Origin: an uncultured Gammaproteobacteria bacterium
GTDB lineage: Bacteria > Patescibacteriota > Microgenomatia > Levybacterales > UBA12049
Assembly: GCA_964553245.1 (NCBI GenBank)
Contig: CAZKJM010000001.1
Coordinates: forward strand, 362,667-426,666
Direction of reading: 5' to 3'
Length of the DNA stretch: 64,000 bases
Shown: positions 1 to 64,000 of the stretch, in pieces
Position numbering within the stretch: position 1 is the first letter of the stretch
How the letters are laid out: every line of letters begins with the position of its first letter
Translations under genes and position numbers: made by a program
Notes under the pieces: generated by a model
Told to the model about the DNA's origin: nothing
The model's database searches: none
Seen by the model: the letters and a program-made list of their open reading frames with translations, nothing else

Positions 1-556
1 TTAAAAATAATATAAAAGCTTTTTCAGAAAAATTAATACTTATAAGAAATGAAAACGTGGAAAAAATGTAAAATAATTTATTCTTTTTGGAAAGTATAAA
101 AAATAAAAATGATAAAAAAAAGAAAAAAGAATACATAATATAACCTGCACCTGAAATCCATACAATTGATTCCGATAGGATCGGATGAATTACAAAAATT
201 GTTGTAGCAAAAATTGCCGTTTTTTTATTAATTAAAATAGAAAAAATAATAAAAATTAAAACCGAGGATAAAAAATGAGTAAATATATTTACAAATCTAA
301 AAACTGCTGGATTTAATCCTGATATCTTATTTCTTAAATAAAAATCTATTCTATTTAAGGAAAAATCTTCTCTAACATATTCAAAGCTTGAAATATTTTG
401 ATTAACTATGCCACCTATATCATCGGAAATAAAATCATTATTAACAGAATTGATATAGGTAAAAAAAACTAAGCAAGCAAAAACCATTACCCAAACAAAA
501 TTTTCTTTAAAAAATTTTACAAAAGAAAAATTATTTATATTTAGATCCCTATTCAT
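1..556 (-). CDS. Partial (start only, runs off window) polytopic membrane protein, possibly GT-C type glycosyltransferase-like
   Basis: Reverse-strand ORF open from ATG (rc of 554-556) to position 1 by manual translation: MNRDLNINNFSFVKFF...VNNDFISDDIGG...several hydrophobic helices; overlaps stop of upstream MTase gene by 8 nt. Family assignment is weak pattern recall. Confidence 0.35.
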   Translation of the reverse strand, partial: MNRDLNINNFSFVKFFKENFVWVMVFACLVFFTYINSVNNDFISDDIGGIVNQNISSFEYVREDFSLNRIDFYLRNKISGLNPAVFRFVNIFTHFLSSVLIFIIFSILINKKTAIFATTIFVIHPILSESIVWISGAGYIMYSFFFFLSFLFFILSKKNKLFYIFSTFSFLISINFSEKAFILFL

Positions 557-1079
557 TTTTTATTTTGTGAATATATATCTTATTTTCTTGATCATATTTT
601 ATAAGTGGTAATTCCATCTTGTATTTATAGCTTATTATTTTTGTATTAGGTTTTAATTCTTTTACTAATTTTGGGATTATTTTTTTAAGGACCCTTGGAA
701 CCAGATACATGGAAATTATTGTTGCGCCTGATAAATCTTCTTTAAAAAAATTTTCCTTTTTTACTTTTATTTTTTTAGATAAATTATTAAAACATACTCT
801 TGTCTTGCTAATTAAAAATCTAGCCGGATCAATTTCTATCCCGATACACCTTGCTCCATATTCTTTTGAAGCAACAATAACTAAACTGCCATCACCGCAA
901 CCAAGATCATAAACAATATCTTTAGAAGTAACTTCAGCCAATTTACAGATTTTCCTAGCGGTTTTTTTACTTGTTCTCCACCAAGGAGACCATGGGCTAT
1001 CAGGCGGCCAAGTCATAGAAAGAAGAATAAGCAAAAAAATTAAAATTATTACTACTATTGAATTAATTATTATTAACAT
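549..1079 (-). CDS. Class I SAM-dependent methyltransferase with N-terminal TM helix
   Basis: Motif I DLGCGDGSLVIVASK, followed by acidic motif GIEIDP; N-terminal hydrophobic stretch. Confidence 0.55.
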   Translation of the reverse strand: MLIIINSIVVIILIFLLILLSMTWPPDSPWSPWWRTSKKTARKICKLAEVTSKDIVYDLGCGDGSLVIVASKEYGARCIGIEIDPARFLISKTRVCFNNLSKKIKVKKENFFKEDLSGATIISMYLVPRVLKKIIPKLVKELKPNTKIISYKYKMELPLIKYDQENKIYIHKIKNE

Positions 1080-1121
1080 CGTCCTGTTTTAATTATATAT
1101 TTCAAAAAATACAATCAAAGA

Positions 1122-2153
1122 TTGTCTTTTAACTTAGCTTCTGCTAAGATTTTATTGACTATGAATAATTCATTCTTAAAATATATCTGGCAAAATCATT
1201 TTTTAGCATCGATTATTATAGTTCTTTTTGGTTATTTTATATTCCTTATTAAGGATATTCTAATTTTAGCATTTATTTCTTTTATTATTATGGCCACTCT
1301 TTCTCCTGCGGTAAAGTTTCTTAAATCAAAAAGGATTCCCAATATGGTTTCTGTTATACTATCTTACTTTTCTGCCTTAGGAATATTATTATTGATAATT
1401 TTTCCTTTAGTTCCTTTCTTCGTATCTCAAATGCAATCCTTGTTTAATAGCCTTCCAAAATATGTGGATCAAGTGGCTTTATTATTTAAACTACCTACCT
1501 CAAGTCAGCAAATAAACTCTTTTTTAGCAACGGAAGTAAATATTATAAGTAAAAATGCATTCACTGTAACCAGCAGACTATTTGGAGGATTCTTCTCTAC
1601 GCTTACGGTTTTTGTAATCAGTTTTTATATGCTATTGGATAAACAAAGGGTTCAAAATGGAATAATATCATTGTTTCCTAAAAACAACCAAAAGAAAGCA
1701 ATGGAAACATTAATTCAGGTTGAAGAAAAGCTTGGAGCCTGGTTTAGGGGACAAGTCATCCTTTGCTTCTCTATTGGATTCTTAACGTGGCTTACGTTAA
1801 CTATTTTGGGTTTGAATTTTGCACTTCCTCTAGCAGTTGTTGCGGGATTACTGGAAATAATACCAACGATTGGACCAATAATTTCGTCTATACCGGCAAT
1901 AATTGTTGCGTTAACAATTTCGCCAACAATGGCAATAATTGTTGCACTTTCCTACATTGTAATACAGGCGCTGGAAAACAACCTACTGGTTCCGAAGATT
2001 ATGCAGAAAGCAGTCGGATTAAATCCGATATTAATTATACTCGCGGTAATAACAGGAAGCAGAGTTATTGGCATCATTGGAGCTCTTCTTGCGATTCCAT
2101 TTATCTCAATGTTAATTATAGTATTTAGAGGAATTAAGTCTTCTTCAAATTAA
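1122..2153 (+). CDS. AI-2E family transporter (PerM/UPF0118)
   Basis: 8-TM-like hydropathy, conserved LLEIIPTIGPIISSIPAIIVAL segment typical of AI-2E family. Confidence 0.65.
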   Translation: MSFNLASAKILLTMNNSFLKYIWQNHFLASIIIVLFGYFIFLIKDILILAFISFIIMATLSPAVKFLKSKRIPNMVSVILSYFSALGILLLIIFPLVPFFVSQMQSLFNSLPKYVDQVALLFKLPTSSQQINSFLATEVNIISKNAFTVTSRLFGGFFSTLTVFVISFYMLLDKQRVQNGIISLFPKNNQKKAMETLIQVEEKLGAWFRGQVILCFSIGFLTWLTLTILGLNFALPLAVVAGLLEIIPTIGPIISSIPAIIVALTISPTMAIIVALSYIVIQALENNLLVPKIMQKAVGLNPILIILAVITGSRVIGIIGALLAIPFISMLIIVFRGIKSSSN

Positions 2154-2187
2154 CAATATTGCTTCTTAACCTCCACCGTGATATTAT

Positions 2188-2742
2188 TTGGTCAAATATA
2201 TGAACAAATATATTTTGCCCAGCGCAATAATTTTTGGTCTTGTAATCATTGTTATCTATTCAGAAATCAATAAAAACCCCAACCAAAGTAAGATAGATAC
2301 ATCAATTACTACTACCCAACCATCAAGTGTTGAAAAACTTAATTCTCTCTCAACGACATCTACTAATGCATCCGCTCCTTTACCCGCTGGAGAGGATATT
2401 ATTAAGACTTTTTTTTCTTTAATCAACGAAAAAAAACCAGCTAATGCAATTAGCATGATGACAACAGAAATGATAGGAGATGAATCATCAAAACAAGCCT
2501 GGGGAGTTCAATTTAATAATATTAATTCCGTTTCTTTAAAAGAGATTAATTCATATTCAAAAAGTGAATGGGTTGAAGGCGAACAAATTTACAAGGTTAT
2601 CTTAGATATAAAAATGGACCCCAAATCTGTAAGCGCAGCAATTCCTTATTACGGTTGGGAAAATGGAGAAAATACCAGGTGGATTGTTATAAAAAAAGAT
2701 GGTAATCTTTGGAAAATATCTTCGATAAACACCGGTCCTTAA
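2188..2742 (+). CDS. Hypothetical membrane-anchored/exported protein
   Basis: N-terminal TM/signal-like segment then Ser/Thr-rich linker and soluble domain; no recognised motif. Confidence 0.4.
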   Translation: MVKYMNKYILPSAIIFGLVIIVIYSEINKNPNQSKIDTSITTTQPSSVEKLNSLSTTSTNASAPLPAGEDIIKTFFSLINEKKPANAISMMTTEMIGDESSKQAWGVQFNNINSVSLKEINSYSKSEWVEGEQIYKVILDIKMDPKSVSAAIPYYGWENGENTRWIVIKKDGNLWKISSINTGP

Positions 2743-2824
2743 AGTAATTACTCAACTATCAAAATTGCTCATTTCTGCAATAAAAAATTATTATTGACTT
2801 TAAAAGAATGGATAAATATAAGTT

Positions 2825-3601
2825 TTATTTTTTAGGAAACCACGGCAAGAATATACTGGTTCTTTTTTTATATAAATCAAAATCCTTATTTCCAATATAT
2901 TTCTTTTCTAAAAGGGGAATTCCAGAAACTTTTAAAATTAGATATGTAATCAATATCGGCGACAGTATACTTAAATACCAATATTGAAATTCTAATGATA
3001 TTAAAAAAATCCCCCACCACATCGTTACTTCTCCGAAATAATTAGGATGCCTTGTGTATTTCCAAAGACCCTTTGTTATGATTTTACCTTTGTTTTGCGG
3101 ATTTCTTTTAAAAATATATAATTGCCAATCCCCAACTGCTTCGAAAAAATATCCCAATATCCAAATTAATACGCCTATAAAGCTAATAAAATTTAAGTCA
3201 ATATTATTTAATGAATTAGTAACAATAATGGGTAAAGATACAATAAATAGAAAAACTCCTTGTAGGATAAAAACTTGAAAATATGTTTTTAAGTAAAAAT
3301 TTTCCATCCATTCATTTCTCCATTTTTTATACCTAAAATCTTCTTTTTTATTTTTATTCCTAAGATAAATTTGAAATGCTAATCTTAGTCCCCATAAAAA
3401 AATCAACGTATTTAACAAAATTTGTTTTTGACCAAAATTTTTGTCTAAAAACAAAGTTAGTGTAGAAATAAAAATAAAACCAAGACCCCAAGCTATATCT
3501 GCAATGTCGTTTCTTTTCTTTAGAACAGAAATAAAAAAGAAAACATTCATATACAAAAACAGTCCTATAAAAGAGGTTAAAGCCAAATTAAGAAAATCCA
3601 T
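2825..3601 (-). CDS. DUF1295 / steroid 5-alpha-reductase-like membrane protein
   Basis: Polytopic; C-terminal motif [16 protein letters not shown] characteristic of DUF1295/ICMT-like superfamily. Confidence 0.5.
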
Positions 3602-3996
3602 TATTTAAGCCAATTAGAAATAATTATTGCAATATAGCCAACTGTGCCACAAAGAAGTGTGCCCCAAATCATATCTATAATTGTCATTTTTAAAGACCAA
3701 TTAGCAAGAGTTGCAAGATTGGTAAGATCATAAACTCCGTAAGAAAGAAAACCAAAAATTCCTGCCCAAATAAATCCTTGCCATGGATCTGATGAGTTTC
3801 TTGATAACGAAAATACTACAATCCCTAAAACCAAAACCAAGTATACTGATATTGCCGCCGGCCAATTTAACGTTCTTTCAAACGAAGATAACTCTTGATC
3901 GTATATTTTTTTTGCTATTAAACCAAGCCAAATAAAATCGATTACTAAAAATATCGGCAAGGAAATTAAAAATACCTTTAAATAATGTACGAGCAT
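3601..3996 (-). CDS. DUF2177-like small membrane protein
   Basis: 131 aa, 4 predicted TM, N-terminal [27 protein letters not shown] pattern resembling DUF2177. Confidence 0.4.
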
Positions 3997-4002
3997 ACTT
4001 AC

Positions 4003-4560
4003 TTATTCTCCTATATTATTTGTTTTTAAATTATTCATCATTTGCTCTTGAAGTTTACTTAAATCAGTAAAAACTACTGTATCTGGTGGATTAAATATTG
4101 AGTCCGGAACAACAACTGACGAACACTTGTCTTTAAATTTTTCTAATTCAGCTATTATCTCATCTTTATTAGCTTGATCCGATAATTCTTGATTATTCTT
4201 TGCAGTCTTTTCATTTATTTCCATCACTATTCCGTCCTTTTCTCCCTCGCTCCAACTCCACATTTTGTTTTCTTTAAAAATAGCGTTACCTGTCTTTACA
4301 TTGCTTTTTGCCCCCTCCACCATTATTCTGACCTTGTCCCCTTTGATATAAGTTATTGTTTTTCCTTCATTGCCCTGATATTCACATTTTAAACTTAGGG
4401 ATTTTGACATTGCGTCCTTTATTGAAGTAAATAGGTCTTTTTTTGTAGTTTGATTATTTAAAAACTTGGTTTCTGAAGGAGTATTTTTACTAATAAAAAA
4501 ATATCCTCCTATTACTAATAAAACTAAAACGATAATTATTGCAGGTAGATATTTTTTCAT
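4003..4560 (-). CDS. Hypothetical membrane-anchored protein
   Basis: Single N-terminal TM, Lys/Glu-rich soluble domain. Confidence 0.4.
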   Translation of the reverse strand: MKKYLPAIIIVLVLLVIGGYFFISKNTPSETKFLNNQTTKKDLFTSIKDAMSKSLSLKCEYQGNEGKTITYIKGDKVRIMVEGAKSNVKTGNAIFKENKMWSWSEGEKDGIVMEINEKTAKNNQELSDQANKDEIIAELEKFKDKCSSVVVPDSIFNPPDTVVFTDLSKLQEQMMNNLKTNNIGE

Positions 4561-4644
4561 TTATGTTTTCCAATATTAAGTATACTACTTATTGTCAACA
4601 TTTGCTGGTTTGTTTTTTAAAAAAAATTATGCAATATTTTAAAA

Positions 4645-5001
4645 ATGATTTATAATAATACTATGGAAACTAAGCCACGCAGGAAAATGACAACTCCATT
4701 TGGTAAATATTTTAAATATTTGGATAAAATTGATAAATCGCCTAAGAAAGAGGAGTTTGGTTCAATGCTTATTCTTACTTTAGTTGAGGAGATTGGAGAA
4801 ATGTCCAGAGCTTATCTTGCAAAGCATGGCAGAAAACCATCAAATATCGCTGCTCAAAAAGACGAAACATACGAACAGGAACTAGGAGACATACTGGTGT
4901 CTATTATTAGATTTGCAAAAATTAAAAATATTGATCTTCATAAAAGAATAATGTACTCTTTAAGAAAAATAAAAAGAAGAAAAAATAAGCCTAAGATATG
5001 A
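4645..5001 (+). CDS. MazG-like nucleotide pyrophosphohydrolase domain protein
   Basis: LILTLVEEIGEMSRAY ... ELGDILVSIIRFA pattern (EEXXE/ D motifs) of MazG/NTP-PPase all-alpha family. Confidence 0.5.
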   Translation: MIYNNTMETKPRRKMTTPFGKYFKYLDKIDKSPKKEEFGSMLILTLVEEIGEMSRAYLAKHGRKPSNIAAQKDETYEQELGDILVSIIRFAKIKNIDLHKRIMYSLRKIKRRKNKPKI

Positions 5002-5006
5002 TGAAA

Positions 5007-6053
5007 TTACTTTCTTGTTGTTATTAGAAAATCTTCTTCAAGTTTTGAATTTTCCAAGACATTTAAATGTCCTAACTCTGCTTCTAAAACATAAATAATC
5101 TCTTTTTTAAGGTCTTCGTCTATATCCTGTTTATATTCAAGAATTGAGTCCCCCGTTTCTGTATCGTCTGCGTTGCCTGTCTCTAAATTTTCTTCCCTAA
5201 AGCCTTCATTTATTAACAATTTTTTAATCTCTCCCGCTTGTCCAGAAATCCCCGATCCGTTTAAAATAGTTATCTTTACGCTTTCTTTTTCTTTGGGTTT
5301 TATCTCCTTTTTAAGCTGTAGCGTAGTTGTCGTACTTACCACCTTTACCTTATTATTTAGCTTATTTAAATTTTGATTTGAAAGAATAATTAAAACAACC
5401 CCTGTTATTATAAACAGCAATGTAATGATTAAAGCAAAACATACCAAGTACTGTTCTTTTTTCCTAGCTTTTTTAGCTTGATAATCGTCTTTATTAATCT
5501 TTAGCCCTATCTCCTTTTCCTTTAAAAGTAATAAATTATTATTTAAAATTTTTTTGTTTTTTATAATTTTTTTATAATTTTCTCTGTCTAATCCGTTTGT
5601 TAAACTACCATAAACTGACGCAGGTAAAACAGAAATTACGTTCCAGTCAATATTTTCCAAAATTCTTACTAAGCTTTCGTATAAGTTTTTATTAACAATA
5701 ATTATATGAAAAACTTCTTTTTCTTCTAACTTTAATAAGGTGGTCTTTTCTGGCGAAAAACCAATACTTTCTTTAAATAGGTCTAATTCTTTTTCGTAAT
5801 CTTCGGACTCTTTTTTTGAAATTATTTTTTCGGATACTAATTCATCCGCTAATAAAATTAGGGATTTTTGTATTTTAAAATCTATTTTATTAATGAATCC
5901 TATTACTTCTTCTTTAAACTTATCCTGATTTAACACTTGCTTATCTTTAATTACTTCCGTTGAAAATTCATAATAAGCAGAGCCTTTGGGGACTACAATC
6001 TCTAGTGATTTTTCTCTTAAATAAAATATTGCTGTTTTATTTTGGGCAAACAT
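5007..6053 (-). CDS. Membrane protein with C-terminal LytR_C (LytR/CpsA/Psr C-terminal) domain
   Basis: Central TM (LVCFALIITLLFIITGVVLIIL) and C-terminal VKITILNGSGISGQAGEIKKLLINEGF typical LytR_C. Confidence 0.45.
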   Translation of the reverse strand: MFAQNKTAIFYLREKSLEIVVPKGSAYYEFSTEVIKDKQVLNQDKFKEEVIGFINKIDFKIQKSLILLADELVSEKIISKKESEDYEKELDLFKESIGFSPEKTTLLKLEEKEVFHIIIVNKNLYESLVRILENIDWNVISVLPASVYGSLTNGLDRENYKKIIKNKKILNNNLLLLKEKEIGLKINKDDYQAKKARKKEQYLVCFALIITLLFIITGVVLIILSNQNLNKLNNKVKVVSTTTTLQLKKEIKPKEKESVKITILNGSGISGQAGEIKKLLINEGFREENLETGNADDTETGDSILEYKQDIDEDLKKEIIYVLEAELGHLNVLENSKLEEDFLITTRK

Positions 6054-6099
6054 AAAACTTTATTCTATTATAGTATAGCAGTTTAATATGTGATACGAT

Positions 6100-6591
6100 T
6101 TACGAAATAATTTTAAAGTCGATAACACTTTCGTTTTCATCAAATAAAAACCACGCGTTAATTTTTTGACCGGATAAAACCTTCGGTAGCCAATACATAT
6201 CGTCGTGCCACATTTTCTTAAAAGGCAATCTGCTTACAGAAAACCACCTTGGTCTCATTTCATCTGTTTCAATTGGTTCATTTTTCCACTTGCTACATAT
6301 AAAAATAATTACTCTTTGATTAAATTCGGGGTTGTTTTTAAAATAAAAATCAATCTTTCCCATTCTCTTTATGTTTTTTACGCTTATGCCAACTTCCTCT
6401 TTAATTTCTCTTATTGCCGCTTTTTTTATAGTTTCCTTTTCTTGAGGTTTGCCGCCAATTCCATTCCATTTTCCTTTTCCGAATCCTCTCTTCTTAAATC
6501 CCAACAAAACCTTATCCTTGTTTAGTAAAAAACAAAGAGTAACTTTTCTTAATTTTTTATTTTTCTCATTCAAAAACGTCTTTTTTACCAT
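6100..6591 (-). CDS. NUDIX hydrolase (MutT-like)
   Basis: Nudix box GGKPQEKETIKKAAIREIKEEVGI (GX5EX7REUXEEXGU). Confidence 0.65.
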   Translation of the reverse strand: MVKKTFLNEKNKKLRKVTLCFLLNKDKVLLGFKKRGFGKGKWNGIGGKPQEKETIKKAAIREIKEEVGISVKNIKRMGKIDFYFKNNPEFNQRVIIFICSKWKNEPIETDEMRPRWFSVSRLPFKKMWHDDMYWLPKVLSGQKINAWFLFDENESVIDFKIIS

Positions 6592-6598
6592 AATACAT

Positions 6599-7759
6599 TC
6601 ACTCTCTACTTAAAACTCCTCTCAAATAAAACGAAAGTAAAAGAATAATAAAGGCTGATATCAAAAAGGGTGAACTTCGACCGGATAATTCATATAATTT
6701 TCCGCCTGCAATTGGACCTATTACCCTTCCTATGCTCCCCGCAGATTGCAAGATACCAAGAGCTTCTCCATACTCTTCTTTTTTAACACTTTTTGACGCC
6801 ATTGATTGGAGAACCGGTCCTAAAATGCCGTTGCCGATTGCTAAAAACAACAGGGCAAAACCGATTAATAAATAACTTTTTCCTATAGGTAGAATCAATA
6901 AGCCCAAGCTAAAAACAGGAAGTGCATTTAAAAGAATTTTTCTTTCGGAAAGTTTCCTTGATATTATTGGCAATATTTTTAATTGTGTAAAAACCGCGAT
7001 AATTCCTATATAAGCGAATAAGTAACCGTTTTCGCTTGGACCAAAAGAATATGTTTCCTTTGCCCACAAAGCAAAAACTCCTTGAAACAAAGAAAACGCA
7101 AGGCTTATAACCAAAAATGTGATTATAAAATAAGAAAATGGCTTTATTTTAAGTTCATTTATTATTCTAAAAAAAGATATCTTTAATTTTTGGCTTTTTA
7201 CCGTTTTTTTAAGATCTATTGTTTCCTCTAAAACAACTGCTGTTAAGATTGTTGTTAATAACGATATTGCTGCTGCAAAAAAGGCAGGAGCCCAAAATCC
7301 GTACTTTGCCAAAACTCCACCAACAGCCGGACCAAAAATAAATCCTAAACCAAAAGCTGCTCCAAGCACGCTCATTCCTTTAGTTCTTTCCTCTTTTTTA
7401 GTAATATCAGAAATGTAAGCTTGCGCTATAGAAATATTTCCTCCAGTAATACCGTCTATAACTCTTGAAAGAAAGACTATCCAAAGATTTGTGCTTAAAC
7501 CGAGGATAACAAAACCGATAGTGCTTCCTACTTGGGATATAATTAGTAATTTTTTTCTTCCATATTTATCAGATAATTGCCCTAATATCGGAGTCGAGAA
7601 AAACTGCACCAGAGAATAAGATGATGCTAAAGCCCCAATTTCAAATGCTCCTCCTCCAAATTTTTCTGCAATAAACGGCAAAAGCGGCAGAATAAGACCA
7701 AAGCCAAAAAGACTCATAAAAACTATCAAGAAAATTGCCACGAGTGGTTTTTTATGCAT
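6599..7759 (-). CDS. MFS transporter
   Basis: 12-TM pattern, MFS signature-like GQLSDKYGRKK loop between TM2-3. Confidence 0.65.
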   Translation of the reverse strand: MHKKPLVAIFLIVFMSLFGFGLILPLLPFIAEKFGGGAFEIGALASSYSLVQFFSTPILGQLSDKYGRKKLLIISQVGSTIGFVILGLSTNLWIVFLSRVIDGITGGNISIAQAYISDITKKEERTKGMSVLGAAFGLGFIFGPAVGGVLAKYGFWAPAFFAAAISLLTTILTAVVLEETIDLKKTVKSQKLKISFFRIINELKIKPFSYFIITFLVISLAFSLFQGVFALWAKETYSFGPSENGYLFAYIGIIAVFTQLKILPIISRKLSERKILLNALPVFSLGLLILPIGKSYLLIGFALLFLAIGNGILGPVLQSMASKSVKKEEYGEALGILQSAGSIGRVIGPIAGGKLYELSGRSSPFLISAFIILLLSFYLRGVLSRE

Positions 7760-7858
7760 AAAGAATTATTTTAACATATTATTTTTTATTTAATTGACAT
7801 TATCCCGCTATTTATATATAAAAAGTTTATCTATTGTTAAGAGTGTTTTTTAACACTT

Positions 7859-9631
7859 ATGAAGATATTTTCTTTAAGAAAAAAGAAGTGGATTGTCTAT
7901 GTAATTTTTTTGCTCATCTTTTTTTATCTCTCTTGTTTTATAACCTACCCGTTAATTTTTAATTTGGGTCGCCTTTCGACAGGGTTTGCGGATGAATTAC
8001 TAATAGCATGGATTCAAAACTGGAATATTCATACATTTTTAAACCACCCATCAAATATTCTTGGCATCTTTAACACAAACTCTTTCTACCCTTATTTGAA
8101 CACTCTTGCGTATTCTGAAACATTTTTAACCTCGAGTATATTATCTTTAGTACCAATAATTTTTATTAAAGAACCTATTGCTGCCAATAATTTTACTATC
8201 ATTTCTTCTTTAACACTGCTCGGATTTTTTTCTTACATATTATCTTTTTATATAACAAAAAAGCATCTTTTTTCTTTTTTATCCGGTATTCTAATACAAT
8301 TTTCCCCAGCAATACTTGATAAAATTGTACATATTCAAGTATTAACAGTTTACTTTTTTCCGTTGTCAATTTATTTTTTATTAAATTTTTTAAAAACAAA
8401 AAAATATATTTATTATTTATTATTTCTTCTTATTTTATTGGCTCAAATTTACAATAGTTTTTTACCCGGCTACTATATAATTTTTTCCTCTCTGTTAATA
8501 ATTTTGTTTTTTATATTAAAAGACAAAAAAAGAATAAAATTATTTATTTCTAAAAAAATTATTTTTTCTTCTTTAATCTTGGTTCTTTTAATACTACCTG
8601 TAATTACTCCCTATTACTTCGTATCGAGTGAATTCAAATACACAAGAGACCTAAGAGATTCTATTCACCTTGCTCTTCAACCCGAAGATCTTATATCCAC
8701 TAACTCATACAGTAAATTTAACAACATATTTTCAACTTTCTTTTTTAACAAATGTTCCTCTTCTAAATGCGATATAAAACCTGGTTTTATTGGTGGAATA
8801 TTTTCAATTCTTTCTGTTTTTTCAATTTTTTATCTAATTAAAAATTGGAAAAAAGAAGATCATACCATAAAAGGATTAACCGCTTCTGCTATCTTGGGAA
8901 TTATATTATCTCTTGGTCCATTTTTGCATTTATTTAGAGCTACTATACACAAACCTTTCCCAATTCCCCTTCCGTATTCTTTATTTTATTTTCTATTTCC
9001 CGGATTTAATGGCTTTCGTAATTCTTCTCGATTTGAGATATTATTTATACTTACGATAGCAATCTTAATCGCTTATGTGTTAAAAAATTTCTTTAAAAAA
9101 ACAAATAAAATAAAACTAGGAATTATTTCTGCTGTTCTTATCCTTGGAATTATTTATGAATTTAATTTTCCAATTAACTTTTATCCGATTTTACAAAAGA
9201 AAGATTTTCCAAAAGTATATACTTGGTTAGATAAAACTCCTAAGGAAACAGTGATAATTGAAATGCCGATTTTTACCTGGAATATGCAGCCTTATGTATT
9301 TAATGAAAATTGGCGACTTTATTATTCAACCGTGCATTTTAGAAATATGATTAATGGCGCAAGCGGTTTTTCCCCTTTCCCATGGCAAGATTTTGTAATT
9401 AAAGTGTTAAGAGAATTTCCGTCTAATAATTCTATTCTTGAATTAAAAAAAAGAAGGGTAGATTTAATAATTTTCCACAAAGAAGAATACGATAATCTTA
9501 ATAAAAATAATTTTTCTTTATCCGGAAAAAAAATCGATAACGGTAAAACTTTGTTTGATGTTTTAATAAAAAATCCAAACTTGAAATTAATCAAGGTTTT
9601 TAATCAGGACTATGTTTTTAGAATTAAATAA
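7859..9631 (+). CDS. Large polytopic membrane protein (possible GT-C/YfhO-like)
   Basis: 590 aa, >10 hydrophobic helices with large C-terminal soluble part; no specific motif recognised. Confidence 0.4.
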   Translation: MKIFSLRKKKWIVYVIFLLIFFYLSCFITYPLIFNLGRLSTGFADELLIAWIQNWNIHTFLNHPSNILGIFNTNSFYPYLNTLAYSETFLTSSILSLVPIIFIKEPIAANNFTIISSLTLLGFFSYILSFYITKKHLFSFLSGILIQFSPAILDKIVHIQVLTVYFFPLSIYFLLNFLKTKKYIYYLLFLLILLAQIYNSFLPGYYIIFSSLLIILFFILKDKKRIKLFISKKIIFSSLILVLLILPVITPYYFVSSEFKYTRDLRDSIHLALQPEDLISTNSYSKFNNIFSTFFFNKCSSSKCDIKPGFIGGIFSILSVFSIFYLIKNWKKEDHTIKGLTASAILGIILSLGPFLHLFRATIHKPFPIPLPYSLFYFLFPGFNGFRNSSRFEILFILTIAILIAYVLKNFFKKTNKIKLGIISAVLILGIIYEFNFPINFYPILQKKDFPKVYTWLDKTPKETVIIEMPIFTWNMQPYVFNENWRLYYSTVHFRNMINGASGFSPFPWQDFVIKVLREFPSNNSILELKKRRVDLIIFHKEEYDNLNKNNFSLSGKKIDNGKTLFDVLIKNPNLKLIKVFNQDYVFRIK

Positions 9632-9632
9632 A

Positions 9633-10139
9633 TTAATTTAGGATTACTATGAATAGATTTAAAAAAGAGGCAAAGCTAACCCAAAGTATATAAGGCAACA
9701 ACAAATAAGCCGATATTTTCGATATCTTATAAAATTTAATAATCGTTAACAAGATTGCTCCCCAAAGTATTATTATTTCAAAAAAAGCTAATAATGGATT
9801 TTGAAATCCAAAAAATAAAAACGACCATATTAAATTTAGCCCTAATTGTATTAAAAAAACTTGAATAGCCATTTTATTTTCTTTATTTTTAAAACCTTTT
9901 TTCCAAATTAAATACAAAGAAATTCCCATTAAAACATAGAGCGTTGTCCATACCGGAGCAAAAATCCAGTTTGGGGGATTAAAAGAAGGTTTATTTAATG
10001 TTGAGTACCAAGTTGGAATAGCAGGAGTTGTTGCAATAGAACCTAAAAAACCAATCGCCAAACAACCCACTGTCGAAATTAATAATTTAGAAAAATTGTT
10101 CATCTTAATAATTGTAGTCGACTTTTTTAAATTTATCAA
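9633..10139 (-). CDS. tspO: TspO/MBR family tryptophan-rich sensory protein
   Basis: 5 TM, WYSTLNKPSFNPPNWIFAPVWTTLYVLMG signature of TspO/MBR. Confidence 0.6.
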   Translation of the reverse strand: MINLKKSTTIIKMNNFSKLLISTVGCLAIGFLGSIATTPAIPTWYSTLNKPSFNPPNWIFAPVWTTLYVLMGISLYLIWKKGFKNKENKMAIQVFLIQLGLNLIWSFLFFGFQNPLLAFFEIIILWGAILLTIIKFYKISKISAYLLLPYILWVSFASFLNLFIVILN

Positions 10140-10642
10140 ATTTTTCTACTGTCATATGCCCAATGAAGAAGTGCTTGTCTTTGTTTTTTTCGGCAACTTA
10201 AATCACCTTTTTTACAGTGTATTTTTATTTGTGCTATATGTCTTTTCATTGCCTTCCAGCGCATAATTTGCCTTTCATCGTCCGCAGTTCTTCTTCCAAT
10301 ATAATACCTACAATACCACTGAAACCAACCTCTTGGGTCTTGCTGATTTATCCAGCCTTTTTTCTGCCAATAAATTAATGGTTTTGAAGCGTCAACTTTA
10401 AAATAATTTAAAGAAGGGTTTTTTTTAAGAGGGGACAACTTTACATTTTTAAACCATTCTTTTGGAAATTCTTTTCTCGTATCGGTCATATATTTACCGC
10501 CAAAGACTCCAAGCTCCAACATTTGTTTAGGCGTTAAATTAGGTTTAAATTCAGGATCAAAGTTTTTTCCAACCGGTTCACTTAGTACATAACGATAATC
10601 TTTTTGCATTTTATCGCTTACTACAATTATTTTCTTTTTCAT
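10136..10642 (-). CDS. Conserved hypothetical cytoplasmic protein, Trp/Cys-rich C-terminus
   Basis: 168 aa, 4-nt overlap with tspO; motifs GWFQWYCRYYIGRR and HCKKGDLSCRKK; family not recognised. Confidence 0.35.
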   Translation of the reverse strand: MKKKIIVVSDKMQKDYRYVLSEPVGKNFDPEFKPNLTPKQMLELGVFGGKYMTDTRKEFPKEWFKNVKLSPLKKNPSLNYFKVDASKPLIYWQKKGWINQQDPRGWFQWYCRYYIGRRTADDERQIMRWKAMKRHIAQIKIHCKKGDLSCRKKQRQALLHWAYDSRKI

Positions 10643-10655
10643 TTAATAAAAGAAG

Positions 10656-10886
10656 TTAAAGTTCGTATCCGCCTGCCGGCGGCTCCTCGGATTCTGTTAC
10701 GGCATAATAAACTTCGTTTGTATCAATCTCTACTCCATCATCAAAATCATACTCTTTATGATCTTCGTTATATTCTATAAGGTGTTTTTTAATCCCGTGG
10801 TACAAGGTTTTGGAGGCAGCCTCTTTACTTGTGTTAAAAGTATAAAAAACTTTAGTGCAGTATGAACACTTATGTGAATAGTACAT
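10656..10886 (-). CDS. Small hypothetical protein with CxxC...H motifs (possible zinc ribbon)
   Basis: 76 aa ORF, HKCSYCTKVF ... acidic tail. Confidence 0.3.
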   Translation of the reverse strand: MYYSHKCSYCTKVFYTFNTSKEAASKTLYHGIKKHLIEYNEDHKEYDFDDGVEIDTNEVYYAVTESEEPPAGGYEL

Positions 10887-10947
10887 ATTTATTAATGTCT
10901 ATTATAATATAACCTTACAAATGATAAAATAAAACAAAGGAGGAATT

Positions 10948-11034
10948 ATGGCCAAGTCTAAAAGAAAAACAGTTGGAAAAGGTAATATTGCCAGAAGAAA
11001 AAGAGGCATCAGGCGAGGAACGCAACATAACTAA
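10948..11034 (+). CDS. Unannotated 28-aa highly basic peptide (MAKSKRKTVGKGNIARRKRGIRRGTQHN), possibly a small ribosomal-type protein
   Basis: Strong RBS AAGGAGG 7 nt upstream of ATG; composition resembles small basic ribosomal peptides; below the 60-aa cutoff of the ORF track. Confidence 0.3.
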   Translation: MAKSKRKTVGKGNIARRKRGIRRGTQHN

Positions 11035-11175
11035 CTATAAGTAAATATAATCATTTAGATTTAATCTGTTAGTACCTCAATAATAAAATTTGCATACTAT
11101 GCATAAGGTAAAAATATAATGCGTATAATGATTGACTGATTTGCATTTATCTATAACAAACGTTAATATAACCGC

Positions 11176-11699
11176 ATGCAAAAAAAATCACTTATTATCG
11201 CCTTAATTTTTATTTTGTTGTTTATTTTTTTGTTCTCTTACACACTGTCTTCTAAAGCAGCAAAGTTATCTAATAAGATTAAAAAAAAGAGCCTCTAGTA
11301 AAAATCTCTACTATTACTTTAACTCCAACTGCAACTCCTTCGCCAACACTAACCCCAATACCGACAATCACATTAACTCCAAGTCCTAGCCCAATTCCAA
11401 TAATGATTGCCCCTAAACAGCTCGAGGATCTTTTTGCAAAATACAGTAATGATTACAATATAGACAAAGAACTTTTAAAGAGAATTGCCAATTGTGAATC
11501 AACTCTTAATATTAATGCCATTTCCAATAATTATGCAGGGCTTTTTCAATTCTCCGAACAAACATGGATCAATGCAAGAACAACTATGGGAAACGACACC
11601 AATGTAGAATTGCGTTTCAATGCTGAGGAATCAATTAAAACAGCTGCTTTTTTAATCTCCAGAGGAAGGCTTAATCTCTGGCCAAACTGCAATAATTAA
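11176..11699 (+). pseudogene. Secreted transglycosylase-domain protein (signal/TM + Thr/Pro linker + lytic transglycosylase-like domain) interrupted by a frameshift in an A8 run at 11281-11288
   Basis: ORF 11176-11298 encodes MQKKSLIIALIFILLFIFLF... and stops right after the A-run; frame 0 is open from 11283 encoding TPTATPSPTLTPIPT linker then ANCESTLNINAISNNYAGLFQFSEQTW transglycosylase motif (11403-11699 in track). One extra A would fuse the frames. Confidence 0.45.
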
Positions 11700-12111
11700 A
11701 AAAATTATTTATTAAGCCCATATCTCCAAAAACAGCTGTTATGTTTAATCCACCGCTTGTAAGATTAATAGCTTTCTTAAGTTCATATTGACTAATTGTT
11801 TTGTTAAGTGGTTCCCTTTCGGGAATATTTCCTGTATAAAAACTTTTTAAAACAGGCAAAGCACGACCATCACCAAGTTGACCAAGTGCCCAAATTGCTG
11901 AATTTCTTGATCTAAAATCTCTTTTTTCGTCTTTGAGAAGATTTATTAATGATTCAACGCAATCGCCTTTGTATTCTCTTTTTGCATTTAGACACTGGTC
12001 TTTAACATCATAACCAATCCATGAACAACCAATAAAAAAGAATAAAAGAAAAATGCTTACGCCAATCGCTAAAATATAAAATATACCATTTTTAATTTTT
12101 TTAGTTTTCAT
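11671..12111 (-). CDS. HEAT/PBS-lyase repeat lipoprotein-like protein
   Basis: N-terminal TM/lipobox-like (FFFIGCS), repeats RNSAIWALGQLGDGRALPVL typical HEAT_2/PBS lyase. Confidence 0.5.
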   Translation of the reverse strand: MKTKKIKNGIFYILAIGVSIFLLFFFIGCSWIGYDVKDQCLNAKREYKGDCVESLINLLKDEKRDFRSRNSAIWALGQLGDGRALPVLKSFYTGNIPEREPLNKTISQYELKKAINLTSGGLNITAVFGDMGLINNFFNYCSLARD

Positions 12112-12310
12112 ATACCTCTTCTTCGTAAATAAAAATATCTTCGATATTAATCTTAAAAAGACCTGCGATCTTAAAAGCCAATCCCAAAGACGGCGAATAT
12201 TTATTGCTTTCTATAGCAATTACCGTTTGCCTAGTTACCCCTATTTTATCCGCTAATTGCTCTTGTGTTAAATTATGCATAGCTCTGTAAACTTTTAATT
12301 TATTTTTCAT
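12101..12310 (-). CDS. XRE-family HTH transcriptional regulator
   Basis: LTQEQLADKIGVTRQTVIAIESNKYSPSLGLAFKIAGLF - canonical HTH_3. Confidence 0.65.
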   Translation of the reverse strand: MKNKLKVYRAMHNLTQEQLADKIGVTRQTVIAIESNKYSPSLGLAFKIAGLFKINIEDIFIYEEEVYEN

Positions 12311-12722
12311 TACCAGCGCCCCCGTATTTTCTATTTAAAAAAAAATAGGAAATGGCGTAAACTACAATTAAGAATAAAGTTAAATAAGCAAGTATCGTTC
12401 CTAAAGACTCTAGGTAAGTAAATTCTCCCTTGGCAAAAACCGGAGATAAGTCTTGATAAGGAATCAGTAATAAAAATGCACCAATACCTATAGTGGGAGC
12501 AAAAATTGCATAAGTAAGTTTTGCCGCTTTTTCTCTGATTAAAGTTTCTCGTTCATCTATTTTAATTTTAACTTTTGAACGAACCAAAATAAAAAATAAA
12601 ATTCCTGTAAGAATACTGACTAAAGTTAAAAAATAACTATTTAAATAAGTAGCAACAGTAATAATTGCGCCGATAAAAAGAATTATTGCTGATCTTAATT
12701 GCCTATACCTTTTAATGTCCAT
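12300..12722 (-). CDS. DUF2178-like membrane protein (partner of XRE regulator)
   Basis: 4-TM 140-aa protein immediately upstream of and overlapping XRE gene, arrangement typical for DUF2178/XRE pairs. Confidence 0.4.
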   Translation of the reverse strand: MDIKRYRQLRSAIILFIGAIITVATYLNSYFLTLVSILTGILFFILVRSKVKIKIDERETLIREKAAKLTYAIFAPTIGIGAFLLLIPYQDLSPVFAKGEFTYLESLGTILAYLTLFLIVVYAISYFFLNRKYGGAGNEK

Positions 12723-12914
12723 TTGTCTAAAGTAACATATACTTTACAAAATGTCAAGTAGATATTACATTAAATTTGCCTAAAATTAAACATAAAAAGC
12801 GATTTACTCTATAATCAAATTAATAAACTTTCAAAAAAAGTAAAAGCTCTCTATGGATTTCAAATAGAAGATCATAAAATTGAATTCTTCGGAAAATGCA
12901 AAAATTGCAAAAAA

Positions 12915-14045
12915 TTAAATTAAACCAGATACAATTATAACTCCCATCCCAAGCATAATAATCCCTGCAATTAAATGAAGTATTCTCAATTTGCTTTGCC
13001 TTATTTCTTCTGCTTTTTTCGGATCAAAACCTCTGTAAACAGCGTAGGAAATAAATACCATCGGGAAAATAAAGATTAAATTATATAAAACAAGATATGA
13101 AATTGCCTTAACTAACTCTGTTTTATTAGCCAACATTCCTAAAATAACTATATAAGGACCGCTTGTACACGGTAGAAGAAATAAACTAACTAAAAAACCA
13201 ATCATAAAAGCGCCTCTTGGGTTCGTAACAGAACTAATTATGCTTTTAAGTTTTGGCCTCCAAGATAAAGGAACTTCCATTAGAAACCCTTTACCGTACC
13301 ATAAATAGTCTTTAAGGTTAAGTATCCCTAAAATAATCGCAAGCCATCCTATAAATTTAAAAAACCAACCCGAAATCCCGCCAAAATCCAAGGCTTTATA
13401 GAAACCCAGTCCCATTAAAAAGTAAGAAATAAATATCGATAAAGAAAAAGCTAATCCTGCTTTAAGGGCATTTTTGGAATTTCCTGATGAAAGAATGGTG
13501 GTCATAAGTATTATTAAAACTGCAAATTCACAAGGGTTAATTGAGTCCACTAATGCTCCCAAAATAACTGCTAAAAACGTTAACCTATTACTATCTTTAG
13601 TGTCGGTATTTTGAACGGATAATTTAGTTGTGGTAGTCAAGGCTGGATTTCTTTCTAAGGTTGTTGTAGTTGTGTTAGATATTTTTTTATCTTCTAAAAA
13701 CTTATCCGCCTCTATAACAAAATTTTCAATTATAGGAGTATCGCCAATTAAAATTTTTTTACCAATAACAACTGCTGGAACTCCCCGATCATTTTGAGGA
13801 ATATTTAATTGATCCATAATCAAGTTAAATAAAATTGCATTTTCACGATTAAAATAAATCTCTTTTTTATCAACGTTATATTTTTCAATCAATTTGTTGG
13901 TTTCAAAAAAATTATCCACTTGAGCACAGTGTGGACAACCTGTTCCGTAAAAAAGATAAATTTTATCAGTGTCTTGAGCAAATATAGAGGATGTGGAAAT
14001 TAAAAATAAAAAAAGCGTAAAAAAAATAAATTTAACTATCTTCAT
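12915..14045 (-). CDS. Thioredoxin-like (CPHC) domain fused to DsbD/CcdA-type cytochrome c biogenesis transmembrane domain
   Basis: Signal peptide, YGTGCPHCAQV thioredoxin motif, C-terminal 6-8 TM with paired Cys (CEFAV, LLPCTSGP). Confidence 0.55.
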   Translation of the reverse strand: MKIVKFIFFTLFLFLISTSSIFAQDTDKIYLFYGTGCPHCAQVDNFFETNKLIEKYNVDKKEIYFNRENAILFNLIMDQLNIPQNDRGVPAVVIGKKILIGDTPIIENFVIEADKFLEDKKISNTTTTTLERNPALTTTTKLSVQNTDTKDSNRLTFLAVILGALVDSINPCEFAVLIILMTTILSSGNSKNALKAGLAFSLSIFISYFLMGLGFYKALDFGGISGWFFKFIGWLAIILGILNLKDYLWYGKGFLMEVPLSWRPKLKSIISSVTNPRGAFMIGFLVSLFLLPCTSGPYIVILGMLANKTELVKAISYLVLYNLIFIFPMVFISYAVYRGFDPKKAEEIRQSKLRILHLIAGIIMLGMGVIIVSGLI

Positions 14046-14048
14046 GTT

Positions 14049-15188
14049 TTATTTTGTCTTAAGCTTATTCCTAGAAATATCAAAAACAATAACAGCGATA
14101 AAAGTTGTAATCGGAACTGCAAGTATTAAACCGATGCTCCCTACTAAAGTTCTAACAATTTCATCAGCTATTATTTCATAATTTATAATTTCTGTAAATG
14201 GATGGGGATTATCAACAAAAATAATAAGTAAAGGCAACGCTGCTCCAGTATAAACAAGCACCAAAGTATTAACCATCGATGCAATATGATCTTTTCCAAC
14301 GGTCATTGCTTTTTTATAAAGTTCTATATCTTTAAGATTTGGGTTTGCTAATTTTAACTGTTGAACAATTGCAGATTGAGAAATAGTAATATCGTCTAGA
14401 ACCCCCAACACACCGATGATAATACCTGCTAGAATAAGGCCTTTGATATCAATTAATCCTGGTTTATATGTCTGTAAAAAGCCTGCTTCTTCCGAAGCAA
14501 AACCTGTCAGCCTTGTTGCGTTAACAAAAACACTAGCCAGAATACCTGTTATTACTAAAGCAATCAAAGTCCCTACAATAGCAATTAATGTTTTTTTATT
14601 TATACCATGTGACAAAAGAAAAGTTGCAGGAATAATAATTAGTGATCCTAAAATCGCCATCTCTACAGGATTTCCTCCTGATAATATTTTTGGAATAATA
14701 AACCAAAAAATTACCAAAAAAGATATTGCCATTCCAATTAAAGAAGTAAGTCCCCGCCAACGACCAATAGCAACAGCCATAACTACAAAAATTAAAAACA
14801 ACCACAATAAAGCATTATGCCTTACATAATCAGTAATATAAAAAACATCTTTTCCTTCAGAATTTTTAGTATAAGCAATAACAAACTTATCGCCGGTATA
14901 ATATTTCTGTAAATTACTTATTGGTAGATTACCACTTTCAATAATTACCTTTTTGTCTTTTAAAGATCCTTTTGTTATTAAAACCTCTAATTTTTGGTAG
15001 AGCTGGGATTTATTCGTGCCAATGGGTGTAATTTGTTTTTCTTCTAAGATTTTTATCGCTTTTCCTTCAAGGTTCTCTTCTTTAAAAACATTACCAGTTG
15101 TATTTGCTTGCGCAAAAATAGGTTCGCTTAAAACAAAAAATGCTGTTATTAAAAATAAAATAGCTATAATTAATTTTTTAATTATCAT
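14049..15188 (-). CDS. YibE/F-family membrane protein
   Basis: N-terminal exported domain followed by ~8 TM, GRWRGL segment typical of YibE/F. Confidence 0.45.
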   Translation of the reverse strand: MIIKKLIIAILFLITAFFVLSEPIFAQANTTGNVFKEENLEGKAIKILEEKQITPIGTNKSQLYQKLEVLITKGSLKDKKVIIESGNLPISNLQKYYTGDKFVIAYTKNSEGKDVFYITDYVRHNALLWLFLIFVVMAVAIGRWRGLTSLIGMAISFLVIFWFIIPKILSGGNPVEMAILGSLIIIPATFLLSHGINKKTLIAIVGTLIALVITGILASVFVNATRLTGFASEEAGFLQTYKPGLIDIKGLILAGIIIGVLGVLDDITISQSAIVQQLKLANPNLKDIELYKKAMTVGKDHIASMVNTLVLVYTGAALPLLIIFVDNPHPFTEIINYEIIADEIVRTLVGSIGLILAVPITTFIAVIVFDISRNKLKTK

Positions 15189-15463
15189 CTGGGTTCTATT
15201 TTTATTGCTTTGCCTTTAATAATTGCCTCTGCAATTTTTTTATTTGCACTATCCAATAACCTTGCAAAAGTAGGCTGTGATATTTTCATTTTTAATGCTG
15301 CCTTTGTCTGCTCTAAATCATCAACCTCATAAAGTTTTAATGCCTCCAGCTCATCAGGCAATAAAACAATTTCCTCAAGTTCCCGTAAAGGAATTCCTCT
15401 AGGTTTAAAATAAGTAACGTTTGGGGCAAAACACAAACATCTTGGTATTTTATTTCTTGGCAT
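15185..15463 (-). CDS. DUF134 (UPF0251) predicted DNA-binding protein
   Basis: MPRNKIPRCLCFAPNVTYFKPRGIPLRELEEIVLLPDELEALKL matches the DUF134 N-terminal signature. Confidence 0.6.
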   Translation of the reverse strand: MPRNKIPRCLCFAPNVTYFKPRGIPLRELEEIVLLPDELEALKLYEVDDLEQTKAALKMKISQPTFARLLDSANKKIAEAIIKGKAIKIEPR

Positions 15464-15486
15464 ATTTTTATTATAATCTATAAAAT

Positions 15487-15532
15487 CCCTATCTTATCAT
15501 TTAATTTTAAAACCCTAAAGATAAGATAGGGA
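15487..15532 (-). terminator. Intrinsic terminator/processing hairpin between DUF5320 and DUF134 genes
   Basis: Perfect 13-bp inverted repeat TCCCTATCTTATC ... GATAAGATAGGGA (15487-15499 / 15520-15532), followed on the minus strand by UUUUAUAG. Confidence 0.45.
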
Positions 15533-15537
15533 CTTTA

Positions 15538-15816
15538 TTATTCCTCTTTTTTTACTTCTGAGAGACTTTTATTAACGTCCTCCAACTCTTCTTCCAAGGC
15601 TTTTTTATATTCCTTAAGATCTTCTATCTCCTCATTTTTGTTTAAAGGAGCCCCCCAGCCGAAATACCTTCCCAAACCTCGTCCTCGTCCGCGGCCAAAT
15701 CTTGGACACATCCCAAAGCCTAATCCAAGACCTCTTCCGCAAGGGCCCATTCCTCTTCCTGTTCTTGGACCCATTCCTTGAGGTCCTGTTCCGTCAAATC
15801 TTGGCATTTTACTCAC
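15538..15816 (-). CDS. DUF5320-like Gly/Arg-rich protein
   Basis: MSKMPRFDGTGPQGMGPRTGRGMGPCGRGLGLGFG...RGRGRGLGRYF then coiled-coil tail; DUF5320 typically pairs with DUF134. Confidence 0.55.
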   Translation of the reverse strand: MSKMPRFDGTGPQGMGPRTGRGMGPCGRGLGLGFGMCPRFGRGRGRGLGRYFGWGAPLNKNEEIEDLKEYKKALEEELEDVNKSLSEVKKEE

Positions 15817-15993
15817 CTCCTTTATGTATTTATATTGAATACCTATTCATTATAGCAAACTGCTTTTTTTTGTCAAGATAAAAATTAACTAAATACATCT
15901 AATTATAATTAGAATTAAAAATGAGCAATTAAAATAGTTTAATTGAATAAATTTATATATAAAAACTATTTCTCTTGTAAGCTAATTAGGGTT

Positions 15994-16317
15994 TTATGAA
16001 GTTTTTTTAGGCCAAAGGCTACCTTTTTCTTTTTTTAATTTATCTCCTACTTTAATTTCATTAAAAAATTTTTGACTGGTAGCAATATTATGCTCTTCAC
16101 CATTTTCAATTCTTACCTTGAAGAAATAAAAATGTTCTATTTTATTCGATGAACTATCTCTTTTAGTATTATGACCCTTATCGATTACCTCTCCAACCCA
16201 GGAATCCGATTTTGCTTTAAAGATTAATTTTCCAACCAATATAAAAAATCCGATGACCAATAACGCAAAAATGGCAAAGAAAACAATTATTGGTCCAAAA
16301 ACTACATATTTTTCCAT
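15994..16317 (-). CDS. DUF3592-like membrane-anchored protein
   Basis: N-terminal TM then beta-rich domain; weak family recall. Confidence 0.3.
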   Translation of the reverse strand: MEKYVVFGPIIVFFAIFALLVIGFFILVGKLIFKAKSDSWVGEVIDKGHNTKRDSSSNKIEHFYFFKVRIENGEEHNIATSQKFFNEIKVGDKLKKEKGSLWPKKTS

Positions 16318-16585
16318 ATCTGTTATAAAACGATAATATTATACTCTGGTTTAAAAAGCAACTAATATTTATCTAGCCTTAACTAATTTTTTTACATTAT
16401 TTAGAATAATAAACACAGAATTTTAAATTTTCTAATCATTATTCAACAAAATTCCTTGCACAATCGAAGCTCTAATCATTACAAAAGTTAAAGCTAGCAC
16501 ATATTGCCAACGGTAATAAATAAATATTTATTACCTTATTGTATAAAAAAACGCAATTAAACCATTTCTTGTCAAAAAAGGTAAT

Positions 16586-17347
16586 TTAAATAAAAAGAAG
16601 ACTAAGTAAAACGATTGCCATACCGATAAACAACCCTAAAATAGCAAAATGTCCCTGGTTATCCCTAAAACTTGCAGGAAGCAATTCGTCAAAACTTATA
16701 TAAACCATTATGCCTGCAACGATAGAAAATATATACGCAAGTATATTTTGATTAAGAAAAGGTTTTAAAGCAAAATAAGCAATAATTGCACCCAATGGCT
16801 CTGCTATCCCTGAAATAAATGAGTATTTGATCGCTTTTACCTTATCGCCAGTAGCATGGTAAATAGGTGCCGAAACGGCAATTCCCTCCGGGATATTATG
16901 CACTGCAATCGCAAAAGCTAATAGAATACCTAACTTCAACTCGCTGAATGCGCTTAAAAAAACCGCTATTCCCTCTGGAAAATTGTGAATTATAAGTCCC
17001 AACGAAACCATTAATCCTGTTGAAAAAAGTTTAGGATCAAGAATGCGCTGTTGCTTACAAATTTTTTCTTCCAGATAATGATGTGGGAGAATAAAATCTA
17101 TAAGCCCTATTACAATAATACCTATGAAAAAAAATATGTTTGCATTAAGAAATCCTACTTCTTTTATCGCAACCGGTAAAAGCTCTATGAATGATAGGTA
17201 AATCATTACCCCTGCAGATAACCCGAGCATAAATCCAAGATATCTTCTTTTACAAAAATGCCGAAGATAAAGAATACTACCTAAAACTGTTGATAAACCT
17301 GCCAAAAAAGTCAGAAGAAAAGGAATAGCAATTTGATTAAGTTCCAT
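16586..17347 (-). CDS. zupT: ZIP family zinc transporter (ZupT-like)
   Basis: HNFPEGIAV and HNIPEGIAVSAP metal-binding motifs, 8 TM. Confidence 0.7.
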   Translation of the reverse strand: MELNQIAIPFLLTFLAGLSTVLGSILYLRHFCKRRYLGFMLGLSAGVMIYLSFIELLPVAIKEVGFLNANIFFFIGIIVIGLIDFILPHHYLEEKICKQQRILDPKLFSTGLMVSLGLIIHNFPEGIAVFLSAFSELKLGILLAFAIAVHNIPEGIAVSAPIYHATGDKVKAIKYSFISGIAEPLGAIIAYFALKPFLNQNILAYIFSIVAGIMVYISFDELLPASFRDNQGHFAILGLFIGMAIVLLSLLFI

Positions 17348-17514
17348 TTGCTTATTATAGCAAAGGAATTATTGCTAAAACTAAGTATTTTAAAAGTAAA
17401 TTTTATTATGTAATCTTAAAAATAAGGAATTTAGTAAACACTATTAAGCAAAATAGAAAAGTGAGATGTTAAAATATATTTACATTAATCTTAACTAATG
17501 CTAGTTTTAGTATT

Positions 17515-18966
17515 ATGTATAAAAATTGGGTATTAAATATTTCCCTAGTTTTTTTAGTTATTTTAATGGTTTTCGTTTTGTATGTTAAGCTGGTAGATCC
17601 TTACTCACCAATTACCATTATCAAATCTCCTTTTTCAACAATTTTAACCAATGAAGAAATAAAACTTACAAAAAATTACGATCCTGTTTTTGTTTATAAT
17701 CCTTTTTCAAAGCTCATTACCTATCTAATGATGGGGGTTAAAATTCCAAGTTTTGCTTTTTTTCCAGAAGAAAAATTATTGGGCAATAATCATCAAATAA
17801 TTGAACAGATTCATAAAGAAAGATTCGATCCATCAAGACCCTATATAATAACAGGAGGGCATTTTTCGGAATTATATATTAGAAACTTAGGTATTTTCTA
17901 TGCTTCGCTACTAAATTCATGTACTGCATTAAGCGTAAAAGACTGGGAAAATAGACAACGAATAGCACTACAAACAATAGCTCTCGATCTTGAGCATTTT
18001 AAAACTACAAAAGAAGAAAACACAACAATTATTCCGTTGGGAGGAAAATATTTTACTTCAATAAACATTAATATAAAACCATCCGACTCCTTACATGCTG
18101 TACTATTTACGCTAGATAAATTTATTAATCCCGTTGACGATTGTTATAAAGGTCAAGCAAAAAACGAAGCTATAAAACTATTAAATGAAAACAAAAAAGA
18201 TTTAAATAGACTAGTTATTAATTACAAAAATTCAATTATTGATAAAAAAACAGGCTTAATAAGAAAAGACATTTGTCTATCTAGTGCCAGAGACGGAGTA
18301 AAAAGAGAATCTTCTTTCTACGATAATGTTATCGCATGGAAAACTTTTTATCTTGCTAATAAATTAGGGATTGCTTCTTTTTCTAAAGAGTACCTAATCG
18401 AGTTTAAAAAAAGAATAATAGACAACTTTTGGTATGAAAAGGATGGTATATTCTTAAACGATTTATCAGACGAATCTAAAAGTGAAAAAACATTCGGAGG
18501 AGATTTTACAATTGCAGTTACATCTGACTTCTTAAATTTAGAAGATAAAAAAGATAGAGATAAAATTATAAAACAAGTTGCATATGTTGAAAAAAATAAA
18601 CTTTCCTCCCCCTTCCCTCTAAGGTATGCAAAAAAAGATGATCCTAAAAAAATGTATTTTTTTGTTGGTAAGTTTGTTACTTCTTATGGTGGAGAAAGCA
18701 TTTGGAGTCACATCGGTACTGATTATATTTTAATACTTAATAAATTGTCTAAATATAATTGTGAATATAAAATATTGGGAGAAAAATATCTAAAACTTTA
18801 TTCTGAAAATATTCAAAGCAATGGTGGTTATCCAGAGTTATATGATAAAAAAGGAAATTTTTTTACAACTTTCTTTTACCGCTCTGTTTTACATTCCGGA
18901 TGGGTAGTTGGATATGAAAAAGCTGTAAAAGATTTAGCTATAAATAACTACTGCGAAAAAAACTAA
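17515..18966 (+). CDS. Hypothetical protein with N-terminal TM anchor (possible glycoside-hydrolase-like fold)
   Basis: 483 aa, single N-terminal TM; no motif recognised. Confidence 0.35.
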   Translation: MYKNWVLNISLVFLVILMVFVLYVKLVDPYSPITIIKSPFSTILTNEEIKLTKNYDPVFVYNPFSKLITYLMMGVKIPSFAFFPEEKLLGNNHQIIEQIHKERFDPSRPYIITGGHFSELYIRNLGIFYASLLNSCTALSVKDWENRQRIALQTIALDLEHFKTTKEENTTIIPLGGKYFTSININIKPSDSLHAVLFTLDKFINPVDDCYKGQAKNEAIKLLNENKKDLNRLVINYKNSIIDKKTGLIRKDICLSSARDGVKRESSFYDNVIAWKTFYLANKLGIASFSKEYLIEFKKRIIDNFWYEKDGIFLNDLSDESKSEKTFGGDFTIAVTSDFLNLEDKKDRDKIIKQVAYVEKNKLSSPFPLRYAKKDDPKKMYFFVGKFVTSYGGESIWSHIGTDYILILNKLSKYNCEYKILGEKYLKLYSENIQSNGGYPELYDKKGNFFTTFFYRSVLHSGWVVGYEKAVKDLAINNYCEKN

Positions 18967-19234
18967 ATTTTTTTCGATGGGGTTAAAGTGGATTAATAAA
19001 CATAAAGAAAATTTTTACAATACAATTAATAGATTAACAACTTTATAAGCAACTTTTAAAGGAATTAAATTCCTTTAGTTAATTCATTCTAAATTATTAT
19101 GAATCTTGGTAGTGCTATAGTTTATTGTTTCCTCAGCAATATTTGCAATGTAACTCCTAATCCTTTCAAGACTATCTTGCAAAAATATATTAAAAGATGA
19201 TTTCTTTATTTGGATTTGTTTATAATTAATTTAC

Positions 19235-19570
19235 ATGACTGGAAAAATTCTTAAGAGAATTGGAATAGGATTACTCTTAATCCCTCTTGGTATTTTGCTT
19301 TTGTTTACATTCGGCGAGGTATTTTCAGGAGATATATCGGGGCTTTCCCATCTAATTCAAGCAGCACCATTATTATTATTACTTTTTCTTGCGTACAAAA
19401 AATCATTTATTGGCGGCTTGATTCTTTTACTCACCGGCATTACTTTGGGAATTTTGTATCCACTTAAAGCTCCTTTTGAACCACGAACTATTTTTTTTGT
19501 AGAAATAACTCTTTTTCTTCCGCCGGTTATTGCAGGACTTCTTTTGATTTTGTCTTCAAAAAAGAAATAG
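19235..19570 (+). CDS. Small membrane protein
   Basis: 111 aa, 3-4 hydrophobic helices. Confidence 0.35.
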   Translation: MTGKILKRIGIGLLLIPLGILLLFTFGEVFSGDISGLSHLIQAAPLLLLLFLAYKKSFIGGLILLLTGITLGILYPLKAPFEPRTIFFVEITLFLPPVIAGLLLILSSKKK

Positions 19571-19575
19571 GCTTT

Positions 19576-19598
19576 GGATAAAGGATGTTAGAACCTAT
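19576..19598 (-). repeat. Family-1 dispersed repeat copy A (partial, tail only)
   Basis: GGATAAAGGATGTTAGAACCTAT; core GGATGTTAGAACCTAT shared with 5 other copies; ends at stop codon of 19598-20290. Confidence 0.6.
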
Positions 19599-20290
19599 CA
19601 TGCTAGCTGCTTTTGAGCAGAACTATTAGATGCTTCCCATAATTTTTGAAACCATTTACTGTTTCTTTCTTTTCTTCTTGCTACTCTTCGGGAATTTTCA
19701 ATTTTCGCATGAATTGCATGCTCTCTTGGTAAAGATTTAAGCGCTTCTTCATTGATAAACATTAAGGGATTGCTCCTCCTAAGAGAAATATAATCACCAT
19801 CAGATTTTGAATACCAAACTTCTTCTTGATATTCAGGTGATTGAGGTGAATATTCTTTTAAAGAAGGCGTATAATATGTCATAAATTTAAGATCAATCTC
19901 TGTTATTTTATAACCTAAGTTTTTAAATTCATAAAGATTTCTTCTAAAAGCTAAGTATCCATTTTCCGATTCGTCAGAACCCGTATACACTGTAAGTTTT
20001 TCATACGGTTTGTTTGCTAAAAATCTCGCTGTTGCCTCTCTGGTTTCTTCGTGATTTTCTAGGCTCGATGTTCTATCTAGCTCTACTACTTTAATCGCAA
20101 ACTTCTTTTCATCACCAGGTAAATATATCCCCATCATCGCTTCCATAGGAATTGATCCTTCTCCTCCTGAGAATACTATTGTTGCATTAGTGGGATTTCC
20201 TGGAACAGTTTCCAATAAATTCCATAGAATTTGCTGATCTGGTTTTTCGATTTTGTCTTTGGGGGGGAATGTTAAACGCTCTGCGCTCAT
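19598..20290 (-). CDS. Hypothetical protein (less AT-rich gene carrying family-1 repeat at 3' end)
   Basis: 230-aa ORF; composition differs from neighbours; repeat core GGATGTTAGAACCTAT abuts stop. Confidence 0.4.
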   Translation of the reverse strand: MSAERLTFPPKDKIEKPDQQILWNLLETVPGNPTNATIVFSGGEGSIPMEAMMGIYLPGDEKKFAIKVVELDRTSSLENHEETREATARFLANKPYEKLTVYTGSDESENGYLAFRRNLYEFKNLGYKITEIDLKFMTYYTPSLKEYSPQSPEYQEEVWYSKSDGDYISLRRSNPLMFINEEALKSLPREHAIHAKIENSRRVARRKERNSKWFQKLWEASNSSAQKQLA

Positions 20291-20475
20291 TAAAAATTAA
20301 AATAACATTATAATTTAGCTATGTCAATAATGGAAATTATTGATAAAAATATTTTCCTAATGGCATCTACTCCAACAAAAAATTCCTGCTCACTAATTGA
20401 CTCCGGAAAATGTCGAGTGATGGTGAGATTCTGGAAAAAATCGAAGAGGAGAAAATTAAAAATTATTTATCCCAA

Positions 20476-21339
20476 TTATTTTCTTAATCTTCTTGAGTAA
20501 AAATTAGCAAGCCTAATTCCCGCAATAGATAAAGCATAAATCCGATCTGTTTCTGGAATTACTTCTATTATCTCGTCCATTTTTTGCATATCCCCCATTG
20601 CTCCTGCTACTTTTACTGCTCCGGTTAGATTACCTTTTTTTATTAAAAGATCAATTATCTTGCCTGCCCTTTGAGCATCGTCGATTATTGCTGCAGCTTC
20701 TCCTGCTATTGAATTTAGATAACCTTTTTCTGCTCTATCATACAATGCCGCATCTATTGCTTTAATTGAAAAGTCTTTATTACCTGACAATGCAGTTATA
20801 TATGCTGCTATTTCAAACTTTTGCATTCCAAAAAGTTCTTCTGCTTTTTTTGTTACATCCTGCGTATCACCAGTTATTCTACTAAGCTTTGCGCTTAGGG
20901 TTCCTGCATCAAGAGAAGTAGGAGATAATTGATTAATTGCTTCTTTAACAGATTCTGTATCATTTATTTCAGCTGCAATTGCTCCTGCTGTCCCTGCTCC
21001 GTGGACTCGAGAAAAACAATGTTCCATAGCAACTGTTGCCTGATCAGTTATTCCCAATAACGCTGAAATCATTCCATATTCATAGACGCTCGAACCCAAA
21101 TCTATGTCGCTTTGAGGATGAGCGATTTGTTTTTTTAGTTTTTTAAGCGTTTTTTTTGCTAAGCCTTTGTTTTCAACTGTAGCTGCAATAATTCCTGACC
21201 CTTTATAATATTTATTTTTAAAAAGATAGCCAGCAATTTCATTTAGTCTTTTCTTTACCGCTGACTCTTTACTTTCTATTTTTATAAAAACCTCTTGTTG
21301 TTCTGAAATAAAATTATCTCCAACTTGTCGCTCAGCCAT
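20476..21339 (-). CDS. Hypothetical Ala/Gly-rich protein
   Basis: 287-aa ORF, no recognised motif. Confidence 0.4.
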   Translation of the reverse strand: MAERQVGDNFISEQQEVFIKIESKESAVKKRLNEIAGYLFKNKYYKGSGIIAATVENKGLAKKTLKKLKKQIAHPQSDIDLGSSVYEYGMISALLGITDQATVAMEHCFSRVHGAGTAGAIAAEINDTESVKEAINQLSPTSLDAGTLSAKLSRITGDTQDVTKKAEELFGMQKFEIAAYITALSGNKDFSIKAIDAALYDRAEKGYLNSIAGEAAAIIDDAQRAGKIIDLLIKKGNLTGAVKVAGAMGDMQKMDEIIEVIPETDRIYALSIAGIRLANFYSRRLRK

Positions 21340-21384
21340 AAACGTATTCTATCAAAAAAAATATAATATATCAAACAATATCAA

Positions 21385-21417
21385 CTCCGCGGGATGGACG
21401 ATGTTAGAACCTATTTT
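21385..21417 (-). repeat. Family-1 dispersed repeat copy B
   Basis: CTCCGCGGGATGGACGATGTTAGAACCTATTTT, 5 nt downstream of stop of 21422-22216. Confidence 0.6.
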
Positions 21418-21421
21418 ATAA

Positions 21422-22216
21422 CTATTGACTAGTAACTAAACCTATTCCTTCTGCTATCTTAGCCTGCCTATCAAATCGCTGAGCTTTGCCTCTTAGCCAT
21501 TCCTTCATCTCTTCTTCAAGTTTAGGAAGTCTTTCTCTGGTTTTTTTATAAACTCCATCATTGTCTTCAACTTTCTTAAACCATTCTGGTTCATCCATAT
21601 CATAAAAAGTTTTGCCATATTTTTCTTTGAACTGCTGACCCCATGTTAAGAAAGTCACTCTAAACTCTGCTCCTTCGATATCATTCATACCATAATGACC
21701 AAATGCAACAACTCCCCAAAGATTTTTAAATAAAGCAAACTGTTCCATTTCCCGAGCCTGTCCTTCATCAAGTACGCCTGGATCTTTTTTCTTAATATCT
21801 ATTCCTAATTGATGAGGAATAGAAGGGTATTTATCGTCTTTGGATACTCCAAGTGTTGGACGAAGATATTCTCTTAACCCTTCGCTAATAATACCTTTTG
21901 CTGCATCTGTTCCTGGATAATAAAAATCTATTAAATCCCCTAATCTTTCGTCCATTGGGTTTTTAGGAGAGTTATAATTATCGTAGCCGCTAAAAGACTT
22001 ATTTATGCCTATCGTCCAAATGTTTCCTCTCAATTGCTTAGGTAATTTCTTACAAAGCTCTACAATTTCTTTCGCTGCCTCTATTGGAGACTGGGGTGTC
22101 TCGTGTATTAATCTTATTGCCCTAGAGGCCTTTTTATAATCAGGGTCGTGCTTTTGAGCTTGCTCTCCTAGCTTAATTGCAATATCTGGTCCTGTAGGTC
22201 TGTCTAATTCTGTCAT
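21422..22216 (-). CDS. Hypothetical protein
   Basis: 264-aa ORF flanked by family-2 repeat upstream and family-1 repeat downstream. Confidence 0.4.
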   Translation of the reverse strand: MTELDRPTGPDIAIKLGEQAQKHDPDYKKASRAIRLIHETPQSPIEAAKEIVELCKKLPKQLRGNIWTIGINKSFSGYDNYNSPKNPMDERLGDLIDFYYPGTDAAKGIISEGLREYLRPTLGVSKDDKYPSIPHQLGIDIKKKDPGVLDEGQAREMEQFALFKNLWGVVAFGHYGMNDIEGAEFRVTFLTWGQQFKEKYGKTFYDMDEPEWFKKVEDNDGVYKKTRERLPKLEEEMKEWLRGKAQRFDRQAKIAEGIGLVTSQ

Positions 22217-22264
22217 CTTACTGAGGCAGTTAGCTTATTATAGTTAATAAATATTAAATTTCAA

Positions 22265-22317
22265 GGGCTAAAAACGGAGCTCTGTGTGTCGGTCAAGAAC
22301 CATTTGAGGTCATAGTC
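22265..22317 (-). repeat. Family-2 dispersed repeat copy G
   Basis: GGGCTAAAAACGGAGCTCTGTGTGTCGGTCAAGAACCATTTGAGGTCATAGTC; shares head with family 1 and core TGTCGGTC...ATAGTC with copies at 35676, 35728, 36838. Confidence 0.55.
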
Positions 22318-22378
22318 TGTTTTTTCTCCAAAATAAATAAGACGAATGAGACAGTATAAAAATGTCTTAAAAATAAAG

Positions 22379-22407
22379 TTGACATATGCGACTTAGTCGC
22401 ATATAAT
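22379..22407 (+). promoter_or_regulatory. Sigma70-type promoter (TTGACA-17-TATAAT) with embedded 21-bp perfect palindrome ATATGCGACTTAGTCGCATAT = probable Zur operator; transcript likely leaderless
   Basis: TTGACA 22379-22384, palindrome 22384-22404 fills the spacer, TATAAT 22402-22407, ATG of zur at 22414. Confidence 0.55.
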
Positions 22408-22413
22408 AACCTT

Positions 22414-22797
22414 ATGAGTTTTCTTCAAAATCAAAAAACGAGAAAAAACGAAACTAAAAAAGAAATTATTGATCTTCTTTCAAAAACAAAAGCTCCTGTT
22501 GATGTAAATTTTATTATTTCAAAAGTTAAGTCTCATCGGGCAACAATTTTTAGATCCCTTAATAAGCTTGTAAATACCGGAGATATAAAAAGGTTAGACT
22601 TTCAAGAAAAAAAAGCCAGATATGAACTCGCCAAAGATCATCATCACCACCTAATATGCGAAAATTGCGGAAAAATTGAGAAAATCTCAAATTGTATTGT
22701 TTCGAACTTGGAAGAAAAGGTCAATAAAGAGAAGAAATTTTTAATAAAGTCTCATTCTCTTGAATTTTTTGGCTTATGCCATAAATGTCATACTTAA
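22414..22797 (+). CDS. zur: Fur-family metalloregulator, probably Zur
   Basis: Winged-helix N-terminus, HHHHLICENCGKIEKI ... CHKCH metal sites; first gene of znu operon. Confidence 0.65.
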   Translation: MSFLQNQKTRKNETKKEIIDLLSKTKAPVDVNFIISKVKSHRATIFRSLNKLVNTGDIKRLDFQEKKARYELAKDHHHHLICENCGKIEKISNCIVSNLEEKVNKEKKFLIKSHSLEFFGLCHKCHT

Positions 22798-23794
22798 AAC
22801 AATGAAGAAAAATATTCTATTTATTTTTGTAATCTTAATTATTATCGCCGGTTTTTATACTCTGTTTTCATTCTTAAACAAAACTACTACTAATAACTCG
22901 GGAAAAATTGTAATTATAACCACTCTTTTCCCAACTTATGATTTTGCCAAAAATATTGGAGGCGACAAAGTTGATGCTTCTCTACTTTTGCCACCCGGGG
23001 TAGAAGCTCATTCCTTTGAGCCAAAACCAAGCGATGTCACAAGAATTAATCAAGCAAATATTTTTGTTTATACAGGTGAATTCATGGAACCGTGGGCCCA
23101 TGACATTATTGAAGGTGCTAATAAAAAAGTGAGAATAGTTGATGCAAGTACCGGAATTAAACTGTCTGTAGATAATGGCCATGACCATGACCATAATCAT
23201 GAAACGGAAGAGCATAAAGATGAAGAACATTACGCAGAGGAAGAACATCATCATGTCCACAATGGAGTAGATCCTCATATCTGGCTTGATTTCGATAACG
23301 CCATCCAAATGGCAAGTAATATTGAAAAAGCTCTGGAAGAAATTGACCCAAAAAATAAAGCTTATTATCAAGATAATTTAAATAAATACCAACAATCTCT
23401 CTTAGAACTCGATGATACATATAAAGAATCTCTTTCTAATTGTCAGACTAAAACAATCGTATATGGTGGTCATTATGCTTTTGGCTATTTAGCAAAGAAG
23501 TATGGGCTTGAATATGAAGCAGCTCAAGGCTTCTCGCCTGATGCAGAACCAACTGCAAAAGACATGATTTCCCTTATAGAACAAATCAAGAAAAACAACA
23601 TTAAGTACATTTTCTACGAAGAGCTAAGCAGTCCAAAGATTGCGGAAACTTTAGCTAAGGAAACAAGCGCAAAGATGCTTCTTCTAAATGGTGCTCATAA
23701 TTTGTCAAAAGAAGACTATGAAAAAAATACTTCTTATCTAACAATCATGAAAGAAAACCTCGCCAATTTAAAAATTGGGTTAATATGCAATTAA
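22760..23794 (+). CDS. znuA: Zinc ABC transporter substrate-binding protein ZnuA (true start probably M at 22805)
   Basis: Signal/TM, cluster-9 SBP fold motifs, His/Asp/Glu-rich loop DNGHDHDHNHETEEHKDEEHYAEEEHHHVH. Confidence 0.7.
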   Translation: MNFLAYAINVILKTMKKNILFIFVILIIIAGFYTLFSFLNKTTTNNSGKIVIITTLFPTYDFAKNIGGDKVDASLLLPPGVEAHSFEPKPSDVTRINQANIFVYTGEFMEPWAHDIIEGANKKVRIVDASTGIKLSVDNGHDHDHNHETEEHKDEEHYAEEEHHHVHNGVDPHIWLDFDNAIQMASNIEKALEEIDPKNKAYYQDNLNKYQQSLLELDDTYKESLSNCQTKTIVYGGHYAFGYLAKKYGLEYEAAQGFSPDAEPTAKDMISLIEQIKKNNIKYIFYEELSSPKIAETLAKETSAKMLLLNGAHNLSKEDYEKNTSYLTIMKENLANLKIGLICN

Positions 23795-23817
23795 TGTCTG
23801 CAAAGGAAGTGAAGTAA

Positions 23818-23982
23818 ATGAAGTTTTACAATGTTAAAACAAGACAATTTGTCGGGGTTGATGACAGCAAGGTTGAAGTAATAACCATGAAAAATGGGAA
23901 AAAAGCCGCAAGAGCCATTGTAGATGGCATGAAACTATTTAAAATCATGAGCACAGAAGACGCAGTGAAATTAAGCAAGTAA
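23818..23982 (+). CDS. Unannotated 54-aa ORF inside znu operon (MKFYNVKTRQFVGVDDSKVEVITMKNGKKAARAIVDGMKLFKIMSTEDAVKLSK)
   Basis: Open frame between znuA and znuC with plausible spacing; below ORF-track size cutoff; function unknown. Confidence 0.3.
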   Translation: MKFYNVKTRQFVGVDDSKVEVITMKNGKKAARAIVDGMKLFKIMSTEDAVKLSK

Positions 23983-24093
23983 CAGTATTTGCCAAATGCC
24001 TTCGTTCGGCATTTTACACAATATATTTTTCAGAGAGTTTTTATAGAAAAGAACTCTCTGAATTTGGTATTATTAGCTATAAATATTAAAATT

Positions 24094-24843
24094 ATGGATA
24101 CTATTTTAAAAGTTAACGATTTATCAATTCGCTATGAACAAACAGAAGCAATTAAAAATGTTTCTTTTGAAGTTAAAAAAGGCGATTTTATTGGACTGGT
24201 AGGGCCGAATGGCGGAGGGAAAACAACATTAGTAAAAGCTATTTTAGGCCTTATTCAATATTCTGGAGAAATTAATCTTCTAAGTAAAACTCAAAAAAAA
24301 TTTAATTCCTTTTCAAAAATCGGCTATTTACCGCAAAAACAAACGAGCGTTAATCCGCTCTTTCCTGCCTCAGTTAAGGAAGTTGTCTTACTTGGATTAT
24401 TGTCAAGCAAGAAATCTTTTAAAAAAATTAATAAAGAAGATCTGCAGAAAACAGAAAATACACTCGAGACGCTTCACATCTCAAAGCTTAAAAATAAAAT
24501 GTTTTCAGATCTTTCAGGAGGCCAACAGCAAAAAGTATTGCTGGCTCGAGCCCTAGTTTCAAATCCGGAAATTTTAATTCTTGATGAACCCTCAACAGCT
24601 CTTGATCCTAAATCAAGAGAGGATTTTTTTTCTCTTGTTGAAAAACTAAATAAAAAAAATAAAACAACAATTATTTTAATTACTCACGATACCGGATATA
24701 TCGGAAAATATGCCAATAAGCTTCTCTATATCGATAATCAGTTAGTATTTTTTGGAGAAATAAAAAAGTTCTGTCCATCTAAAGATGTTAAGACATGTTT
24801 TGAAAAAAGCGATAAGCATATTATTTGGCATCAACATAAATAA
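24094..24843 (+). CDS. znuC: Zinc ABC transporter ATP-binding protein ZnuC (start taken at internal ATG 24094; track ORF begins 23989)
   Basis: Walker A GPNGGGKTT, signature LSGGQQQKVLLARAL, Walker B ILILDEP. Confidence 0.7.
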   Translation: MDTILKVNDLSIRYEQTEAIKNVSFEVKKGDFIGLVGPNGGGKTTLVKAILGLIQYSGEINLLSKTQKKFNSFSKIGYLPQKQTSVNPLFPASVKEVVLLGLLSSKKSFKKINKEDLQKTENTLETLHISKLKNKMFSDLSGGQQQKVLLARALVSNPEILILDEPSTALDPKSREDFFSLVEKLNKKNKTTIILITHDTGYIGKYANKLLYIDNQLVFFGEIKKFCPSKDVKTCFEKSDKHIIWHQHK

Positions 24844-24846
24844 ACT

Positions 24847-25656
24847 ATGGAATTATATCAATTATTTCAATATGCCTTTATTCAAAAAGCTTTTCTAGCT
24901 GGATCATTTATTGCGATTAGCTGTGCTTGTCTTGGTCTTTTCCTTGTACTTAGAAAGATGTCTTTAATAGGAGACGGATTATCGCATGTAAGTTTCGGAG
25001 CAATAGCCCTAGGACTATTTTTTGGCTTATATCCTTTTTACGTTGCAATTCCTCTGGTTATCATGGCTTCTCTTCTAATTCTAAAAATTAGTGAAAAAGC
25101 AAAAATTTATGGAGATTCTGCAATTGGCATCGTATCAGCATTTGGAATTGCAGGGGGAATAATCTTGGCCAGTCTTTCTAATGGATTTAACGTTGATTTA
25201 TTTAGTTATCTTTTTGGAAACATCCTTGCTGTTAGCACAAATGAAGTAATTACTTCTGTCTTCCTTTCATTGGTTGTTCTGATTACAATTTACTTTTTTT
25301 ATTGGGATTTATTCTCTGTCACATTTGATCTTGAGTATGCAAAAACTACCGGAATTAAACCAAATTTTATAAATTCCCTTTTAACCATTCTCACCGCTGT
25401 TGTCGTTGTTTTGTCAATCAAGGTAGTTGGAATCATGCTGGTTTCTGCTCTTTTAATTTTACCTGCAGTCACCGCTTTGCAAATTTCAAAAAAATTCAAA
25501 ACCACTTTGTTTATTAGCTGCATTACATCTTTTATATCGGTATTCTTGGGAATAGCAATTTCGTTTTTAATTGATCTCCCAACAGGGGCTACAATTGTAA
25601 TGATTAACGCTTTTTTCTTTACAACAGCTTTCTTTTCTAAAAGATTACAACGGTAA
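24847..25656 (+). CDS. znuB: Zinc ABC transporter permease ZnuB
   Basis: 8-TM ABC-3 type permease immediately after znuC. Confidence 0.7.
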   Translation: MELYQLFQYAFIQKAFLAGSFIAISCACLGLFLVLRKMSLIGDGLSHVSFGAIALGLFFGLYPFYVAIPLVIMASLLILKISEKAKIYGDSAIGIVSAFGIAGGIILASLSNGFNVDLFSYLFGNILAVSTNEVITSVFLSLVVLITIYFFYWDLFSVTFDLEYAKTTGIKPNFINSLLTILTAVVVVLSIKVVGIMLVSALLILPAVTALQISKKFKTTLFISCITSFISVFLGIAISFLIDLPTGATIVMINAFFFTTAFFSKRLQR

Positions 25657-25685
25657 AATTATACTTACCAAAAGATCTACTTTTC

Positions 25686-25729
25686 CTAAAAACGGAGCTC
25701 CGAGGGATAGAGGATGTTAGAACCTATTT
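25686..25729 (-). repeat. Family-1 dispersed repeat copy C (full length, contains stop codon of 25724-26176)
   Basis: CTAAAAACGGAGCTCCGAGGGATAGAGGATGTTAGAACCTATTT; stop CTA(rc TAG) at 25724-25726 lies inside AACCTATT. Confidence 0.65.
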
Positions 25730-26176
25730 AGGCTTAACATGCCAAGAGGTTTTTATTGCAGGGAGCTCTTCTCGTATAGCTGATAATCTGTTATTAACTT
25801 GATCTGCAGGGGTTTCATCTTTAAATATTTCTGGAAAGATGATTTTTCTTCCACTTGCTGATTCTGAAGTGAAAACTACACGTGACAGAACAGAACCCTT
25901 ACTTTCAATTACTGCATCAACGGATGTTCCACCTTTATCTTTTAAAGCATCTATAAAAGTTCCTAGCGATTTTTTTCTAATAGTAGACTTTCTTACTCTA
26001 TCCATTATCTTGGTAAATTTTCCTCTAGTTAGATCAACAACCTTAACGCTTTCATCCAATCCTTCAACAATTACTTTAGTTCCTTTTGGGGCTTTAAGAA
26101 TTGTTACTTCCGTAACTGTCCCAACAGGATTTCCATACATATCTTCAAGTCCATGTGGCGTTTCAACTAATGGCAT
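25724..26176 (-). CDS. Hypothetical protein
   Basis: 150-aa ORF, stop embedded in family-1 repeat. Confidence 0.4.
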   Translation of the reverse strand: MPLVETPHGLEDMYGNPVGTVTEVTILKAPKGTKVIVEGLDESVKVVDLTRGKFTKIMDRVRKSTIRKKSLGTFIDALKDKGGTSVDAVIESKGSVLSRVVFTSESASGRKIIFPEIFKDETPADQVNNRLSAIREELPAIKTSWHVKPK

Positions 26177-26220
26177 AGTTGGGTGATTATATTGTTCAAA
26201 CAGTAAAAAGTCAAATTGAG

Positions 26221-26267
26221 GCTAAAAACAGAGCTCCGAGGAATGGAGGATGTTAGAACCTTATTTT
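26221..26267 (-). repeat. Family-1 dispersed repeat copy D (full length)
   Basis: GCTAAAAACAGAGCTCCGAGGAATGGAGGATGTTAGAACCTTATTTT; stop of 26261-26596 at 26261-26263 inside repeat. Confidence 0.65.
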
Positions 26268-26596
26268 CCTAATTTCGTATTCAAATTTTGTTTTTTTTCA
26301 ACAAAAGCTGTTTTTTTATTTTCCTTCCTAATTGGTCCGTGAACTTCATTTGGAAACATTTCTTGATATACATTATCTAAAACCCTTGGCTTATCTCCTG
26401 TTGCTATATTGGCGATTGCTCTTAAATAATGACTTCCCAAGCCTTGTTCGGTAAAAATTACCCAGCTGTCTTTTTTATAACCGTATCCTTCCAATATTTT
26501 TTGAGCCGCTTCTGGACTCATTCCTGGAATGCCTTTTACCGCTTCTCGTCTCTGTTCTTCAATTGGCCTTGGTGTTTCTTTCGAATCTTCAAGCAT
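26261..26596 (-). CDS. Hypothetical protein
   Basis: 111-aa ORF. Confidence 0.4.
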   Translation of the reverse strand: MLEDSKETPRPIEEQRREAVKGIPGMSPEAAQKILEGYGYKKDSWVIFTEQGLGSHYLRAIANIATGDKPRVLDNVYQEMFPNEVHGPIRKENKKTAFVEKKQNLNTKLGK

Positions 26597-26627
26597 AAAC
26601 TGATTATATCAGAAGTTCGAAGCATGA

Positions 26628-26675
26628 GGGCTAAGAATGAAGCTCCGAGGGATGGAGGATATTAGAACCTATTTT
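26628..26675 (-). repeat. Family-1 dispersed repeat copy E (full length, variant GGATATTAGAACC)
   Basis: GGGCTAAGAATGAAGCTCCGAGGGATGGAGGATATTAGAACCTATTTTT; stop of 26662-27306 (TTA rc TAA at 26662-26664) inside repeat. Confidence 0.65.
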
Positions 26676-27306
26676 TGTGATAAATATTCTCATTGCTGAA
26701 GGAACTCTTGTTAACAACAACACTTCTACGTCCAGATGTATTAATTTTCAAAAGCGTATTAACCTCAATGCCTGTTTCTTCTTTTATTTTATTTAGGCCT
26801 TCTTTTTCTACTCTTTCTGCTATTGCTATTGCTCTTATTATTTTAACATTCATTTGCTGAAGCGTTTTAATCATCGCAGTCATTGTTTTCCCAGAATCTA
26901 TGATATCATCTACGATGACTACCCTATCATTCCCCAAAAGTCCATTAAAATAAAGAGACATGTTCTTATTGTAAGATATTGAAAATTTTACCCCTTTTTC
27001 CCCTGGTATCTTACATGGATTTTGTTTTGCCAAACAAAAAGGAAGATCAACCGCTAAGGCTAAACAGGCAGCGATATATCCTCCCCTTTCTTCTTCTCCA
27101 ACTATCTTGTTTATCCTGTTTAAATCTGTTCCTAAACTATCTATAACCCCATTAATTACCTGCTTCATGATTAAAGGTGTTGTTGAAGGAATATGATCAG
27201 TTAAAGTATTTATTAAATACGTATCCCTTTCATTAATCTTAATTATTTTTTGATTATCGAATGCCTTAATTAAATCTTTCATTAAAATTAAGTAAAGATT
27301 ATACAT
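26662..27306 (-). CDS. Type I phosphoribosyltransferase domain protein
   Basis: PRPP-binding motif VVIVDDIIDSGKTMTAM. Confidence 0.55.
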   Translation of the reverse strand: MYNLYLILMKDLIKAFDNQKIIKINERDTYLINTLTDHIPSTTPLIMKQVINGVIDSLGTDLNRINKIVGEEERGGYIAACLALAVDLPFCLAKQNPCKIPGEKGVKFSISYNKNMSLYFNGLLGNDRVVIVDDIIDSGKTMTAMIKTLQQMNVKIIRAIAIAERVEKEGLNKIKEETGIEVNTLLKINTSGRRSVVVNKSSFSNENIYHKNRF

Positions 27307-27360
27307 ATAGACTGTGGTTTACGCAAGAATGTATACAGATATTAATAAGATAACCGTTTA

Positions 27361-28566
27361 TTAAATTACTTTTTCAAGCAATATAACACTTTTCCCTTTT
27401 GCTTTTTTTCGAAAAGCTATTCTAATATTCTTACTTTTTGCTATTGTTCCAAAAAGGACAGATATTACCGTTGAACTAGAAGAAAGACACATTAAGCCAT
27501 TATTACTTAATAAATCTGTAAATTGCTGCAGGTATAAACCATATGTTAATATTTTTTGTTTTCTAGGAACAATACCGATAATTAAGTTGAATTGTTTTTT
27601 GGGAATTTTAAATTCAACTTGATGATAAATAAAGGCTTTTATTCCATATTTCTTAAGATTATGTCTTGCGGTAAGTAATGCTAATAAATCCCTATCTACT
27701 AAATGAACTGCATTTCTCTGAAATGCTTTACATGCTACTAATGGAATATATCCTTGTTTTACATTAAAACATATAATTTCATTAGTATTGTTGTTTTTAA
27801 TTTTTTTTATATTATCTATTAATAAGCTTGTTTCGTAGTTTAATTGATCAAACTCAGGCAAATTGTAACTAACATCTAGTTCATATTCACAATCCTCAAA
27901 CCTTAACTTATTTTGCCCACGAAAGAATAATTTCCTCCCAAAAAGAAGTTGCTTTGGTTTCAATAGTCCTTTATGGTTAATAAATTTATAGTGATAAACA
28001 TGATGCCCGGGCCAATTCTGATGGTAAAGTATTGCAATATCGTCGTCTTTTTCTAGGAACTGTGAAACTAGATCATTAATATCATCAATAACCACTATTG
28101 CCATCGTTCCATTTTCCGTTAAATACCTTTTTGCTTCCTTAATCATATGTTTCAGAGTCGCCTTGCCTACTTTAGCTGGAATATTAGAAGTAATTAAATT
28201 AAACTCATTAGTAGCAATTTGCTCATACCCTAAGCTAGGGTAAACCTTAACATTGTCAACATGATTAAGCTTAACGTTTTCCTTGCAGTATTCTATTGCT
28301 AAAGCATCATAATCGACCATATGTACTTCTGCTGACGGACATATTTTTTTTAACACAATTCCTATTGGCCCATAGCCACATCCTAAATCAAGAGCTTTTT
28401 TATAAGAATTTATCTTTTGATAAAGCAGAGACCGGATTAATCTTTGAGTACCATGATCAATGTTCTGTGAACTAAATAAGTCTTGAGATACCTTAAATTT
28501 TAATTCTTGATCAAGAAATTTATATAAAATTGTTTTTTTATAAAATGATTCTGTTATATTCATCAC
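27361..28566 (-). CDS. Class I SAM-dependent methyltransferase (MTS/RsmC-like, two-lobed)
   Basis: DLGCGYGPIGIVLKK motif I; 401 aa with second degenerate MTase-like half. Confidence 0.5.
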   Translation of the reverse strand: MMNITESFYKKTILYKFLDQELKFKVSQDLFSSQNIDHGTQRLIRSLLYQKINSYKKALDLGCGYGPIGIVLKKICPSAEVHMVDYDALAIEYCKENVKLNHVDNVKVYPSLGYEQIATNEFNLITSNIPAKVGKATLKHMIKEAKRYLTENGTMAIVVIDDINDLVSQFLEKDDDIAILYHQNWPGHHVYHYKFINHKGLLKPKQLLFGRKLFFRGQNKLRFEDCEYELDVSYNLPEFDQLNYETSLLIDNIKKIKNNNTNEIICFNVKQGYIPLVACKAFQRNAVHLVDRDLLALLTARHNLKKYGIKAFIYHQVEFKIPKKQFNLIIGIVPRKQKILTYGLYLQQFTDLLSNNGLMCLSSSSTVISVLFGTIAKSKNIRIAFRKKAKGKSVILLEKVI

Positions 28567-29579
28567 TGGTAGATATCTTTGGAAAATGCCTTCTGTGGGC
28601 TAATGTTTTGGTTATTGTACCACAATATATGGGTTTTTATAATTTGATCTATTTGTGAATGCTTGGTTTTAAAACCTAAAACCCTATTGAGCTTAAAGGG
28701 ATCTGCTATTAAAATTTCGGGATCACCTAGTCTTTTGCCCTTGAATATAATTGATATTTTTTTAGATAAAAGTTTTTCACAGGTTTTAATAACCTCTAGA
28801 TTCGAATACCCCTTGCCTGTACCAACGTTAAAAACATTGAATTTTTTAATTTTTCGAGACAACATTGCTCTAAGTGCAACTACATGAGCTTCTGCTATAT
28901 CGAGAACGTGAACATAATCTCTTATGCATGTTCCATCTTTGGTATTATAATTATTACCAAAGATCAATATGGGTTCTTCGTTTATGGCATTTTTAATAAC
29001 ATTTGGGATAAGATGAGTTTCTTTTTTGTGGTTTTCCCCAAGATTACCATCTAAAGAGGCTCCAGCAACATTAAAAAACCTTAGGCAAGCAACGTTTAAC
29101 GTATCTGATTTTGATACATAACGTAAAAGGTTTTCTGTTTCTAATTTTGTTTCCGCATAAGGATTAATCGGATGAGGAATCATATTCTCATTTATTTTTT
29201 TACTAGAACTATTTCCATATATTGAACAACTAGATGAAAAAATAAAATTTTTAATGTTTGCATTCATACATTCTGAAATTAAAATATAAGATGCTACGGA
29301 ATTATTCTCATAATATTTCATGGGATTCTTATAGGATTCCTCTACCGATGCACAAGCAGCAAAATGCATAATTGCGGAAAACCTATATTTGTTTAAAATC
29401 GTTTTAAGTAAAGCTTTGTCTTGAATTTGCCCTTGATAAAATTCTGCCCTAGAATTGATTGCTGACCTATCGCTATTTTCAAGACTATCAACAACAACCA
29501 CCTTGTAACCAAGATCTATTAATAGCTTCGTAGTGATTGCTCCTATATATCCTGCTCCTCCAGTAACTAAAATGTTCAT
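28563..29579 (-). CDS. galE: UDP-glucose 4-epimerase family (GalE-like NAD-dependent epimerase)
   Basis: MNILVTGGAGYIGAITTKLL Rossmann motif, catalytic YAETK. Confidence 0.6.
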   Translation of the reverse strand: MNILVTGGAGYIGAITTKLLIDLGYKVVVVDSLENSDRSAINSRAEFYQGQIQDKALLKTILNKYRFSAIMHFAACASVEESYKNPMKYYENNSVASYILISECMNANIKNFIFSSSCSIYGNSSSKKINENMIPHPINPYAETKLETENLLRYVSKSDTLNVACLRFFNVAGASLDGNLGENHKKETHLIPNVIKNAINEEPILIFGNNYNTKDGTCIRDYVHVLDIAEAHVVALRAMLSRKIKKFNVFNVGTGKGYSNLEVIKTCEKLLSKKISIIFKGKRLGDPEILIADPFKLNRVLGFKTKHSQIDQIIKTHILWYNNQNISPQKAFSKDIYQ

Positions 29580-29621
29580 AATGACATAAATTATACTATA
29601 ATACGCGTTAATATCTATATT

Positions 29622-30479
29622 ATGAACAAAAAAGAAAGAATTCTGATAATCGGAGCTTCTGGATTCTTAGGAACATGTCTTTATAATTTTTTTTCAAAGA
29701 AGACGAGCTTTGTCGTAAAAGGAACATATTTCAATAATGAAAACGAGATATTCGAAAAATTAGACATTTTAGATTATGACCAAGTATTAAGAATCGTTAA
29801 ATTGTTTAAACCTACAATAATAATTCATGTGGCAGGAGCTGCTAGGCCTACTTTATTCAAAAACAGACAGAATAATAATTTACATGAACTAAATTACTGT
29901 GGAACAAAGAACATTATTGATTGTGCTAATATCATTAAGGCAAAAATTATTTTTTTTTCATCTTTGTTTGTTTTCAATGCAAATGATAATAATCTTTTCT
30001 CTGAATTGAGCCAAGTTTGTCCTCTTGGTCTTTATGGTAAATCTAAAGCTGAATCTGAAAAATTAATTAAAACAAATAATAAGTATTTAATCATTAGAAC
30101 AGACCTTTTATTTGGTTATAATGGCAAAAAGCTCAATAATGGATTGTTAAATCTAATATTAGACAATAATGACATGCATTTTCCTAAAAATGAGATAAGA
30201 AAGCCTTTATACGTTGATGATTTATGCAGTATAGTAGAAGCTCTAATTAAGCAGAAATATACAGGGATCTTACATATTACAGGAAATCAGCCTATTTCAT
30301 ACTATGATTTTGTAAAAACAATTAGTCTTGAACTTGGTATGAGCCAGAAAATTAAAAATTATAATAGCGAATATCAATCTTTGCCCATTCTAGATACTAA
30401 TAAATTTAAAAATATGAAACACAAAATTTCTTCTATTAGTGAATCAATAAACAAGATTAAGAGGAAAATTAATGTTTAA
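29622..30479 (+). CDS. RmlD-like NAD(P)-dependent sugar reductase/epimerase (dTDP-4-dehydrorhamnose reductase family)
   Basis: ILIIGASGFLG Rossmann motif, YGKSK catalytic dyad, 285 aa. Confidence 0.5.
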   Translation: MNKKERILIIGASGFLGTCLYNFFSKKTSFVVKGTYFNNENEIFEKLDILDYDQVLRIVKLFKPTIIIHVAGAARPTLFKNRQNNNLHELNYCGTKNIIDCANIIKAKIIFFSSLFVFNANDNNLFSELSQVCPLGLYGKSKAESEKLIKTNNKYLIIRTDLLFGYNGKKLNNGLLNLILDNNDMHFPKNEIRKPLYVDDLCSIVEALIKQKYTGILHITGNQPISYYDFVKTISLELGMSQKIKNYNSEYQSLPILDTNKFKNMKHKISSISESINKIKRKINV

Positions 30480-31593
30480 TATGAAAGCATTAACAATAGC
30501 AGAAGCTATAAATAAGCACAATAATGACTATTCAAATTTAGAAAATAAGTTTACTAAAAAATATGGCTTTTCTATCAATCTTGACCCTTTTCATCCACCA
30601 ATATGGGCGAGAAAATCAATAGTAAAATCTATTAGTGTAGTTATTCCTTCTTATAATAGCTCTAACTCAATTGTCACCTGTCTTTATGCTATAGAAAAAA
30701 GTAGCTTTAATTATAAATTCCCAGAAAAATTAGAAGTTATAGTGGTAGATGATGGTTCAACAGATAACACATGGGATAAGCTAATATCACAAAATTATAA
30801 CTTAAACTTAATGTTAATTAAGCAAAAAAACTATGGACAAGCCCAAGCTTTAAATACGGGCATCAGTAAAGCAAAGGGAGAAATTATTGTGTCTTGTGAT
30901 TCTGATATGATTTTATCGTATTACACATTAGAACATTTTTCATTAAGGCACTCAGAATGCCCAAATGCTTTATTTGCTGGCTTTAGGCACGATACTCATG
31001 TTTCTGACGTAAGAGTTGACGAAAACTATATAAAAAGGAACGGGCCGCATAGATACCCAATCTTCATAGCTGACGAAAGGCTTAATTTTCCTCATAAAGA
31101 CTTTTATAGCTCAATGTGTATTAGTACAAATCATTATAAAGATTTTAGAAATGGAAAAAAATTATATATGCCCAATAATAAAGAATGGCTTTTGCCAGAT
31201 CTTGTTTTCGGAGCTTTATTTAGTTTGAGTAAAAATGTTTTTACACAAATAGGTGGCTACGATGAAAGATTTAAGGGCTGGGGGTGCACAGATGGCTTCT
31301 TAGCTGCAAAAGCTATTTCTACTGGAAGTTTTATTATCCCTTTGTATTGTGCATCGGGATTACATATACACCATAAAGACAGAAGCAATAAAAAAAATAG
31401 TGAATTTCAGAATAATAGAAAAAAGTTTTATCGATTTATAAAAAATGATAAAACGAGTCACTATAGAGACTACTTAAAACATGCTTATAGGCGGATAGAG
31501 GAAATAAAACTAATTAAACATGGAAAAAATAATGCAAATAAAGCAGCAAATAAGCATAGAGCCTTAGGTGAAAACATCTTGAAATATAACTAA
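30472..31593 (+). CDS. Family 2 glycosyltransferase
   Basis: SVVIPSYNSSNSI ... LEVIVVDDGSTDNT ... DSD motifs of GT2. Confidence 0.6.
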   Translation: MFNMKALTIAEAINKHNNDYSNLENKFTKKYGFSINLDPFHPPIWARKSIVKSISVVIPSYNSSNSIVTCLYAIEKSSFNYKFPEKLEVIVVDDGSTDNTWDKLISQNYNLNLMLIKQKNYGQAQALNTGISKAKGEIIVSCDSDMILSYYTLEHFSLRHSECPNALFAGFRHDTHVSDVRVDENYIKRNGPHRYPIFIADERLNFPHKDFYSSMCISTNHYKDFRNGKKLYMPNNKEWLLPDLVFGALFSLSKNVFTQIGGYDERFKGWGCTDGFLAAKAISTGSFIIPLYCASGLHIHHKDRSNKKNSEFQNNRKKFYRFIKNDKTSHYRDYLKHAYRRIEEIKLIKHGKNNANKAANKHRALGENILKYN

Positions 31594-31594
31594 T

Positions 31595-32638
31595 ATGAAT
31601 AAATTAAAAATAGCAATAATCTCAAATTTTGAATATCATTGTGGATCAAGCAATACTATTTTAGGCTATCTTAAGGCTTGTAAAAAAAAAGGTATTGACC
31701 TCCGATTATCCGAACTTGGCAACATTGATAATGTTGGAAAAGAAAAATTTCCCATCGCTGATTCTTCATGGAATCCAGATTTAGCGATTATTGTATTTGA
31801 ATCGTATCAGTTCTTATCAGAAGCAAAGATTTGTAAAATAATTTCAAGAATTCCAAGAACAAGGAGAATTATCATTGATCCAGATGCAAAATATTCTACT
31901 CCATGTCATTACAAAAATGACTGTAACCATAAAAACAATAACGAATATATGAAATGGCATGATTTATATAACTGTCTCTCTGATACTATATTGCAGCCAT
32001 CCCTAGTAGGATCTCGTACATTAAACGTTCATACTTTTTTATATTTCGGAATGGATAATATGAAGCAAACAACTGCAAAGACGAGACTTTATGATCTGAT
32101 ATATATTGGAAACAACTGGTTTCGTTGGCAAGATATGTCTAAGTTAATAAGAAAAACACAAACAATCAGAGAAATATTGCCAAAAATTGCAATTGGTGGT
32201 CGTTACTGGAATGAAGAAAATATGAATAATTTTAGCTATGCTACGTTTTCTAATCCTAAATACCTAGTTAATAATAATATCGATTTGTTAGGAGTAATTC
32301 CTTTCGGGAAAGTTGAATCAACCATGAGTCAGGGGAAAATAAATCCAATATTCATTCGTTCAATATTAAATCACATGAATTTAGTTACTCCAAGAATGTT
32401 TGAGACTTTTTGTGCTGATACAGTTCCAATAGTACCCTCCTATTTCAAAGAAGCAGAAACGTTGTATGGAGAAAAAATAAAAGAATTAATCTTTTCGGGA
32501 AACAATACCAAAGAAAAGCTTATTGACATTGTTAAAAACAATAATTATTATAGCAACTTAACTAATGAGATCAAGAATGAGCTTTTTAAGAAACACTCCT
32601 ATGAACAAAGACTAAAGGAATTGTTAAATTTTTTATAA
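31595..32638 (+). CDS. Hypothetical protein in glycan cluster
   Basis: 347 aa, soluble, Cys/His-rich; translationally coupled to GT2. Confidence 0.35.
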   Translation: MNKLKIAIISNFEYHCGSSNTILGYLKACKKKGIDLRLSELGNIDNVGKEKFPIADSSWNPDLAIIVFESYQFLSEAKICKIISRIPRTRRIIIDPDAKYSTPCHYKNDCNHKNNNEYMKWHDLYNCLSDTILQPSLVGSRTLNVHTFLYFGMDNMKQTTAKTRLYDLIYIGNNWFRWQDMSKLIRKTQTIREILPKIAIGGRYWNEENMNNFSYATFSNPKYLVNNNIDLLGVIPFGKVESTMSQGKINPIFIRSILNHMNLVTPRMFETFCADTVPIVPSYFKEAETLYGEKIKELIFSGNNTKEKLIDIVKNNNYYSNLTNEIKNELFKKHSYEQRLKELLNFL

Positions 32639-32646
32639 AGAAATCT

Positions 32647-33771
32647 ATGAAAAAAATAATTCTAACTGCACAAGACTTCGCTTATGGACCAATTGGTAAA
32701 TTACTTGATCTAGTTTCACACATGGAAAATAAGTTTTTTGAGCTAGTATTTATTGGTTTTGGAACATCTTTGCAACTTGCAAAAAAACATAAGTTTAGCA
32801 AGGTATACAAAATAGATACGGAATTGAGCAAGAACAAGAATAAATTAAAAAACATCGTCAAAGATGCAGATCTTTTAATAAGCTCCATGGATCTTCCAAG
32901 CTTAGAAATCGCACAAGAGTTGGGGATAAAAAATGTTTGGATAGATTGTTTATTTTGGTTTTGGGATGAAATTCCAAAGATTGCCCAAAAAGCGGATCTT
33001 TACATAGCAGAAATATCTATAAATAATAAAAAAAATTTAAAAAAATTTAAAAAAAAAATTAATAACTTACTAATGGTTAATACTATTTTACCAAAACTCA
33101 ATAAGAAAAAAGTTGAAAAACAGGTCCTAATTTCCCTTGGAGGAGCTGAAGCAACTCACTGTTATCAAATAGGAAAAGATACCTATTTCCCTTTTATTAT
33201 GACAGAGATTTTATTAAAATATGTTGATTGGTCATGTTTTGACAAAATATATTTAGCAACCAATCAAAGAATTTTGTCAAAACTAAAAGGATTGTTTAAA
33301 AAAACTAAAATTATCTTCTGTTGCCTAGAGCACACAAAGTTTGTAAATACCTTATCCAATTCAGAAGTGACATTAATAACACCAGGACTTGTAACAACCC
33401 AAACAGCTTTCTATGCAAAAACCCCTGTACTTTTTTTACCTGCGTCAAACAATAGCCAATATTTACAACTGGAGGAATATCGTAAGGAAGGGCTTGCTAA
33501 GGCTTCTGTTTCACTGTCTGATTTTATTGGAAAATTAGATTTTTCTAATAAAAGAGAGGCTGAAGCAAATGAAATGGTAATTAATCAAATAAGCTCCATT
33601 AGGAACAATACTTTTGTGAAAAAAGCCATTGGGGACAAAATTGATAAATTACTCAAGGATAGAAATCGTTGGGCTCAAAACGCCGTTAATGTTGGCAGTA
33701 ACTATATTTATAAACGAGGAGCAAATGGGGCGATTCAGGCACTAAGAGCGATAGAAAGTTTAATGCGCTAG
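32647..33771 (+). CDS. Hypothetical protein in glycan cluster (possible GT-B-like)
   Basis: 374 aa soluble protein; no confident motif. Confidence 0.35.
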   Translation: MKKIILTAQDFAYGPIGKLLDLVSHMENKFFELVFIGFGTSLQLAKKHKFSKVYKIDTELSKNKNKLKNIVKDADLLISSMDLPSLEIAQELGIKNVWIDCLFWFWDEIPKIAQKADLYIAEISINNKKNLKKFKKKINNLLMVNTILPKLNKKKVEKQVLISLGGAEATHCYQIGKDTYFPFIMTEILLKYVDWSCFDKIYLATNQRILSKLKGLFKKTKIIFCCLEHTKFVNTLSNSEVTLITPGLVTTQTAFYAKTPVLFLPASNNSQYLQLEEYRKEGLAKASVSLSDFIGKLDFSNKREAEANEMVINQISSIRNNTFVKKAIGDKIDKLLKDRNRWAQNAVNVGSNYIYKRGANGAIQALRAIESLMR

Positions 33772-33782
33772 TTATTACTTAC

Positions 33783-34382
33783 ATGAATACACAAGCTTTA
33801 GTTAGAAATAATTATAATAAGATATTTAAAATTTATTCTGAGCAAAGACATAAAACGAAAAATGATTACTATCTTAATCTATTCAATAAACTACTAAAAA
33901 GAAACTCAACGATATTAGATCTAGGTTGTGGCTGCGGGAAACCTGTCTCAGAGTTTTTTTTAAAGAGAAAACATAAGATTGTCGGTTTAGACATTTCGAT
34001 AAAACAAGTTGAATTGGCGAAAAAAAATTTTCCTAAAGAAAGTTTTTTCGTAAGAGACATAGCTAATTTAGAATATAATGAGTTTTCTGTAGACGCAATT
34101 GTATCTTTCTATACAATATTTCACATAGCACGTAACACGCAGGAAGAATTATATAGGAAGATTAACTCTTTTATGTACAGCGGTGGAAAAATATTATTAA
34201 CATTGGGATCGTTTGAATGGGAAGGTATTGCAAATTTTCATGGAGGGAAAATGTACTGGAGTCAATTTGGGAGAAAAAAAAATATAAAATTATTAAAAAA
34301 TGCTGGCTTTAATATTTTATTAGAGGAAATTGATAAAAATGACGAATTTAAACACCAAATAGTTATTGGTGAAAAAATATAA
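33783..34382 (+). CDS. Class I SAM-dependent methyltransferase
   Basis: ILDLGCGCGKPVSEF motif I, VDAIVSFY motif. Confidence 0.55.
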   Translation: MNTQALVRNNYNKIFKIYSEQRHKTKNDYYLNLFNKLLKRNSTILDLGCGCGKPVSEFFLKRKHKIVGLDISIKQVELAKKNFPKESFFVRDIANLEYNEFSVDAIVSFYTIFHIARNTQEELYRKINSFMYSGGKILLTLGSFEWEGIANFHGGKMYWSQFGRKKNIKLLKNAGFNILLEEIDKNDEFKHQIVIGEKI

Positions 34383-34498
34383 CCAAAATTAGTTTAAAAA
34401 AAACTTTCTAAACAAATCGTAGATCTTCAATTGTGCGACATGAGCTATAATATTCCTAATGACTGGTAATACCCTATTTTACGTTTATATCGTTGAAT

Positions 34499-34532
34499 GC
34501 TCCGTGGGATGGACGATGTTAGAACCTATTTT
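34499..34532 (-). repeat. Family-1 dispersed repeat copy F
   Basis: GCTCCGTGGGATGGACGATGTTAGAACCTATTTT, 9 nt downstream of stop of 34541-35620. Confidence 0.6.
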
Positions 34533-34540
34533 ATTTCCTA

Positions 34541-35620
34541 TTAACTTGTCTCTGGCTTTTGAGAAAGAGAATCATTCCATAGATCTAATAAATCATCAGG
34601 TCGCTTGGTATGTTCAAATTTCCCTGCTTCTACCATTTTCATAATTTTATATTCAATCCTTCGCCCAATCCAATCAGTAATTTTATCAAGTCCTTGAGGA
34701 AATGGCCTTTTAATCTCGGAACTTGCTTTTTCTAGAATATCTTTTGTATCAGAATCTTCTGTAAAGACCTCTTCAATTTCCAGTATTTTGTTGTTAATTA
34801 TTGACTGTAAAATACTCTCTTGATTATCTGAATAAGCTGCGGGTTCAAGAGGAGGCTTGTATCCTTTTATTCTTCTAGAAAGACCTTTAGCTAGCCCTTT
34901 CTTAGCAAAAACAATATCTAACAAGTCTTTTTTGGGAATATAATCTCTGCCTTCCTGGGTTTTTCTAGTTGCATCTTCTAATTCTGCTGTAAATTCAACA
35001 GAAGGTAAAACATCATATCTATAAGGGGCGCTTTTAAGCTTTTCCCATTGTTTCCTGTAATATTCATCTCTTTTTTCTCTTCGAGTTTGAGCGTCTTCAT
35101 ATAGACTTCTTCCGCCTTTTTGTAAAAATTCTTCCACTTTTGGCCCTACCTCAGCTCGTGCTTCTGTCCATGACATACCCTGGGCAACATAATTACCATA
35201 TATTGCTGCATGCCTAAGCGCTGGGTCTTCTCCCCTAAGCTGTCCTGATAGTAAAGAAGCTTTTTCTGCAGTTGGAGATGCAAAACGATAATCTCCTCCA
35301 GCTCTACGACTAAGAACTGCTAACCCCTGACTTAATATTAACAAGCTTGGGCTATCAACAACTCCATATACTCTACGAAAGTGTTCAGCTTTTTCAATAG
35401 GAATTACTATTCCAAAGGGATCTTTGCTGCTATCCTCTGAGTCAAGTATTAGTGTTCCTAGTCCTCGATTGTCTAAGTCTTTAACTACACCAAGAAATGG
35501 CAAACGTTCTCCTTTTTGTTCTTTTCTGCTAAAAGAGGATTTAATATCTGCTTTTAATTTACCAAATTGTATTTCGCCTGGAGCTTTTGGTCGCTCTGAT
35601 ACACCTTCTCCGACTTCCAT
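34541..35620 (-). CDS. Hypothetical protein (charged, less AT-rich)
   Basis: 359-aa ORF flanked by family-1 (3') and tandem family-2 (5') repeats. Confidence 0.4.
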   Translation of the reverse strand: MEVGEGVSERPKAPGEIQFGKLKADIKSSFSRKEQKGERLPFLGVVKDLDNRGLGTLILDSEDSSKDPFGIVIPIEKAEHFRRVYGVVDSPSLLILSQGLAVLSRRAGGDYRFASPTAEKASLLSGQLRGEDPALRHAAIYGNYVAQGMSWTEARAEVGPKVEEFLQKGGRSLYEDAQTRREKRDEYYRKQWEKLKSAPYRYDVLPSVEFTAELEDATRKTQEGRDYIPKKDLLDIVFAKKGLAKGLSRRIKGYKPPLEPAAYSDNQESILQSIINNKILEIEEVFTEDSDTKDILEKASSEIKRPFPQGLDKITDWIGRRIEYKIMKMVEAGKFEHTKRPDDLLDLWNDSLSQKPETS

Positions 35621-35675
35621 ATATCAAAATTAGTATCTAATATAAAATATATTTTGTCAAACTAAAACTAAACCT

Positions 35676-35727
35676 GAGCTCCGCATGTCGGTCTAGACCC
35701 GTTTCGGGTTATAGTCCTATCTGGCTC
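35676..35727 (-). repeat. Family-2 dispersed repeat copy H1
   Basis: GAGCTCCGCATGTCGGTCTAGACCCGTTTCGGGTTATAGTCCTATCTGGCTC; internal hairpin ACCCG-TTT-CGGGT. Confidence 0.55.
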
Positions 35728-35763
35728 TATGTGTCGGTCAAGAATCATTCAAAGTCATAGTCG
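35728..35763 (-). repeat. Family-2 dispersed repeat copy H2 (tandem, truncated head)
   Basis: TATGTGTCGGTCAAGAATCATTCAAAGTCATAGTCG directly abutting H1. Confidence 0.5.
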
Positions 35764-35834
35764 TTCAGGCCTAAATCTTTGAACAATAAACAACTCTTCA
35801 GTATAATTTAAAATGCTATAATGCGAATAAGTCT

Positions 35835-36176
35835 ATGAAAAATTTCATATCGCTTCTTATTTTAGTTATTTTACTTTCTTTCTTTATAACAACTAATTCT
35901 TCTCCAGTCTCGATTTACATAGGCCCATATATATTTAATGTCCCTTTTTCAATAGCTTTAATACTCCCTCTTTGCATAGGCCTTTTAATTTTTACAGTTG
36001 TTTATTTAGCTAAGGTTAGAAGAATAGAATCTGTAATTAAGCACAATGAAAACGAAATAAATGATCTGCAAAATTCTATTACCCAGTTAAATAAACAAGT
36101 ACATCAATTAAAAATAGAAAATAATAAACTAAAAACCAGACTTGGAGATAAATCATTTGACGATGAATCTATATGA
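35835..36176 (+). CDS. Small membrane protein with C-terminal coiled coil (LapA/DUF1049-like)
   Basis: Two N-terminal TM then heptad-rich LQNSITQLNKQVHQLKIENNKLK. Confidence 0.35.
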   Translation: MKNFISLLILVILLSFFITTNSSPVSIYIGPYIFNVPFSIALILPLCIGLLIFTVVYLAKVRRIESVIKHNENEINDLQNSITQLNKQVHQLKIENNKLKTRLGDKSFDDESI

Positions 36177-36697
36177 TCGAATCCCTGCTTAAGCTTTGGC
36201 GTAAGTTTAATTTCTCTAAAAATTTGCAACTTAGAATTATGCGAACCATAAATGCCCAATTTTTAGTTGGGGTAACAGGAGTTATTTTTAACAATAACAA
36301 TGAGGTCTTGTTGTTTAAACATTCGTATAGATCGATTGCTTGGAGCTTGCCAGGTGGGTACATGAAAGGCAAAGAGCATCCAAAAGAAGCATTAGAAAGA
36401 GAAATTAAGGAAGAGTCTAATTTTACAGTCAGCATAGATTGGCGGATGAAAATAAGAACCGATAGACAAACTTCTAGGCTAGATATTCCTTACATAGGAA
36501 CATTTATTGGAGACTCTTTTAAACCTTCCGCAGAGGTCATTGAATTCGGTTTTTTCTCTTTGGACAACCTGCCACATATAAGAACTGACCAACTTTTTCT
36601 GATAAATAAAGCCTTAGAGGAAAGAAAAATATTCTTTAGTACAAAAAAGCTAGCTCCGATTGAAAAAGCTAAAAAGTCAGAAATTGCTAATTTGTAG
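36173..36697 (+). CDS. NUDIX hydrolase
   Basis: Nudix box GGYMKGKEHPKEALEREIKEESN. Confidence 0.6.
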   Translation: MIESLLKLWRKFNFSKNLQLRIMRTINAQFLVGVTGVIFNNNNEVLLFKHSYRSIAWSLPGGYMKGKEHPKEALEREIKEESNFTVSIDWRMKIRTDRQTSRLDIPYIGTFIGDSFKPSAEVIEFGFFSLDNLPHIRTDQLFLINKALEERKIFFSTKKLAPIEKAKKSEIANL

Positions 36698-36837
36698 TCT
36701 CGCTTATAACTTGCTTTTCGGGATTTAATTTTACACAAAGTAAGTTAAAAATACTCTGAAGCTAAAGTTGTTTAAATCCTATATGCTCTGTGCATCAGTC
36801 AAAAAAATTTTTCGGCTTTAGTTATATTATCCAGGAT

Positions 36838-36893
36838 CTGGCTCTGCATGTCGGTCAAGACCAGTTTAGGGTTATAGTCCTACTCGGCTCGAG
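36838..36893 (+). repeat. Family-2 dispersed repeat copy I at left edge of the less AT-rich island
   Basis: CTGGCTCTGCATGTCGGTCAAGACCAGTTTAGGGTTATAGTCCTACTCGGCTCGAG. Confidence 0.55.
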
Positions 36894-37052
36894 AAATGGG
36901 TACAATTTCGGACAACTGACTGGATAAATTACCTGGAATACCCAGAATTCACAAACAAAGAAGTAAATAGATTCCTTAATGCTTAATCCCCAGGTTGATG
37001 CTGTTTGATTTGTTTCCAATTATCTTATGAATATGTATAATTAAGTTGAGGT

Positions 37053-38861
37053 ATGCCGAATAAATTGTCGTTAAAACTAGACAGGGATAAAATTCTTCGC
37101 AGGATCACCAAGATCTCTATCTTCATCTGGCTGGCATGCATTATAGGCGTCTTTGCAATTATGGGTTATGTTGTGGGTATCAGGAAAGAGCTTTTTGATA
37201 AAGCACCTGATGTCTTCGCCTTCTCTCTCCTCGGGTTAATATTGCTCGGTTGCCTTGCCTTTTTAATCGGTGCAATAGGCATTACCGCACAAATTTTATC
37301 TAAGAGATCCCAGAAGAAACAAAACATCTTTTTATTCCTAATTAAACTGTTCTTTGCGCTAGCCATCCTCCCCCTCTACTTATTGGTCGTTATCATCAAA
37401 CCACTTGAAATCGTAAAGAGACTAAAACAAGAGAAATTAAGAGGTTTATTGAAATCCCTGCGTCCAAAGCTAGTTTTAACGAAATTAGTAGCACTTGTAT
37501 TGGTTTGTGCAATTATTTTACCCATCTGGGTTGTTGGATATGTATCTGTTGGTGCTTTGGCTGCGAACCAGCTAGGTTACATAACAGAGGATATCAATAT
37601 CGTAGGAACTGGTTCTATGTATCCGACTTGGGACAAAGGAACAAAGGGTAAAAGCAACAAGGATCTTGCCAAAGAGATAATTACTACCGCGGGTTTCTTG
37701 CCCTATCCAAACGGCATCGTTATTGGTGGAAAAAGATATCTAGGACATACTCTAGGTAGAGGTGACATTATCACCTGGGAAAATGATGCTACAAGAGAAC
37801 TTACAAGTAGAGACGGAGCAAACCCTGCGGGATTGTTAAAAAGAATCATGGGGCTTCCAGGAGACACAATCGAACTTAGAGACGGTATTGTTTATCTCAA
37901 TGGCGAGCCACAAAAAGAGCCATATATTGCCAAACCGCGCTCAACATTCGGGGAAAAGTTTCTAAAAGAATGTCAGGCAGTAACTGTCCCTCAGGATGCA
38001 ATCTTTGCTATGGGCGACAACCGAAAAGGTAGTTCCGACTCAAGAGAAATTGGCTTTGCTCCAATAAAAGACATCCGCCTAGTCCTTCCTCTGGAAAAAC
38101 AGAAGGGAAAGCTTGATAAGAACTGGCACGACGCAACCAATGACTTATCAGACACAGTAAAACCAACAATAGACAGAAACAGGTTTGTCGAGCTACTTAA
38201 CGAAAAACGCAAAGAGAATGGCGCAACTCCAGTGAAATACGAGCCTAAACTTGATGAATCTGCAAAAATACGAGCAGAATCTTTGTTAAAGAATAACGCT
38301 ACTCAACAACAAGCTTCTTACGATGTCGTTTCAAGTGCAATGTCAAAAGCTGGGTATTGGAACAGCTATGTGTGGGAATGGTCGTTAGAGGGTTATTACA
38401 CTGCTGACGAGTTAGTTGAAGACTATCTCGAAAGAGATTCAACAGATGCTAAAAATGTGTGGTTTGATAAAAAGTTTGACGATGTGGGGATTGCAGAAGT
38501 CCAAGGCAACCTAAACGGATGCCCTACACAGCTTATTGTTGTCCATGCTGCTGGCTACATCCCTCCAAGCTATAAGAAAGAGGATATTGAGTCTTGGAAA
38601 ACAAGCCTATCAAGGCTACGAGAAATTCAGCCAAGCTGGTCAAGTCTCAAAAACAACTCAGGTTTCTACGAAAAAAACAAGGCAGATGTTGATAGAATCA
38701 ATGAGATAATTGGAGTAAGAATTGCTAATATTTCAGTAATCGTTTCCAAGATGGAAGCTAATCAGTGGTTAAGCGCTACCGAACAGAGGATGATCGATCA
38801 GGATAAACCTCTGTATGACGAGCAGGAAGCCATAGCAACCAGGCTTAACAGCCAACATTAA
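37053..38861 (+). CDS. Polytopic membrane protein fused to signal peptidase I (S26) domain and C-terminal CAP/SCP-like domain
   Basis: Approx 5 N-terminal TM; S26 boxes GTGSMYPT (Ser), KRIMGLPGDTIELRDG, GDNRKGSSDSRE; C-terminal ~230 aa with NVWFDKKFDDVGIAEV ... TQLIVVHAAGY reminiscent of CAP/YkwD fold (low confidence for CAP part). Confidence 0.55.
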   Translation: MPNKLSLKLDRDKILRRITKISIFIWLACIIGVFAIMGYVVGIRKELFDKAPDVFAFSLLGLILLGCLAFLIGAIGITAQILSKRSQKKQNIFLFLIKLFFALAILPLYLLVVIIKPLEIVKRLKQEKLRGLLKSLRPKLVLTKLVALVLVCAIILPIWVVGYVSVGALAANQLGYITEDINIVGTGSMYPTWDKGTKGKSNKDLAKEIITTAGFLPYPNGIVIGGKRYLGHTLGRGDIITWENDATRELTSRDGANPAGLLKRIMGLPGDTIELRDGIVYLNGEPQKEPYIAKPRSTFGEKFLKECQAVTVPQDAIFAMGDNRKGSSDSREIGFAPIKDIRLVLPLEKQKGKLDKNWHDATNDLSDTVKPTIDRNRFVELLNEKRKENGATPVKYEPKLDESAKIRAESLLKNNATQQQASYDVVSSAMSKAGYWNSYVWEWSLEGYYTADELVEDYLERDSTDAKNVWFDKKFDDVGIAEVQGNLNGCPTQLIVVHAAGYIPPSYKKEDIESWKTSLSRLREIQPSWSSLKNNSGFYEKNKADVDRINEIIGVRIANISVIVSKMEANQWLSATEQRMIDQDKPLYDEQEAIATRLNSQH

Positions 38862-38862
38862 T

Positions 38863-39045
38863 ATGAGTAAGGATAAAACACTACCAAAGTTACTAACAAT
38901 TAAACAGGCTTCAGAGATCCTTAATGTGCATGTGGAGACTTTGAGGCGTTGGGACAAGCGTGGGAAGCTCAAAGCCATAAGGGTAAACGAGCGCGGTGAC
39001 AGGCGTTACCGCCCAGAGGACATAGAAAAATTAATGAAAATATAA
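38863..39045 (+). CDS. Excisionase/MerR-type HTH (HTH_17) DNA-binding protein
   Basis: 60 aa, LTIKQASEILNVHVETLRRWDKRGKLKAIRVNERGDRRYRPEDIEKL. Confidence 0.55.
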   Translation: MSKDKTLPKLLTIKQASEILNVHVETLRRWDKRGKLKAIRVNERGDRRYRPEDIEKLMKI

Positions 39046-39046
39046 T

Positions 39047-41629
39047 ATGAACAACTTATATCAACAATTAAAATCAGATGTAATTAACTGGAGACAGCAG
39101 GGTTATCCCTCCTCCTATCCCGTCATTGCAACCGTTCTCAACTTCAACAAAAACAACTTTCTAAGACAAGCACAGTTTGAAGCCTTAGAAACTTACTGGT
39201 ATCTGCGCCTAGTTAAGAACACTCCAAATATCTTTGAACTTTATAAAGGGTATTTTCAAGGCAAAGACCTACTCAAAGCCCTGGGAATATCATTATCAGA
39301 AGAAGACTTAACCGATCTTTTGCTAGCTGGCGGCGGACTAGACTCCATTATCGAGAAAGTTAGGACTGATGATACCTTTGTTAAGAAATACAGGCTAGAA
39401 GCCCTTAGAGAAACCCTTACACTTCCATATCCCAGCTACATCCTCGCCCTGGCGATGGGAGCGGGTAAGACAATTCTTGTTGCCTCTATTATAGCCACCG
39501 AGTTTGCTATGGCACTTGAATACCAGGAGAAAGACGGGATCTTTGTCAGGAACTCCCTCGTCTTTGCACCAGGAAAAACAATTCTAGGAGCATTGAAAGA
39601 AATTGCCGATACTCCCTACGACAAAATCCTACCCGCACGATTCTATAAGTCCTTCATCACCAATGTAAAGTTTACCTACACTAGAGATGGCGAAAAGGAT
39701 ATTCCCGTTATTAGAGGCAGTTCCTTTAATGTAATTGTCACTAACACTGAAAAAATCAGACTACAGAAAAATAGCATTCCTAAGTCATTCCTGGGCACAC
39801 AATTGAGCCTAGGATTAGAAGAAGCCAAAGAACTTGTTGCCAACCTGCGCTTACAATCAATCACCTCCCTACCACACTTGGCAGTCTTTTCAGACGAAGC
39901 CCACCACACTTACGGACAAGCTCTCGCCGAGGATCTCAAGCGAGTCCGCCAAACCATCAACTATATAGGCGAGAAAACTAACCTTCTGGCAGTTATTAAC
40001 ACAACAGGCACACCTTACTATCAACGCCAGCTTTTACGAGATGTTATCTACTGGTATGGACTCTCTCAGGGCATTGAAGACGGCATCCTTAAAGAAGTCC
40101 GAGGCAATATTGTCGCCTACAAAGAGGTTTCAGAGGAAGACTTTGTTATCGATATCGTCAAAGACTTTTTCCAGGAATACAAAGATGTGCGAGTTAATAA
40201 CGGCGAATATGCAAAACTGGCAATCTACTTCCCCCAGGTTGACGACCTAGACCAAGCCAAGCCGATTGTTGAGCAAACACTTATCTCTCTGGAACTCGAC
40301 CCATCAATTGTCTTACCAGTCCATAACAAATCTCCAGAAGACATCAAAGATCTTTTTGACAACCGTATCAACGACCCGCACCTACCTTACAGGGTGTTTC
40401 TGCTAGTTAATAAAGGCACTGAAGGATGGAACTGTCTATCTCTTTTTGCGACTGCTCTGGCGAGAAAACTCTCCTCAAGTAATAATTTCGTGCTTCAGGC
40501 AGCCAGCAGATGTTTAAGACAAGTGAACGGCAATACCAAGAAAGCCAAGATTTATCTCTCCAAAGCCAATGTCTCGGTGCTTGATCGCCAGCTGCAGGAA
40601 ACCTTCGGAGAAGGTTTAGATGACCTTAACCGCGCTAAGACCGACACTTATCCTGTTAAAATTACCCTCAGAAAGCTTGAGATTGAACCCGTTGTTATCA
40701 AGAAGCTCATCCAAAAGATTGTTCCCGAAGACGATACTTCTACCGCCTTGAGGGTCGAGAAGCCCAAATCTGACGCTGTAGCGGGGCTTGAGAAAACTAT
40801 TTACACCATGTCCAAGACCCAGAGGAAGGGCGTCCTGGTCGAGGTTGATAGCGAAAAATCAAAACCCAGAGATGTAAAGGTTGATCTATATCAGGCAGCA
40901 GTCCTGCTTGCCCACACTTATCGCCTTGATTCCCTAGAGATCTTCAAACTCCTTACTCCTCTCTATCATGACGGAGAAATGTCAGTTGTCGACCTGGAAC
41001 TTATCCGACTGCAACTAGAAAAACAGGTTATCAGATACAAAGTTACCACTGAAACCGTTGAAGAAGCCCTGGCGCTTATTAAAACCAAAGGCTTTGAGGA
41101 AGAAGTCGAAGATGGCAAGACCTCGTATGTCACCCATATTAGAGTCAATAAGGACAACCTCGAAAAGTATGTTTTAGATACCAATGCCTACAAAAAGAAG
41201 GCTGGTCAAATGCCTTTGTTTGGTTTTCATTACGATCCATACAACTTTGATTCAGAAGACGAGCGTGCCTTCTTTGAGCAAATGTTGGACAAACTCGGCG
41301 AAGACCCAGATAATGTTGAAGATATTTACTTTACAGGAGCGCTGACAGACAGGGAGAAAACCGATTTTGCGTTTGAATATAAAGACAATAAAGGAGACTG
41401 GCACTCGTATACACCTGACTTTTTGATCAGGAAAAAGGATGGCAAGTCCCTTATAGTCGAAGTCAAGGGCAAGCCATACAGGAATGAGGCGGCAGAGAAG
41501 GAAATGAAACAACTAGAGGCGATAAATCCTGATAAAATTAGATATGAACTCCTGCTCTTAGAGGAAGGCGAATCGGTGTTTGGTAAAGTAGCACCAGTCT
41601 TTAATTGGATTTACCAAACCCAAAAATGA
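39047..41629 (+). CDS. res: Type III restriction endonuclease Res-like subunit (SF2 DEAH helicase + C-terminal PD-(D/E)xK nuclease)
   Basis: Walker [17 protein letters not shown] box VFSDEAHH, motif [11 protein letters not shown]-terminal TPDF...LIVEVKGK nuclease motif. Confidence 0.65.
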
Positions 41630-43515
41630 CTATGACAAACGATACAACCAAAAAAATTAAAATCGGCACACCAAACGGCAGACCCATGCTAACCTGGGTG
41701 AACAAGAAACCCCTTGAGTCAGTTACTGGCTATCCCACACAACTTACCGAGAGTTTCGGAGATAAAGAGGCACTTAAAGTGCCTGAATACAACAAGCTAG
41801 AAAAGAACTGGCACAATCTCCTCTTCCACGGCGATAACAAAGAAGTCCTCGCCTCCCTCCTAGAACAAGGATTCAGAGGAAAAGTTGATTTGATCTACAT
41901 CGATCCTCCTTTCGCAAGCAATAAAGATTACATGCGGAATATTGAACTAAGAGGTTTGAAAAACCTGGGACAAATTGAAGAAGATAGTGAATCTATTATT
42001 CAACAAACGATGTATGAGGATATTTGGAAAAGAGATGAGTATTACCAATTCATGTATGAAAGACTAATTTTGTTAAAGGAATTACTTTCAGAAAACGGTG
42101 TTATTTATCTCCACATCGACTACAGAGCCGCTCATTATATGAAAGTTCTTATGGATGAAGTTTTCGGTGAAGATAACTTCCTAAACTCACTTGTCTGGAT
42201 GTTTTCGACAAGAAGTTCCATCAAAACAACCTGGAAAAGAACTCATCACGATATTCTTCTTTACAAGAAACATGGTGATCCTGTTTTTAACTGGAATGAC
42301 GAAATGGTAATTGAACCCCTTTCTGAAAGCACGATCTCAAAATACAAGTATGAAGACGAAGTTGGTAAATATAGGCTAAACGGTAGGAATATCAAAGGAA
42401 GTCCGATTAAGAGCGCAAAAGATGTTGATCCAAAATGGGAAGAAACAAACCCAGAATGGGTGGTAAGAGATTACTTAAGGGGAGGTAAAGTAGCCAGTGA
42501 TTATTTTTTCATCGAGATAGAAAATCAGGCATCAAAAGACAGAACTGACTACGCAACACAAAAACCAGAAGAATTACTTTATAAACTTATTTCTGCTTCC
42601 TCAAAGCCAAATCAACTAGTGTTAGATTGCTTTGTTGGCTCTGGAACAACCTGTGCTGTAGCTCAAAAACTTGGTAGGCGATGGATTGGTGTTGATGTCA
42701 ACAAGGGAGCTATTCAAGTAACCAGTAAGAGATTACAGAAAATTATTAAGGAACAAAACAAAAAACTTCTTGACGGACAAATTAGCAAAGCCTTTGGAAT
42801 CTATAAGGTCAACAATTACGATCTCAGAATTCTAAAAACAGAGGCTAAGGAACTGGCAATTCAGCAATATGGAATCACCAGGACAAAAACAGAGGCTTTC
42901 TTTGATGGCTTACGGGATAGTGGTGAGCTGGTAAAAATCATCGATTTTAATCACCCACTTACGCTCCTAGACCTGCAACTCATCAAAGATGAACTCGACA
43001 AACGACCTGACGAAGACAGGGATATTGTCGTGATCTGTCTAGGCAGAGAAACAAAGGTAGATTCCTGGGTTGAGGAATGGAACAAAAAGCAACCTCACAA
43101 AGACGCGCGCACCAGTCGCCGCATGAGGCAATTCGTCGTCTTTGATCTTAAAGACAAGAACTTTGTCAGTTACGAGCCTTCCAAAGCTGAAGTGGAAATT
43201 ACCAGAGCGGGCAAGAATAAAGCAAAAATTAAAGTTACTTCCTTTATTTCCCCCACTATCATCAAGCGCTTGGAGCTTGAACCAGGATTGCTGCAGAAAA
43301 AAATTCCAGATTTCAGATCAATGATTGATGTCGTCTTGGTTGATACCAACTACGACGGCGAGGTGTTCAAAATTGGCTTCTCTGATGTCCCAGAGAAACA
43401 AAACGATCTGGTCAAAGGAGAATACGAACTTGAGATAACAGAAAAACCAACCAAAGCGGCAGTCAAAATCATTGACATGTTAGGAGAAGAAGTCTTGGTT
43501 ACCAAAGAAGTGTAA
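41605..43515 (+). CDS. mod: Beta-class (motif IV before motif I) DNA methyltransferase, type III Mod-like
   Basis: [13 protein letters not shown]...[18 protein letters not shown] (motif IV DPPF) followed by [26 protein letters not shown] (motif I); 25-nt overlap with res. Confidence 0.65.
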
Positions 43516-43546
43516 CCAGAACTTCTCCGAAAAAATACCTGTAGAC

Positions 43547-43572
43547 GACTGCCCTTAATTGGGCAGTTTTTT
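43547..43572 (+). terminator. Rho-independent terminator after mod
   Basis: CTGCCC-TTAATT-GGGCAG hairpin followed by TTTTTT. Confidence 0.55.
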
Positions 43573-43580
43573 GTAGAAAT

Positions 43581-44126
43581 ATGGCAAAAAATCAAATAAC
43601 AACAAACAGCGACAAACTCATCTTTGAGGAAATCAAGGAACGGCTAAAAGATCAGCTTGATTCGGTAGACAGTATGGATACAAAGGCTGGGATAGTCCTC
43701 GGCTTTAATGGAGCAATTTTAGCTGCCCTACTTAACTCCGACTGGTTTAGAACTCTTCCAATTTACTTCTTAGGTTTCATCTTGTTGGCAATTTGTGTGA
43801 CAACTGGAGTTGCCCTAAAAGCATTTCTCGTCAGAGCTTATAAAAAAGACCCAGACCCCTCGAAGTTAATCGAAGGTTATCAAGGAAAAAAAGAAAATGA
43901 GACACGAGGGCAACTAATCAGAAACTTTGAGAAGTGTTTCAATAACAACAAAGAAATGATTGAAAACAAGAAGAAATATATAAATTGGAGTTTTAAGCTA
44001 TTGGCTTTAACTGTAGGGATCGTTGCATTTGTTGCTCTTATAACAACTTTTATTAACAACGCAAATTATTATTCTCCATGGAGAATGCATAGACAGGAGG
44101 TGACCAAACATGGCAGATTCAGATAA
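43581..44126 (+). CDS. Small membrane protein (2 adjacent TM + third C-terminal TM) with cytoplasmic helices, SLATT/abortive-infection-effector-like topology
   Basis: 181 aa; TM at approx 36-52, 58-82, 136-160; topology only, no sequence motif. Confidence 0.4.
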   Translation: MAKNQITTNSDKLIFEEIKERLKDQLDSVDSMDTKAGIVLGFNGAILAALLNSDWFRTLPIYFLGFILLAICVTTGVALKAFLVRAYKKDPDPSKLIEGYQGKKENETRGQLIRNFEKCFNNNKEMIENKKKYINWSFKLLALTVGIVAFVALITTFINNANYYSPWRMHRQEVTKHGRFR

Positions 44127-44334
44127 CACACAACCACAACCAAGCCAACAAGTTAATACAACACCCACCCCTCCTGCGCCAGAACCAAGCAACATACCGC
44201 CAAGCGCAGATCAAAACCTATCCTCGACAATGAATAAAGGTTTAACTCCAAACTCGAGTATCTCAGCTAAACCCGATGTTTCATTGAATTCGACGAAAAC
44301 TATGAACGAGGACGGCTTGAGGATAACCAAATAA
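44110..44334 (+). CDS. Pro/Thr/Ser-rich low-complexity small ORF, in frame with downstream 1141-aa ORF (separated by TAA-TAT-ATG)
   Basis: 74 aa; may be non-coding or an N-terminal extension if stop is read through/erroneous. Confidence 0.2.
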   Translation: MADSDNTQPQPSQQVNTTPTPPAPEPSNIPPSADQNLSSTMNKGLTPNSSISAKPDVSLNSTKTMNEDGLRITK

Positions 44335-44337
44335 TAT

Positions 44338-47300
44338 ATGATCGATTTATACCAAGGTAAGCTCGATAACCAGAAAATTAAACAAAAAATAAGAAGGCGC
44401 AATTACTCAGGTAATTACAAGCCTTCCGAATCATTGATACAAGATATCATTGAGCAATTTTGGTTTCACGATCATTACAACAGTCTTATATCTGACGAGC
44501 TTTACCTTAGCTTTTTACTTAGTTACCTAAAAAGTACTAAACCTCGCGAATTCAGTCGATACGATTTCTATAAATTCATTTTTGATCAGATCGATAAGGA
44601 ACCTAGTGGAAGAGTAATTTTGCAGCAGATTGCTCTTGCGTTTGAGAAACAGATGAGCGATGCAATGCTACCAGATGACTACACTACCCTCTTACAAGGT
44701 GTTGGGAATATACCAGATGGTAAATTTGACGCTTTGTGGATGGATAAAAATCACCTCGCGAAGATAGGGAAACGGGACGAGAAAGAATTATTCATTTGGG
44801 AACATCACACTTTAACCGAGTTTTTAGTTGCTGAGAACTTAGTTAACCAAGACGAGAAAGTTATTGAGGAATTTCAAAAGTTAGCAATCTTAAAACACGA
44901 GGGCGTAACTGCTTTCAAGCCGTCTTGGTCTGGTGTTTTGCGTTTCCTAATGGAATCTGAAAAGGGTCAGAAGACAATTGTATGGTTTATGGACTTTCTG
45001 GAAAAACATCCAGACAATTTAGATGACAACCTGGCAGAACTATTGGTTTACGAGATAAAAGGTCAAGCCTCAAAGTTGGGACAAAGAGTTTTTAATCTTA
45101 TTTACAATTCTTACTTTGACAAGGTAACCTGGATGCCAATTTGGGCAAGAGTCAGTTTATCAAAGTTCGTTGATAAACAATCATATGAACGATTAAAAAC
45201 CGACATCAAGGTTTGGTCTAATAAGACTGAAACTTTTGTGCGTCGAGGGAATGTCGTTTCAATCGTGGAAGGGTTACTAAAAGATAAAAATAAATTAGTT
45301 AGTGCAAATGAGAGAAAGTTCTGGCTCTCAAAACTAATTGAGTTTGCTAATAGTCCAGACGATGATGGAAATGGCGTTTTACAAAGACATAGCCTGGGAG
45401 CATTAGCTCAATATAAAGACGAGAAGATCATACCCAAAGTAGCACAGAAGTGTTTCAAGGAAACACGAGAATCCCTAGTTAGAGATGAGTTTACAGAATT
45501 CTGTATTGCTACCAATCCAAATTCCGAGGAGGCTATAAACTATTTTATTGAAGGAACTCCAAGTATTTACGCCCGTCATGGACTTTATCAAATCACTTCA
45601 CAAAAAGGAATTGAATATTTCCTTTCCAAGATTGTTGAAGATGAAAACTTTTTGAGGGTATTTTTGGACAAAGAAAGTATCTTTGATGAGGATGGTAGCG
45701 ATAAAAAACTCATTAATAACATTAAAAGACATGTTAACAATAAAGTGATTCCTTTATTGAAGAAACTCATTTATACCGTCATGCGGATAAGTGATTATTA
45801 TCATGAGGGACAATCCAGCTTTCTCCGTCAGATAATCCAATTAATAAACGGGCACGAACCTCGTTATCTATTTGAGATGTTGACAGACATAAAAAATGAA
45901 AACGATGAACAAAAGATAGATAGACTTTTTTGGGATTCAAGAGAACTGCTTGCACTTGCTTTAACCAAAGAAAATGTAAAAGAATACTTTGACTTTCTTA
46001 AGGATTTCCCAGACAGAACAAAAAGGGATGCACAATCTGTCGTTTATAGCGCGAAACGACTGAATGGAGTAGTTGGCGACCATGTCTATCAAGAGGCAGT
46101 TAGGCTGAAACTTGTTAAAAAAATCGACACAAGGCAATCAGAGAAATACTACGAAAAACAGGAGAAACAACGGAAACAAGGTATTTACAAGAGTTTCCTC
46201 AAACAACTCGAGTCAAAGCCAGGACAATATCTAACAAGTGTGTTTGAATACTTCACAAAAAACAAAGAGGAAATCAAAAAACAGTGGAAAGCTAACGATC
46301 AGAAAAAATTATGGAAAATAGCGATAGAAATAGGCATTAGAAAAATCAACCCGCGTGAATTTAAAGTAACACTCTCAAACAGGAAAGAAGGGAATAGCTC
46401 CTTCACCTGGAGCGCACCAGCATCATATTATGGCGATTTACTCAAAGTTGTTCAGGAATTAGCTCCAGAAGAAATTGAAAAATATAGACAAAACATCATT
46501 GATTATATTCCCTACGAATTCGATACAGGCGCGCCAGCAGATTTCATTAAGCAATTAGACGATAAAGATTTGGTATGGGTTAATCAGATAATGAGTGACC
46601 AGAGCGATGATCGTCGTTATCTCATACCACAAACTTATATTTATTTAGTTAGTGAATATGCTAAAAATGGAAGCAAACTTACTACAGTTAAACCAGTTCT
46701 GCAATCCTTTATTACTGATCCAAATATTCGAGACTATGTTCAGCGTTCTGCTCTTGAAGCCATCGCTTTCTTTATTGATAAAACCGACAAAGAAACTAAA
46801 AAATTACTCAAGGATATCTGCGCACATTCCAAAGACCAAGAGCTTGTCGAAATAGCAAATGGTATTTTGATCAGTATTTACGAAGATGAAAAAGCTATTG
46901 ACTGGCGCTTTGCAAAGGTTAAAGAACCGTTGGAGTTTCAAAGAGTCGAGGGGGTTCATTCAGTTGGTCGCGTTGAAGAAGAGTTGATGAGTATGTCCTT
47001 AGCCAAACCATTAATGGAATTAGGTGATGAAAAATACTTACCTAAATTCCTTGACTTATTAGAGTACTCGTTCAAGTTTACTGAAGGGAAAAGCGATAAG
47101 AAATATTGGGAATATGTTAACTACCTTTGGAAAACAGCAACACAGTTTGTAGACGGACTTAAAAGAAAGGGGTCATTTATCCCCCTTATGGAATTAGAAG
47201 GTTGGATCGAGGAACATTCTCAATACGAGAACATTAACTGGCTCGAGGCTCGTATAAAAGAGATTAAAAGAAATTATCTTAATCTCGTACATCCTTTTGA

Positions 47301-47763
47301 TAAATTAATAGACGGGATCGATGAACTCGGTAAGGTCAACTCGCCCACAGCTCAAATCGCTTTGTTTTTGTTTAAGGCACAACTTGTTGAAACAAGATTG
47401 CGAGAACTGATCTTAGGCATTAACTACTTTCTACAGAAGAAAAATAGCAAACTGCCGATTTATAGAAAAATTAACAGCGAAACCAGGAAATGGATAAAAA
47501 ATTTGACACTAAGTAAATTGTGTGAAGAGTTAAATAACTATCAAAGTGCATCGGTAGAAAGGTTAAAGAGTAAGTTAGGGCAATTTGCCCACTCCGAAGG
47601 AAGAAATAGATTTAACCATGAATTGTTTAATCAGACTAAGCCCGTGCAAGAATTAGCAGAAGAAGCAAAACAATATACAAAATTTGCTGAGGAAAGTTTA
47701 GACTTGATCCACAAGGTGTGGGAAGAGATCCTCTCTATTAGCACAAACAACTCGACAAACTAG
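44338..47763 (+). CDS. Large alpha-helical repeat protein with post-NACHT-like motif (FIWEHHTLTEFLVAENLV) but no Walker A; candidate STAND-derived/defence-associated protein
   Basis: 1141 aa; no GxxxxGK[ST] anywhere; motif F-x-H-x-T-x-x-E-F-L-x-A-x-x-L at aa ~150 resembles the helical region following NACHT NTPase; remainder HEAT/TPR-like helical repeats. Confidence 0.45.
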   Translation: MIDLYQGKLDNQKIKQKIRRRNYSGNYKPSESLIQDIIEQFWFHDHYNSLISDELYLSFLLSYLKSTKPREFSRYDFYKFIFDQIDKEPSGRVILQQIALAFEKQMSDAMLPDDYTTLLQGVGNIPDGKFDALWMDKNHLAKIGKRDEKELFIWEHHTLTEFLVAENLVNQDEKVIEEFQKLAILKHEGVTAFKPSWSGVLRFLMESEKGQKTIVWFMDFLEKHPDNLDDNLAELLVYEIKGQASKLGQRVFNLIYNSYFDKVTWMPIWARVSLSKFVDKQSYERLKTDIKVWSNKTETFVRRGNVVSIVEGLLKDKNKLVSANERKFWLSKLIEFANSPDDDGNGVLQRHSLGALAQYKDEKIIPKVAQKCFKETRESLVRDEFTEFCIATNPNSEEAINYFIEGTPSIYARHGLYQITSQKGIEYFLSKIVEDENFLRVFLDKESIFDEDGSDKKLINNIKRHVNNKVIPLLKKLIYTVMRISDYYHEGQSSFLRQIIQLINGHEPRYLFEMLTDIKNENDEQKIDRLFWDSRELLALALTKENVKEYFDFLKDFPDRTKRDAQSVVYSAKRLNGVVGDHVYQEAVRLKLVKKIDTRQSEKYYEKQEKQRKQGIYKSFLKQLESKPGQYLTSVFEYFTKNKEEIKKQWKANDQKKLWKIAIEIGIRKINPREFKVTLSNRKEGNSSFTWSAPASYYGDLLKVVQELAPEEIEKYRQNIIDYIPYEFDTGAPADFIKQLDDKDLVWVNQIMSDQSDDRRYLIPQTYIYLVSEYAKNGSKLTTVKPVLQSFITDPNIRDYVQRSALEAIAFFIDKTDKETKKLLKDICAHSKDQELVEIANGILISIYEDEKAIDWRFAKVKEPLEFQRVEGVHSVGRVEEELMSMSLAKPLMELGDEKYLPKFLDLLEYSFKFTEGKSDKKYWEYVNYLWKTATQFVDGLKRKGSFIPLMELEGWIEEHSQYENINWLEARIKEIKRNYLNLVHPFDKLIDGIDELGKVNSPTAQIALFLFKAQLVETRLRELILGINYFLQKKNSKLPIYRKINSETRKWIKNLTLSKLCEELNNYQSASVERLKSKLGQFAHSEGRNRFNHELFNQTKPVQELAEEAKQYTKFAEESLDLIHKVWEEILSISTNNSTN

Positions 47764-47874
47764 CCACCGTGACCGCGCGTAGCGGCTTGTGTGAGGCTTT
47801 CGTGCCTGGGGTGGCATAAGATTACCTTAATTTAGCTTCGGAAGCCTTGTTGGAGCTGTGTTGAGGAATGTCCG

Positions 47875-48747
47875 TTAAAGCTTATCGATGTCCCAGCCCT
47901 CATTGTCGTAGACGGCAATTTGACCACCTTGAGTAATAGTGAGACTAACCATTGGGTAACGAGTTGACTTGGTTTTGAGACACCAGACACCCTGATCGTT
48001 CTGGTAAGCACCTTCGCGGGTATTGTCAGCATCCCCACATTCCTCAAACTCCTTGGTGAAGGGTTTGGTGTAGTCATACCACTTTACAAAGAAATTACCT
48101 GGTTTTGTGCCTTCGAACTCGTAAGTCATCTTGGTGATATCAACACCAAAAATATCCTTATGCTTAGTCATGAAGTCCTCAGCTACCTTGCGGATCTGCT
48201 CCTTAGTGGTATAGCGGGGAGTATTGTCATATTCAGGCATATTTTCGAACCAACGAGTGCCGTCATCCTTAGTCCCCCAGCGACGCTCGGCTTCACCTAC
48301 CTCAACAATGTAATTTGTCTTAGGATCGATAGTGAAACCAAACCGAGCAGCTTCGTAGTGTTCTGAGGCGGGATTATTATAATCAGTTCCACTCTCGTCA
48401 GGCTTGTTATTAAATCGACTACAGAGGAATTCTACAGGAATATCAGACATACCTAGGAACTCACGGATATTAGCGATAGCTTTTTCCCTTTCAGCAACAG
48501 GGCGCGCAGTTAACAAGCAAAACTTCTGTTGAGCTTCTTGATACTCTTGAGAGTCCTTATTAGGGTTCTTGCTCATAATAGCCAGAAGCTCAGAAACCTC
48601 TTTGTCCTTAGTGTTTTGTTGCACAGTCTGAATGACTTTTGATTTAGTAAGGAAGCGAGGAGCTAGAACAACAACTAGGACAGCAAGCACAGAGAGGAAA
48701 ATAATAGCGGGAAGAATCCGAGATTTATTTTTATGTTTCATTATCAT
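47875..48747 (-). CDS. Membrane-anchored exported protein of unknown function
   Basis: N-terminal TM ILPAIIFLSVLAVLVVVLA then soluble Cys-containing domain. Confidence 0.45.
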   Translation of the reverse strand: MIMKHKNKSRILPAIIFLSVLAVLVVVLAPRFLTKSKVIQTVQQNTKDKEVSELLAIMSKNPNKDSQEYQEAQQKFCLLTARPVAEREKAIANIREFLGMSDIPVEFLCSRFNNKPDESGTDYNNPASEHYEAARFGFTIDPKTNYIVEVGEAERRWGTKDDGTRWFENMPEYDNTPRYTTKEQIRKVAEDFMTKHKDIFGVDITKMTYEFEGTKPGNFFVKWYDYTKPFTKEFEECGDADNTREGAYQNDQGVWCLKTKSTRYPMVSLTITQGGQIAVYDNEGWDIDKL

Positions 48748-48887
48748 TTTTACCTCCTCTTGGTTAAATTAATAACTTTACCCTAGAGGTGTTGCATATT
48801 AACTTCGTTGAGGGGAGATTGTCAAATCAAACCAAAAAGCTCCCCCCAGCGATGACTTGCGTCACCTGCCACCCTTTCGGGAGACAG

Positions 48888-48926
48888 CCTCGTGAGCGCT
48901 CTAGGGAGAGCTTATTGCTCACGAGG
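48888..48926 (+). other. Nested hairpin element: CCTCGTGAGC [GCTCT-AGGG-AGAGC] TTATT GCTCACGAGG
   Basis: 10-bp perfect outer stem plus 5-bp inner stem, in 440-bp intergenic region. Confidence 0.45.
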
Positions 48927-49115
48927 ACTTGTTTAACCATGCCCATTACTGGGTTTAGGTCGTTAGGGATATTTTACCAATCTTAGAGGAAATAAGAAAT
49001 AACAATCAGAAATAACTAAAAGTGGAGATAATGTGAGCAAAAGTTAACTTGACTTTATATCTTTAATTTGTTTGAATGAGAATAGATTTAGGAAGTAAAG
49101 CCTAACGAAACGATC

Positions 49116-49175
49116 GGGGCTGTGGCTTCTGAGTATACGCACTCGCGTGTATTTAGAAGTTACAGCCCCTTTTTT
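49116..49175 (+). terminator. Long imperfect hairpin (GGGGCTGT ... ACAGCCCC with nested TATACGC-ACTC-GCGTGTA) followed by TTTTTT; terminator or attenuator 15 nt upstream of the 49190 ORF
   Basis: Stem 49116-49123 / 49162-49169, T-run 49170-49175. Confidence 0.45.
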
Positions 49176-49189
49176 GTTGCCTAATAACT

Positions 49190-49435
49190 ATGAATACACT
49201 TAATAACGATTATTACTCAACCAGCGACCTCTCACTGGCTACCACCCTCTCTCTTTGGTGTCCTATTGAAGATATTGACCGATCAAATCCCCGTAAGGCT
49301 TTGTTCATTTTCCAAAACACAGGAAAGCTTCAAGAACTTGTTGCTGAGTATTACCGCGACGAAATAAAAATATCGCCACAAGTTTATTTCAACCAATTAC
49401 GAGTCGTGAAGGCGCGGCTCTATGCCAATGGATAA
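49190..49435 (+). CDS. DUF5659-like small protein
   Basis: 81 aa; STSDLSLATTLSLWCPIEDIDRSNPRKALFIFQNT...ELVAEYY pattern recalled for DUF5659 (mobile-element associated). Confidence 0.4.
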   Translation: MNTLNNDYYSTSDLSLATTLSLWCPIEDIDRSNPRKALFIFQNTGKLQELVAEYYRDEIKISPQVYFNQLRVVKARLYANG

Positions 49436-49620
49436 CTATGATAAGCAGAAACCTATTACTAGAACTAAAACAGATCTTGGAAGAAGACTATCGTCTCAAA
49501 TTAACTATCCAGGAAGTGATGGAGATTGCCATGACTTTATTAGGGTACACCGAGACATTACTCAAGATTGAAGGAAAGAAAATGAATACCAGTTAGCAGA
49601 AATCTTAAATAAAAATAACT

Positions 49621-49974
49621 ATGACAATCACAATTAATGACATTACCGTTAAAGTCAAATTGCTTAAATCCGACACCATCTTAGCTCAGGCAACAGTAAT
49701 ACTCTTCGATATTTGGATAGAGCATGGTTGGAAAATCCTAAAGTCAGATCGGCTTCATCCCCAATTACAAGACTATGTTTGGATTCAAGCTCCTAGTTAT
49801 AAATTTATCGGTAAGTGGAACGAAATCGTTTTTATTGACGATAGCAAGCTGTTTGATCAGGTTGTGGAGAAGGTCTACGACGCTTATCACCTTGCCAGAA
49901 GCAAAGATCCTAATTACGGAACCAAAGAACCTGTACCAACAGAGGAGGTAAACCTAGATGACATCAACATATAA
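49621..49974 (+). CDS. SpoVG-like protein
   Basis: ITINDITVKVKLLKSDTILAQATVILFDIWIEHGWKILKSD...VWIQAPSYK resembles SpoVG (ITDVRLR...AIASITLD..FVVHDIRVIDG...FVAMPS). Confidence 0.35.
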   Translation: MTITINDITVKVKLLKSDTILAQATVILFDIWIEHGWKILKSDRLHPQLQDYVWIQAPSYKFIGKWNEIVFIDDSKLFDQVVEKVYDAYHLARSKDPNYGTKEPVPTEEVNLDDINI

Positions 49975-50063
49975 AACGCATAGTAACTATATAGGGATTT
50001 ATAAAGGGACATTTACAGTAACAATTTTTCCCTTTAAGAGGGAATGTATTAAAAAGTAACTAT

Positions 50064-50522
50064 ATGAAGAAATCAATAAAAACATTAAGAAACAAAGATA
50101 AAGAATTACGCGACGAGTTGCCATTTAATGAATTTGTAACAAAGCTCGAAAACGAATCTAATCTCCAATACGCAGTATTTCTACTTTACTGTGAGTCAAA
50201 AAGTATCACCGATCTTACGAGGCAGTTGGCGGTGGAAGTTGGTCACAATGAGGGCAGAATGAGTACGGTTTTACGGCATTTTAAGGCTAATTTATCAAAA
50301 CGAACACTTGAGAGATGGAGCAGTAAATATTTCTGGGTCAAGCGCAAAGACGAACAAGTAAGAATATTCTCCAGAGATCTCGTCAAAATAATACAAGAGG
50401 ATGAGCAAAAGAAAGCGGAGGAATTTATCAGAGCCTTGAGTTCCGTCAATAGATTAATTCCAGAAGATGGAAGGAGATTTAACGGGCGAAACTTCAAGAA
50501 AAATAAGGAGGGCTGCAAATGA
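50064..50522 (+). CDS. Hypothetical phage-like regulatory protein
   Basis: 152 aa, charged, no motif. Confidence 0.35.
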   Translation: MKKSIKTLRNKDKELRDELPFNEFVTKLENESNLQYAVFLLYCESKSITDLTRQLAVEVGHNEGRMSTVLRHFKANLSKRTLERWSSKYFWVKRKDEQVRIFSRDLVKIIQEDEQKKAEEFIRALSSVNRLIPEDGRRFNGRNFKKNKEGCK

Positions 50523-50625
50523 CGGTAAAACTGCTCCATATTGACGCCAAAATGACTCCAACTATTGGGGTCTTTAGCTTGATATTCCTTAAATGTTTGT
50601 TTATGTTGTGTGTTGCAAAATAACT

Positions 50626-52233
50626 ATGAAAACTGCCATATTCTGCCGAGTAAGCAGTAAAGAACAAGAGGAAACAGGCTACTCCCTGCCAGCCCAGGAA
50701 AAGTTCTTAAACGAGTATCGAGACAAGCGTGGGTTTGAATCGGGAAAAGTATTCTCCATCTCTGAATCCGCGAGCGGAAAGAAACAAAGACAGTTATTCG
50801 ACCAGATGATGGCGTATGTCAAAAAAACCGATACGAAAATCTTAATCTGTGAGAAGGCAGACCGAATGACTCGCAATTTCAAAGACATGGTTATGATCGA
50901 TGAATGGCTTGAGGAAGACGAGGAAAGAGAAGTTCACCTAGTTAAAGACTCTCTTGTCCTTAATAAGAATTCCCGCTCCCAAGAAAAATTAAACTGGGGT
51001 ATCCGTATCCTATTTGCGAAAAACTACATAGACAACCTATCCGAAGAAGTAAAGAAGGGACAAAAAGAAAAGATTGCCCAGGGGTGGCTACCAACCAAAC
51101 CGCCAAACGGTTACAAGACCATTGGTGAGACTGGGCATAAAATCCATGTCATCGACGAGGACACCGCTCCTTTTGTGAGGAAAATGTTTGAACTATATCT
51201 CACAGGCAACTATTCAACTAAACGGTTATCCAAGAAAATGTATGCCGAGGGCATGAGATCGCAATTAGGGCACAAGCTTCCACACAGCAGAATCCATTCC
51301 CTGCTGCGTGAACCTTTTTATATTGGTAAAATTAAATGGAACGACGAGTTGTATGAAGGTAAACATCAGCCGTTGATTACCGTCGAGCAATTTAATAAAG
51401 TCCAGGCTATGCTTACTAGCAGAACCACACCCAAATACCGCAAGCACAATTTCCTCTTCCGAGGGCTTATCAAATGTGCTGGTTGCCACAACTCAATCAC
51501 CTTCGAAACGGCTAAGGGTCATATTTACGGTCATTGCAACCATTACCATGAATGCCCACAAACAACCTGGGTCAAGGAATATGAAGTTGAAGATCAGCTT
51601 TTAGAAGGCTTTGAAACCTTAAAAATCCAGAATGGTCGTATTGTTGATTGGCTTAAGAAGGCGCTCAAGGAAAGCCATCAAGACGAGGTTGAATATCACA
51701 ACAGCACTGTTAGCGAGCTTGAAGCCCGCTATGAAGCGGTGCAGAAGCGATTGGACAAATTGTATGACGATAAGCTCGATGAGAAAATCACTTCAGACTT
51801 CTACAACAGAAAATTCAAACAATACTCAGATGAGAAAGACGAGGTAACTGAGTCTATAAAGAAACACTCCCAGGCAAGCACAAGCTACATCAACTTAGGA
51901 GTGAACCTCTACGAGCTTTCACAGAGAGCCAAGGAGTTATACCTGCAAGCGAGAGCTAAAGGCATGATAGATGAGCAAAGGGCATTAATCAGGTTTATCT
52001 TCGCCACATTAACGGTTAATGAGGGAAAACTCAGCTATACCTACAGCAAGACATTTAAAATCCTCTCTGAGGCAGTCGAAGCGACCAACGGTTCGAAAGT
52101 GGATAAAACAGACGACTTGGAAAATAAAAAATTCGAACTTACAAAAAAGCCCGACAGTTCAACACAAAAGGACGCTTTGTTGCCTCTGCGTCCCATCTGG
52201 CTCCCCCGCGAGGATTCGAACCTCGAACCTTGA
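50626..52233 (+). CDS. Large serine recombinase (resolvase catalytic domain + recombinase domain + zinc ribbon); 3' end overlaps 3' exon of tRNA-Asn
   Basis: N-terminus MKTAIFCRVSSKEQEETGYSLPAQ (catalytic Ser), central recombinase domain, Cys cluster CAGCHNS...CNHYHEC; start taken at ATG 50626 (track ORF from 50593). Confidence 0.75.
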   Translation: MKTAIFCRVSSKEQEETGYSLPAQEKFLNEYRDKRGFESGKVFSISESASGKKQRQLFDQMMAYVKKTDTKILICEKADRMTRNFKDMVMIDEWLEEDEEREVHLVKDSLVLNKNSRSQEKLNWGIRILFAKNYIDNLSEEVKKGQKEKIAQGWLPTKPPNGYKTIGETGHKIHVIDEDTAPFVRKMFELYLTGNYSTKRLSKKMYAEGMRSQLGHKLPHSRIHSLLREPFYIGKIKWNDELYEGKHQPLITVEQFNKVQAMLTSRTTPKYRKHNFLFRGLIKCAGCHNSITFETAKGHIYGHCNHYHECPQTTWVKEYEVEDQLLEGFETLKIQNGRIVDWLKKALKESHQDEVEYHNSTVSELEARYEAVQKRLDKLYDDKLDEKITSDFYNRKFKQYSDEKDEVTESIKKHSQASTSYINLGVNLYELSQRAKELYLQARAKGMIDEQRALIRFIFATLTVNEGKLSYTYSKTFKILSEAVEATNGSKVDKTDDLENKKFELTKKPDSSTQKDALLPLRPIWLPREDSNLEP

Positions 52234-52478
52234 AGTTACACTTAATCTCCGATTTTCATCGAAGCGTGGACTATCTCATAGCCATATCTTCTTCAGATTT
52301 AGGCTCCAGGCGTATAGTCTCTGAACCTTCCCCGATATAATCGAGACTTGGCTGCGGATTACCTCGCATTTCTGCAGGGGCTTCCCGACAATTAACCCAG
52401 TTTTCACTCCGATGTTTCCATCGAAGGCTGCAATTTCAAATACTACAGCTTCCTGCTCTACCATTGAGCTACAGGGGA
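52198..52478 (-). tRNA. tRNA-Asn(GUU) interrupted by a ~206-nt group I intron in the anticodon loop (exons complement 52445-52478 and 52198-52238, CCA encoded)
   Basis: Exons give UCCCCUG-UA-GCUC-AAUGGUA-GAGC-A-GGAAG-CUGU/UAA-CUUCA-AGGUU-CGAGG-UUCGAAU-CCUCG-CGGGGGA-G-CCA; U1:A72, G73 and loop CUGUUAA as in bacterial tRNA-Asn. Confidence 0.7.
52239..52444 (-). ncRNA. Group I self-splicing intron (no ORF)
   Basis: Contains AAUCCGCAGC (Q), GUUCAGAGACUA (R), AAGAUAU..AUAGUCC (S), P-like AAAUGCGAGGUAA; P1 pairing GAAGCUGU with GCAG(C)CUUC gives U.G at 5' splice site; last intron nt is G. Confidence 0.7.
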
Positions 52479-53224
52479 ATATCTGCTATTTTACCATCAA
52501 ACAGAGCAAGAATCCACCCCATAATTTTACGATGTATCATGGAATCACTAAAGCGAATAGTAAAAACGCCATACTTGTGAATGTTTTTTCTAATTTTTTT
52601 AGTATCTTTTTTTATTTTAGCGATATAAGTTTTATTAAACTGATTTAGCGGAATTCCTGTCAATTTTGACCAAAATATTTTTGCCTTTTTTTCATCTAAT
52701 TCTTCATGAATCCAAATCACTCCTCTAATTCTATCTGGGGAAATCTTGGTAAATCTTAAAAACCATTGCATCATAAATTTAATCAACAGAGGGTCGGAGT
52801 TAGCAAATCCTACATTATGATCTCTTTTGGTTCCCTCAGCCGCATATAAAGCAACCCCTGCTATAAAGCTTTCCCTATCATTTATTTTTCCTATGTCTTT
52901 TCTTGCCTCTTTTCTTGCCTTGTTCGTCTTGAGTATTCTTTCCTGGCGCTTATTTTCAGCAGCAACCAAAGACCCTCTCTTCTGACCAAACATTTTATTA
53001 CTTAAAAGTCTTAATTTTTGTTTTTCAGTCAAAGAAATATCTTTACACCAATCACTTAAGGTGCTTTTTTGCACATCAATCTGCCGTTGAATTTCTCCAT
53101 AAGACAAACCTTGCCTTCTTAATTCTTGCGCCTTTAATTTATCTTCCAATCTACCAAAATAGCCCATTAATTTAATCTTAATCTGCGAACTATCAAAAAA
53201 CAAGTGAGTAAGGATATATACCAA
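52469..53224 (-). CDS. HTH-containing protein with a single LAGLIDADG-like motif (possible homing-endonuclease relative), abutting 5' end of the intron-containing tRNA
   Basis: HTH SYGEIQRQIDVQKSTLSDW; ESFIAGVALYAAEGTKRD resembles a degenerate LAGLIDADG; AT-rich like host genes. Confidence 0.3.
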   Translation of the reverse strand: MVYILTHLFFDSSQIKIKLMGYFGRLEDKLKAQELRRQGLSYGEIQRQIDVQKSTLSDWCKDISLTEKQKLRLLSNKMFGQKRGSLVAAENKRQERILKTNKARKEARKDIGKINDRESFIAGVALYAAEGTKRDHNVGFANSDPLLIKFMMQWFLRFTKISPDRIRGVIWIHEELDEKKAKIFWSKLTGIPLNQFNKTYIAKIKKDTKKIRKNIHKYGVFTIRFSDSMIHRKIMGWILALFDGKIADIPL

Positions 53225-53358
53225 GGTTCGAATAATTAAAGCTTCTTAAAACTAAGAAGTTTTACTTGTCATCATAGTCAGAGTTGTGGAGCATATAGCA
53301 GGTTTCATCTCTACGATTATCTGAAGCTTAGTAAACAAAAAGGGGTAAAGTTATAAAA

Positions 53359-54681
53359 TTAGCTTATTAGTTTTTTTTCTTTAAGGATTTTTTCGATTTG
53401 TTTTTTTGCCTCTTTTGGAACTTCGTATTTTACTCTTGTTGCCGGTTTATTTATTTTTATAAATCTTTCTAAGTTAATCGGCGTTCCTATTACAACCGAA
53501 TCACACTTAACTTTATTAATTGTTATTTCCAGATCTTTTACTTGTTCGTTGCTGTATCCCATTGCCGGAAGAAGAGTGCCGATGTTTGGGTATTGTTTAA
53601 AAGTTTCCTTTATTTTTCCAACTAAATAAGGGCGCGGATCAATAAGCTGTTTTGCGCCGTATTTTTTAGAAGCAGTAATTCCTGCTCCGGTTTTCATTTC
53701 GCCATGGGTTAAGGTTGGCCCATCCTCAATTACCAAAACTTTTTTGTTTTTTATTAAATCAGGCTTTTCTGTTGTAACTTCTGACTCTGTTTTAACAATT
53801 TCCGCTTTTGGATTATATTTTCTAATATTTTCTATTAATTTATATAAGTCTTCTTTTTTAGCATCATTAACTTTATTAACAACCACTAAGTCAGCAAGTC
53901 TTAAGTTTACTTCACCCGGATAATAACCTATTTCGTGTCCTGGTCTTAAAGGATCAACAACCGTTATTGTAAAATCGGGAACATAAAAAGAAGTATCATT
54001 GTTTCCTCCATCCCAAATAACAATATCTGCTTCTTTTTCCGCTTGTCTTAGAATTCCTTCATAATCAACACCTGCGTAAATAATATTTCCGATTGAAATA
54101 TGCGGCTCGTATTCTTCCATTTCCTCAATTGTGCATTTATGTTTTTTAAGATCCGCTATTGTTTCAAATCTTTGGATTTTTTGTTTCTCCAAATCCCCAT
54201 ACGGCATTGGATGTCTTACTAAGACTACTTTTTTACCTGATTTTTTTAATATATTTACAACCGCCCTTGATACCGGACTTTTACCACAGCCTGTTCTTAC
54301 TGCAACTATTGCAATTACCGGTTTTTTACTTTTTAGCATTGTTTTTGTAGCAGAAAGAATAGAAAATTTTGCACCGGCAGTAATTACTCTTGATGCTAAA
54401 TGCATTACTGTACCATAAGATAAATCACTGTATGACAAAACACACTCATCAATCTTTTTTTCTTGAATAATTTTTTCCAAGTCTTTTTCTTCCAAAATCG
54501 GTATTCCTTTTGGATAAAGTTTTCCGGCTAAGCTTTTTGGGTATTTTCTTCCGGCAATATCCGGAATCTGATTGGCTGTAAAGGCAACTACTTGATAATT
54601 AGTATTGTTTTTAAAAACGACGTTAAAGTTGTGGAAATCTCGTCCTGCGGCTCCGATTATTACAATTTTAGTTTTAATCAT
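53359..54681 (-). CDS. P-loop protein resembling cyclic 2,3-diphosphoglycerate synthetase / DUF1611 family
   Basis: 440 aa, N-terminal Rossmann-like IVIIGAAGRDFHNF and P-loop-like VRTGCGKSPVSRAV; length and motif pattern fit cDPGS-like proteins (recall only). Confidence 0.3.
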   Translation of the reverse strand: MIKTKIVIIGAAGRDFHNFNVVFKNNTNYQVVAFTANQIPDIAGRKYPKSLAGKLYPKGIPILEEKDLEKIIQEKKIDECVLSYSDLSYGTVMHLASRVITAGAKFSILSATKTMLKSKKPVIAIVAVRTGCGKSPVSRAVVNILKKSGKKVVLVRHPMPYGDLEKQKIQRFETIADLKKHKCTIEEMEEYEPHISIGNIIYAGVDYEGILRQAEKEADIVIWDGGNNDTSFYVPDFTITVVDPLRPGHEIGYYPGEVNLRLADLVVVNKVNDAKKEDLYKLIENIRKYNPKAEIVKTESEVTTEKPDLIKNKKVLVIEDGPTLTHGEMKTGAGITASKKYGAKQLIDPRPYLVGKIKETFKQYPNIGTLLPAMGYSNEQVKDLEITINKVKCDSVVIGTPINLERFIKINKPATRVKYEVPKEAKKQIEKILKEKKLIS

Positions 54682-54747
54682 TAGAACTTAAAATAAATTC
54701 TAATACTAAAGGATAGTTAAATTAAAAAGAAAAAACAAGGGGCAATT

Positions 54748-56115
54748 TTAAACAAAAAGAAGCCCTGCAAAGCTAAACATTATTACAACAAACATACCGA
54801 TCGCAAATTTATAAGCAAACTCTTTTTTGCCCTGAATAAAGCTATAGAATGACTTTGCTATTAAATTAACTGTGCTAATTAAAATAAACGCTAAAATTGC
54901 CGTTTCGAGATCAATGGTTTTACCAACTAGGGTAGAAACGTTAATAATTGCAGCATCTGTTCCTGTTAAAGAAGCAATTGCGGAGGCAATATAAAATCCA
55001 CTTTGCCCAAAATACAAAAGCGCAATCTGGCTTACAATTTTAATTGTTAAAAATAGAAAAGCAAACTTTATTGCCGGAATCATTGCAAATATTTCGGTCT
55101 CTTTTTCTTTGTTTAAGCTTTTTTCTTCATTGTTAACTTTGCCTTTTTTTAGAAGAAAAAATAATCCTACCAAAAATGCTCCGAATATCGTAGAAGACCA
55201 AACCGGAGTTACACTAACTAAATATGGTCCGTTAATAGATGCCATTAAGATAAATAGGGAAAAATAGCTTACTAAATTAGCAAAAACAGCAGATGCAACA
55301 AGGCTATTTGTGTTTTTTCCGGTTTTGCTTTCCTGAGCAAGTGATTGTGTCGTTGCAGTTGAAGAAATAAATCCTCCTACCATACTTGCCAGAAGCAATC
55401 CTTTTTTCTTACCGATTGTTCTTTCTAAAATATATCCTGCCATATCTACTCCAGTTATAATTGCAATGATAAACCAAAGATTAAACGGATTTATCAACTC
55501 TATTTTTGATAAATCCCCCGCCTGAACACCATAAGTTGATAAAAGATTAATAAAACCAGGAATATCGGAAAGTGAATAGGACTGATTTGGTAAAAAAGGC
55601 AGAATCACAACCGCAATTAAAGCATAGCTTATAAAAGCGTTTATCTCTTCTCTTTGAATTCCTTTAATAGCTAAATTAACTGCTTCTTTTTTAGAAAGAA
55701 TTAAAGTTAGCACAATGGTAATCGCAAAAATTATTTGCAGTGGGAAAAACTCGGTTGAAATTAAAAATCCGATAATAAAAGTGAGCATTATTGCTAGTTC
55801 TGTTGTAATTCCAAAATCCTTAGTAATTAAGCTGTTAATAACATAATATGCTATGGATAAAATAAAAAAAGATGATGCTATAATAAGCGCTATTGATTGA
55901 TAATTATTAATAAGAAGTCCCGTTATGACACCAAGTGTGCTAATTAAAGAAAAGGTACGTACTCCTGCTAAATGAAATTCGCTTTCCAAGCCTTTTTCTT
56001 CTTTTGGTTTTTCAATAATATCTCTTGATTCTCTTTCGAGTCCAATTAAAAGACCCATTACTAACCCTAGTAAAAGTTTTAACGGCAAAATAAGATGCAT
56101 ATTTACATTATACAA
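54748..56115 (-). CDS. MgtC/SapB N-terminal domain + DUF4010 membrane protein
   Basis: GLLIGLERESR motif near N-terminus, ~12 TM. Confidence 0.5.
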   Translation of the reverse strand: MYNVNMHLILPLKLLLGLVMGLLIGLERESRDIIEKPKEEKGLESEFHLAGVRTFSLISTLGVITGLLINNYQSIALIIASSFFILSIAYYVINSLITKDFGITTELAIMLTFIIGFLISTEFFPLQIIFAITIVLTLILSKKEAVNLAIKGIQREEINAFISYALIAVVILPFLPNQSYSLSDIPGFINLLSTYGVQAGDLSKIELINPFNLWFIIAIITGVDMAGYILERTIGKKKGLLLASMVGGFISSTATTQSLAQESKTGKNTNSLVASAVFANLVSYFSLFILMASINGPYLVSVTPVWSSTIFGAFLVGLFFLLKKGKVNNEEKSLNKEKETEIFAMIPAIKFAFLFLTIKIVSQIALLYFGQSGFYIASAIASLTGTDAAIINVSTLVGKTIDLETAILAFILISTVNLIAKSFYSFIQGKKEFAYKFAIGMFVVIMFSFAGLLFV

Positions 56116-56141
56116 ATCACTGAAGATGAATTACAAATGGA

Positions 56142-57224
56142 TTAACCGAGGTAATCTTTTAGTTTATTTCCTCTAGAGGGATGTCTTAGCTTTCTCAGTG
56201 CTTTTGCCTCGATTTGCCTGATTCTTTCCCTTGTTACAGCAAACATTTTCCCAACTTCTTCCAAAGTTTTTGGTCTTCCGTCTTTTAAACCGAATCTTTC
56301 TTCCAAAACCCTTTTTTCCCTGTCGGAAAGCGTTGACAATACCTGCTCCACCTGCTCTTTTAATAATTCCCTTGAGGCAGTGTCAAAAAGCGTTGGGGCG
56401 GATGAATCGTGAATAAAATCACCAAGTCTTGAGTCTTCCTCGTCACCAACAGGTGATTCAAGGCTTGCCGGCTCTTGAGAAATCTTAATTATTTCAAGCG
56501 CTTTCTCAGGATCAATACCTAATGTTTTTGCAACTTCTTCCGGAGTCGGTTCTCTCCCTAATTCCTGCATTAACTTTCTAGATGCTCTTAAAAACCTGTT
56601 TATGTTTTCTACCATATGAACAGGAATTCTAATTGTTCTTGCCTGATCAGCAATTGCTCTTGTAATGGATTGTCTTATCCACCAAGTTGCGTAAGTGGAA
56701 AATTTAAATCCTCTTTGCCAATCATATTTTTCGACCGCTCTTATTAATCCCTGATTTCCTTCTTGGATTAAATCCAAGAGCGTTAATCCTCTACCAACGT
56801 ATTTTTTTGCAATTGAAACAACTAACCTTAGGTTTGAATTAACCAATGTCGCTTTTGCTCTTTTATCTCCCTTTTCTACTCTTTTTGCAAGAGAAATTTC
56901 CTGATCAAAAGTTAAAAGAGGAATTCTTCCGATTTCTTTTAAGTACATTCTTACCGGATCGGAAACTGTTCCTTCGGTAAGAACAGTTAATGCCTCCAGC
57001 TCTTTTTCCAAATCCTCGATTGGTTTTTGATCGTCTTTTTCTGCTGCAACGGATTCAAAAACATCTATATCTGAATTTAAAAGTTTGTTATAAAGTTCGT
57101 CTAGTTCGACAATGTGTTCTTCCGGATGCGGGAAAATGGATAAAATCTCGTCCTGAGTTATGTAACCTCTTTTTTTAGCTGACACTACAATATCACCCAA
57201 GATATTTGGTTGCTTTTGCTTCAT
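56142..57224 (-). CDS. rpoD: RNA polymerase sigma-70 factor RpoD/SigA
   Basis: Region 2 [46 protein letters not shown], region 4 HTH. Confidence 0.85.
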
Positions 57225-57269
57225 AAGAATTAACCTATTTTAGCACGTTGAGCCTATAAAAGAAACTGT

Positions 57270-59045
57270 CTATATGTTCTTAGGAAGCTTACTAATAATT
57301 AAAGATAGTTCTTTTTCTAAGGCTTCGGTTATTTCTAAGTTATTTTCCTGCTTTGCCTTCTTGAGTTTTTCCGAAATAATTTTTATTTTTTCTTTACCGT
57401 CAATTAAAACCATTTCTTTAACTACTTTTTCCAACTCCTCACTGTATTTTTTTAAATTCTCAAAATCAGATATGGGAAAAATGTAACAAGCATCAAAGGT
57501 TGGCAAAAGTTCCTTTGGTAAAGCACTTGAGAATTTTTTATGATCAAATTCTTCTATGTTTTTAAAATAGTTTATTAAGTAATCCAATATTCTTTTAATG
57601 GCTGGTATTTGAAAAGAATAATTGCTTAATATTGTATTGACCGATTGAAACAATTGTCTTTGGTTTTTACCCTGAATAACCAAAGACAAAAAGTATTCTT
57701 CCAAAATCTCTTTTCTTATTTTTTTATCTTTCCTTTTTATAAAAACACCTTCTTCTTTTTTGCCGCTTTGGATTTTTTGAACCTGTTTAATCAAAGATTC
57801 ATAGGAAACCTCTATTTCTTTACTTAATAATTTTAGATAATGCTCTTTTACTATTTCGTTTTCTATCTGGGAAAGTATTGGAAGAAGCTCGTCTGTAATA
57901 TTTCTTTTTCCTTCGATTTTATTTTTATTGTTCTTAGCAATTGTTCTTGAAATTAAATAATCGTATACACCGATTTCATTTTTAACTGCTTTTTTAAATT
58001 CGATCGGGTCATTTTTAATCGCTTCATCAGGATCTTTTCCGTTGGAGATTAGAATAACCGTTGTTGTTAATCCTCTTTTTTCTAAAACCGCAAGGCTTCT
58101 TTTAATAGCCTCAAATCCGGCTTCGTCTTGATCAAGACATAAAGTAACTTTTTGACAAAACCTGGACAAAAGTATTGCCTGATTTTCCGTTAATGCAGTC
58201 CCCTTTATAGCAACAACATTTTTAATTCCCTCCTTAACCATTGATATCAAATCAAATTCCCCCTCAACTACGATCACTTGGTTTTGTTTTTTTATTTCTT
58301 CTTTTGCAAGGTCCAACCCGAAAAATAATTCACCTTTGTGATATACAGGCGTATCCTTGGTGTTTATATATTTTGGGCCATCCGCTGCGCTTGATTCCTC
58401 AAAAGTTCTTGCCGAAAAACCGACAATGTTTCCTCTATGATCTTTTAAAGGAAACATAATCCTGCCTTTAAAAAAATCAATTATTCTTCCTCTTATTTCA
58501 AAACTTAAACCAGCTTCGATTAAATCTTTTTTTTCTGTCTTTTTCTTATTAATTAAATAATTGGAAAGACTGCTTATTCTCGGAGAAAAACCGATTGAAA
58601 AAGTTTCTATTAAGCCTTTATTCATTTTTCGTTTTTCAAAAAGATAATCTAATGCCTTTTTTCCAACGGAATGGTTTAGCAAAAGATAAGAGTAAAATTT
58701 GGCTGCTTTTTCGTTTAAATTATAAATTTTTTCTTTTTTACCCTGATTTCCTTTATCAAAAATATAATCCTTTAATTCAACTCCTGCTTTTTTAGCTAAA
58801 ATTCTTAAAGCCTCTGGAAACTCAAGGTTTTCATACTCCATTAAAAAAGTAAAAGCATCCCCGCCTTTTCCGCAACCAAAACAATGCCAAATCTGTCTTT
58901 CCGGGGAAATAACAAAAGAGGGTGTTTTTTCGTTATGGAAAGGACAAACAGCCTTAAAATTTCTACCCGCCTTTTTAAGCGAAAGATATTCCGATATTAA
59001 ACTTACGATATCTATTTTTTCCCTGACTTGATTTACCTGATCCAT
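57270..59045 (-). CDS. dnaG: DNA primase DnaG
   Basis: Zinc-binding CPFHNEKTPSFVIS...WHCFGCGKGGD, TOPRIM domain. Confidence 0.8.
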   Translation of the reverse strand: MDQVNQVREKIDIVSLISEYLSLKKAGRNFKAVCPFHNEKTPSFVISPERQIWHCFGCGKGGDAFTFLMEYENLEFPEALRILAKKAGVELKDYIFDKGNQGKKEKIYNLNEKAAKFYSYLLLNHSVGKKALDYLFEKRKMNKGLIETFSIGFSPRISSLSNYLINKKKTEKKDLIEAGLSFEIRGRIIDFFKGRIMFPLKDHRGNIVGFSARTFEESSAADGPKYINTKDTPVYHKGELFFGLDLAKEEIKKQNQVIVVEGEFDLISMVKEGIKNVVAIKGTALTENQAILLSRFCQKVTLCLDQDEAGFEAIKRSLAVLEKRGLTTTVILISNGKDPDEAIKNDPIEFKKAVKNEIGVYDYLISRTIAKNNKNKIEGKRNITDELLPILSQIENEIVKEHYLKLLSKEIEVSYESLIKQVQKIQSGKKEEGVFIKRKDKKIRKEILEEYFLSLVIQGKNQRQLFQSVNTILSNYSFQIPAIKRILDYLINYFKNIEEFDHKKFSSALPKELLPTFDACYIFPISDFENLKKYSEELEKVVKEMVLIDGKEKIKIISEKLKKAKQENNLEITEALEKELSLIISKLPKNI

Positions 59046-59118
59046 AAGAGGTACGCCTATTTTAACACGTTATAGATTAATTTTCCCACTGGACTAAAAA
59101 ATAAATATTTGTTAAGTT

Positions 59119-59868
59119 TTGATTATGAATTATAAGGCAATTATCTTTGACGTTGACGGAACTTTAATTAACAAATTTGATGGCAAAATAAGTAATATGG
59201 TAATAAAAGCCGTTAAAAAAGCAAAGAAAAAAATTCATATCTCAATAGCTACGGGAAGACCAAGACACGCAGTTGAAAAAATTATAAAGGACTTAGACCT
59301 TGACGGATTAGCAATATTATGTGATGGAGCACAAATAATAAACCTCAGAACAAACGAAGTTTTATTTCAGCAAGAAATTGAAAAAGAAGATTTTTTAAAA
59401 ACATTAAAAATTATTAAAAAATTTAATTGCGAATATTGTATCCTTGATGACAATAGAGATATCTCTTATAAAGAGAAATATACATACAAAACTCCTTTAT
59501 CTGTCTTTTCTTTTAATCTTAGTGATAAACTTGCTGATAATCTAATAAAAGAATTATCGATTCTCTCTAATATTTCTATTTATAAAATTCATAAGTGGGG
59601 CGATCAAGAAAAAGCAGGGGTAGTTGTTTCGCATATTAAAGCAACTAAACAACATGCAATCTTAGAGTATTCAAAATTATTGGGTATAAACACGCATGAA
59701 ATAATCGGTGTCGGAGATTCATACAATGATTTCCCAATGTTTATGGCTTGTGGACTAAGAATAGCTATGGGAAATGCTATTAATGAATTAAAAGAAATCG
59801 CGGACTATATAGCACCATCTGTAGATGAAGATGGAGTTGTTAAAGTAATAGAAAAATTCATTCTTTAA
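59119..59868 (+). CDS. HAD-superfamily hydrolase, Cof-like (IIB)
   Basis: AIIFDVDGTLI motif I, GDSYNDFPMF motif IV. Confidence 0.6.
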   Translation: MIMNYKAIIFDVDGTLINKFDGKISNMVIKAVKKAKKKIHISIATGRPRHAVEKIIKDLDLDGLAILCDGAQIINLRTNEVLFQQEIEKEDFLKTLKIIKKFNCEYCILDDNRDISYKEKYTYKTPLSVFSFNLSDKLADNLIKELSILSNISIYKIHKWGDQEKAGVVVSHIKATKQHAILEYSKLLGINTHEIIGVGDSYNDFPMFMACGLRIAMGNAINELKEIADYIAPSVDEDGVVKVIEKFIL

Positions 59869-59907
59869 TTTATTTTCCGAAAGTTTTTTTAATGATACTA
59901 TACTTAT

Positions 59908-61443
59908 ATGCTTTCTAAGGTAAATTCTGCTGCTATTATTGGTCTTGAAGCAGTATTAATAGAAGTAGAGGTTGATATTGCATCTCAAGGACTCCCCTCT
60001 TTTACAATTGTCGGTCTTCCCAATAAGGCAGTTGAGGAATCAAAGGAAAGAGTAAGATCTGCTATAAAAAATATCGGCGCTACGTTTCCGGCAAAAAGAA
60101 TTACCGTAAACCTTGCTCCGGCTGATCTTCCCAAGGAAGGTCCTTCTTATGACTTGCCAATTGCACTGGGGATATTACTTGCCTCAGAGCAAATAAAAAC
60201 AGATATTAGCAATGCTGTTTTTATCGGAGAACTTTCCTTGGATGGAAAATTAAGACATATTAACGGAATAATTTCTTCCGTATTAATGGCAAAAAACAAC
60301 AAGAAACAGCGGATTTTTTTGCCAAGCGTAAATATTAACGAAGCTTCGATTATTAGCGGGATAGAGATTTATCCATTAGATTCATTAACCCAACTTTTAA
60401 AACACCTGCAGGAAACAGAAGTAATTCCGCCGCAAAAACACGTTAAGCTTGAATCTTATTTAAAAATCGAAGAATATGAATTTGACATGGCAGACATTCA
60501 AGGACAGGAACAGGCAAAAAGAGCAATGGAAATTGCAGCAGCAGGAGCACACAACATTTTACTAAAAGGCCCTCCGGGTGCCGGAAAAACATTAATTGCC
60601 AAAACCCTTCCCTCGATTTTACCAAAGCTAAGCCTTGAGGAAGCATTGGATGTCACAAAAATTTATTCGACATCGGGGTTACTGGGAAACGATGCCATTG
60701 TTACAAAACGACCGTTTAGAAATCCGCACCATACTACTTCTCACGTTGGTTTAATCGGAGGGGGAACTGTGCCAAAACCGGGCGAAATTTCTCTTGCCCA
60801 TAGAGGAGTATTGTTTTTAGACGAATTCCCGGAACTTCCGAGAAACGTTTTAGAAGCTTTAAGACAACCATTGGAAGACGGTTTTGTTACTGTTTCAAGA
60901 GCCCATGGCAGAATAACTTTTCCTTCTAAATTCATGCTTGTCGCAGCACAAAATCCTTGCCCGTGCGGATATTTTGGAGACAAAACACATAATTGTAAAT
61001 GCCAGCCCGGACAAATAATCCGCTACCAAAAAAAAGTTTCCGGGCCAATGCTTGATAGAATTGACATCCATTTGGAAATTCCTGCCGTTAAAGTAGAAAA
61101 ATTAGCAACAACTTATAAGAATGCAAAAACGGAAAACAGCAGGCAAATCAGAAAAAGAGTACAACTAGCCCGCGACCTACAACTAAAAAGGTTTAAAAAA
61201 TTAAAAATTTCTTCAAATTCGGAAATGTCTAATAAGATTATTAAAGAGTTTTGTCCGCTTTCCGAAGATTGTATGTCAATATTAAAAATGGCGGTATCAA
61301 GAATGAATTTATCTGCAAGAAGCTACTATCGAACCATAAAACTGGCAAGGACAATTGCCGATCTTGAACAAAGCGATAAAATAAAAACTGCTCATGTCGC
61401 AGAGGCACTTCAATACCGTCCAAGAAACGAGGATATAATATGA
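59908..61443 (+). CDS. comM: YifB/ComM family Mg-chelatase-like AAA+ ATPase
   Basis: N-terminal Lon-like domain, Walker A KGPPGAGKT, Walker B VLFLDEFPE, Cys cluster CPCGYFGD..C.C. Confidence 0.75.
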   Translation: MLSKVNSAAIIGLEAVLIEVEVDIASQGLPSFTIVGLPNKAVEESKERVRSAIKNIGATFPAKRITVNLAPADLPKEGPSYDLPIALGILLASEQIKTDISNAVFIGELSLDGKLRHINGIISSVLMAKNNKKQRIFLPSVNINEASIISGIEIYPLDSLTQLLKHLQETEVIPPQKHVKLESYLKIEEYEFDMADIQGQEQAKRAMEIAAAGAHNILLKGPPGAGKTLIAKTLPSILPKLSLEEALDVTKIYSTSGLLGNDAIVTKRPFRNPHHTTSHVGLIGGGTVPKPGEISLAHRGVLFLDEFPELPRNVLEALRQPLEDGFVTVSRAHGRITFPSKFMLVAAQNPCPCGYFGDKTHNCKCQPGQIIRYQKKVSGPMLDRIDIHLEIPAVKVEKLATTYKNAKTENSRQIRKRVQLARDLQLKRFKKLKISSNSEMSNKIIKEFCPLSEDCMSILKMAVSRMNLSARSYYRTIKLARTIADLEQSDKIKTAHVAEALQYRPRNEDII

Positions 61444-63137
61444 AATATTTAAATTACTTAATAGGATCTTTAATTTTTTTACTTTTATTTATTGGATATT
61501 TCCATCCGATAAATGCAATTACCCAAGATCTAGGAAGGCATTTTTTACTGGGAGATATTATTTTAAAAACTCATAATGTCCCTGATACAAATTTATTTTC
61601 TTACACATACCCCAATTTTCCCTTTGTAAATCTTCACTGGTTATCCGAAGTTGTTTTTTATTTAATTTTTAAATTTATCGGATTTAACGGGTTGTTAATC
61701 TTCTCAACAGCAATAATTTTAATATCTTTTTCGATTGTATTTTTTTATTCTTTTAAAAAAGAAAACATTATTCCGCTTTCTATTATTTCCGTTTTTTATA
61801 TCCCGGTTCTTTTTGAGCGAACCGACATAAGACCGGAAATTTTCAGCTTTTTATTTTTAGCAATTTTCGTAGCCGTTCTTTATAAATTCAAATTTGAAAA
61901 AACAAAATTAATATTCATTCTTCCTTTTATTGAGCTTTTATGGGTAAATATGCATATTTACTTTATTATCGGCATTGCTGTTTTGGGAATATTTTTACTA
62001 GATTCCATTATTCAATCTTATAAAAATAAAGATAAAAAATTTTTATCGCTTCTTTTTATTACCGTTTTTTCCACCCTTGCCACATTTATAAATCCCAATT
62101 TTATTACCGGAGCAGTTTATCCACTTAGGGTATTTGAAAATTACGGCTATTCAATCGAGGAAAATCAAAATATTCTCTTTTTATGGAATCTTTTTCAAAA
62201 ACAGACAATTCTTTATTTTGTAATTTCTGCTTTTACATTAATCATTGTTTTATTTATAAATATCAAAAAAAGTAAAAAGATCGATTGGCTGCTTTCTTTA
62301 TTTTTTATAGCGCTTTCCATTATGCAAATAAGGAATTTCCCCTTGTTTGTTTTTGGAACATTTATTCCCTTTGCAAAAAACTTATCCGATATTTATACAA
62401 GGCTTCCTACTATTGTAAAAAAAACAATTCCTTGTTTACTACTTCTTTTAATAATTTGGCAGGGAAACCAAGTTGTTAAGGATAAAGGGTTCGGATTCGG
62501 CGTAGAAAAAGGAGCTGAAAAAGGTGTTGATTTTTTTATAAAAAATAAGCTTAAGGGACCGATTTTTAACGGATTTGACGTTGGTGGATATTTGGATTAC
62601 AGGCTTTATCCGAATGAAAAAGTTTTTGTAGACAATCGACCGGGAGAATATCCGGTAAGTTTCTTTCAAAACGTCTATATTCCAATGCAAAATGATCAAA
62701 AAATATTTGATGAAATAGATAAAAAATATAATTTTAATGTCATTTTCTTTAATCATACCGACCAAACCCCTTGGGCAGAAAACTTCTTAAAACAAATAAT
62801 TAGAAACAAAAATTGGGAACTAATTTATCTTGATGATTATTGTCTAATTTTTGTTAAAAACAATAAAAATAATGCTGAATTAATAAATAAATATCGTATG
62901 CCCGAAAGGAAAAATTTAAGCAACGTTGATTATAAAAATAAAAATTCACTTATTGGACTTTCGGTTTTTTTTAATAAAACCGGTCTTTTAGAAAATGAAG
63001 TTGAGATTCATAATAAAATATTGGGGCTAGATCCAAATTTTTGTTACTCCTTATATAGGATGGCTAATCTTTTATCCCAAAAAAATAGTTCTTCGGCAGA
63101 TATTTATGGGTTGAAGTTCAGGAATTTATGCCGCTAG
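61440..63137 (+). CDS. Polytopic membrane protein with C-terminal soluble domain (possible glycosyltransferase-like)
   Basis: 565 aa, ~10 TM; no motif. Confidence 0.4.
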   Translation: MKYLNYLIGSLIFLLLFIGYFHPINAITQDLGRHFLLGDIILKTHNVPDTNLFSYTYPNFPFVNLHWLSEVVFYLIFKFIGFNGLLIFSTAIILISFSIVFFYSFKKENIIPLSIISVFYIPVLFERTDIRPEIFSFLFLAIFVAVLYKFKFEKTKLIFILPFIELLWVNMHIYFIIGIAVLGIFLLDSIIQSYKNKDKKFLSLLFITVFSTLATFINPNFITGAVYPLRVFENYGYSIEENQNILFLWNLFQKQTILYFVISAFTLIIVLFINIKKSKKIDWLLSLFFIALSIMQIRNFPLFVFGTFIPFAKNLSDIYTRLPTIVKKTIPCLLLLLIIWQGNQVVKDKGFGFGVEKGAEKGVDFFIKNKLKGPIFNGFDVGGYLDYRLYPNEKVFVDNRPGEYPVSFFQNVYIPMQNDQKIFDEIDKKYNFNVIFFNHTDQTPWAENFLKQIIRNKNWELIYLDDYCLIFVKNNKNNAELINKYRMPERKNLSNVDYKNKNSLIGLSVFFNKTGLLENEVEIHNKILGLDPNFCYSLYRMANLLSQKNSSSADIYGLKFRNLCR

Positions 63138-63155
63138 TTTGCTAAAATAAATTAA

Positions 63156-64000
63156 TGACCCAAGGGCTAACCGAAACAGAAGCAAAAAACCGATTAAGAA
63201 TTTACGGTAAAAACGAGATTAGCTTTAAAAAGAGATTTGTTGGTGTAAAAATATTTCTTTCTCAGTTTATATCGATTCTCAATATCATTTTAATCCTAGC
63301 TGCTTTTTTCTCTTTTATCGCCACGGATAAAATTGATGGAATTTTAATACTGGCAATTGTTTTTATTACCGCAGCTTTTGGTTTTTTTCAGGAATATCAA
63401 GCAGAGAAAGAACTGGAAAAATTAAAAAAATATGTTACTCCTTTATCAAGGGTTATTAGGAACGGAAAAGAAAAAGAAATCCCGACAACGGAAATTGTTC
63501 CCGGAGACATCGTTGTAATAGAAGAGGGAAATTATGCTCCTGCAGACGGAAAAATTATCCAAAATCATCATCTTGAAACCGATGAATCCATGCTGACTGG
63601 AGAATCTCTTCCTGTTGCAAAAGAATTAAACGACGAAATATTCTCCGGTAGCTTAATTTTAAAAGGAAGAGCACAGATAATTGTGACTGAAACAGGTAAA
63701 AAAACAAAATTTGGAAAAATTGCTCAAGAGTTATCGAAAATAAAAAGTGAAAAAACACCCCTTCAGAAAAAATTGAACGGTCTTGGAAAAATATTATCCA
63801 TTGTCGTGGCTGTAATTTCTTTTTCTTTAATTCCAATCGGGCTTGCCAATAATAAAGAATTTATTCCTTTGGTTTTTTTAGCAGTAAGCATTGGCGTTGC
63901 TGCAATTCCGGAGGGATTACCCGCCGCAATTACCGTTGCTCTGGCAATTGGCACAAAAAGAATGGCTAAGAAAAATGCCGTTGTCAGAAAAATGGCGTCG
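63156..64000 (+). CDS. P-type cation-transporting ATPase, N-terminal part (runs off window)
   Basis: MTQGLTETEAKNRLRIYGKNEI..., actuator motif DESMLTGESLPV; frame open to 64000. Confidence 0.65.

Follow-up and report, generated by a model that had tools for sequence, protein, structure and literature searches.

A probably mosaic signal peptidase and restriction-modification operon in a candidate integrative element of a Microgenomates bacterium

Four genes and their products

The window, a 64-kb stretch of DNA from a Microgenomates (CPR) bacterium, carries four forward-strand genes in close succession, encoding a membrane signal peptidase I that also has a CAP domain and, at its C terminus, a three-helix bundle (37053 to 38861; 602 amino acids [aa]), a MerR-type winged helix-turn-helix (HTH) protein (38863 to 39045; 60 aa), a Res protein with an SF2 DEAH helicase and a C-terminal PD-(D/E)xK nuclease (39047 to 41629; 860 aa), and a Mod protein, a beta-class N6/N4 DNA methyltransferase of the type III kind (41626 to 43515; 629 aa from the ATG at 41626). 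The open reading frames, spacings, and domains given for all four in an earlier note on this DNA were confirmed, with an amendment to one overlap. The 1-nt gaps on either side of the HTH gene stand, both junctions reading TAATATG; the 25-nt overlap of res and mod applies only to the longest Mod frame (41605 to 43515; 636 aa; TTG start at 41605), and the ATG at 41626 shares an ATGA with the res stop codon. Since the N termini of Mod homologues (M..KIKITPxKGRPML) favor a start at 41626 or 41632, the real overlap is probably 4 nt, and the two genes are still closely packed. A conserved cargo promoter/leader (37013 to 37052, forward strand; TTTCCA-17-TATAAT, then TTGAGGT ATG; 10/12 matches in the promoter-like site) precedes the first gene, and a hairpin with a T-run resembling an intrinsic terminator (43547 to 43575, forward strand) closes the unit. 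Repeats resembling GTATAC lie near positions -35 and -10 of the leader. Spacing, the single promoter-like site, and the single terminator-like site indicate that the four co-directional genes probably form one co-transcribed unit, with a predicted single transcript spanning about 37042 to about 43570.

The first product matches Peptidase_S26 (1.3e-24) and passes the signal peptidase I model TIGR02227 (87.2 bits; NCBIfam cut-off, 47). Its motifs GTGSMYPT (residue 185), KRIMGLPGD (263), and GDNRKGSSDSR (321) are near-invariant among the 35 homologues compared, and the Ser/Lys dyad in boxes B and D, box E, and the score place it in signal peptidase I (S26A), which bears out the complete catalytic core proposed earlier, with Ser in the first motif and Lys in the second. 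The proposed five or so transmembrane (TM) helices did not hold up, as hydropathy gives four hydrophobic segments. The loop charges around these (+5, +1, +4, and +7) leave the topology ambiguous, and a catalytic domain outside the membrane would require a re-entrant third segment. In sequence, the C-terminal CAP/SCP-like domain is a borderline match (Pfam, 20.0 bits; cut-off, 21.1; YkwD, 1.3e-6), but an AlphaFold model of residues 350 to 602 (pLDDT 87) matches CAP/SCP structures (4d53, 4h0a, 4ifa, PR-1, and GAPR-1; probability, 1.0; E values down to 1e-4), so that the alpha-beta-alpha sandwich fold is confirmed at the level of the model. Most probably, the protein is active as a signal peptidase I, sits in the membrane, and presents its CAP domain on the outside of the cell. 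The 64-kb window contains no second copy.

The HTH protein matches MerR_1 (8e-14) and HTH_17 (5e-12) and exceeds the threshold of the excisionase family model TIGR01764 (35.7 against 28.8 bits), in agreement with the excisionase/MerR-type class first assigned to it. It also matches phrog_66 ("excisionase and transcriptional regulator"), and its best match in the PADLOC defence library is mad1 (8e-15), which is reported to be homologous to widespread regulators, dispensable for defence, and of little effect on deletion. The likeness to mad1 of MADS extends to position, a small HTH gene heading a methylation-based defence operon, but the mandatory MADS components MAD6, MAD7, and MAD8 are missing from the window cargo, in which PADLOC matched mad1 only. 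A cassette-specific controller (C) protein of the restriction-modification (R-M) pair, the role suggested by the gene's position, was rejected: its fold class is MerR/HTH_17 and not HTH_3, only the position resembles that of a C gene, and the same HTH precedes cargo other than R-M in three related loci (L045, L079, and L095).

Res carries the helicase motifs GAGKT (138), DEAHH (283), TGTP (320), and QAASRCLRQ (484) and the nuclease motif PDF...VEVKG (790 to 808), all invariant or near-invariant across 24 homologues. The DEAH helicase and PD-ExK nuclease are thus indeed joined in one protein, giving the SF2 motor plus C-terminal nuclease expected of a type III Res. Its profile matches are ResIII (1.4e-5), TnsA-like (1.6e-5), and PADLOC REase_III at 2.4e-5 and 1.7e-3 only; neither the Res sequence nor the Res profile had a match in the PDB, solved type III Res proteins included, and the AlphaFold model, which is poor (pLDDT 61), matched generic SF2 helicases only. 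Mod matches N6_N4_Mtase (1.9e-44) and PADLOC MTase_III (1.2e-61), with EcoP15I Mod as its best PDB match (3.8e-20). The beta-class assignment of the earlier note is upheld by motif order, DPPF (93) preceding FVGSGTT (336), with a target recognition domain (TRD) at about residues 160 to 320, between motifs IV and I as in a type III Mod. Between the window and the related locus L008, the TRD is 20 to 58% identical, against 88 to 97% elsewhere in Mod.

The pair thus resembles type III R-M enzymes (EcoP15I and EcoP1I) in having two subunits, in the central TRD of a Mod whose nearest solved relative is that of EcoP15I, and in the domain layout of Res; it differs from them in a Res too divergent to match solved ones by sequence or profile and in gene order. 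As noted before, res precedes mod, the reverse of the canonical type III order, both here and in six other loci (L008, L018, L021, L033, L034, and L035). The same order accompanies Res homologues of 57 to 61% identity in three unrelated lineages (Dehalococcoidia, WOR-3, and another), all without the peptidase and often with small genes between the two (HEPN/MNT, DUF3800, or others), and we take res-then-mod to be the native order of this Res family. An HTH travelling with that family was considered and rejected: the HTH_17 protein beside the WOR-3 Res homologue is unrelated to the window HTH, and the latter is therefore not a companion of the Res family.

A candidate island at a tRNA-Asn gene

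The four-gene unit is probably the first operon of a 15.3-kb integrative element (36891 to 52203) in its Microgenomates host, beginning 162 nt inside the left end. GC content per island gene is 0.36 to 0.44, against roughly 0.26 to 0.35 in most of the flanking sequence, and homology to L008 and L018 begins at 36883 to 36886. We derived the ends from a split recombinase C terminus. The attL junction joins ...CTACTCGGCTC to GAGAAATGG at a GGCTC core (36886 to 36890), with host flank (a 46-nt D1 unit) on the left and island DNA on the right, and it matches the attR core ATCTGGCTC (52195 to 52203), the common core being (T)GGCTC. Directly inside attL lie the displaced last 31 codons of a recombinase gene (EKWVQFRTTDWINYLEYPEFTNKEVNRFLNA, ending in the stop; 36891 to 36986, forward strand), 93.5% identical to the C terminus of the ORF immediately upstream of the L008 peptidase, and P0256, a member of the 90% cluster to which the window recombinase belongs, has an unsplit tail (...RPIWLESWDSYRKVDWINEIEYPEF...). 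As read from these junctions, integration splits the recombinase C terminus and the tRNA gene then supplies the last 9 codons. The excised element is predicted to carry the attP junction ...CGTCCCATCTGGCTCGAGAAATGGG..., and the empty attB site is predicted as ...GTCCTACTCGGCTCCCCCGCGAGG.... A search for long att direct repeats found only the 46-nt D1 units, and an Rfam search of 35500 to 37100 gave no match.

At the right end lies a large serine recombinase gene (50593 to 52233, forward strand) with Resolvase, Recombinase, and Zn_ribbon_recom domains and a phrog_95 integrase match (5e-75). It runs into a tRNA-Asn(GUU) gene (52198 to 52478, reverse strand) that contains a group I intron (52247 to 52454; RF00028, 76 bits). 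Matches to the tRNA-Asn exon recur in related loci, where ARAGORN calls tRNA-Asn(GTT) at the corresponding position in L044, L045, and L060; on these comparisons, the integration site is the 3' end of the intron-bearing tRNA-Asn gene, and tRNA-Asn is likewise the target in relatives. Between slot and recombinase are p290, a conserved, N-terminally anchored backbone protein (47875 to 48747, reverse strand), and, immediately upstream of it, a LOOT RNA (RF03000; 48851 to 48961, reverse strand; 77.8 bits; gathering score, 46.4), which occupies the same place in six of nine related elements. A literature search on LOOT RNA found no description.

Phage-like features of the island amount to a weak TerS-like match of g152 (phrog_6299, 3e-4). 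A GpA terminase gene adjoins the element only in L002-type relatives, PHROGs searches of the genes upstream of the L021 and L018 peptidases returned host-like or methyltransferase genes and no phage structural genes, and IMG/VR scans with the peptidase and with p290 gave no relatives.

The cargo slot in related elements

Downstream of the terminator-like hairpin, the slot holds further cargo (43581 to 47763, forward strand), namely, a PycTM-like protein with two TM segments (181 aa; PADLOC PycTM, 1.4e-11), a 74-aa ORF, and a 1,141-aa HEAT-repeat protein, a homologue of which (72% identity) directly follows the HTH gene in L045. The right border is a non-coding 100-nt sequence (47768 to 47868) conserved at the DNA level in six loci (L005, L008, L009, L018, L020, and L021) despite their differing cargo; RNAalifold detected no covariation in it. 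Other loci are homologous at the DNA level between about 37030 and about 39005 and again from 47767 onward, and the contents between these two stretches differ. In relatives, the contents include type III R-M with either mod or res as the first gene, a type II R-M system accompanied by a Ppl-like ATPase, and HEPN, OLD-type ATPase, and HEAT proteins; L020 and L021 have the peptidase and its upstream genes in common and differ in their R-M cassettes.

The leader GTATAATTAAGTTGAGGTATG precedes the peptidase in L005, L002, L009, and L021, but it precedes the HTH directly in L045 and L079, which, like L095, are without the peptidase and have the HTH heading the cargo operon. Cargo always starts within 1 to 2 nt after the HTH gene in the sampled loci, the HTH C terminus differs from cassette to cassette, and in L009 the HTH is chimeric. 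Complete genomes, e.g., CP055308.1, also carry the element. The comparison identifies the HTH as the conserved leader gene of the cargo slot in this family and as its left recombination anchor, although it is not universal, being missing from, e.g., L117.

Conserved flanks, variable defence content, an integrase, and att sites are thus all present, as in a defence hotspot. Such hotspots are known from P2/P4, from PICI cargo, and from SXT ICEs, and the likeness to these integrative elements and phage satellites lies in the conserved flanks around a slot of interchangeable defence systems and in a small (10- to 15-kb) tRNA-targeting element without structural genes and with the weakly TerS-like g152. 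The window element differs in its CPR host, in its integrase (a large serine recombinase, with attP spanned by the 3' end of its own gene), in having a MerR-type HTH gene, preceded by the conserved leader, as the left flank of the slot, and in the LOOT RNA of its backbone.

Origin of the operon and its possible roles

We read the four-gene operon as an evolutionary mosaic at the edge of a mobile island, with the R-M cassette swappable behind the HTH, and put the probability of this at about three in four. The reading follows from the occurrence of the Res-Mod family without the peptidase, of the peptidase without HTH or R-M, and of the leader directly before the HTH. The backbone would run in the order leader, 60-aa HTH, cargo slot, 100-nt sequence, p290, LOOT RNA, small genes, and recombinase, and cargo would be exchanged by recombination between the HTH gene and the 100-nt right border. 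The first cargo in the window would be a type III-like R-M cassette of a widespread res-then-mod family, in which Mod may methylate an asymmetric site and Res, with Mod, may cut unmodified incoming DNA by means of its SF2 ATPase and PD-ExK nuclease. The HTH protein may bind the conserved leader and set the expression of whichever cargo comes next. The peptidase-CAP gene would be an independent insertion between leader and HTH in one sub-lineage, expressed together with the defence cargo in the integrated state; there is a hint, but no more, that it captured the opening HTH codons (MPKK).

The peptidase-CAP gene itself is likely a separately acquired passenger that lies outside the restriction system. 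Of about 18 informative genome loci, about 11 have it with neither HTH nor R-M (L011 to L013, L015 to L017, L019, L023, L026, L028, and L030), two of which (L026 and L028) have it in a chromosomal trxB/dsbA-like setting. Host-gene and peptidase identities to the window are discordant in L017 (host genes, 93% and 57%; peptidase, 66%) and in L008 (host genes, 63% and 43%; peptidase, 96%), which argues for horizontal transfer of the peptidase. A type I signal peptidase as an accessory gene of a mobile element has a parallel in SipP, which is borne by Bacillus subtilis (natto) plasmids; SipP differs in being short, with a single TM segment and without a CAP domain, a multi-segment N terminus, or a defence neighbourhood.

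Among the alternatives, it is possible, though doubtful, that the peptidase-CAP protein is itself defence or exclusion cargo, processing or blocking a receptor or adhesin at the surface against phages or rival elements alongside R-M. The gene is located among the accessory genes of an element that otherwise carries defence cargo, behind the same leader as that cargo, it moves horizontally, and its catalytic residues are conserved. Its CAP domain and helical bundle match PrgA (6z9l and 6z9k) among CAP structures; these matches are weak (E about 1e-2), the peptidase has no PADLOC match, and its homologues of 48% identity in the trxB/dsbA-like setting resemble housekeeping LepB. PrgA of Enterococcus pCF10 is likewise a surface protein encoded by a mobile element, with a CAP domain on long helices, and its surface exclusion requires the protease domain (bioRxiv 10.1101/2020.06.18.156562); it differs in its LPXTG anchor, its 40-nm stalk, and its lack of an S26 peptidase domain. 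We offer only as a speculation the more specific proposal that this signal peptidase I/CAP/helical-bundle protein is mobile CPR element cargo serving as a surface exclusion or anti-phage factor that remodels a receptor, pilus, or adhesin by proteolysis. In a host whose only signal peptidase I were the island copy, the gene would instead provide an essential, addiction-like function.

We also think it rather unlikely that the HTH serves the serine recombinase as its excision factor (recombination directionality factor) and does not regulate the cargo. The TIGR01764 and phrog_66 matches speak for this role, the HTH remains 78 to 81% identical across elements whose recombinases are only 58 to 65% identical, and its gene would lie just downstream of the recombinase gene in the excised circle. 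Its translational coupling to the defence genes would, however, keep it on in the integrated state, when an excision factor should be off; it is missing from family elements such as L117, and its best defence-library match is a widespread regulator.

A single integrated defence system, in which the peptidase acts as a sensor or abortive-infection effector coupled to R-M, is very improbable. The gene spacing is tight, and the peptidase-HTH-R-M layout recurs in at least seven species-level genome loci. In every sampled locus the HTH lies 1 to 2 nt before cargo, and the peptidase is highly conserved within the HTH frame (57 to 96%), so that some functional link between peptidase and defence is conceivable. 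Against an integrated system, unrelated systems replace R-M behind the same peptidase-HTH pair, HTH-led cargo exists without the peptidase, and the peptidase is also found alone. Homologous R-M loci without the peptidase turned up in the synteny comparison (in the three lineages named above), and the earlier note's proposed coupling of protease and R-M finds no support. The note's other suggestion, that the first gene encodes a TraF-like peptidase of a conjugative element, can be dismissed, as its weak TIGR02771 (TraF_Ti) match (6e-6) reaches 25.9 bits against a cut-off of 100.25, TIGR02227 is passed instead, and the 15.3-kb island contains no relaxase, coupling protein, or T4SS genes.

The four-gene operon does not present a new protease-coupled restriction mechanism. 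On the mosaic reading, it brings to light, in Microgenomates, a defined family of small integrative elements that target tRNA-Asn and have a promoter-plus-HTH-led slot that collects defence systems. The slot offers a concrete place to search for CPR-specific defence genes, candidates being the PycTM-like and 1,141-aa HEAT pair and several unannotated cargo proteins, and LOOT RNA gains a genomic home in the element backbone. The horizontally moving signal peptidase/CAP fusion suggests a testable surface role in episymbiotic bacteria; if the exclusion role were true, an envelope-level layer would stand ahead of the R-M layer under the same HTH-controlled leader in a tiny host cell.

The four-gene unit

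The observation of a tight four-gene unit in the earlier note was confirmed, and its interpretation was partly supported. Open reading frames were borne out at 37053-38861 (membrane signal peptidase I/CAP), 38863-39045 (HTH), 39047-41629 (Res) and 41605-43515 (Mod). TAATATG is found at each of the first two junctions, giving the 1-nt spacing claimed; the 25-nt res/mod overlap stands if the TTG at 41605 is the Mod start, and falls otherwise. The alternative ATG at 41626 shares an ATGA with the res stop codon, and a start at 41626 or 41632 is favoured because the N-termini of Mod homologues read M..KIKITPxKGRPML. One promoter-like site (TTTCCA-17-TATAAT, 37013-37041) lies 5' of the unit, and a hairpin with a T-run (43547-43575) ends it.

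Res carries every SF2 motif and a C-terminal PD-ExK motif, as expected of the proposed helicase-nuclease, and Mod is indeed a beta-class methyltransferase (closest solved relative, EcoP15I Mod; best PADLOC class, MTase_III) with the attributes of type III. The architecture of Res fits type III; kinship to characterised Res subunits was not demonstrated by sequence, profile or model comparison. The pair is filed as type III-like, probably working like type III, with membership of Res putative. The res-before-mod order was correctly read: the canonical type III order is mod-res, whereas reversal is a trait of the Res860 family, to which this Res belongs. At family loci in Dehalococcoidia, WOR-3 and another lineage (57-61% identity), the order is always res, 0-2 inserted genes, then mod, and no peptidase was found there, which argues against the peptidase as a fixed partner of the pair. 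The Mod target recognition domain of the window is markedly unlike that of L008 (L numbers denote related loci or elements in other genomes or metagenomes), as expected under specificity turnover. Small genes recur between or beside res and mod in L033, L035, L008 and L021 (HEPN plus nucleotidyltransferase, HEPN alone, DUF3800, DUF6978 plus DUF1828), which suggests that toxin-antitoxin-like modules may lodge within the operon.

The peptidase and the HTH protein

Gene 1 scores above the signal peptidase I equivalog cut-off (TIGR02227, 87 bits versus 47) and matches Peptidase_S26 (1e-24). Its S26 catalytic core is complete, as claimed, with boxes B, D and E intact and nearly invariant across 35 homologues. 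The CAP domain is borderline by sequence (Pfam 20.0, cut-off 21.1; YkwD 1e-6). A structure model of residues 350-602 (pLDDT 87), searched against the PDB, best matched bacterial CAP/SCP proteins (4d53, 4h0a, 4ifa), and also PR-1 and GAPR-1, confirming at the level of the model the C-terminal CAP/SCP-like domain; a three-helix bundle is confidently modelled C-terminal to it. Hydropathy gave four hydrophobic segments instead of the roughly five transmembrane helices proposed, leaving the membrane topology ambiguous. The protein most probably works as an active signal peptidase and is expressed along with the cargo. By analogy with enterococcal PrgA, which is among the weaker PDB matches of the CAP-region model, a possible role in surface exclusion is an attractive idea; identity as a TraF-like conjugative peptidase was rejected on family-model comparison. 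In L011, a peptidase-CAP homologue with neither HTH nor restriction-modification (R-M) genes is followed, 1.2 kb downstream, by a separate 250-aa protein with a zinc ribbon and a CAP domain (13019-13771).

Gene 2 encodes a MerR-type winged HTH, the class first assigned to it, with further matches to BldC and PADLOC mad1 (8e-15); it resembles mad1, the accessory regulator-like first gene of MADS. Although placed earlier in the position of a C protein, it is not a classical one, because its HTH class differs and it also heads non-R-M cargo. The leader GTATAATTAAGTTGAGGTATG is common to the window sub-lineage, where it lies 5' of the peptidase, and to L045 and L079, where it lies directly 5' of the HTH gene. 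The simplest reading is insertion of the peptidase gene between the element's cargo promoter and the HTH gene. GTATAC-like motifs occur at -35 and -10 of the leader (AGTATACC...N19...GTATAAT or GTATACT), in the window (37013-37041), 5' of the peptidase in L002, L009 and L008, and 5' of the HTH gene in L045 and L079; they are a possible operator for the HTH protein. Regulation of the leader is its preferred role, and a role as excision factor is possible for a protein that also exceeds the cut-off of an excisionase family model.

Ends of the integrative element

The unit lies in an island of about 15.3 kb, with GC content per gene of 0.36-0.44 versus roughly 0.26-0.35 in most flanking sequence. 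A large serine recombinase (50593-52233) occupies its right end, and the recombinase 3' end overlaps a minus-strand tRNA-Asn(GUU) gene (52198-52478) carrying a group I intron (52247-52454; RF00028, 76 bits). ARAGORN called no tRNA anywhere in the window. Related elements target tRNA-Asn(GTT); the intron is missing in most of these loci and present in L050, L107 and L117. The window recombinase ends ...RPIWL/PREDSNLEP (slash, split point), and bases 36891-36986 encode EKWVQFRTTDWINYLEYPEFTNKEVNRFLNA followed by a stop, 93.5% identical to the end of the L008 ORF directly upstream of the peptidase (...RQIWLEKWVQF...). The tail is unsplit in P0256, a metagenome protein of the same 90% cluster; a C-terminus split at the island ends and unsplit in P0256 thus places attP within the recombinase gene. 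Integration swaps the last 31 recombinase codons for 9 read from the tRNA gene. The split sets attL at 36890/36891 and attR at 52203/52204, with the peptidase gene beginning 162 nt into the island from attL.

A 46-50-nt unit without an Rfam match occurs at 35678-35727, 35724-35773 and 36841-36890, and each copy terminates in GGCTC, as does the att core. Two tandem copies lie upstream of LapA-like and NUDIX genes, one abuts attL, and in L017 the distance from a copy to the same tRNA is about 1 kb. These units could be flank repeats resembling attB, or scars left by earlier insertions.

A cargo slot and its passengers

DNA homology to related loci spans about 37030 to about 39005, where it stops within the HTH gene, and sets in again at 47767, first in a conserved stretch of 100 nt and then in the backbone gene p290; the content between varies. 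Behind the HTH gene, the window carries Res860, Mod, a PycTM-like protein, a 74-aa ORF and HEAT1141; L008 and L018 carry HEPN, Res860 and Mod plus AAA_15/OLD-TOPRIM; L021, Res860, DUF3800 and Mod; L020, a 279-aa protein, Mod555, Res772 and a DUF4365 protein; L002, L009 and L014, a Ppl-like ATPase and a type II methyltransferase and restriction endonuclease; and L005, L006 and L010, Mod518 and Res770 (canonical order) and a Ppl-like ATPase. The R-M cassettes of L020 and L021 differ, although the two loci have the peptidase and upstream genes in common. The HTH C-terminus varies with the cassette, and that of L009 is a chimera of two types, a pattern suggestive of recombination inside the HTH gene.

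The non-coding sequence at 47768-47868 shows DNA-level conservation in seven loci with differing neighbour genes, which marks it, by this comparison, as the right border of the slot; it gave no sign of base-pair covariation. A second cargo unit (43581-47763) comprises a two-TM protein of 181 aa with a match to PycTM models of Pycsar effectors (1.4e-11), the 74-aa ORF and the 1,141-aa HEAT-repeat protein. No cyclase was found near the PycTM-like gene, and a HEAT protein 72% identical to that of the window lies directly 3' of the HTH gene in L045. The unit is a candidate uncharacterised defence system.

A recombinase-based metagenome scan yielded 80 elements with a shared backbone (p290, g65, g81, g52, g117, g152 and the recombinase), 3 of which (L045, L079 and L095) have the HTH at the head of the cargo without the peptidase. 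A LOOT RNA (RF03000; 48851-48961, minus strand; 77.8 bits) lies directly upstream of p290; its position is kept in six of nine related elements, making it a backbone component of this Microgenomates integrative-element family.

Full-length peptidase homologues (about 600 aa) are 55-96% identical across MAGs named Woese-, Pace-, Shapiro-, Collier- and Daviesbacteria, and these identities do not track host relatedness. Host genes 93% and 57% identical between L017 and the window accompany a peptidase only 66% identical, versus 63% and 43% for the same genes in L008, with a peptidase 96% identical; as judged from these comparisons, the gene moves horizontally. About 11 loci have the peptidase without HTH or R-M genes; in L026 and L028 the homologue (48% identity) is flanked by thioredoxin-reductase-like and DsbA-like genes, a chromosomal context. 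The window holds an R-M cassette of probably ordinary mechanism; the CPR cargo-slot element that carries it is newly delineated, and the peptidase-CAP gene is an unusual passenger of that element.

Follow-up and report, generated by a model that had tools for sequence, protein, structure and literature searches.

STAND Sensors, NTPase-Less Sensors, and PycTM Effectors

In the prevailing view, immunity by STAND and NLR proteins requires a switch that is controlled by NTP. In the bNACHT and Avs systems, a sensor and a cell-killing effector are encoded by single genes in defence islands or on mobile elements, with the effector at the N-terminus. STAND sensors that operate without the NTPase have also been described: Dsr1 and a HEPN protein both reuse the Avs7 sensor (PMC13581612), a published precedent which an earlier note on the present DNA had missed, and further NTPase-less sensors have been reported (PMC11850899, PMC11263360). 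DSR2, Dsr1, and the HEPN protein with the Avs7 sensor are each a single large polypeptide in which an alpha-solenoid sensor is joined to an enzymatic effector, SIR2 or another, at the N-terminus, and they contain neither a STAND NTPase nor a remnant of the NOD module. In Pycsar, the membrane effector PycTM is accompanied by the cyclase PycC. HEPN RNases are known from abortive-infection and toxin-antitoxin systems (PMC3710099).

The locus analysed here encodes proteins of 181, 74, and 1141 aa. With moderate confidence, it is read as two adjacent, separable defence-type modules on an island with a serine recombinase, namely a sensor-effector protein at 44338-47763 and a PycTM-family protein with a small partner at 43581-44334. 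The 1141-aa protein is homologous to the NACHT family over the helical/winged-helix region behind the P-loop and over the whole repeat sensor, and with bNACHT and Avs it would share the combination of sensor and cell-killing effector, besides the single-gene organisation and the location on islands or mobile elements. It differs from them in that the P-loop core is missing and the effector is located at the C-terminus or downstream; the STAND NTPase that defines Avs is absent, and the PADLOC models for Avs and bNACHT do not match the protein. With DSR2, Dsr1, and the Avs7-sensor HEPN protein it has in common the single large polypeptide, the alpha-solenoid, the lack of a STAND NTPase, and an enzymatic effector, which is predicted for the present protein. 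No sequence similarity to these three proteins was detected, nor is there a SIR2 domain in the large protein; only the architectural logic is shared with DSR2 and Dsr1. Unlike all three proteins, it retains a strongly conserved part of the NOD, consisting of a helical domain and a winged helix.

The Genomic Island

In the window, the whole 64-kb stretch of DNA that was analysed, the island is marked by a GC content of ~40% against a background of ~30% and extends from ~36 to 53 kb. All features described below are on the + strand. R-M genes had been claimed to lie directly upstream of the three genes, and both were identified as Type III, encoding the helicase-nuclease Res and the methyltransferase Mod. 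Res (39047..41629; 860 aa) is the restriction subunit with a C-terminal endonuclease-like domain, as revealed by Pfam ResIII, Tn7_TnsA-like_N, and PADLOC REase_III, and Mod (41605..43515; 636 aa) was identified by Pfam N6_N4_Mtase (E = 1.9e-44) and PADLOC MTase_III (E = 1.2e-61). The island further contains a large serine recombinase of 546 aa (50593..52233; Pfam Resolvase, Recombinase, and Zn_ribbon_recom), which together with the R-M genes bears out the proposed defence-island setting. No tRNA was found at the island end by ARAGORN. Homologues of the recombinase are present at 10 of 32 loci of the large-protein family and are its commonest neighbour, among Type I and Type III R-M systems, a PLD-like nuclease, and conjugation genes.

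Res and Mod are context and lie outside the module, and R-M models do not match the 181-, 74-, and 1141-aa genes. A terminator-like hairpin, identified as a consensus match, is located between Mod and the 181-aa gene (43547..43578), with an 8-bp stem containing five G-C pairs and followed by a T-run. For the three-gene set no promoter was identified, since the scan yielded no more sites than shuffled sequence. The three ORFs themselves were recovered as originally reported, at 43581-44126, 44110-44334, and 44338-47763.

Architecture of the 1141-Residue Protein

For the 1141-aa protein (44338..47763), the AlphaFold2 model (pLDDT 87.6) is helical nearly throughout, apart from short beta hairpins comprising aa 141-154 and aa 184-193. 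Based on a colinear alignment with residues ~180-400 of NACHT-bearing relatives, aa 1 to ~209 (44338..44964) appear to be the remnant of a NACHT module past its P-loop core, comprising the helical domain and winged helix expected of a STAND protein. A profile of this part gave no match among PDB sequences. It is followed in the model by a HEAT-like alpha-solenoid of ~770 aa (aa ~210-984; 44965..47289), the presumed sensor, and by the C-terminal domain. With this solenoid and the varied effectors of the family, the protein would have the C-terminal repeat sensor and separate effector of STAND proteins.

The winged-helix motif FIWEHHTLTEFLVAENLV (aa 152-169; 44791..44844) was found in the family alignment to be of the form WxHH[TS]xxE[FY]L, with W154, H156, and H157 nearly invariant and E161 invariant. 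In the alignment, its counterpart in the NACHT-bearing relatives is IEFDNxEFQEYLAAKE, so that WxHH in the present protein is set against FxN in the NACHT sister group.

The P-loop NTPase core of STAND and NACHT proteins, with Walker A, Walker B, and sensor 1, is absent. No Walker A is present in the 1141-aa protein, no [GA]x4GK[ST] occurs between 36 and 53 kb in any reading frame, and with an HMM built from the NTPase core of the relatives nothing better than E = 0.6 was obtained in the window. A split NTPase encoded nearby was considered and rejected, as no gene for an NTPase core was found within 10 kb of NTPase-less loci or in the window.

Searches of Pfam, NCBIfam, and PADLOC with the 1141-aa protein gave a weak match to HEAT_2 (Pfam) alone and no known defence model, and a sequence search of the PDB gave no match. 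With the whole model, Foldseek retrieved solenoids only, such as CAND1, karyopherins, and SF3B1 (TM 0.15-0.24), and was uninformative about the end domains. That the sole Pfam match is HEAT_2 and that the fold matches are eukaryotic solenoids would suit a housekeeping HEAT-repeat protein located on the island by chance. This explanation is regarded as extremely improbable, given the patchy distribution of the family, its location on mobile elements, its swappable TIR, REase, and HEPN-like ends, and its homology to NACHT-REase proteins.

Descent from NACHT Proteins

The NACHT-bearing relatives are proteins of ~1350 aa composed of a P-loop, a helical solenoid, and an REase-like C-terminus, and they carry the motifs GEPGxGK[ST] and LDGLDE. 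One of them, L016, scores above the Pfam cut-off for NACHT (38.1 bits versus 26.7), and the closest PDB chain for its NTPase region is NLRC4, a weak match. The relatives with Walker A and B align with the 1141-aa protein from its aa 9-56 onward, corresponding to their residues ~165-255, and the protein starts exactly at the end of their P-loop core.

The NTPase-less clade to which the protein belongs comprises at least 125 cluster representatives, the majority of them from MAGs of Patescibacteria (CPR). Walker A is missing anywhere in the sequence from 127 of the 129 NTPase-less family members. A neighbour-joining tree places 125 of the 127 NTPase-less sequences in a single pure clade, which branches from the ~1350-aa NACHT family. 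Judged from these alignments and the tree, the large protein is descended from bacterial NLR-type (NACHT) sensors and has lost the ATPase switch.

The main proposals of the earlier note for this protein have thereby held: the F-x-H-x-x-x-x-E-[FY]-L-type motif is present in FIWEHHTLTEFLVAENLV from aa 152, the absence of Walker A from the protein and from the upstream ORFs was confirmed by the motif scan and the NTPase-core HMM, and derivation from a STAND protein without its NTPase agrees with the NACHT-bearing relatives, which are colinear including the motif and of which L016 passes Pfam NACHT.

The C-Terminal Domain and Exchangeable Effectors

The C-terminal ~155 aa (aa 985-1141; 47290..47760) form a HEPN-like domain, the predicted effector, with a pLDDT of 86.7 in a model of the domain. 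The penultimate helix ends with RNRFNH (47602..47619), in which an Rx4H motif (R1089 and H1094) is invariant, and E1018 is invariant in the long second helix; the invariance of R, H, and E extends to sequences down to 37% identity. The positions of the three residues match the HEPN description in PMC3710099, and the topology of the model appears to fit the same description. This suggests that the domain is probably HEPN-like and RNA-cutting. The earlier note had overlooked that the large protein has such an effector of its own.

No HEPN family profile matched the domain, either with Pfam on 20 members or in a profile search of PDB sequences, and Foldseek of the domain against the PDB gave nothing useful. 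In a set of 5.8 billion proteins, the C-terminal profile retrieved three fragments only, so that the domain is known only from the large-protein family. In a less likely alternative, the domain would be a helical bundle without catalytic activity, serving in oligomerisation or the binding of partners, and the protein would be a scaffold or regulator; against this stand the invariant R, H, and E at the positions expected for HEPN and the slot filled by the domain, which in relatives is occupied by TIR or REase.

Family members of ~1000 aa lack the C-terminal domain, and others contain TIR or REase in its place, for example TIR_2 in P0076 (29.1 bits) and the Mrr-type REase Mrr_cat in P0140 (24.4 bits). 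Among the 129 NTPase-less forms, 88 have no C-terminal effector, 24 a HEPN-like domain, 11 a TIR domain, and a few an REase; in the NACHT-bearing forms, an REase-like C-terminus was identified in 68 of 74. At seven of eight loci without a fused effector, an ORF on the same strand overlaps or abuts the stop codon, and the products of these coupled ORFs include TIR_2 (E = 3e-11), REase-like, and TM-tailed proteins. The effectors of the family are thus exchangeable, at the C-terminus or just after it.

A different role has been considered, in which the NTPase-less protein is an anti-defence decoy or dominant-negative form, carried by a mobile element and directed against same-family NACHT sensors of the host. 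The mobile islands with conjugation genes, the loss of the switch domain with retention of sensor and winged helix, and the 88 forms without a fused effector would be in accordance with such a role. It is nevertheless considered very unlikely, because an effector-like gene is translationally coupled downstream at seven of the eight loci without fusion, the remaining forms carry a fused TIR, HEPN-like, or REase domain in which catalytic-type residues are conserved, and R-M systems are the neighbours. The large protein is best read as a single-protein sensor-effector that lacks the NTPase and serves in abortive infection.

The PycTM-Family Protein and Its Small Partner

The first gene (43581..44126) codes for a membrane protein of 181 aa, with an N-terminal cytosolic helical part and two to three TM segments. 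Hydropathy analysis revealed two strongly hydrophobic segments (~aa 59-84 and 137-160) and a weaker third one (~aa 36-55). The PADLOC model for PycTM matches the protein over its full length (E = 1.4e-11; profile positions 7-157 of 160), with the same size and TM layout, by which its supposed likeness to abortive-infection effectors has been substantiated as homology to PycTM. PF18967 is listed in precomputed Pfam annotation for the 181-aa protein and 18 homologues; a direct Pfam scan of the 181-aa protein gave no PF18967 match, and literature on DUF5706/PF18967 was not found. Unlike in Pycsar, no PycC cyclase is present, neither in the island ORFs (Pfam and NCBIfam scans) nor among the genes called in roughly 20 contexts of PycTM homologues; instead, a conserved partner of 65-81 aa and a variable third gene are found.

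At this locus, the partner is a conserved protein of 74 aa rich in S, P, T, and N (44110..44334), with 11 S, 11 P, 9 T, and 8 N among its 74 residues, and it is probably disordered. Its ORF overlaps the stop of the PycTM gene by 17 nt and ends 3 nt ahead of the ATG of the large gene. The Shine-Dalgarno sequence AGGAGGTG (44095..44102) is located 7 nt ahead of the ATG, within the 3'-terminal part of the PycTM gene, and its element GGAGGTGA is also present in L039. Each of the PycTM homologues examined is followed by an orthologue of 65-81 aa, and the orthologues differ by in-frame indels. With dN/dS of 0.07-0.11 (~0.1) at dS 0.9-2.2, the ORF is a genuine gene on which purifying selection is strong. 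The conservation of this 74-aa ORF and its pairing with PycTM had been overlooked before.

The PycTM gene and the small gene form a conserved pair, which precedes four unrelated third genes, one being the large gene. The alternatives include YaaC, DUF5677, and an 806-aa protein. As hhalign of the C-terminal profile of the large protein against these three showed no similarity, they do not contain its effector. An assignment of YaaC to the HEPN families found no confirmation in PMC3710099 and was dropped.

Relation between the Two Modules

The earlier note had proposed one conserved system of membrane protein and large protein, which would now be extended to a large sensor, a PycTM-like effector, and the 74-aa protein as adaptor or regulator. 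Such a system is suggested by the tight operon with translational coupling (17-nt overlap, then 3-nt gap), by the same gene order in L032-L036 and L047, and by the presence of a defence-type gene close behind every PycTM pair, with a stop-NNN-ATG junction kept even when the third gene differs. Conservation of the system was not borne out: a PycTM homologue is absent within 10 kb at all 31 genome loci of the large family, which were found by homology, and at L049. The association is limited to close relatives that are 79-94% identical to the present protein, and in L001 (72% identical) an HTH gene replaces the pair. The large family has its own effectors, fused or downstream, and the pair also precedes three unrelated third genes. 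One system of three genes is therefore judged unlikely, and two separable modules are preferred; in the lineage of this locus, the coupling could still reflect joint action. Besides this coupling, the points that count against the preferred reading are the strong conservation of the HH motif despite the absence of a nucleotide-binding domain, the lack of a match between the large protein and known defence models, the lack of PDB matches to the profile of the N-terminal remnant, and the promoter scan of the three-gene set.

For the large protein, the single pure clade and the lack of NTPase-core genes near NTPase-less loci suggest that one ancestral event deleted the P-loop core of a NACHT-solenoid-REase family and left the helical/winged-helix remnant (aa ~1-210), the ~770-aa solenoid, and an exchangeable C-terminal effector. 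A phage protein would be bound by the solenoid, and binding might lift autoinhibition or drive oligomerisation without an NTP switch, by analogy to DSR2 and Dsr1. HEPN domains would then be brought together and cleave RNA, and the infected cell would be arrested or killed. The PycTM protein may act as a toxin that permeabilises the membrane and is controlled by the small protein, the two moving as a unit ahead of different defence-type genes. The pair may fire when host shut-off or effector-driven shut-off depletes the small protein, and cross-talk between the modules is conceivable.

A more far-reaching proposal is put forward tentatively. It describes the CPR-centred clade as NLR-like and switch-free, with the HH-bearing helical/winged-helix remnant serving regulation or oligomerisation in a new way and with HEPN-like, TIR, REase, or membrane effectors as plug-ins; separately, PycTM and a disordered, labile brake of 65-81 aa would form a cyclase-independent membrane-killing module that is swapped before diverse defence genes.

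In either form, a diversified lineage has deleted the switch yet keeps the winged helix and the sensor under selection, with effectors still being exchanged. The NTPase-less lineage can thus serve as a natural experiment on the actual need for the NOD module, and it adds breadth to the recent finding of STAND sensors reused in proteins that lack the NTPase. It also provides candidate defence genes for Patescibacteria, in which the immune repertoire is poorly known, and the pair points to the use of a PycTM membrane effector without a cyclase, with a previously unannotated small partner.

Organization of the Locus

The three genes of interest were placed correctly in the earlier note, all on the + strand: a 181-aa protein at 43581-44126, a 74-aa open reading frame at 44110-44334 and a 1141-aa protein at 44338-47763. 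Directly upstream lie the R-M genes that were also reported there, which code for Res (39047-41629) and Mod (41605-43515) of a Type III system and are followed by a terminator-like hairpin at 43547-43568. The island extends over approximately 36-53 kb and is distinguished by a GC content of about 40%, compared to about 30% for the window. It contains a large serine recombinase at 50593-52233.

The Large Protein and Its NACHT-Bearing Relatives

In the 1141-aa protein, a motif that had been read as the one following NACHT domains, FIWEHHTLTEFLVAENLV, begins at residue 152. The claim that a Walker A motif is missing was borne out, since none was identified in the protein or in any reading frame of the island, and no homologue of an NTPase core was detectable anywhere in the 64 kb. 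A word-indexed search with this protein as the query identified 92 homologues, nearly all from Patescibacteria/CPR metagenomes, and of 1.84 billion cluster representatives, all of which were scanned with an HMM, 476 matched at a cut-off of E <= 0.001.

Two architectures were found among these 476 representatives. Proteins of the first, with about 965-1230 aa, share the starting position of the query, and those of the second, with about 1310-1435 aa, extend about 170-200 residues further at the N-terminus, where GEPGxGK[ST] (Walker A) and LDGLDE (Walker B) are located. For the Walker-bearing form at locus L016, a Pfam NACHT match of 38.1 bits was obtained (cut-off 26.7), with NLRC4 as the closest, weakly matching PDB sequence. 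From residues ~9-56 onward, the query is colinear with the NACHT-bearing forms from their residues ~165-255 onward. The alignment spans an IQIPRYLSLL-type helical-domain motif and an invariant Arg (R74), pairs the winged-helix motif FIWEHHTLTEFL of the query with IEFDNxEFQEYLAA of the NACHT-bearing forms, and continues via PSWxxVLxFL and the entire solenoid to about residue 984. Residues W154, H156, H157 and E161 are invariant or nearly so in the family.

When 197 near-full-length sequences were placed in a neighbour-joining tree, 125 of the 127 NTPase-less proteins grouped in one clade without NTPase-bearing members, and no gene for an NTPase core was present within 10 kb of the NTPase-less loci. 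The colinear alignment, the separate clade and the absence of such a gene nearby identify the large protein, at the level of sequence, as a STAND protein minus its NTPase, in agreement with what the earlier note had proposed. The large protein is no pseudogene; its lineage is old and diversified, and its N-terminus is conserved.

Structure of the Large Protein and Exchangeable Effectors

An AlphaFold2 model built with the family alignment was confident (pLDDT 87.6, pTM 0.73). In this model, a helical region at the N-terminus carries two beta hairpins and leads into a long alpha-solenoid, which is followed by a helical domain at the C-terminus. In the Foldseek search recommended earlier, the whole model retrieved generic HEAT/ARM solenoids only, with low TM-scores.

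It is at the C-terminus that the family varies. A shared REase-like end (KRxDF...IExK) is present in 68 of 74 NACHT-bearing forms. Among 129 NTPase-less forms, 88 end at about residue 1000, 24 contain the C-terminal domain of about 155 aa found in the query, 11 contain a TIR end (TIR_2, 29.1 bits for the relative P0076) and a few an Mrr-type REase end (24.4 bits for P0140). Where the short form is encoded, seven of eight genome loci have an open reading frame on the same strand that overlaps or abuts the stop codon; one of these codes for a TIR protein (E = 3.4e-11), three for REase-like proteins, two for proteins that have a TM helix at the C-terminus and one for a protein without assignment. 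Such a downstream partner is absent at the three TIR-fused forms. The occurrence of the same parts in both fused and split form is the hallmark of a sensor whose effectors can be exchanged. By eye, the partner genes at three loci without a fused effector (L012, 12924-13766; L015, 3564-4337; L021, 12937-13974) seem to share an N-terminal region near the motif [FL]L[FIY][YC]LG[IFL], followed by a TM helix in two cases and by TIR in one, which suggests a common adaptor domain that may dock different effectors onto the sensor.

For the C-terminal domain of the query, no sequence-profile match was obtained. Within it, R1089-x4-H1094 and E1018 are invariant. A separate model of the domain (pLDDT 86.7) places E1018 in a long second helix, which is followed by a helical insert, and Rx4H at the end of the penultimate helix. 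The same placement of conserved positions and insert has been published for the HEPN domain (PMC3710099), so that the modelled domain is HEPN-like in its layout.

Proposed Mechanism and Comparison to Known Systems

The alpha-solenoid of DSR2 binds the phage tail tube protein (PMC11850899, PMC11263360), and the Avs7 sensor is common to Dsr1 and a HEPN protein (PMC13581612). By analogy with such NTPase-less solenoid sensors and with the NACHT-REase relatives, a phage protein would be bound by the solenoid of the large protein, binding would free or assemble the HEPN-like domains, and RNA would be cleaved, aborting the infection. On paper, the large protein would work like DSR2 or Dsr1. It lacks the NTPase by which STAND and Avs proteins are defined, yet it clearly descends from the STAND family. 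It is surprising that a thriving lineage has lost the nucleotide switch, although a conceptual precedent exists.

In the PADLOC check suggested for the island, models for R-M and PycTM matched; PADLOC 2.0 contains no model for the large protein. Its NACHT relatives gave nothing past a weak NTPase match in PADLOC 2.0, and no published description of the large family was found in a literature search.

The PycTM Homologue and Its Small Partner

The 181-aa protein matched the PADLOC PycTM models over their whole length (E = 1.4e-11). Precomputed Pfam annotation assigns PF18967 (PycTM) to it and to all 18 homologues; a live Pfam-A scan gave no PF18967 match at E <= 10 for any of the 19 family members, a disagreement taken to be a library difference. 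Since no cyclase was identified in the island or in any context of a PycTM homologue examined, the locus is not a Pycsar system, which distinguishes this homologue from PycTM of Pycsar.

Behind each of the PycTM homologues examined lies a small open reading frame of 65-81 aa, with an overlap of about 17 nt at the PycTM stop codon. In the window and the closer relatives, a Shine-Dalgarno sequence for the small gene, AGGAGGTG/GGAGGTGA, lies inside the PycTM 3' end. The C-terminal half is conserved, with apparently two similar segments of about 17 aa (IPPSADQNLSSTMNKG and ISAKPDVSLNSTKTMNED in the window), indels are in-frame, and dN/dS is 0.07-0.11 at dS 0.9-2.2. From its constant position, the conserved half, the in-frame indels and the low dN/dS, the 74-aa frame is a real gene. 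The Pro/Thr-rich frame of the earlier note is therefore retained as a gene; its assignment changes to partner of PycTM, not a defining part of the large protein's system. Speculatively, PycTM might be a membrane toxin whose activity is held back or adjusted by the small protein as a labile, disordered partner.

The C-terminal tail of the PycTM homologues, RQEV[IT]KHGRFR, is conserved in alignment A3 (window 44081-44126). As the same stretch contains the Shine-Dalgarno sequence and first codons of the small gene, two reading frames are constrained there.

One System or Two

A conserved system of membrane protein and large protein, as first proposed, was not found. None of the 31 genome loci found by homology to the large family contains a PycTM homologue within 10 kb, and four kinds of third gene follow the PycTM pair: the large family at L032-L036 and L047, an unrelated protein of 806 aa that has a zinc ribbon and ends in a REase-like region of the GECK type at L038-L041, L043 and L044, a DUF5677 protein at L045 and L046, and a YaaC-family protein at L048. 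The synteny search on homologues limited the association to relatives 79-94% identical to the query. The PycTM pair does not belong to the components that define the system of the large protein.

At L001 and L003, whose large proteins are 72% and 69% identical to the query, a 62-aa HTH gene takes the place of the pair. The same HTH gene lies before PycTM at L047, so the pair looks, by gene order, as if it had been inserted between the regulator and the sensor. With two different third genes, the stop-NNN-ATG junction is retained, which argues for cotranscription and leaves room for cooperation in the lineage of the query.

At L037 and L042, the pair is followed instead by an IS element (HTH_Tnp_1 and rve). 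The 806-aa protein (L039, 1536-3956) contains a CxxC...CxxC zinc-ribbon-like stretch and a C-terminal GECKTFG REase-like motif, and gave no match in Pfam or PADLOC.

Genomic Surroundings and Island Backbone

The commonest neighbour of the large family is a large serine recombinase (10 of 32 loci). L012 and L013 each have a Type I R-M operon directly upstream, and L005 has a fused Type I methylase-specificity gene on that side. In L022, L025 and L027, homologous R-M genes are present within 6 kb. Other methyltransferases and PLD-like nucleases were also identified, and a TIR-type member adjoins relaxase and coupling-protein genes. The defence-island setting recognized earlier thus extends to the family, whose context is that of defence islands and mobile elements; function is not proven by context.

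On L032, the contig of the closest relative, two proteins are encoded before the R-M operon, one of 214 aa that weakly matches Pfam HEPN (E = 0.0013) and a membrane protein of 216 aa that weakly matches 8xMP (1030-1674 and 174-824 (-), respectively), suggesting further defence-type cargo on that island.

The window and the Woesebacteria locus L001 (13703-18923) share a backbone consisting of the large gene, a divergent 257/290-aa protein (47875-48747 (-) in the window), DUF5659 (49190-49435), a 117-aa protein (49621-49974) and the recombinase (50593-52233). Upstream, the cargo differs, with R-M and the PycTM pair in the window and the HTH gene in L001. The 257/290-aa protein is secreted or TM-anchored. 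Its 290-aa gene converges on the large gene and is preceded, just upstream on the - strand, by a LOOT RNA motif (48851-48961 (-); Rfam, 77.8 bits, gathering score 46.4).

A group I intron (52247-52454 (-); RF00028, 76.3 bits, Rfam) occupies the right edge of the island, where it overlaps the region at the 3' end of the serine recombinase ORFs and adjoins a 251-aa ORF (52469-53224 (-)) that looks LAGLIDADG-like by eye. ARAGORN identified no tRNA in the window, and the host gene interrupted by the intron may be the integration site. At the left edge of the high-GC stretch, a 602-aa multi-TM protein (37053-38861 (+)) is an unusual fusion, in which a signal peptidase S26 domain (E = 1.3e-24) is joined to a weak CAP/SCP domain.

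Follow-up and report, generated by a model that had tools for sequence, protein, structure and literature searches.

A Patescibacteria tRNA-Asn(GUU) gene split between anticodon positions 35 and 36 by a compact group I intron

The window (the whole 64-kb stretch of DNA that was analysed) is a piece of Patescibacteria chromosome, and its minus strand carries a tRNA-Asn(GUU) gene interrupted between U35 and U36 by a 206-nt group I intron. We consider it very probable that this is a functional gene and that its intron is self-splicing. The gene and intron would be transcribed as a ~281-nt precursor, whose self-splicing would yield a 75-nt tRNA-Asn with the anticodon loop CUGUUAA. Such a split gene had been proposed in an initial sequence-only reading, and the proposal is borne out by an Rfam match, the intron mode of ARAGORN, comparative evidence and the published in vitro splicing of homologues (PMC13011429). 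The analysis establishes the family membership of the intron, its structure, its exact junction and selection on its fold. The layout of the gene is as follows.

52478-52198, minus strand: split tRNA-Asn(GUU) gene
52445-52478, minus strand: 5' exon, 34 nt, tRNA positions 1-35 (sequence and ARAGORN -i)
52239-52444, minus strand: group I intron, 206 nt, without a homing-endonuclease ORF (RF00028, family alignment, covariation, substitutions relative to the homologous locus L116)
52198-52238, minus strand: 3' exon, 41 nt (sequence and ARAGORN -i)
52166-52193, minus strand: hairpin GGACGC/GCGUCC followed by UUUU, likely terminator (read from sequence)

All the exon parts and core elements that had been picked out by eye are present in the sequence. 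The 5' exon (52478-52445) reads UCCCCUG-UA-GCUC-AAUGGUA-GAGC-A-GGAAG-CUGU, and other Patescibacteria have an identical 5' exon in genes both with and without an intron. The 3' exon (52238-52198) reads UAA-CUUCA-AGGUU-CGAGG-UUCGAAU-CCUCG-CGGGGGA-G-CCA, i.e. UAA, the anticodon-stem 3' strand, variable loop, T-arm, acceptor, G73 (52201) and an encoded CCA (52200-52198). Between them the intron starts with AGUAUUUG, contains AAUCCGCAGCC, GUUCAGAGACUA and GAGAUAGUCC, and ends in ...UUAAGUG, with omega-G at 52239. ARAGORN in intron mode returns tRNA-Asn(gtt) and places an intron of 206 nt after 'gctgt', in agreement with the length first estimated; its default mode finds no tRNA across the whole 64-kb window, and this miss of the split gene is a known annotation blind spot. 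The predicted spliced product would have U1:A72, G73 and an encoded CCA, and we take the first two to be consistent with bacterial tRNA-Asn identity. The intron had also been described as ORF-less: three ORFs (62-101 aa) overlap it, one of them beginning within the D-arm, and none has a Pfam match above the cut-off.

The likely terminator hairpin lies 5 nt past the CCA, and also within a recombinase ORF on the opposite strand; it is kept downstream of tRNA-Asn in three related loci (L038, L091 and L088). A terminator scan did not call it, because its loop is 12 nt long, and called a second site at 52154-52133. A sigma-70 consensus scan gave no promoter for the split gene; an extended -10-like TGGTAAAAT at 52496-52488 was seen by eye only.

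The host belongs to the phylum Patescibacteria. Matches to the exon pattern come nearly all from Patescibacteria MAGs (Levy-, Roizman-, Woese-, Chisholm- and Shapirobacteria, WWE3), homologues of the upstream neighbour gene p251 are named Daviesbacteria or 'Patescibacteria group', and the window, with ~30% GC, has the dnaG-rpoD-tRNA-Asn order that is found in these MAGs too. No match to the locus came up in a blastn search of 50,697 phage records; within the limits of this collection, the split tRNA locus is not phage-derived.

It is very unlikely that the split tRNA belongs, as cargo, to the serine-recombinase island next to it (~15 kb) and is not a resident chromosomal gene. The recombinase ORF (50593-52233) does overlap the 3' exon, and comparison of the window with L038, the closest relative, gives 89.6% DNA identity for the 3' exon plus island flank versus only 74.6% for dnaG-rpoD. 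However, the rpoD-to-tRNA-Asn order is kept in many Patescibacteria loci without a nearby recombinase, and related islands adjoin intron-less (L038, L091, L023) as well as intron-bearing (L088, L111) tRNA-Asn genes, which fits the tRNA being an attachment target and not cargo. A direct-repeat search for att sites of the island found none involving the tRNA, an uninformative result, since large serine recombinases do not depend on long repeats.

Elsewhere in the window, 50-nt repeats near 35.7 and 36.8 kb showed no convincing fold. The main text of Weinberg 2017 makes no mention of LOOT RNA.

The fold of the intron in the split tRNA-Asn gene was mapped as follows.

52427-52449, minus strand: P1, with exon G31-U35 (52449-52445) and intron 1-3 (52444-52442) as one strand and intron 11-18 (52434-52427) as the other
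52407-52426, minus strand: P2, 8 bp (intron 19-26 with 31-38), GAAA tetraloop at 52418-52415
52306-52400, minus strand: P3 (intron 45-50 with 134-139) around the P4-P6 domain, with covariation in P3, P4 and P6a
Intron numbering 55-61/87-92, 64-71/78-84 and 93-105/109-120: P4, P5 and P6/P6a, respectively
52268-52321, minus strand: P7 (intron 124-130 with 172-177, A125 bulged), forming a pseudoknot with P3, around P8
52247-52264, minus strand: P9 hairpin, 7 bp, GAAA tetraloop at 52257-52254

Rfam model RF00028 (Intron_gpI) matches 52454-52247 on the minus strand over its full length (model positions 1-253 of 253) at 76.3 bits (E = 1.3e-17), above the gathering score of 50 bits and far beyond chance. 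All ten helices form in the window intron, the P3/P7 pseudoknot included, in a compact P1-P9 core in which both L2 and L9 are GAAA tetraloops. The structure was tested on a 29-sequence alignment with a P1-P9 model that includes the pseudoknot: 94.7% of alignment cells are paired, as against 36-47% with slid partners, and in 30 of 53 pairs both partners have changed. Covariation scores 0.438 versus 0.149 for shuffles, and none of 500 shuffles reaches the observed value. The six P7 pairs are invariant in all 29 sequences; covariation is found in seven of seven tested pairs of P2, in six of the seven of P9, and in P8 (140-150/156-165), which bears a CCUAAA/UAUGG internal loop that presumably resembles the 11-nt tetraloop receptor. 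P9 is wholly absent from the smallest family members.

Selection on the fold is also evident in L116, whose 206-nt intron is 88% identical to that of the window. All 24 substitutions between them are intronic, with none in the 75 nt of exons; 19 fall in 12 helix pairs and the other five in loops, and all 12 of these pairs stay paired, seven of them through changes on both sides. P2 pairs 19/38, 20/37, 22/35 and 26/31 are altered on both sides, and five P9 pairs are altered yet still paired. The thermodynamic fold of the intron alone scored no better than shuffles (z = -1.2), as expected for a pseudoknotted ribozyme, and gives no independent support. A P10 between L1 and the 3' exon (7/8) was considered and rejected as a conserved element: L116 has U in place of G8, and a P10 is all but missing from the validated intron.

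The U.G pair that the sequence-only reading had placed at the 5' splice site was upheld. It is the wobble U35.G14, formed with the internal guide AUUGCAGC; cmscan puts the conserved splice-site U of the model on U35, and CUGU/GCAG with the U.G pair recurs in 29/29 family members, both experimentally validated introns included. The same reading had extended P1 by GAAG/CUUC across a bulged C, and this part fell: CUUC (intron 19-22) is the 5' strand of P2, as the P2 covariation and the paired changes relative to L116 demonstrate, and the P1 listed above makes the bulged C unnecessary.

A weak P3, with three G.U among its six pairs and one flanking mismatch, could be taken as a sign that the intron is a decaying, splicing-dead relic, leaving a tRNA pseudogene whose function is supplied by another tRNA-Asn gene. 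Mobile elements do surround the locus, and with no other tRNA in the window such redundancy is possible. Nonetheless, we hold this to be extremely unlikely. P3 is weaker than in relatives, two of its three G.U pairs being Watson-Crick in L116 and in the Levybacteria locus L015, but the ten helices are intact, and the differences from L116 spare pairing and leave the exons identical at 75/75 positions, which would be unexpected for a pseudogene. Moreover, it is rare for one genome to have both an intron-bearing and an intron-less copy for the same anticodon (PMC13011429).

The junction of the split tRNA-Asn gene was located by comparison. A genome-wide scan for the 5' exon returned 109 loci, nearly all in Patescibacteria MAGs, of which 104 were classifiable. 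Seventy-seven are uninterrupted, reading ...GGAAGCTGT|TAACTTCA... (CTGT|TAACTTCA), and 27 bear an insert of 173-569 nt at exactly the CUGU|UAAC point. Each of the 27 inserts ends in G, as had been noted for the window intron, and passes RF00028 (57.8-107.4 bits). Five intron-less genes equal the predicted spliced tRNA over positions 1-72, and 62 introns linked to p251 homologues were resolved with a G|TAA junction. The insertion thus lies between anticodon positions 35 and 36, where the sequence-only reading had put it. In L038 the rpoD protein is 96% identical and the exons are the same, while the intron is absent, so that intron presence and absence are observed between very close relatives.

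A reading as tRNA-Thr(UGU), in which the intron would sit two bases further upstream (33/34, splice CU|...G|UGUAA), is effectively refuted, since U33 pairs with A16 in P1 and hence makes no U.G wobble, the conserved wobble being U35 in 29/29 sequences (a poorer P1 had indeed been foreseen for this alternative), the 77 uninterrupted homologues have CTGTTAAC and none has CTTGTAAC, five of them matching the Asn product, and G73 and U1:A72 would suit Asn. What lends itself to the Thr assignment is that a U precedes the 5' site and a G the 3' site at both candidate junctions; ARAGORN calls Thr at ~20 p251-linked loci, and ARAGORN and tFind do so for many homologues (Table 1, PMC13011429), yet sequencing of the ligated exons of one homologue gave 35/36 (PMC13011429).

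The intron in tRNA-Asn at 35/36 is a further example of a published kind; the kind itself is not new. Group I introns at 35/36 of Patescibacteria tRNA-Asn(GUU) as well as tRNA-Asp(GUC) have been described (Nakagawa et al., mSystems 2026, PMC13011429), as has an 'Asn.4Ug' class (Williams, bioRxiv 2020, 10.1101/2020.01.27.920355), and the window intron shares with these the host tRNA, the insertion point, the phylum and a CUGU/GCAGC P1 with U.G. It also shares with them the annotation failure and the Asn/Thr ambiguity, which has already been discussed for 35/36 introns (PMC13011429). Homologous Asn and Asp introns self-splice in vitro in a guanosine-dependent manner, with an omega-G to C control; that in tRNA-Asn of GCA_016700035.1 splices precisely at 35/36, and its omega-G to C change blocks exon ligation (PMC13011429). 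The window intron has in common with it the GCAGC guide, AAUCCGCAGCCAAG, GGUUCAGAGACUA, GAGAUAGUCC and the ...GUG|UAAC junction. Across its entire core it can be aligned to six published introns, both validated ones included, with which it has helices and covariation in common. By analogy with these validated homologues and from general group I chemistry, the window intron is expected to splice. The Microgenomatia gene of GCA_016700135.1 has the same anticodon stem and 3' exon start as the window gene, and the intron sequence in the window is distinct from every published example compared (Table S3, PMC13011429). It is more compact than most, and by inspection has no hairpin between P7 and P3', a feature of most published relatives and of the introns of Saccharimonadia and most other Asn members. 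In this it is like the validated Asp intron of 196 nt and the Levybacteria intron of L015, which measures 190 nt.

The Azoarcus pre-tRNA-Ile(CAU) intron (IC3, 205 nt), to which the intron had first been likened, is similarly small, ORF-less and placed in a bacterial tRNA anticodon loop, and its layout is presumably similar too, L2 and L9 being GAAA tetraloops and P8 receptor-like. It differs in host tRNA, insertion position and core sequences (Aol6.Ile2.5Ug row of the Williams seed alignment). The comparison was misplaced, in that the nearest relatives are the Patescibacteria tRNA-Asn/Asp introns at 35/36, which are mostly of subgroup IA: 25 of 28 introns at this position were so assigned, and no Patescibacteria tRNA intron fell in IC (PMC13011429). 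Nor is the intron near the minimal size, as had been thought; relatives in the same tRNA measure 173-190 nt, and the survey range is 184-894 nt (PMC13011429).

A previously unannotated gene adjoins the split tRNA.

52472-53167, minus strand: p251, 232 aa (from M20 of ORF 52469-53224), directly upstream of tRNA-Asn

Its TAG stop codon (52471-52469) coincides with tRNA nt 8-10. The protein has an N-terminal HTH and a C-terminal domain with the LAGLIDADG alpha/beta fold. The family profile aligns with I-DmoI residues 92-145 (GLYVAEGDK... vs aLYwgEGsK...; E 0.0034-0.008), conservation across 72 diverse members reaches at least 90% for E111 and G112, and the LAGLIDADG motif helix has at its end a conserved acidic residue with a G after it; we take the aligned I-DmoI glutamate to be catalytic. 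Curated LAGLIDADG models (Pfam, NCBIfam, PHROGs) gave no match to p251, which like 40 family members hit HTH models only, and hhalign against I-CreI was negative.

This undescribed family comprises 2,256 representative clusters. Its members always lie directly upstream of tRNA-Asn, mostly of intron-bearing copies: an intron is present beside p251 in 52 of 61 clusters versus 22 of 82 loci without p251, a co-occurrence far above expectation in a Fisher test without phylogenetic correction. An exclusive association with introns was rejected, as nine clusters adjoin intron-less tRNA-Asn. An orphan, intron-less remnant of tRNA-Asn often comes before p251, and orphan tRNA fragments flank it; together with its occurrence beside intron-less tRNA-Asn, this suggests that it may be an independent cassette and not a partner of the intron.

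A functional link of p251 to the split tRNA gene is possible, and it may be a free-standing homing endonuclease. We raise as a tentative and rather doubtful proposal that p251 has this function and that the ORF-less intron is not immobile, several selfish elements, the intron among them, competing or cooperating at tRNA-Asn. Under one option, p251 would mobilise the endonuclease-less intron in trans (collaborative homing); under the other, it would be a cassette independent of the intron, which on entering the tRNA gene restores that gene by bringing a duplicate 5' part. GIY-YIG cassettes at 35/36 in related genomes appear to insert and repair the tRNA with a duplicate 5' part. Collaborative homing is, to our knowledge, so far known from phages only. 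Its phage form likewise combines an ORF-less intron with an adjacent, separately encoded gene of endonuclease fold, but the setting of p251 is a cellular tRNA gene, and it is a sequence-level candidate here.

Default tRNA finders miss a split gene such as this one, gene callers lay ORFs across it, and intron-aware tools may mislabel it as tRNA-Thr; estimates of genome completeness and codon capacity in Patescibacteria are affected by such missed or mislabelled genes. These annotation consequences have already been published. The window adds an unusually compact example and a case of intron presence and absence between close relatives. It also offers a lead, a mobile-element hotspot made up of the HTH-LAGLIDADG-fold gene upstream, the GIY-YIG cassettes in relatives and the serine-recombinase islands downstream, that bears on the spread of endonuclease-less group I introns in reduced genomes. 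Should the tentative reading of p251 be true, under either option the published inference of 'limited mobility', drawn from the lack of internal endonuclease genes, would need revising.

A tRNA-Asn gene on the minus strand of the window is interrupted by a group I intron, its two parts being separated by 206 nt:

52478-52445 (-): tRNA 5' part, with acceptor UCCCCUG, D-arm GCUC-AAUGGUA-GAGC and anticodon stem GGAAG, then CUGU
52238-52198 (-): tRNA 3' part, with UAA, CUUCA, variable loop AGGUU, T-arm CGAGG-UUCGAAU-CCUCG, acceptor CGGGGGA, G73 and CCA

The Rfam group I intron model (RF00028) matched over its full length at 52454-52247 (-), with 76.3 bits against a gathering score of 50 (E = 1.3e-17), one of only two Rfam matches in the 64-kb window. 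ARAGORN in default mode found zero tRNAs in the window; with introns allowed, it returned tRNA-Asn(gtt) of 75 nt with a 206-nt intron following 'gctgt'. The sequence-only reading, which had proposed such a tRNA-Asn split by an intron of this size, is correct in observation and main interpretation, the mechanism being presumably standard group I self-splicing. Three ORFs enter the tRNA (52198-52478): the upstream gene p251 and a recombinase gene have their stops inside it, and a 62-aa ORF begins in the D-arm and crosses the intron, so automatic annotation would hide the locus under protein-coding calls. With default ARAGORN blind to the tRNA, the locus is an annotation hazard.

A 7-nt anticodon loop results from a junction after U35, giving Asn (GUU), as well as from one after U33, giving Thr (UGU); the latter had been set aside earlier for its worse P1. 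In the cmscan alignment the conserved splice-site U of the model falls on U35, which pairs with G14 of the guide, while U33 pairs with A16. Scanning 185,579 species genomes with the 5'-exon pattern AGCTCAAYGGTAGAGCAGGAAGCTGT gave 109 loci, nearly all in Patescibacteria (CPR) MAGs (Levy-, Roizman-, Woese-, Shapiro- and Chisholmbacteria, WWE3). Among the 104 classifiable loci, 77 have an uninterrupted tRNA reading ...GGAAGCTGT/TAACTTCA..., and in 27 a further 173-569 nt separate these two segments, precisely between anticodon positions 35 and 36; all 27 inserts end in G and pass RF00028 (57.8-107.4 bits). The predicted spliced tRNA is identical to five uninterrupted genes across positions 1-72. 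For a homologous intron, ligated exons sequenced after in vitro splicing established excision at 35/36 (Nakagawa et al., mSystems 2026, PMC13011429). The cmscan pairing, the locus comparison and the homologue's excision together place the junction after U35 and effectively rule out the Thr junction.

The window intron is a further instance of a class already published and experimentally validated, hence of low interest as a finding in itself. Williams (bioRxiv 2020) raised the classes of group I-split bacterial tRNAs from 4 to 21, with Asn.4Ug, Asp.4Ug and Tyr.4Ug members in the seed alignment. Nakagawa et al. showed that such introns splice precisely in vitro, noted that Asn 35/36 is mistaken for Thr 33/34 by ARAGORN and tFind, gave intron lengths of 184-894 nt, and assigned subgroup IA to 25 of 28 introns at 35/36 and IC to no Patescibacteria intron. 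Their Microgenomatia example shares its anticodon stem, guide sequence and 3' junction with the window's. The exact window intron is absent from the published sequences compared and from species-representative genomes; the locus recurs unchanged on metagenomic contigs (Logan SRR8476420, ENA ERZ27257500).

For structural comparison, the window intron, extended by 9 nt into either exon, was aligned with 22 endonuclease-less introns that the scan had yielded and with six from the literature, among them the two validated in vitro (Asn and Asp). A P1-P9 structure with the P3/P7 pseudoknot was derived by hand and mapped on the alignment. Standard pairs fill 94.7% of cells, versus 36-47% after the 3' partners are shifted 1-3 columns; two-sided changes occur at 30 of 53 pairs. 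Covariation scores 0.438, where shuffles give 0.149 and 0/500 of them reach the observed value. Covariation is present in P2, P3, P4, P6a, P8 and P9; P7 and the CUGU/GCAG portion of P1 are invariant, with the U.G pair in 29/29 sequences. Metagenomic contigs L115 and L116 offer a sharper test: their 206-nt intron is 88% identical to the window's, and the 24 substitutions are confined to it, leaving the 75-nt exons unchanged. Of these substitutions, 19 fall in 12 helix pairs, all 12 still paired (7 by two-sided changes), and 5 fall in loops.

P1 is formed by exon G31-U35 plus intron 1-3 opposite intron 11-18, bulge-free. The U.G at the 5' splice site and CUGU/GCAG pairing first proposed thus stand, but not the extension by a 'CUUC' strand with a bulged C: according to the alignment and the L115/L116 substitutions, CUUC (intron 19-22) pairs with 35-38 in a P2 of 8 bp capped by a GAAA loop. 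A possible P10 with 7 of 8 pairs was rejected, as it is not conserved. A compact intron, the window's lacks the P7-P3' hairpin found in most published members, as do L015, a Levybacteria intron of 190 nt, and the validated Asp intron of 196 nt. It is not, as had been suggested, near the smallest group I size, since relatives of 173-190 nt occur, some without P9.

The closest relative by rpoD (L038, 96% amino-acid identity) has identical exons and a tRNA-Asn without intron, so the intron was gained or lost recently. The window is ~30% GC, and dnaG, rpoD and an MgtC/DUF4010 gene are among the chromosomal genes that it carries upstream of the tRNA. Together with the scan loci, nearly all from Patescibacteria, this marks the host as a Patescibacteria bacterium, probably of the Microgenomatia type. 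Downstream of the tRNA lies an island:

roughly 37.0-52.2 kb: block of ~15 kb and ~40% GC in the ~30% GC genome, headed by a serine recombinase
50593-52233 (+): large serine recombinase, 546 aa, convergent with the tRNA, its last 12 codons being the complement of the 3' exon
48851-48961 (-): LOOT RNA (RF03000, 77.8 bits, cut-off 46.4), with a 290-aa ORF on one side and small ORFs on the other

The island, which looks defence-type, further carries an S26-peptidase-like gene and genes for an N6/N4 DNA methylase, a ResIII helicase/TnsA-like nuclease and a protein of 1,141 aa. LOOT RNA is not discussed in the main text of its source paper. Homologous recombinases lie near tRNA-Asn at 33 of the 109 loci, beside intron-less and intron-bearing genes alike, making the tRNA 3' end a likely recurrent integration site; a search for att repeats of the island found none. 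Between L038 and window 52095-59088, DNA identity is 89.6% for the 3' exon and island flank versus 74.6% for dnaG-rpoD, which suggests that the island end may have spread horizontally not long ago. A NUDIX gene close to the left end of the higher-GC block is flanked by three intergenic copies of a ~50-nt repeat, GCTCYGCATGTCGGTCWAGACC.GTTT.GGGTTATAGTCCTA..GGCTC (35678-35727, 35724-35773 and 36841-36890, all +). The repeat has no Rfam match, and none of its predicted folds is convincing (best z = -2.3, tandem pair, + strand).

Immediately upstream of the split tRNA lies a gene that recurs there:

52472-53167 (-): p251, annotated only by a weak HTH
upstream of the p251 start in L157, L175, L177, L178, L180, L190-L193, L119 and L125/L126: orphan tRNA-Asn copy
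L038:5780-6140, also L083, L091, L103, L027, L005, L063, L084, L016 and L070: GIY-YIG cassette

When p251 loci were gathered from metagenomes and genome records by protein family alone, tRNA-Asn immediately followed p251 in all 73 with enough downstream DNA, with a group I intron at 35/36 in 64 and intron-less in 9. After de-duplication, 52 of 61 p251 clusters are intron-bearing versus 22 of 82 tRNA-Asn loci without p251 (Fisher odds ratio 15.8, p = 2.7e-12, uncorrected for phylogeny). In about a dozen loci p251 is preceded by the orphan copy, an intron-less tRNA-Asn 5' half whose anticodon loop is mutated, implying that p251 may have come by insertion into, or duplication of, a tRNA gene. In the window only a remnant is left, at 53180-53205 (-); the degraded 3' half (TAACTTGACATTGTAGGTTCG) coincides with a promoter-like TTGACA-17-TATAAT and may double as a p251 promoter.

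The slot of p251 is taken by an 82-aa GIY-YIG gene (PF01541, E 3.2e-18) in L038 and a dozen or more further loci, in tandem units at some. Before it stands an orphan tRNA-Asn 5' half stopping exactly at position 35 (...GGAAGCTGT), its D-arm broken by a GC palindrome, TCCGCCAGCTGGCGGA or CCTGCCTGCCGGCAGGCAGG; after it comes an intact tRNA-Asn. Such a cassette would insert at the intron site and restore the gene by its duplicated 5' half, with no ribozyme. Literature searches found no description of a GIY-YIG/tRNA-Asn cassette. Nakagawa et al., who sought endonuclease genes only within introns, concluded that mobility is limited. In phages, free-standing endonucleases are known to take part in collaborative homing (PMC3984707). 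The one lead worth pursuing is the clustering on tRNA-Asn of p251, a gene for an HTH protein with a LAGLIDADG fold, and related cassettes.
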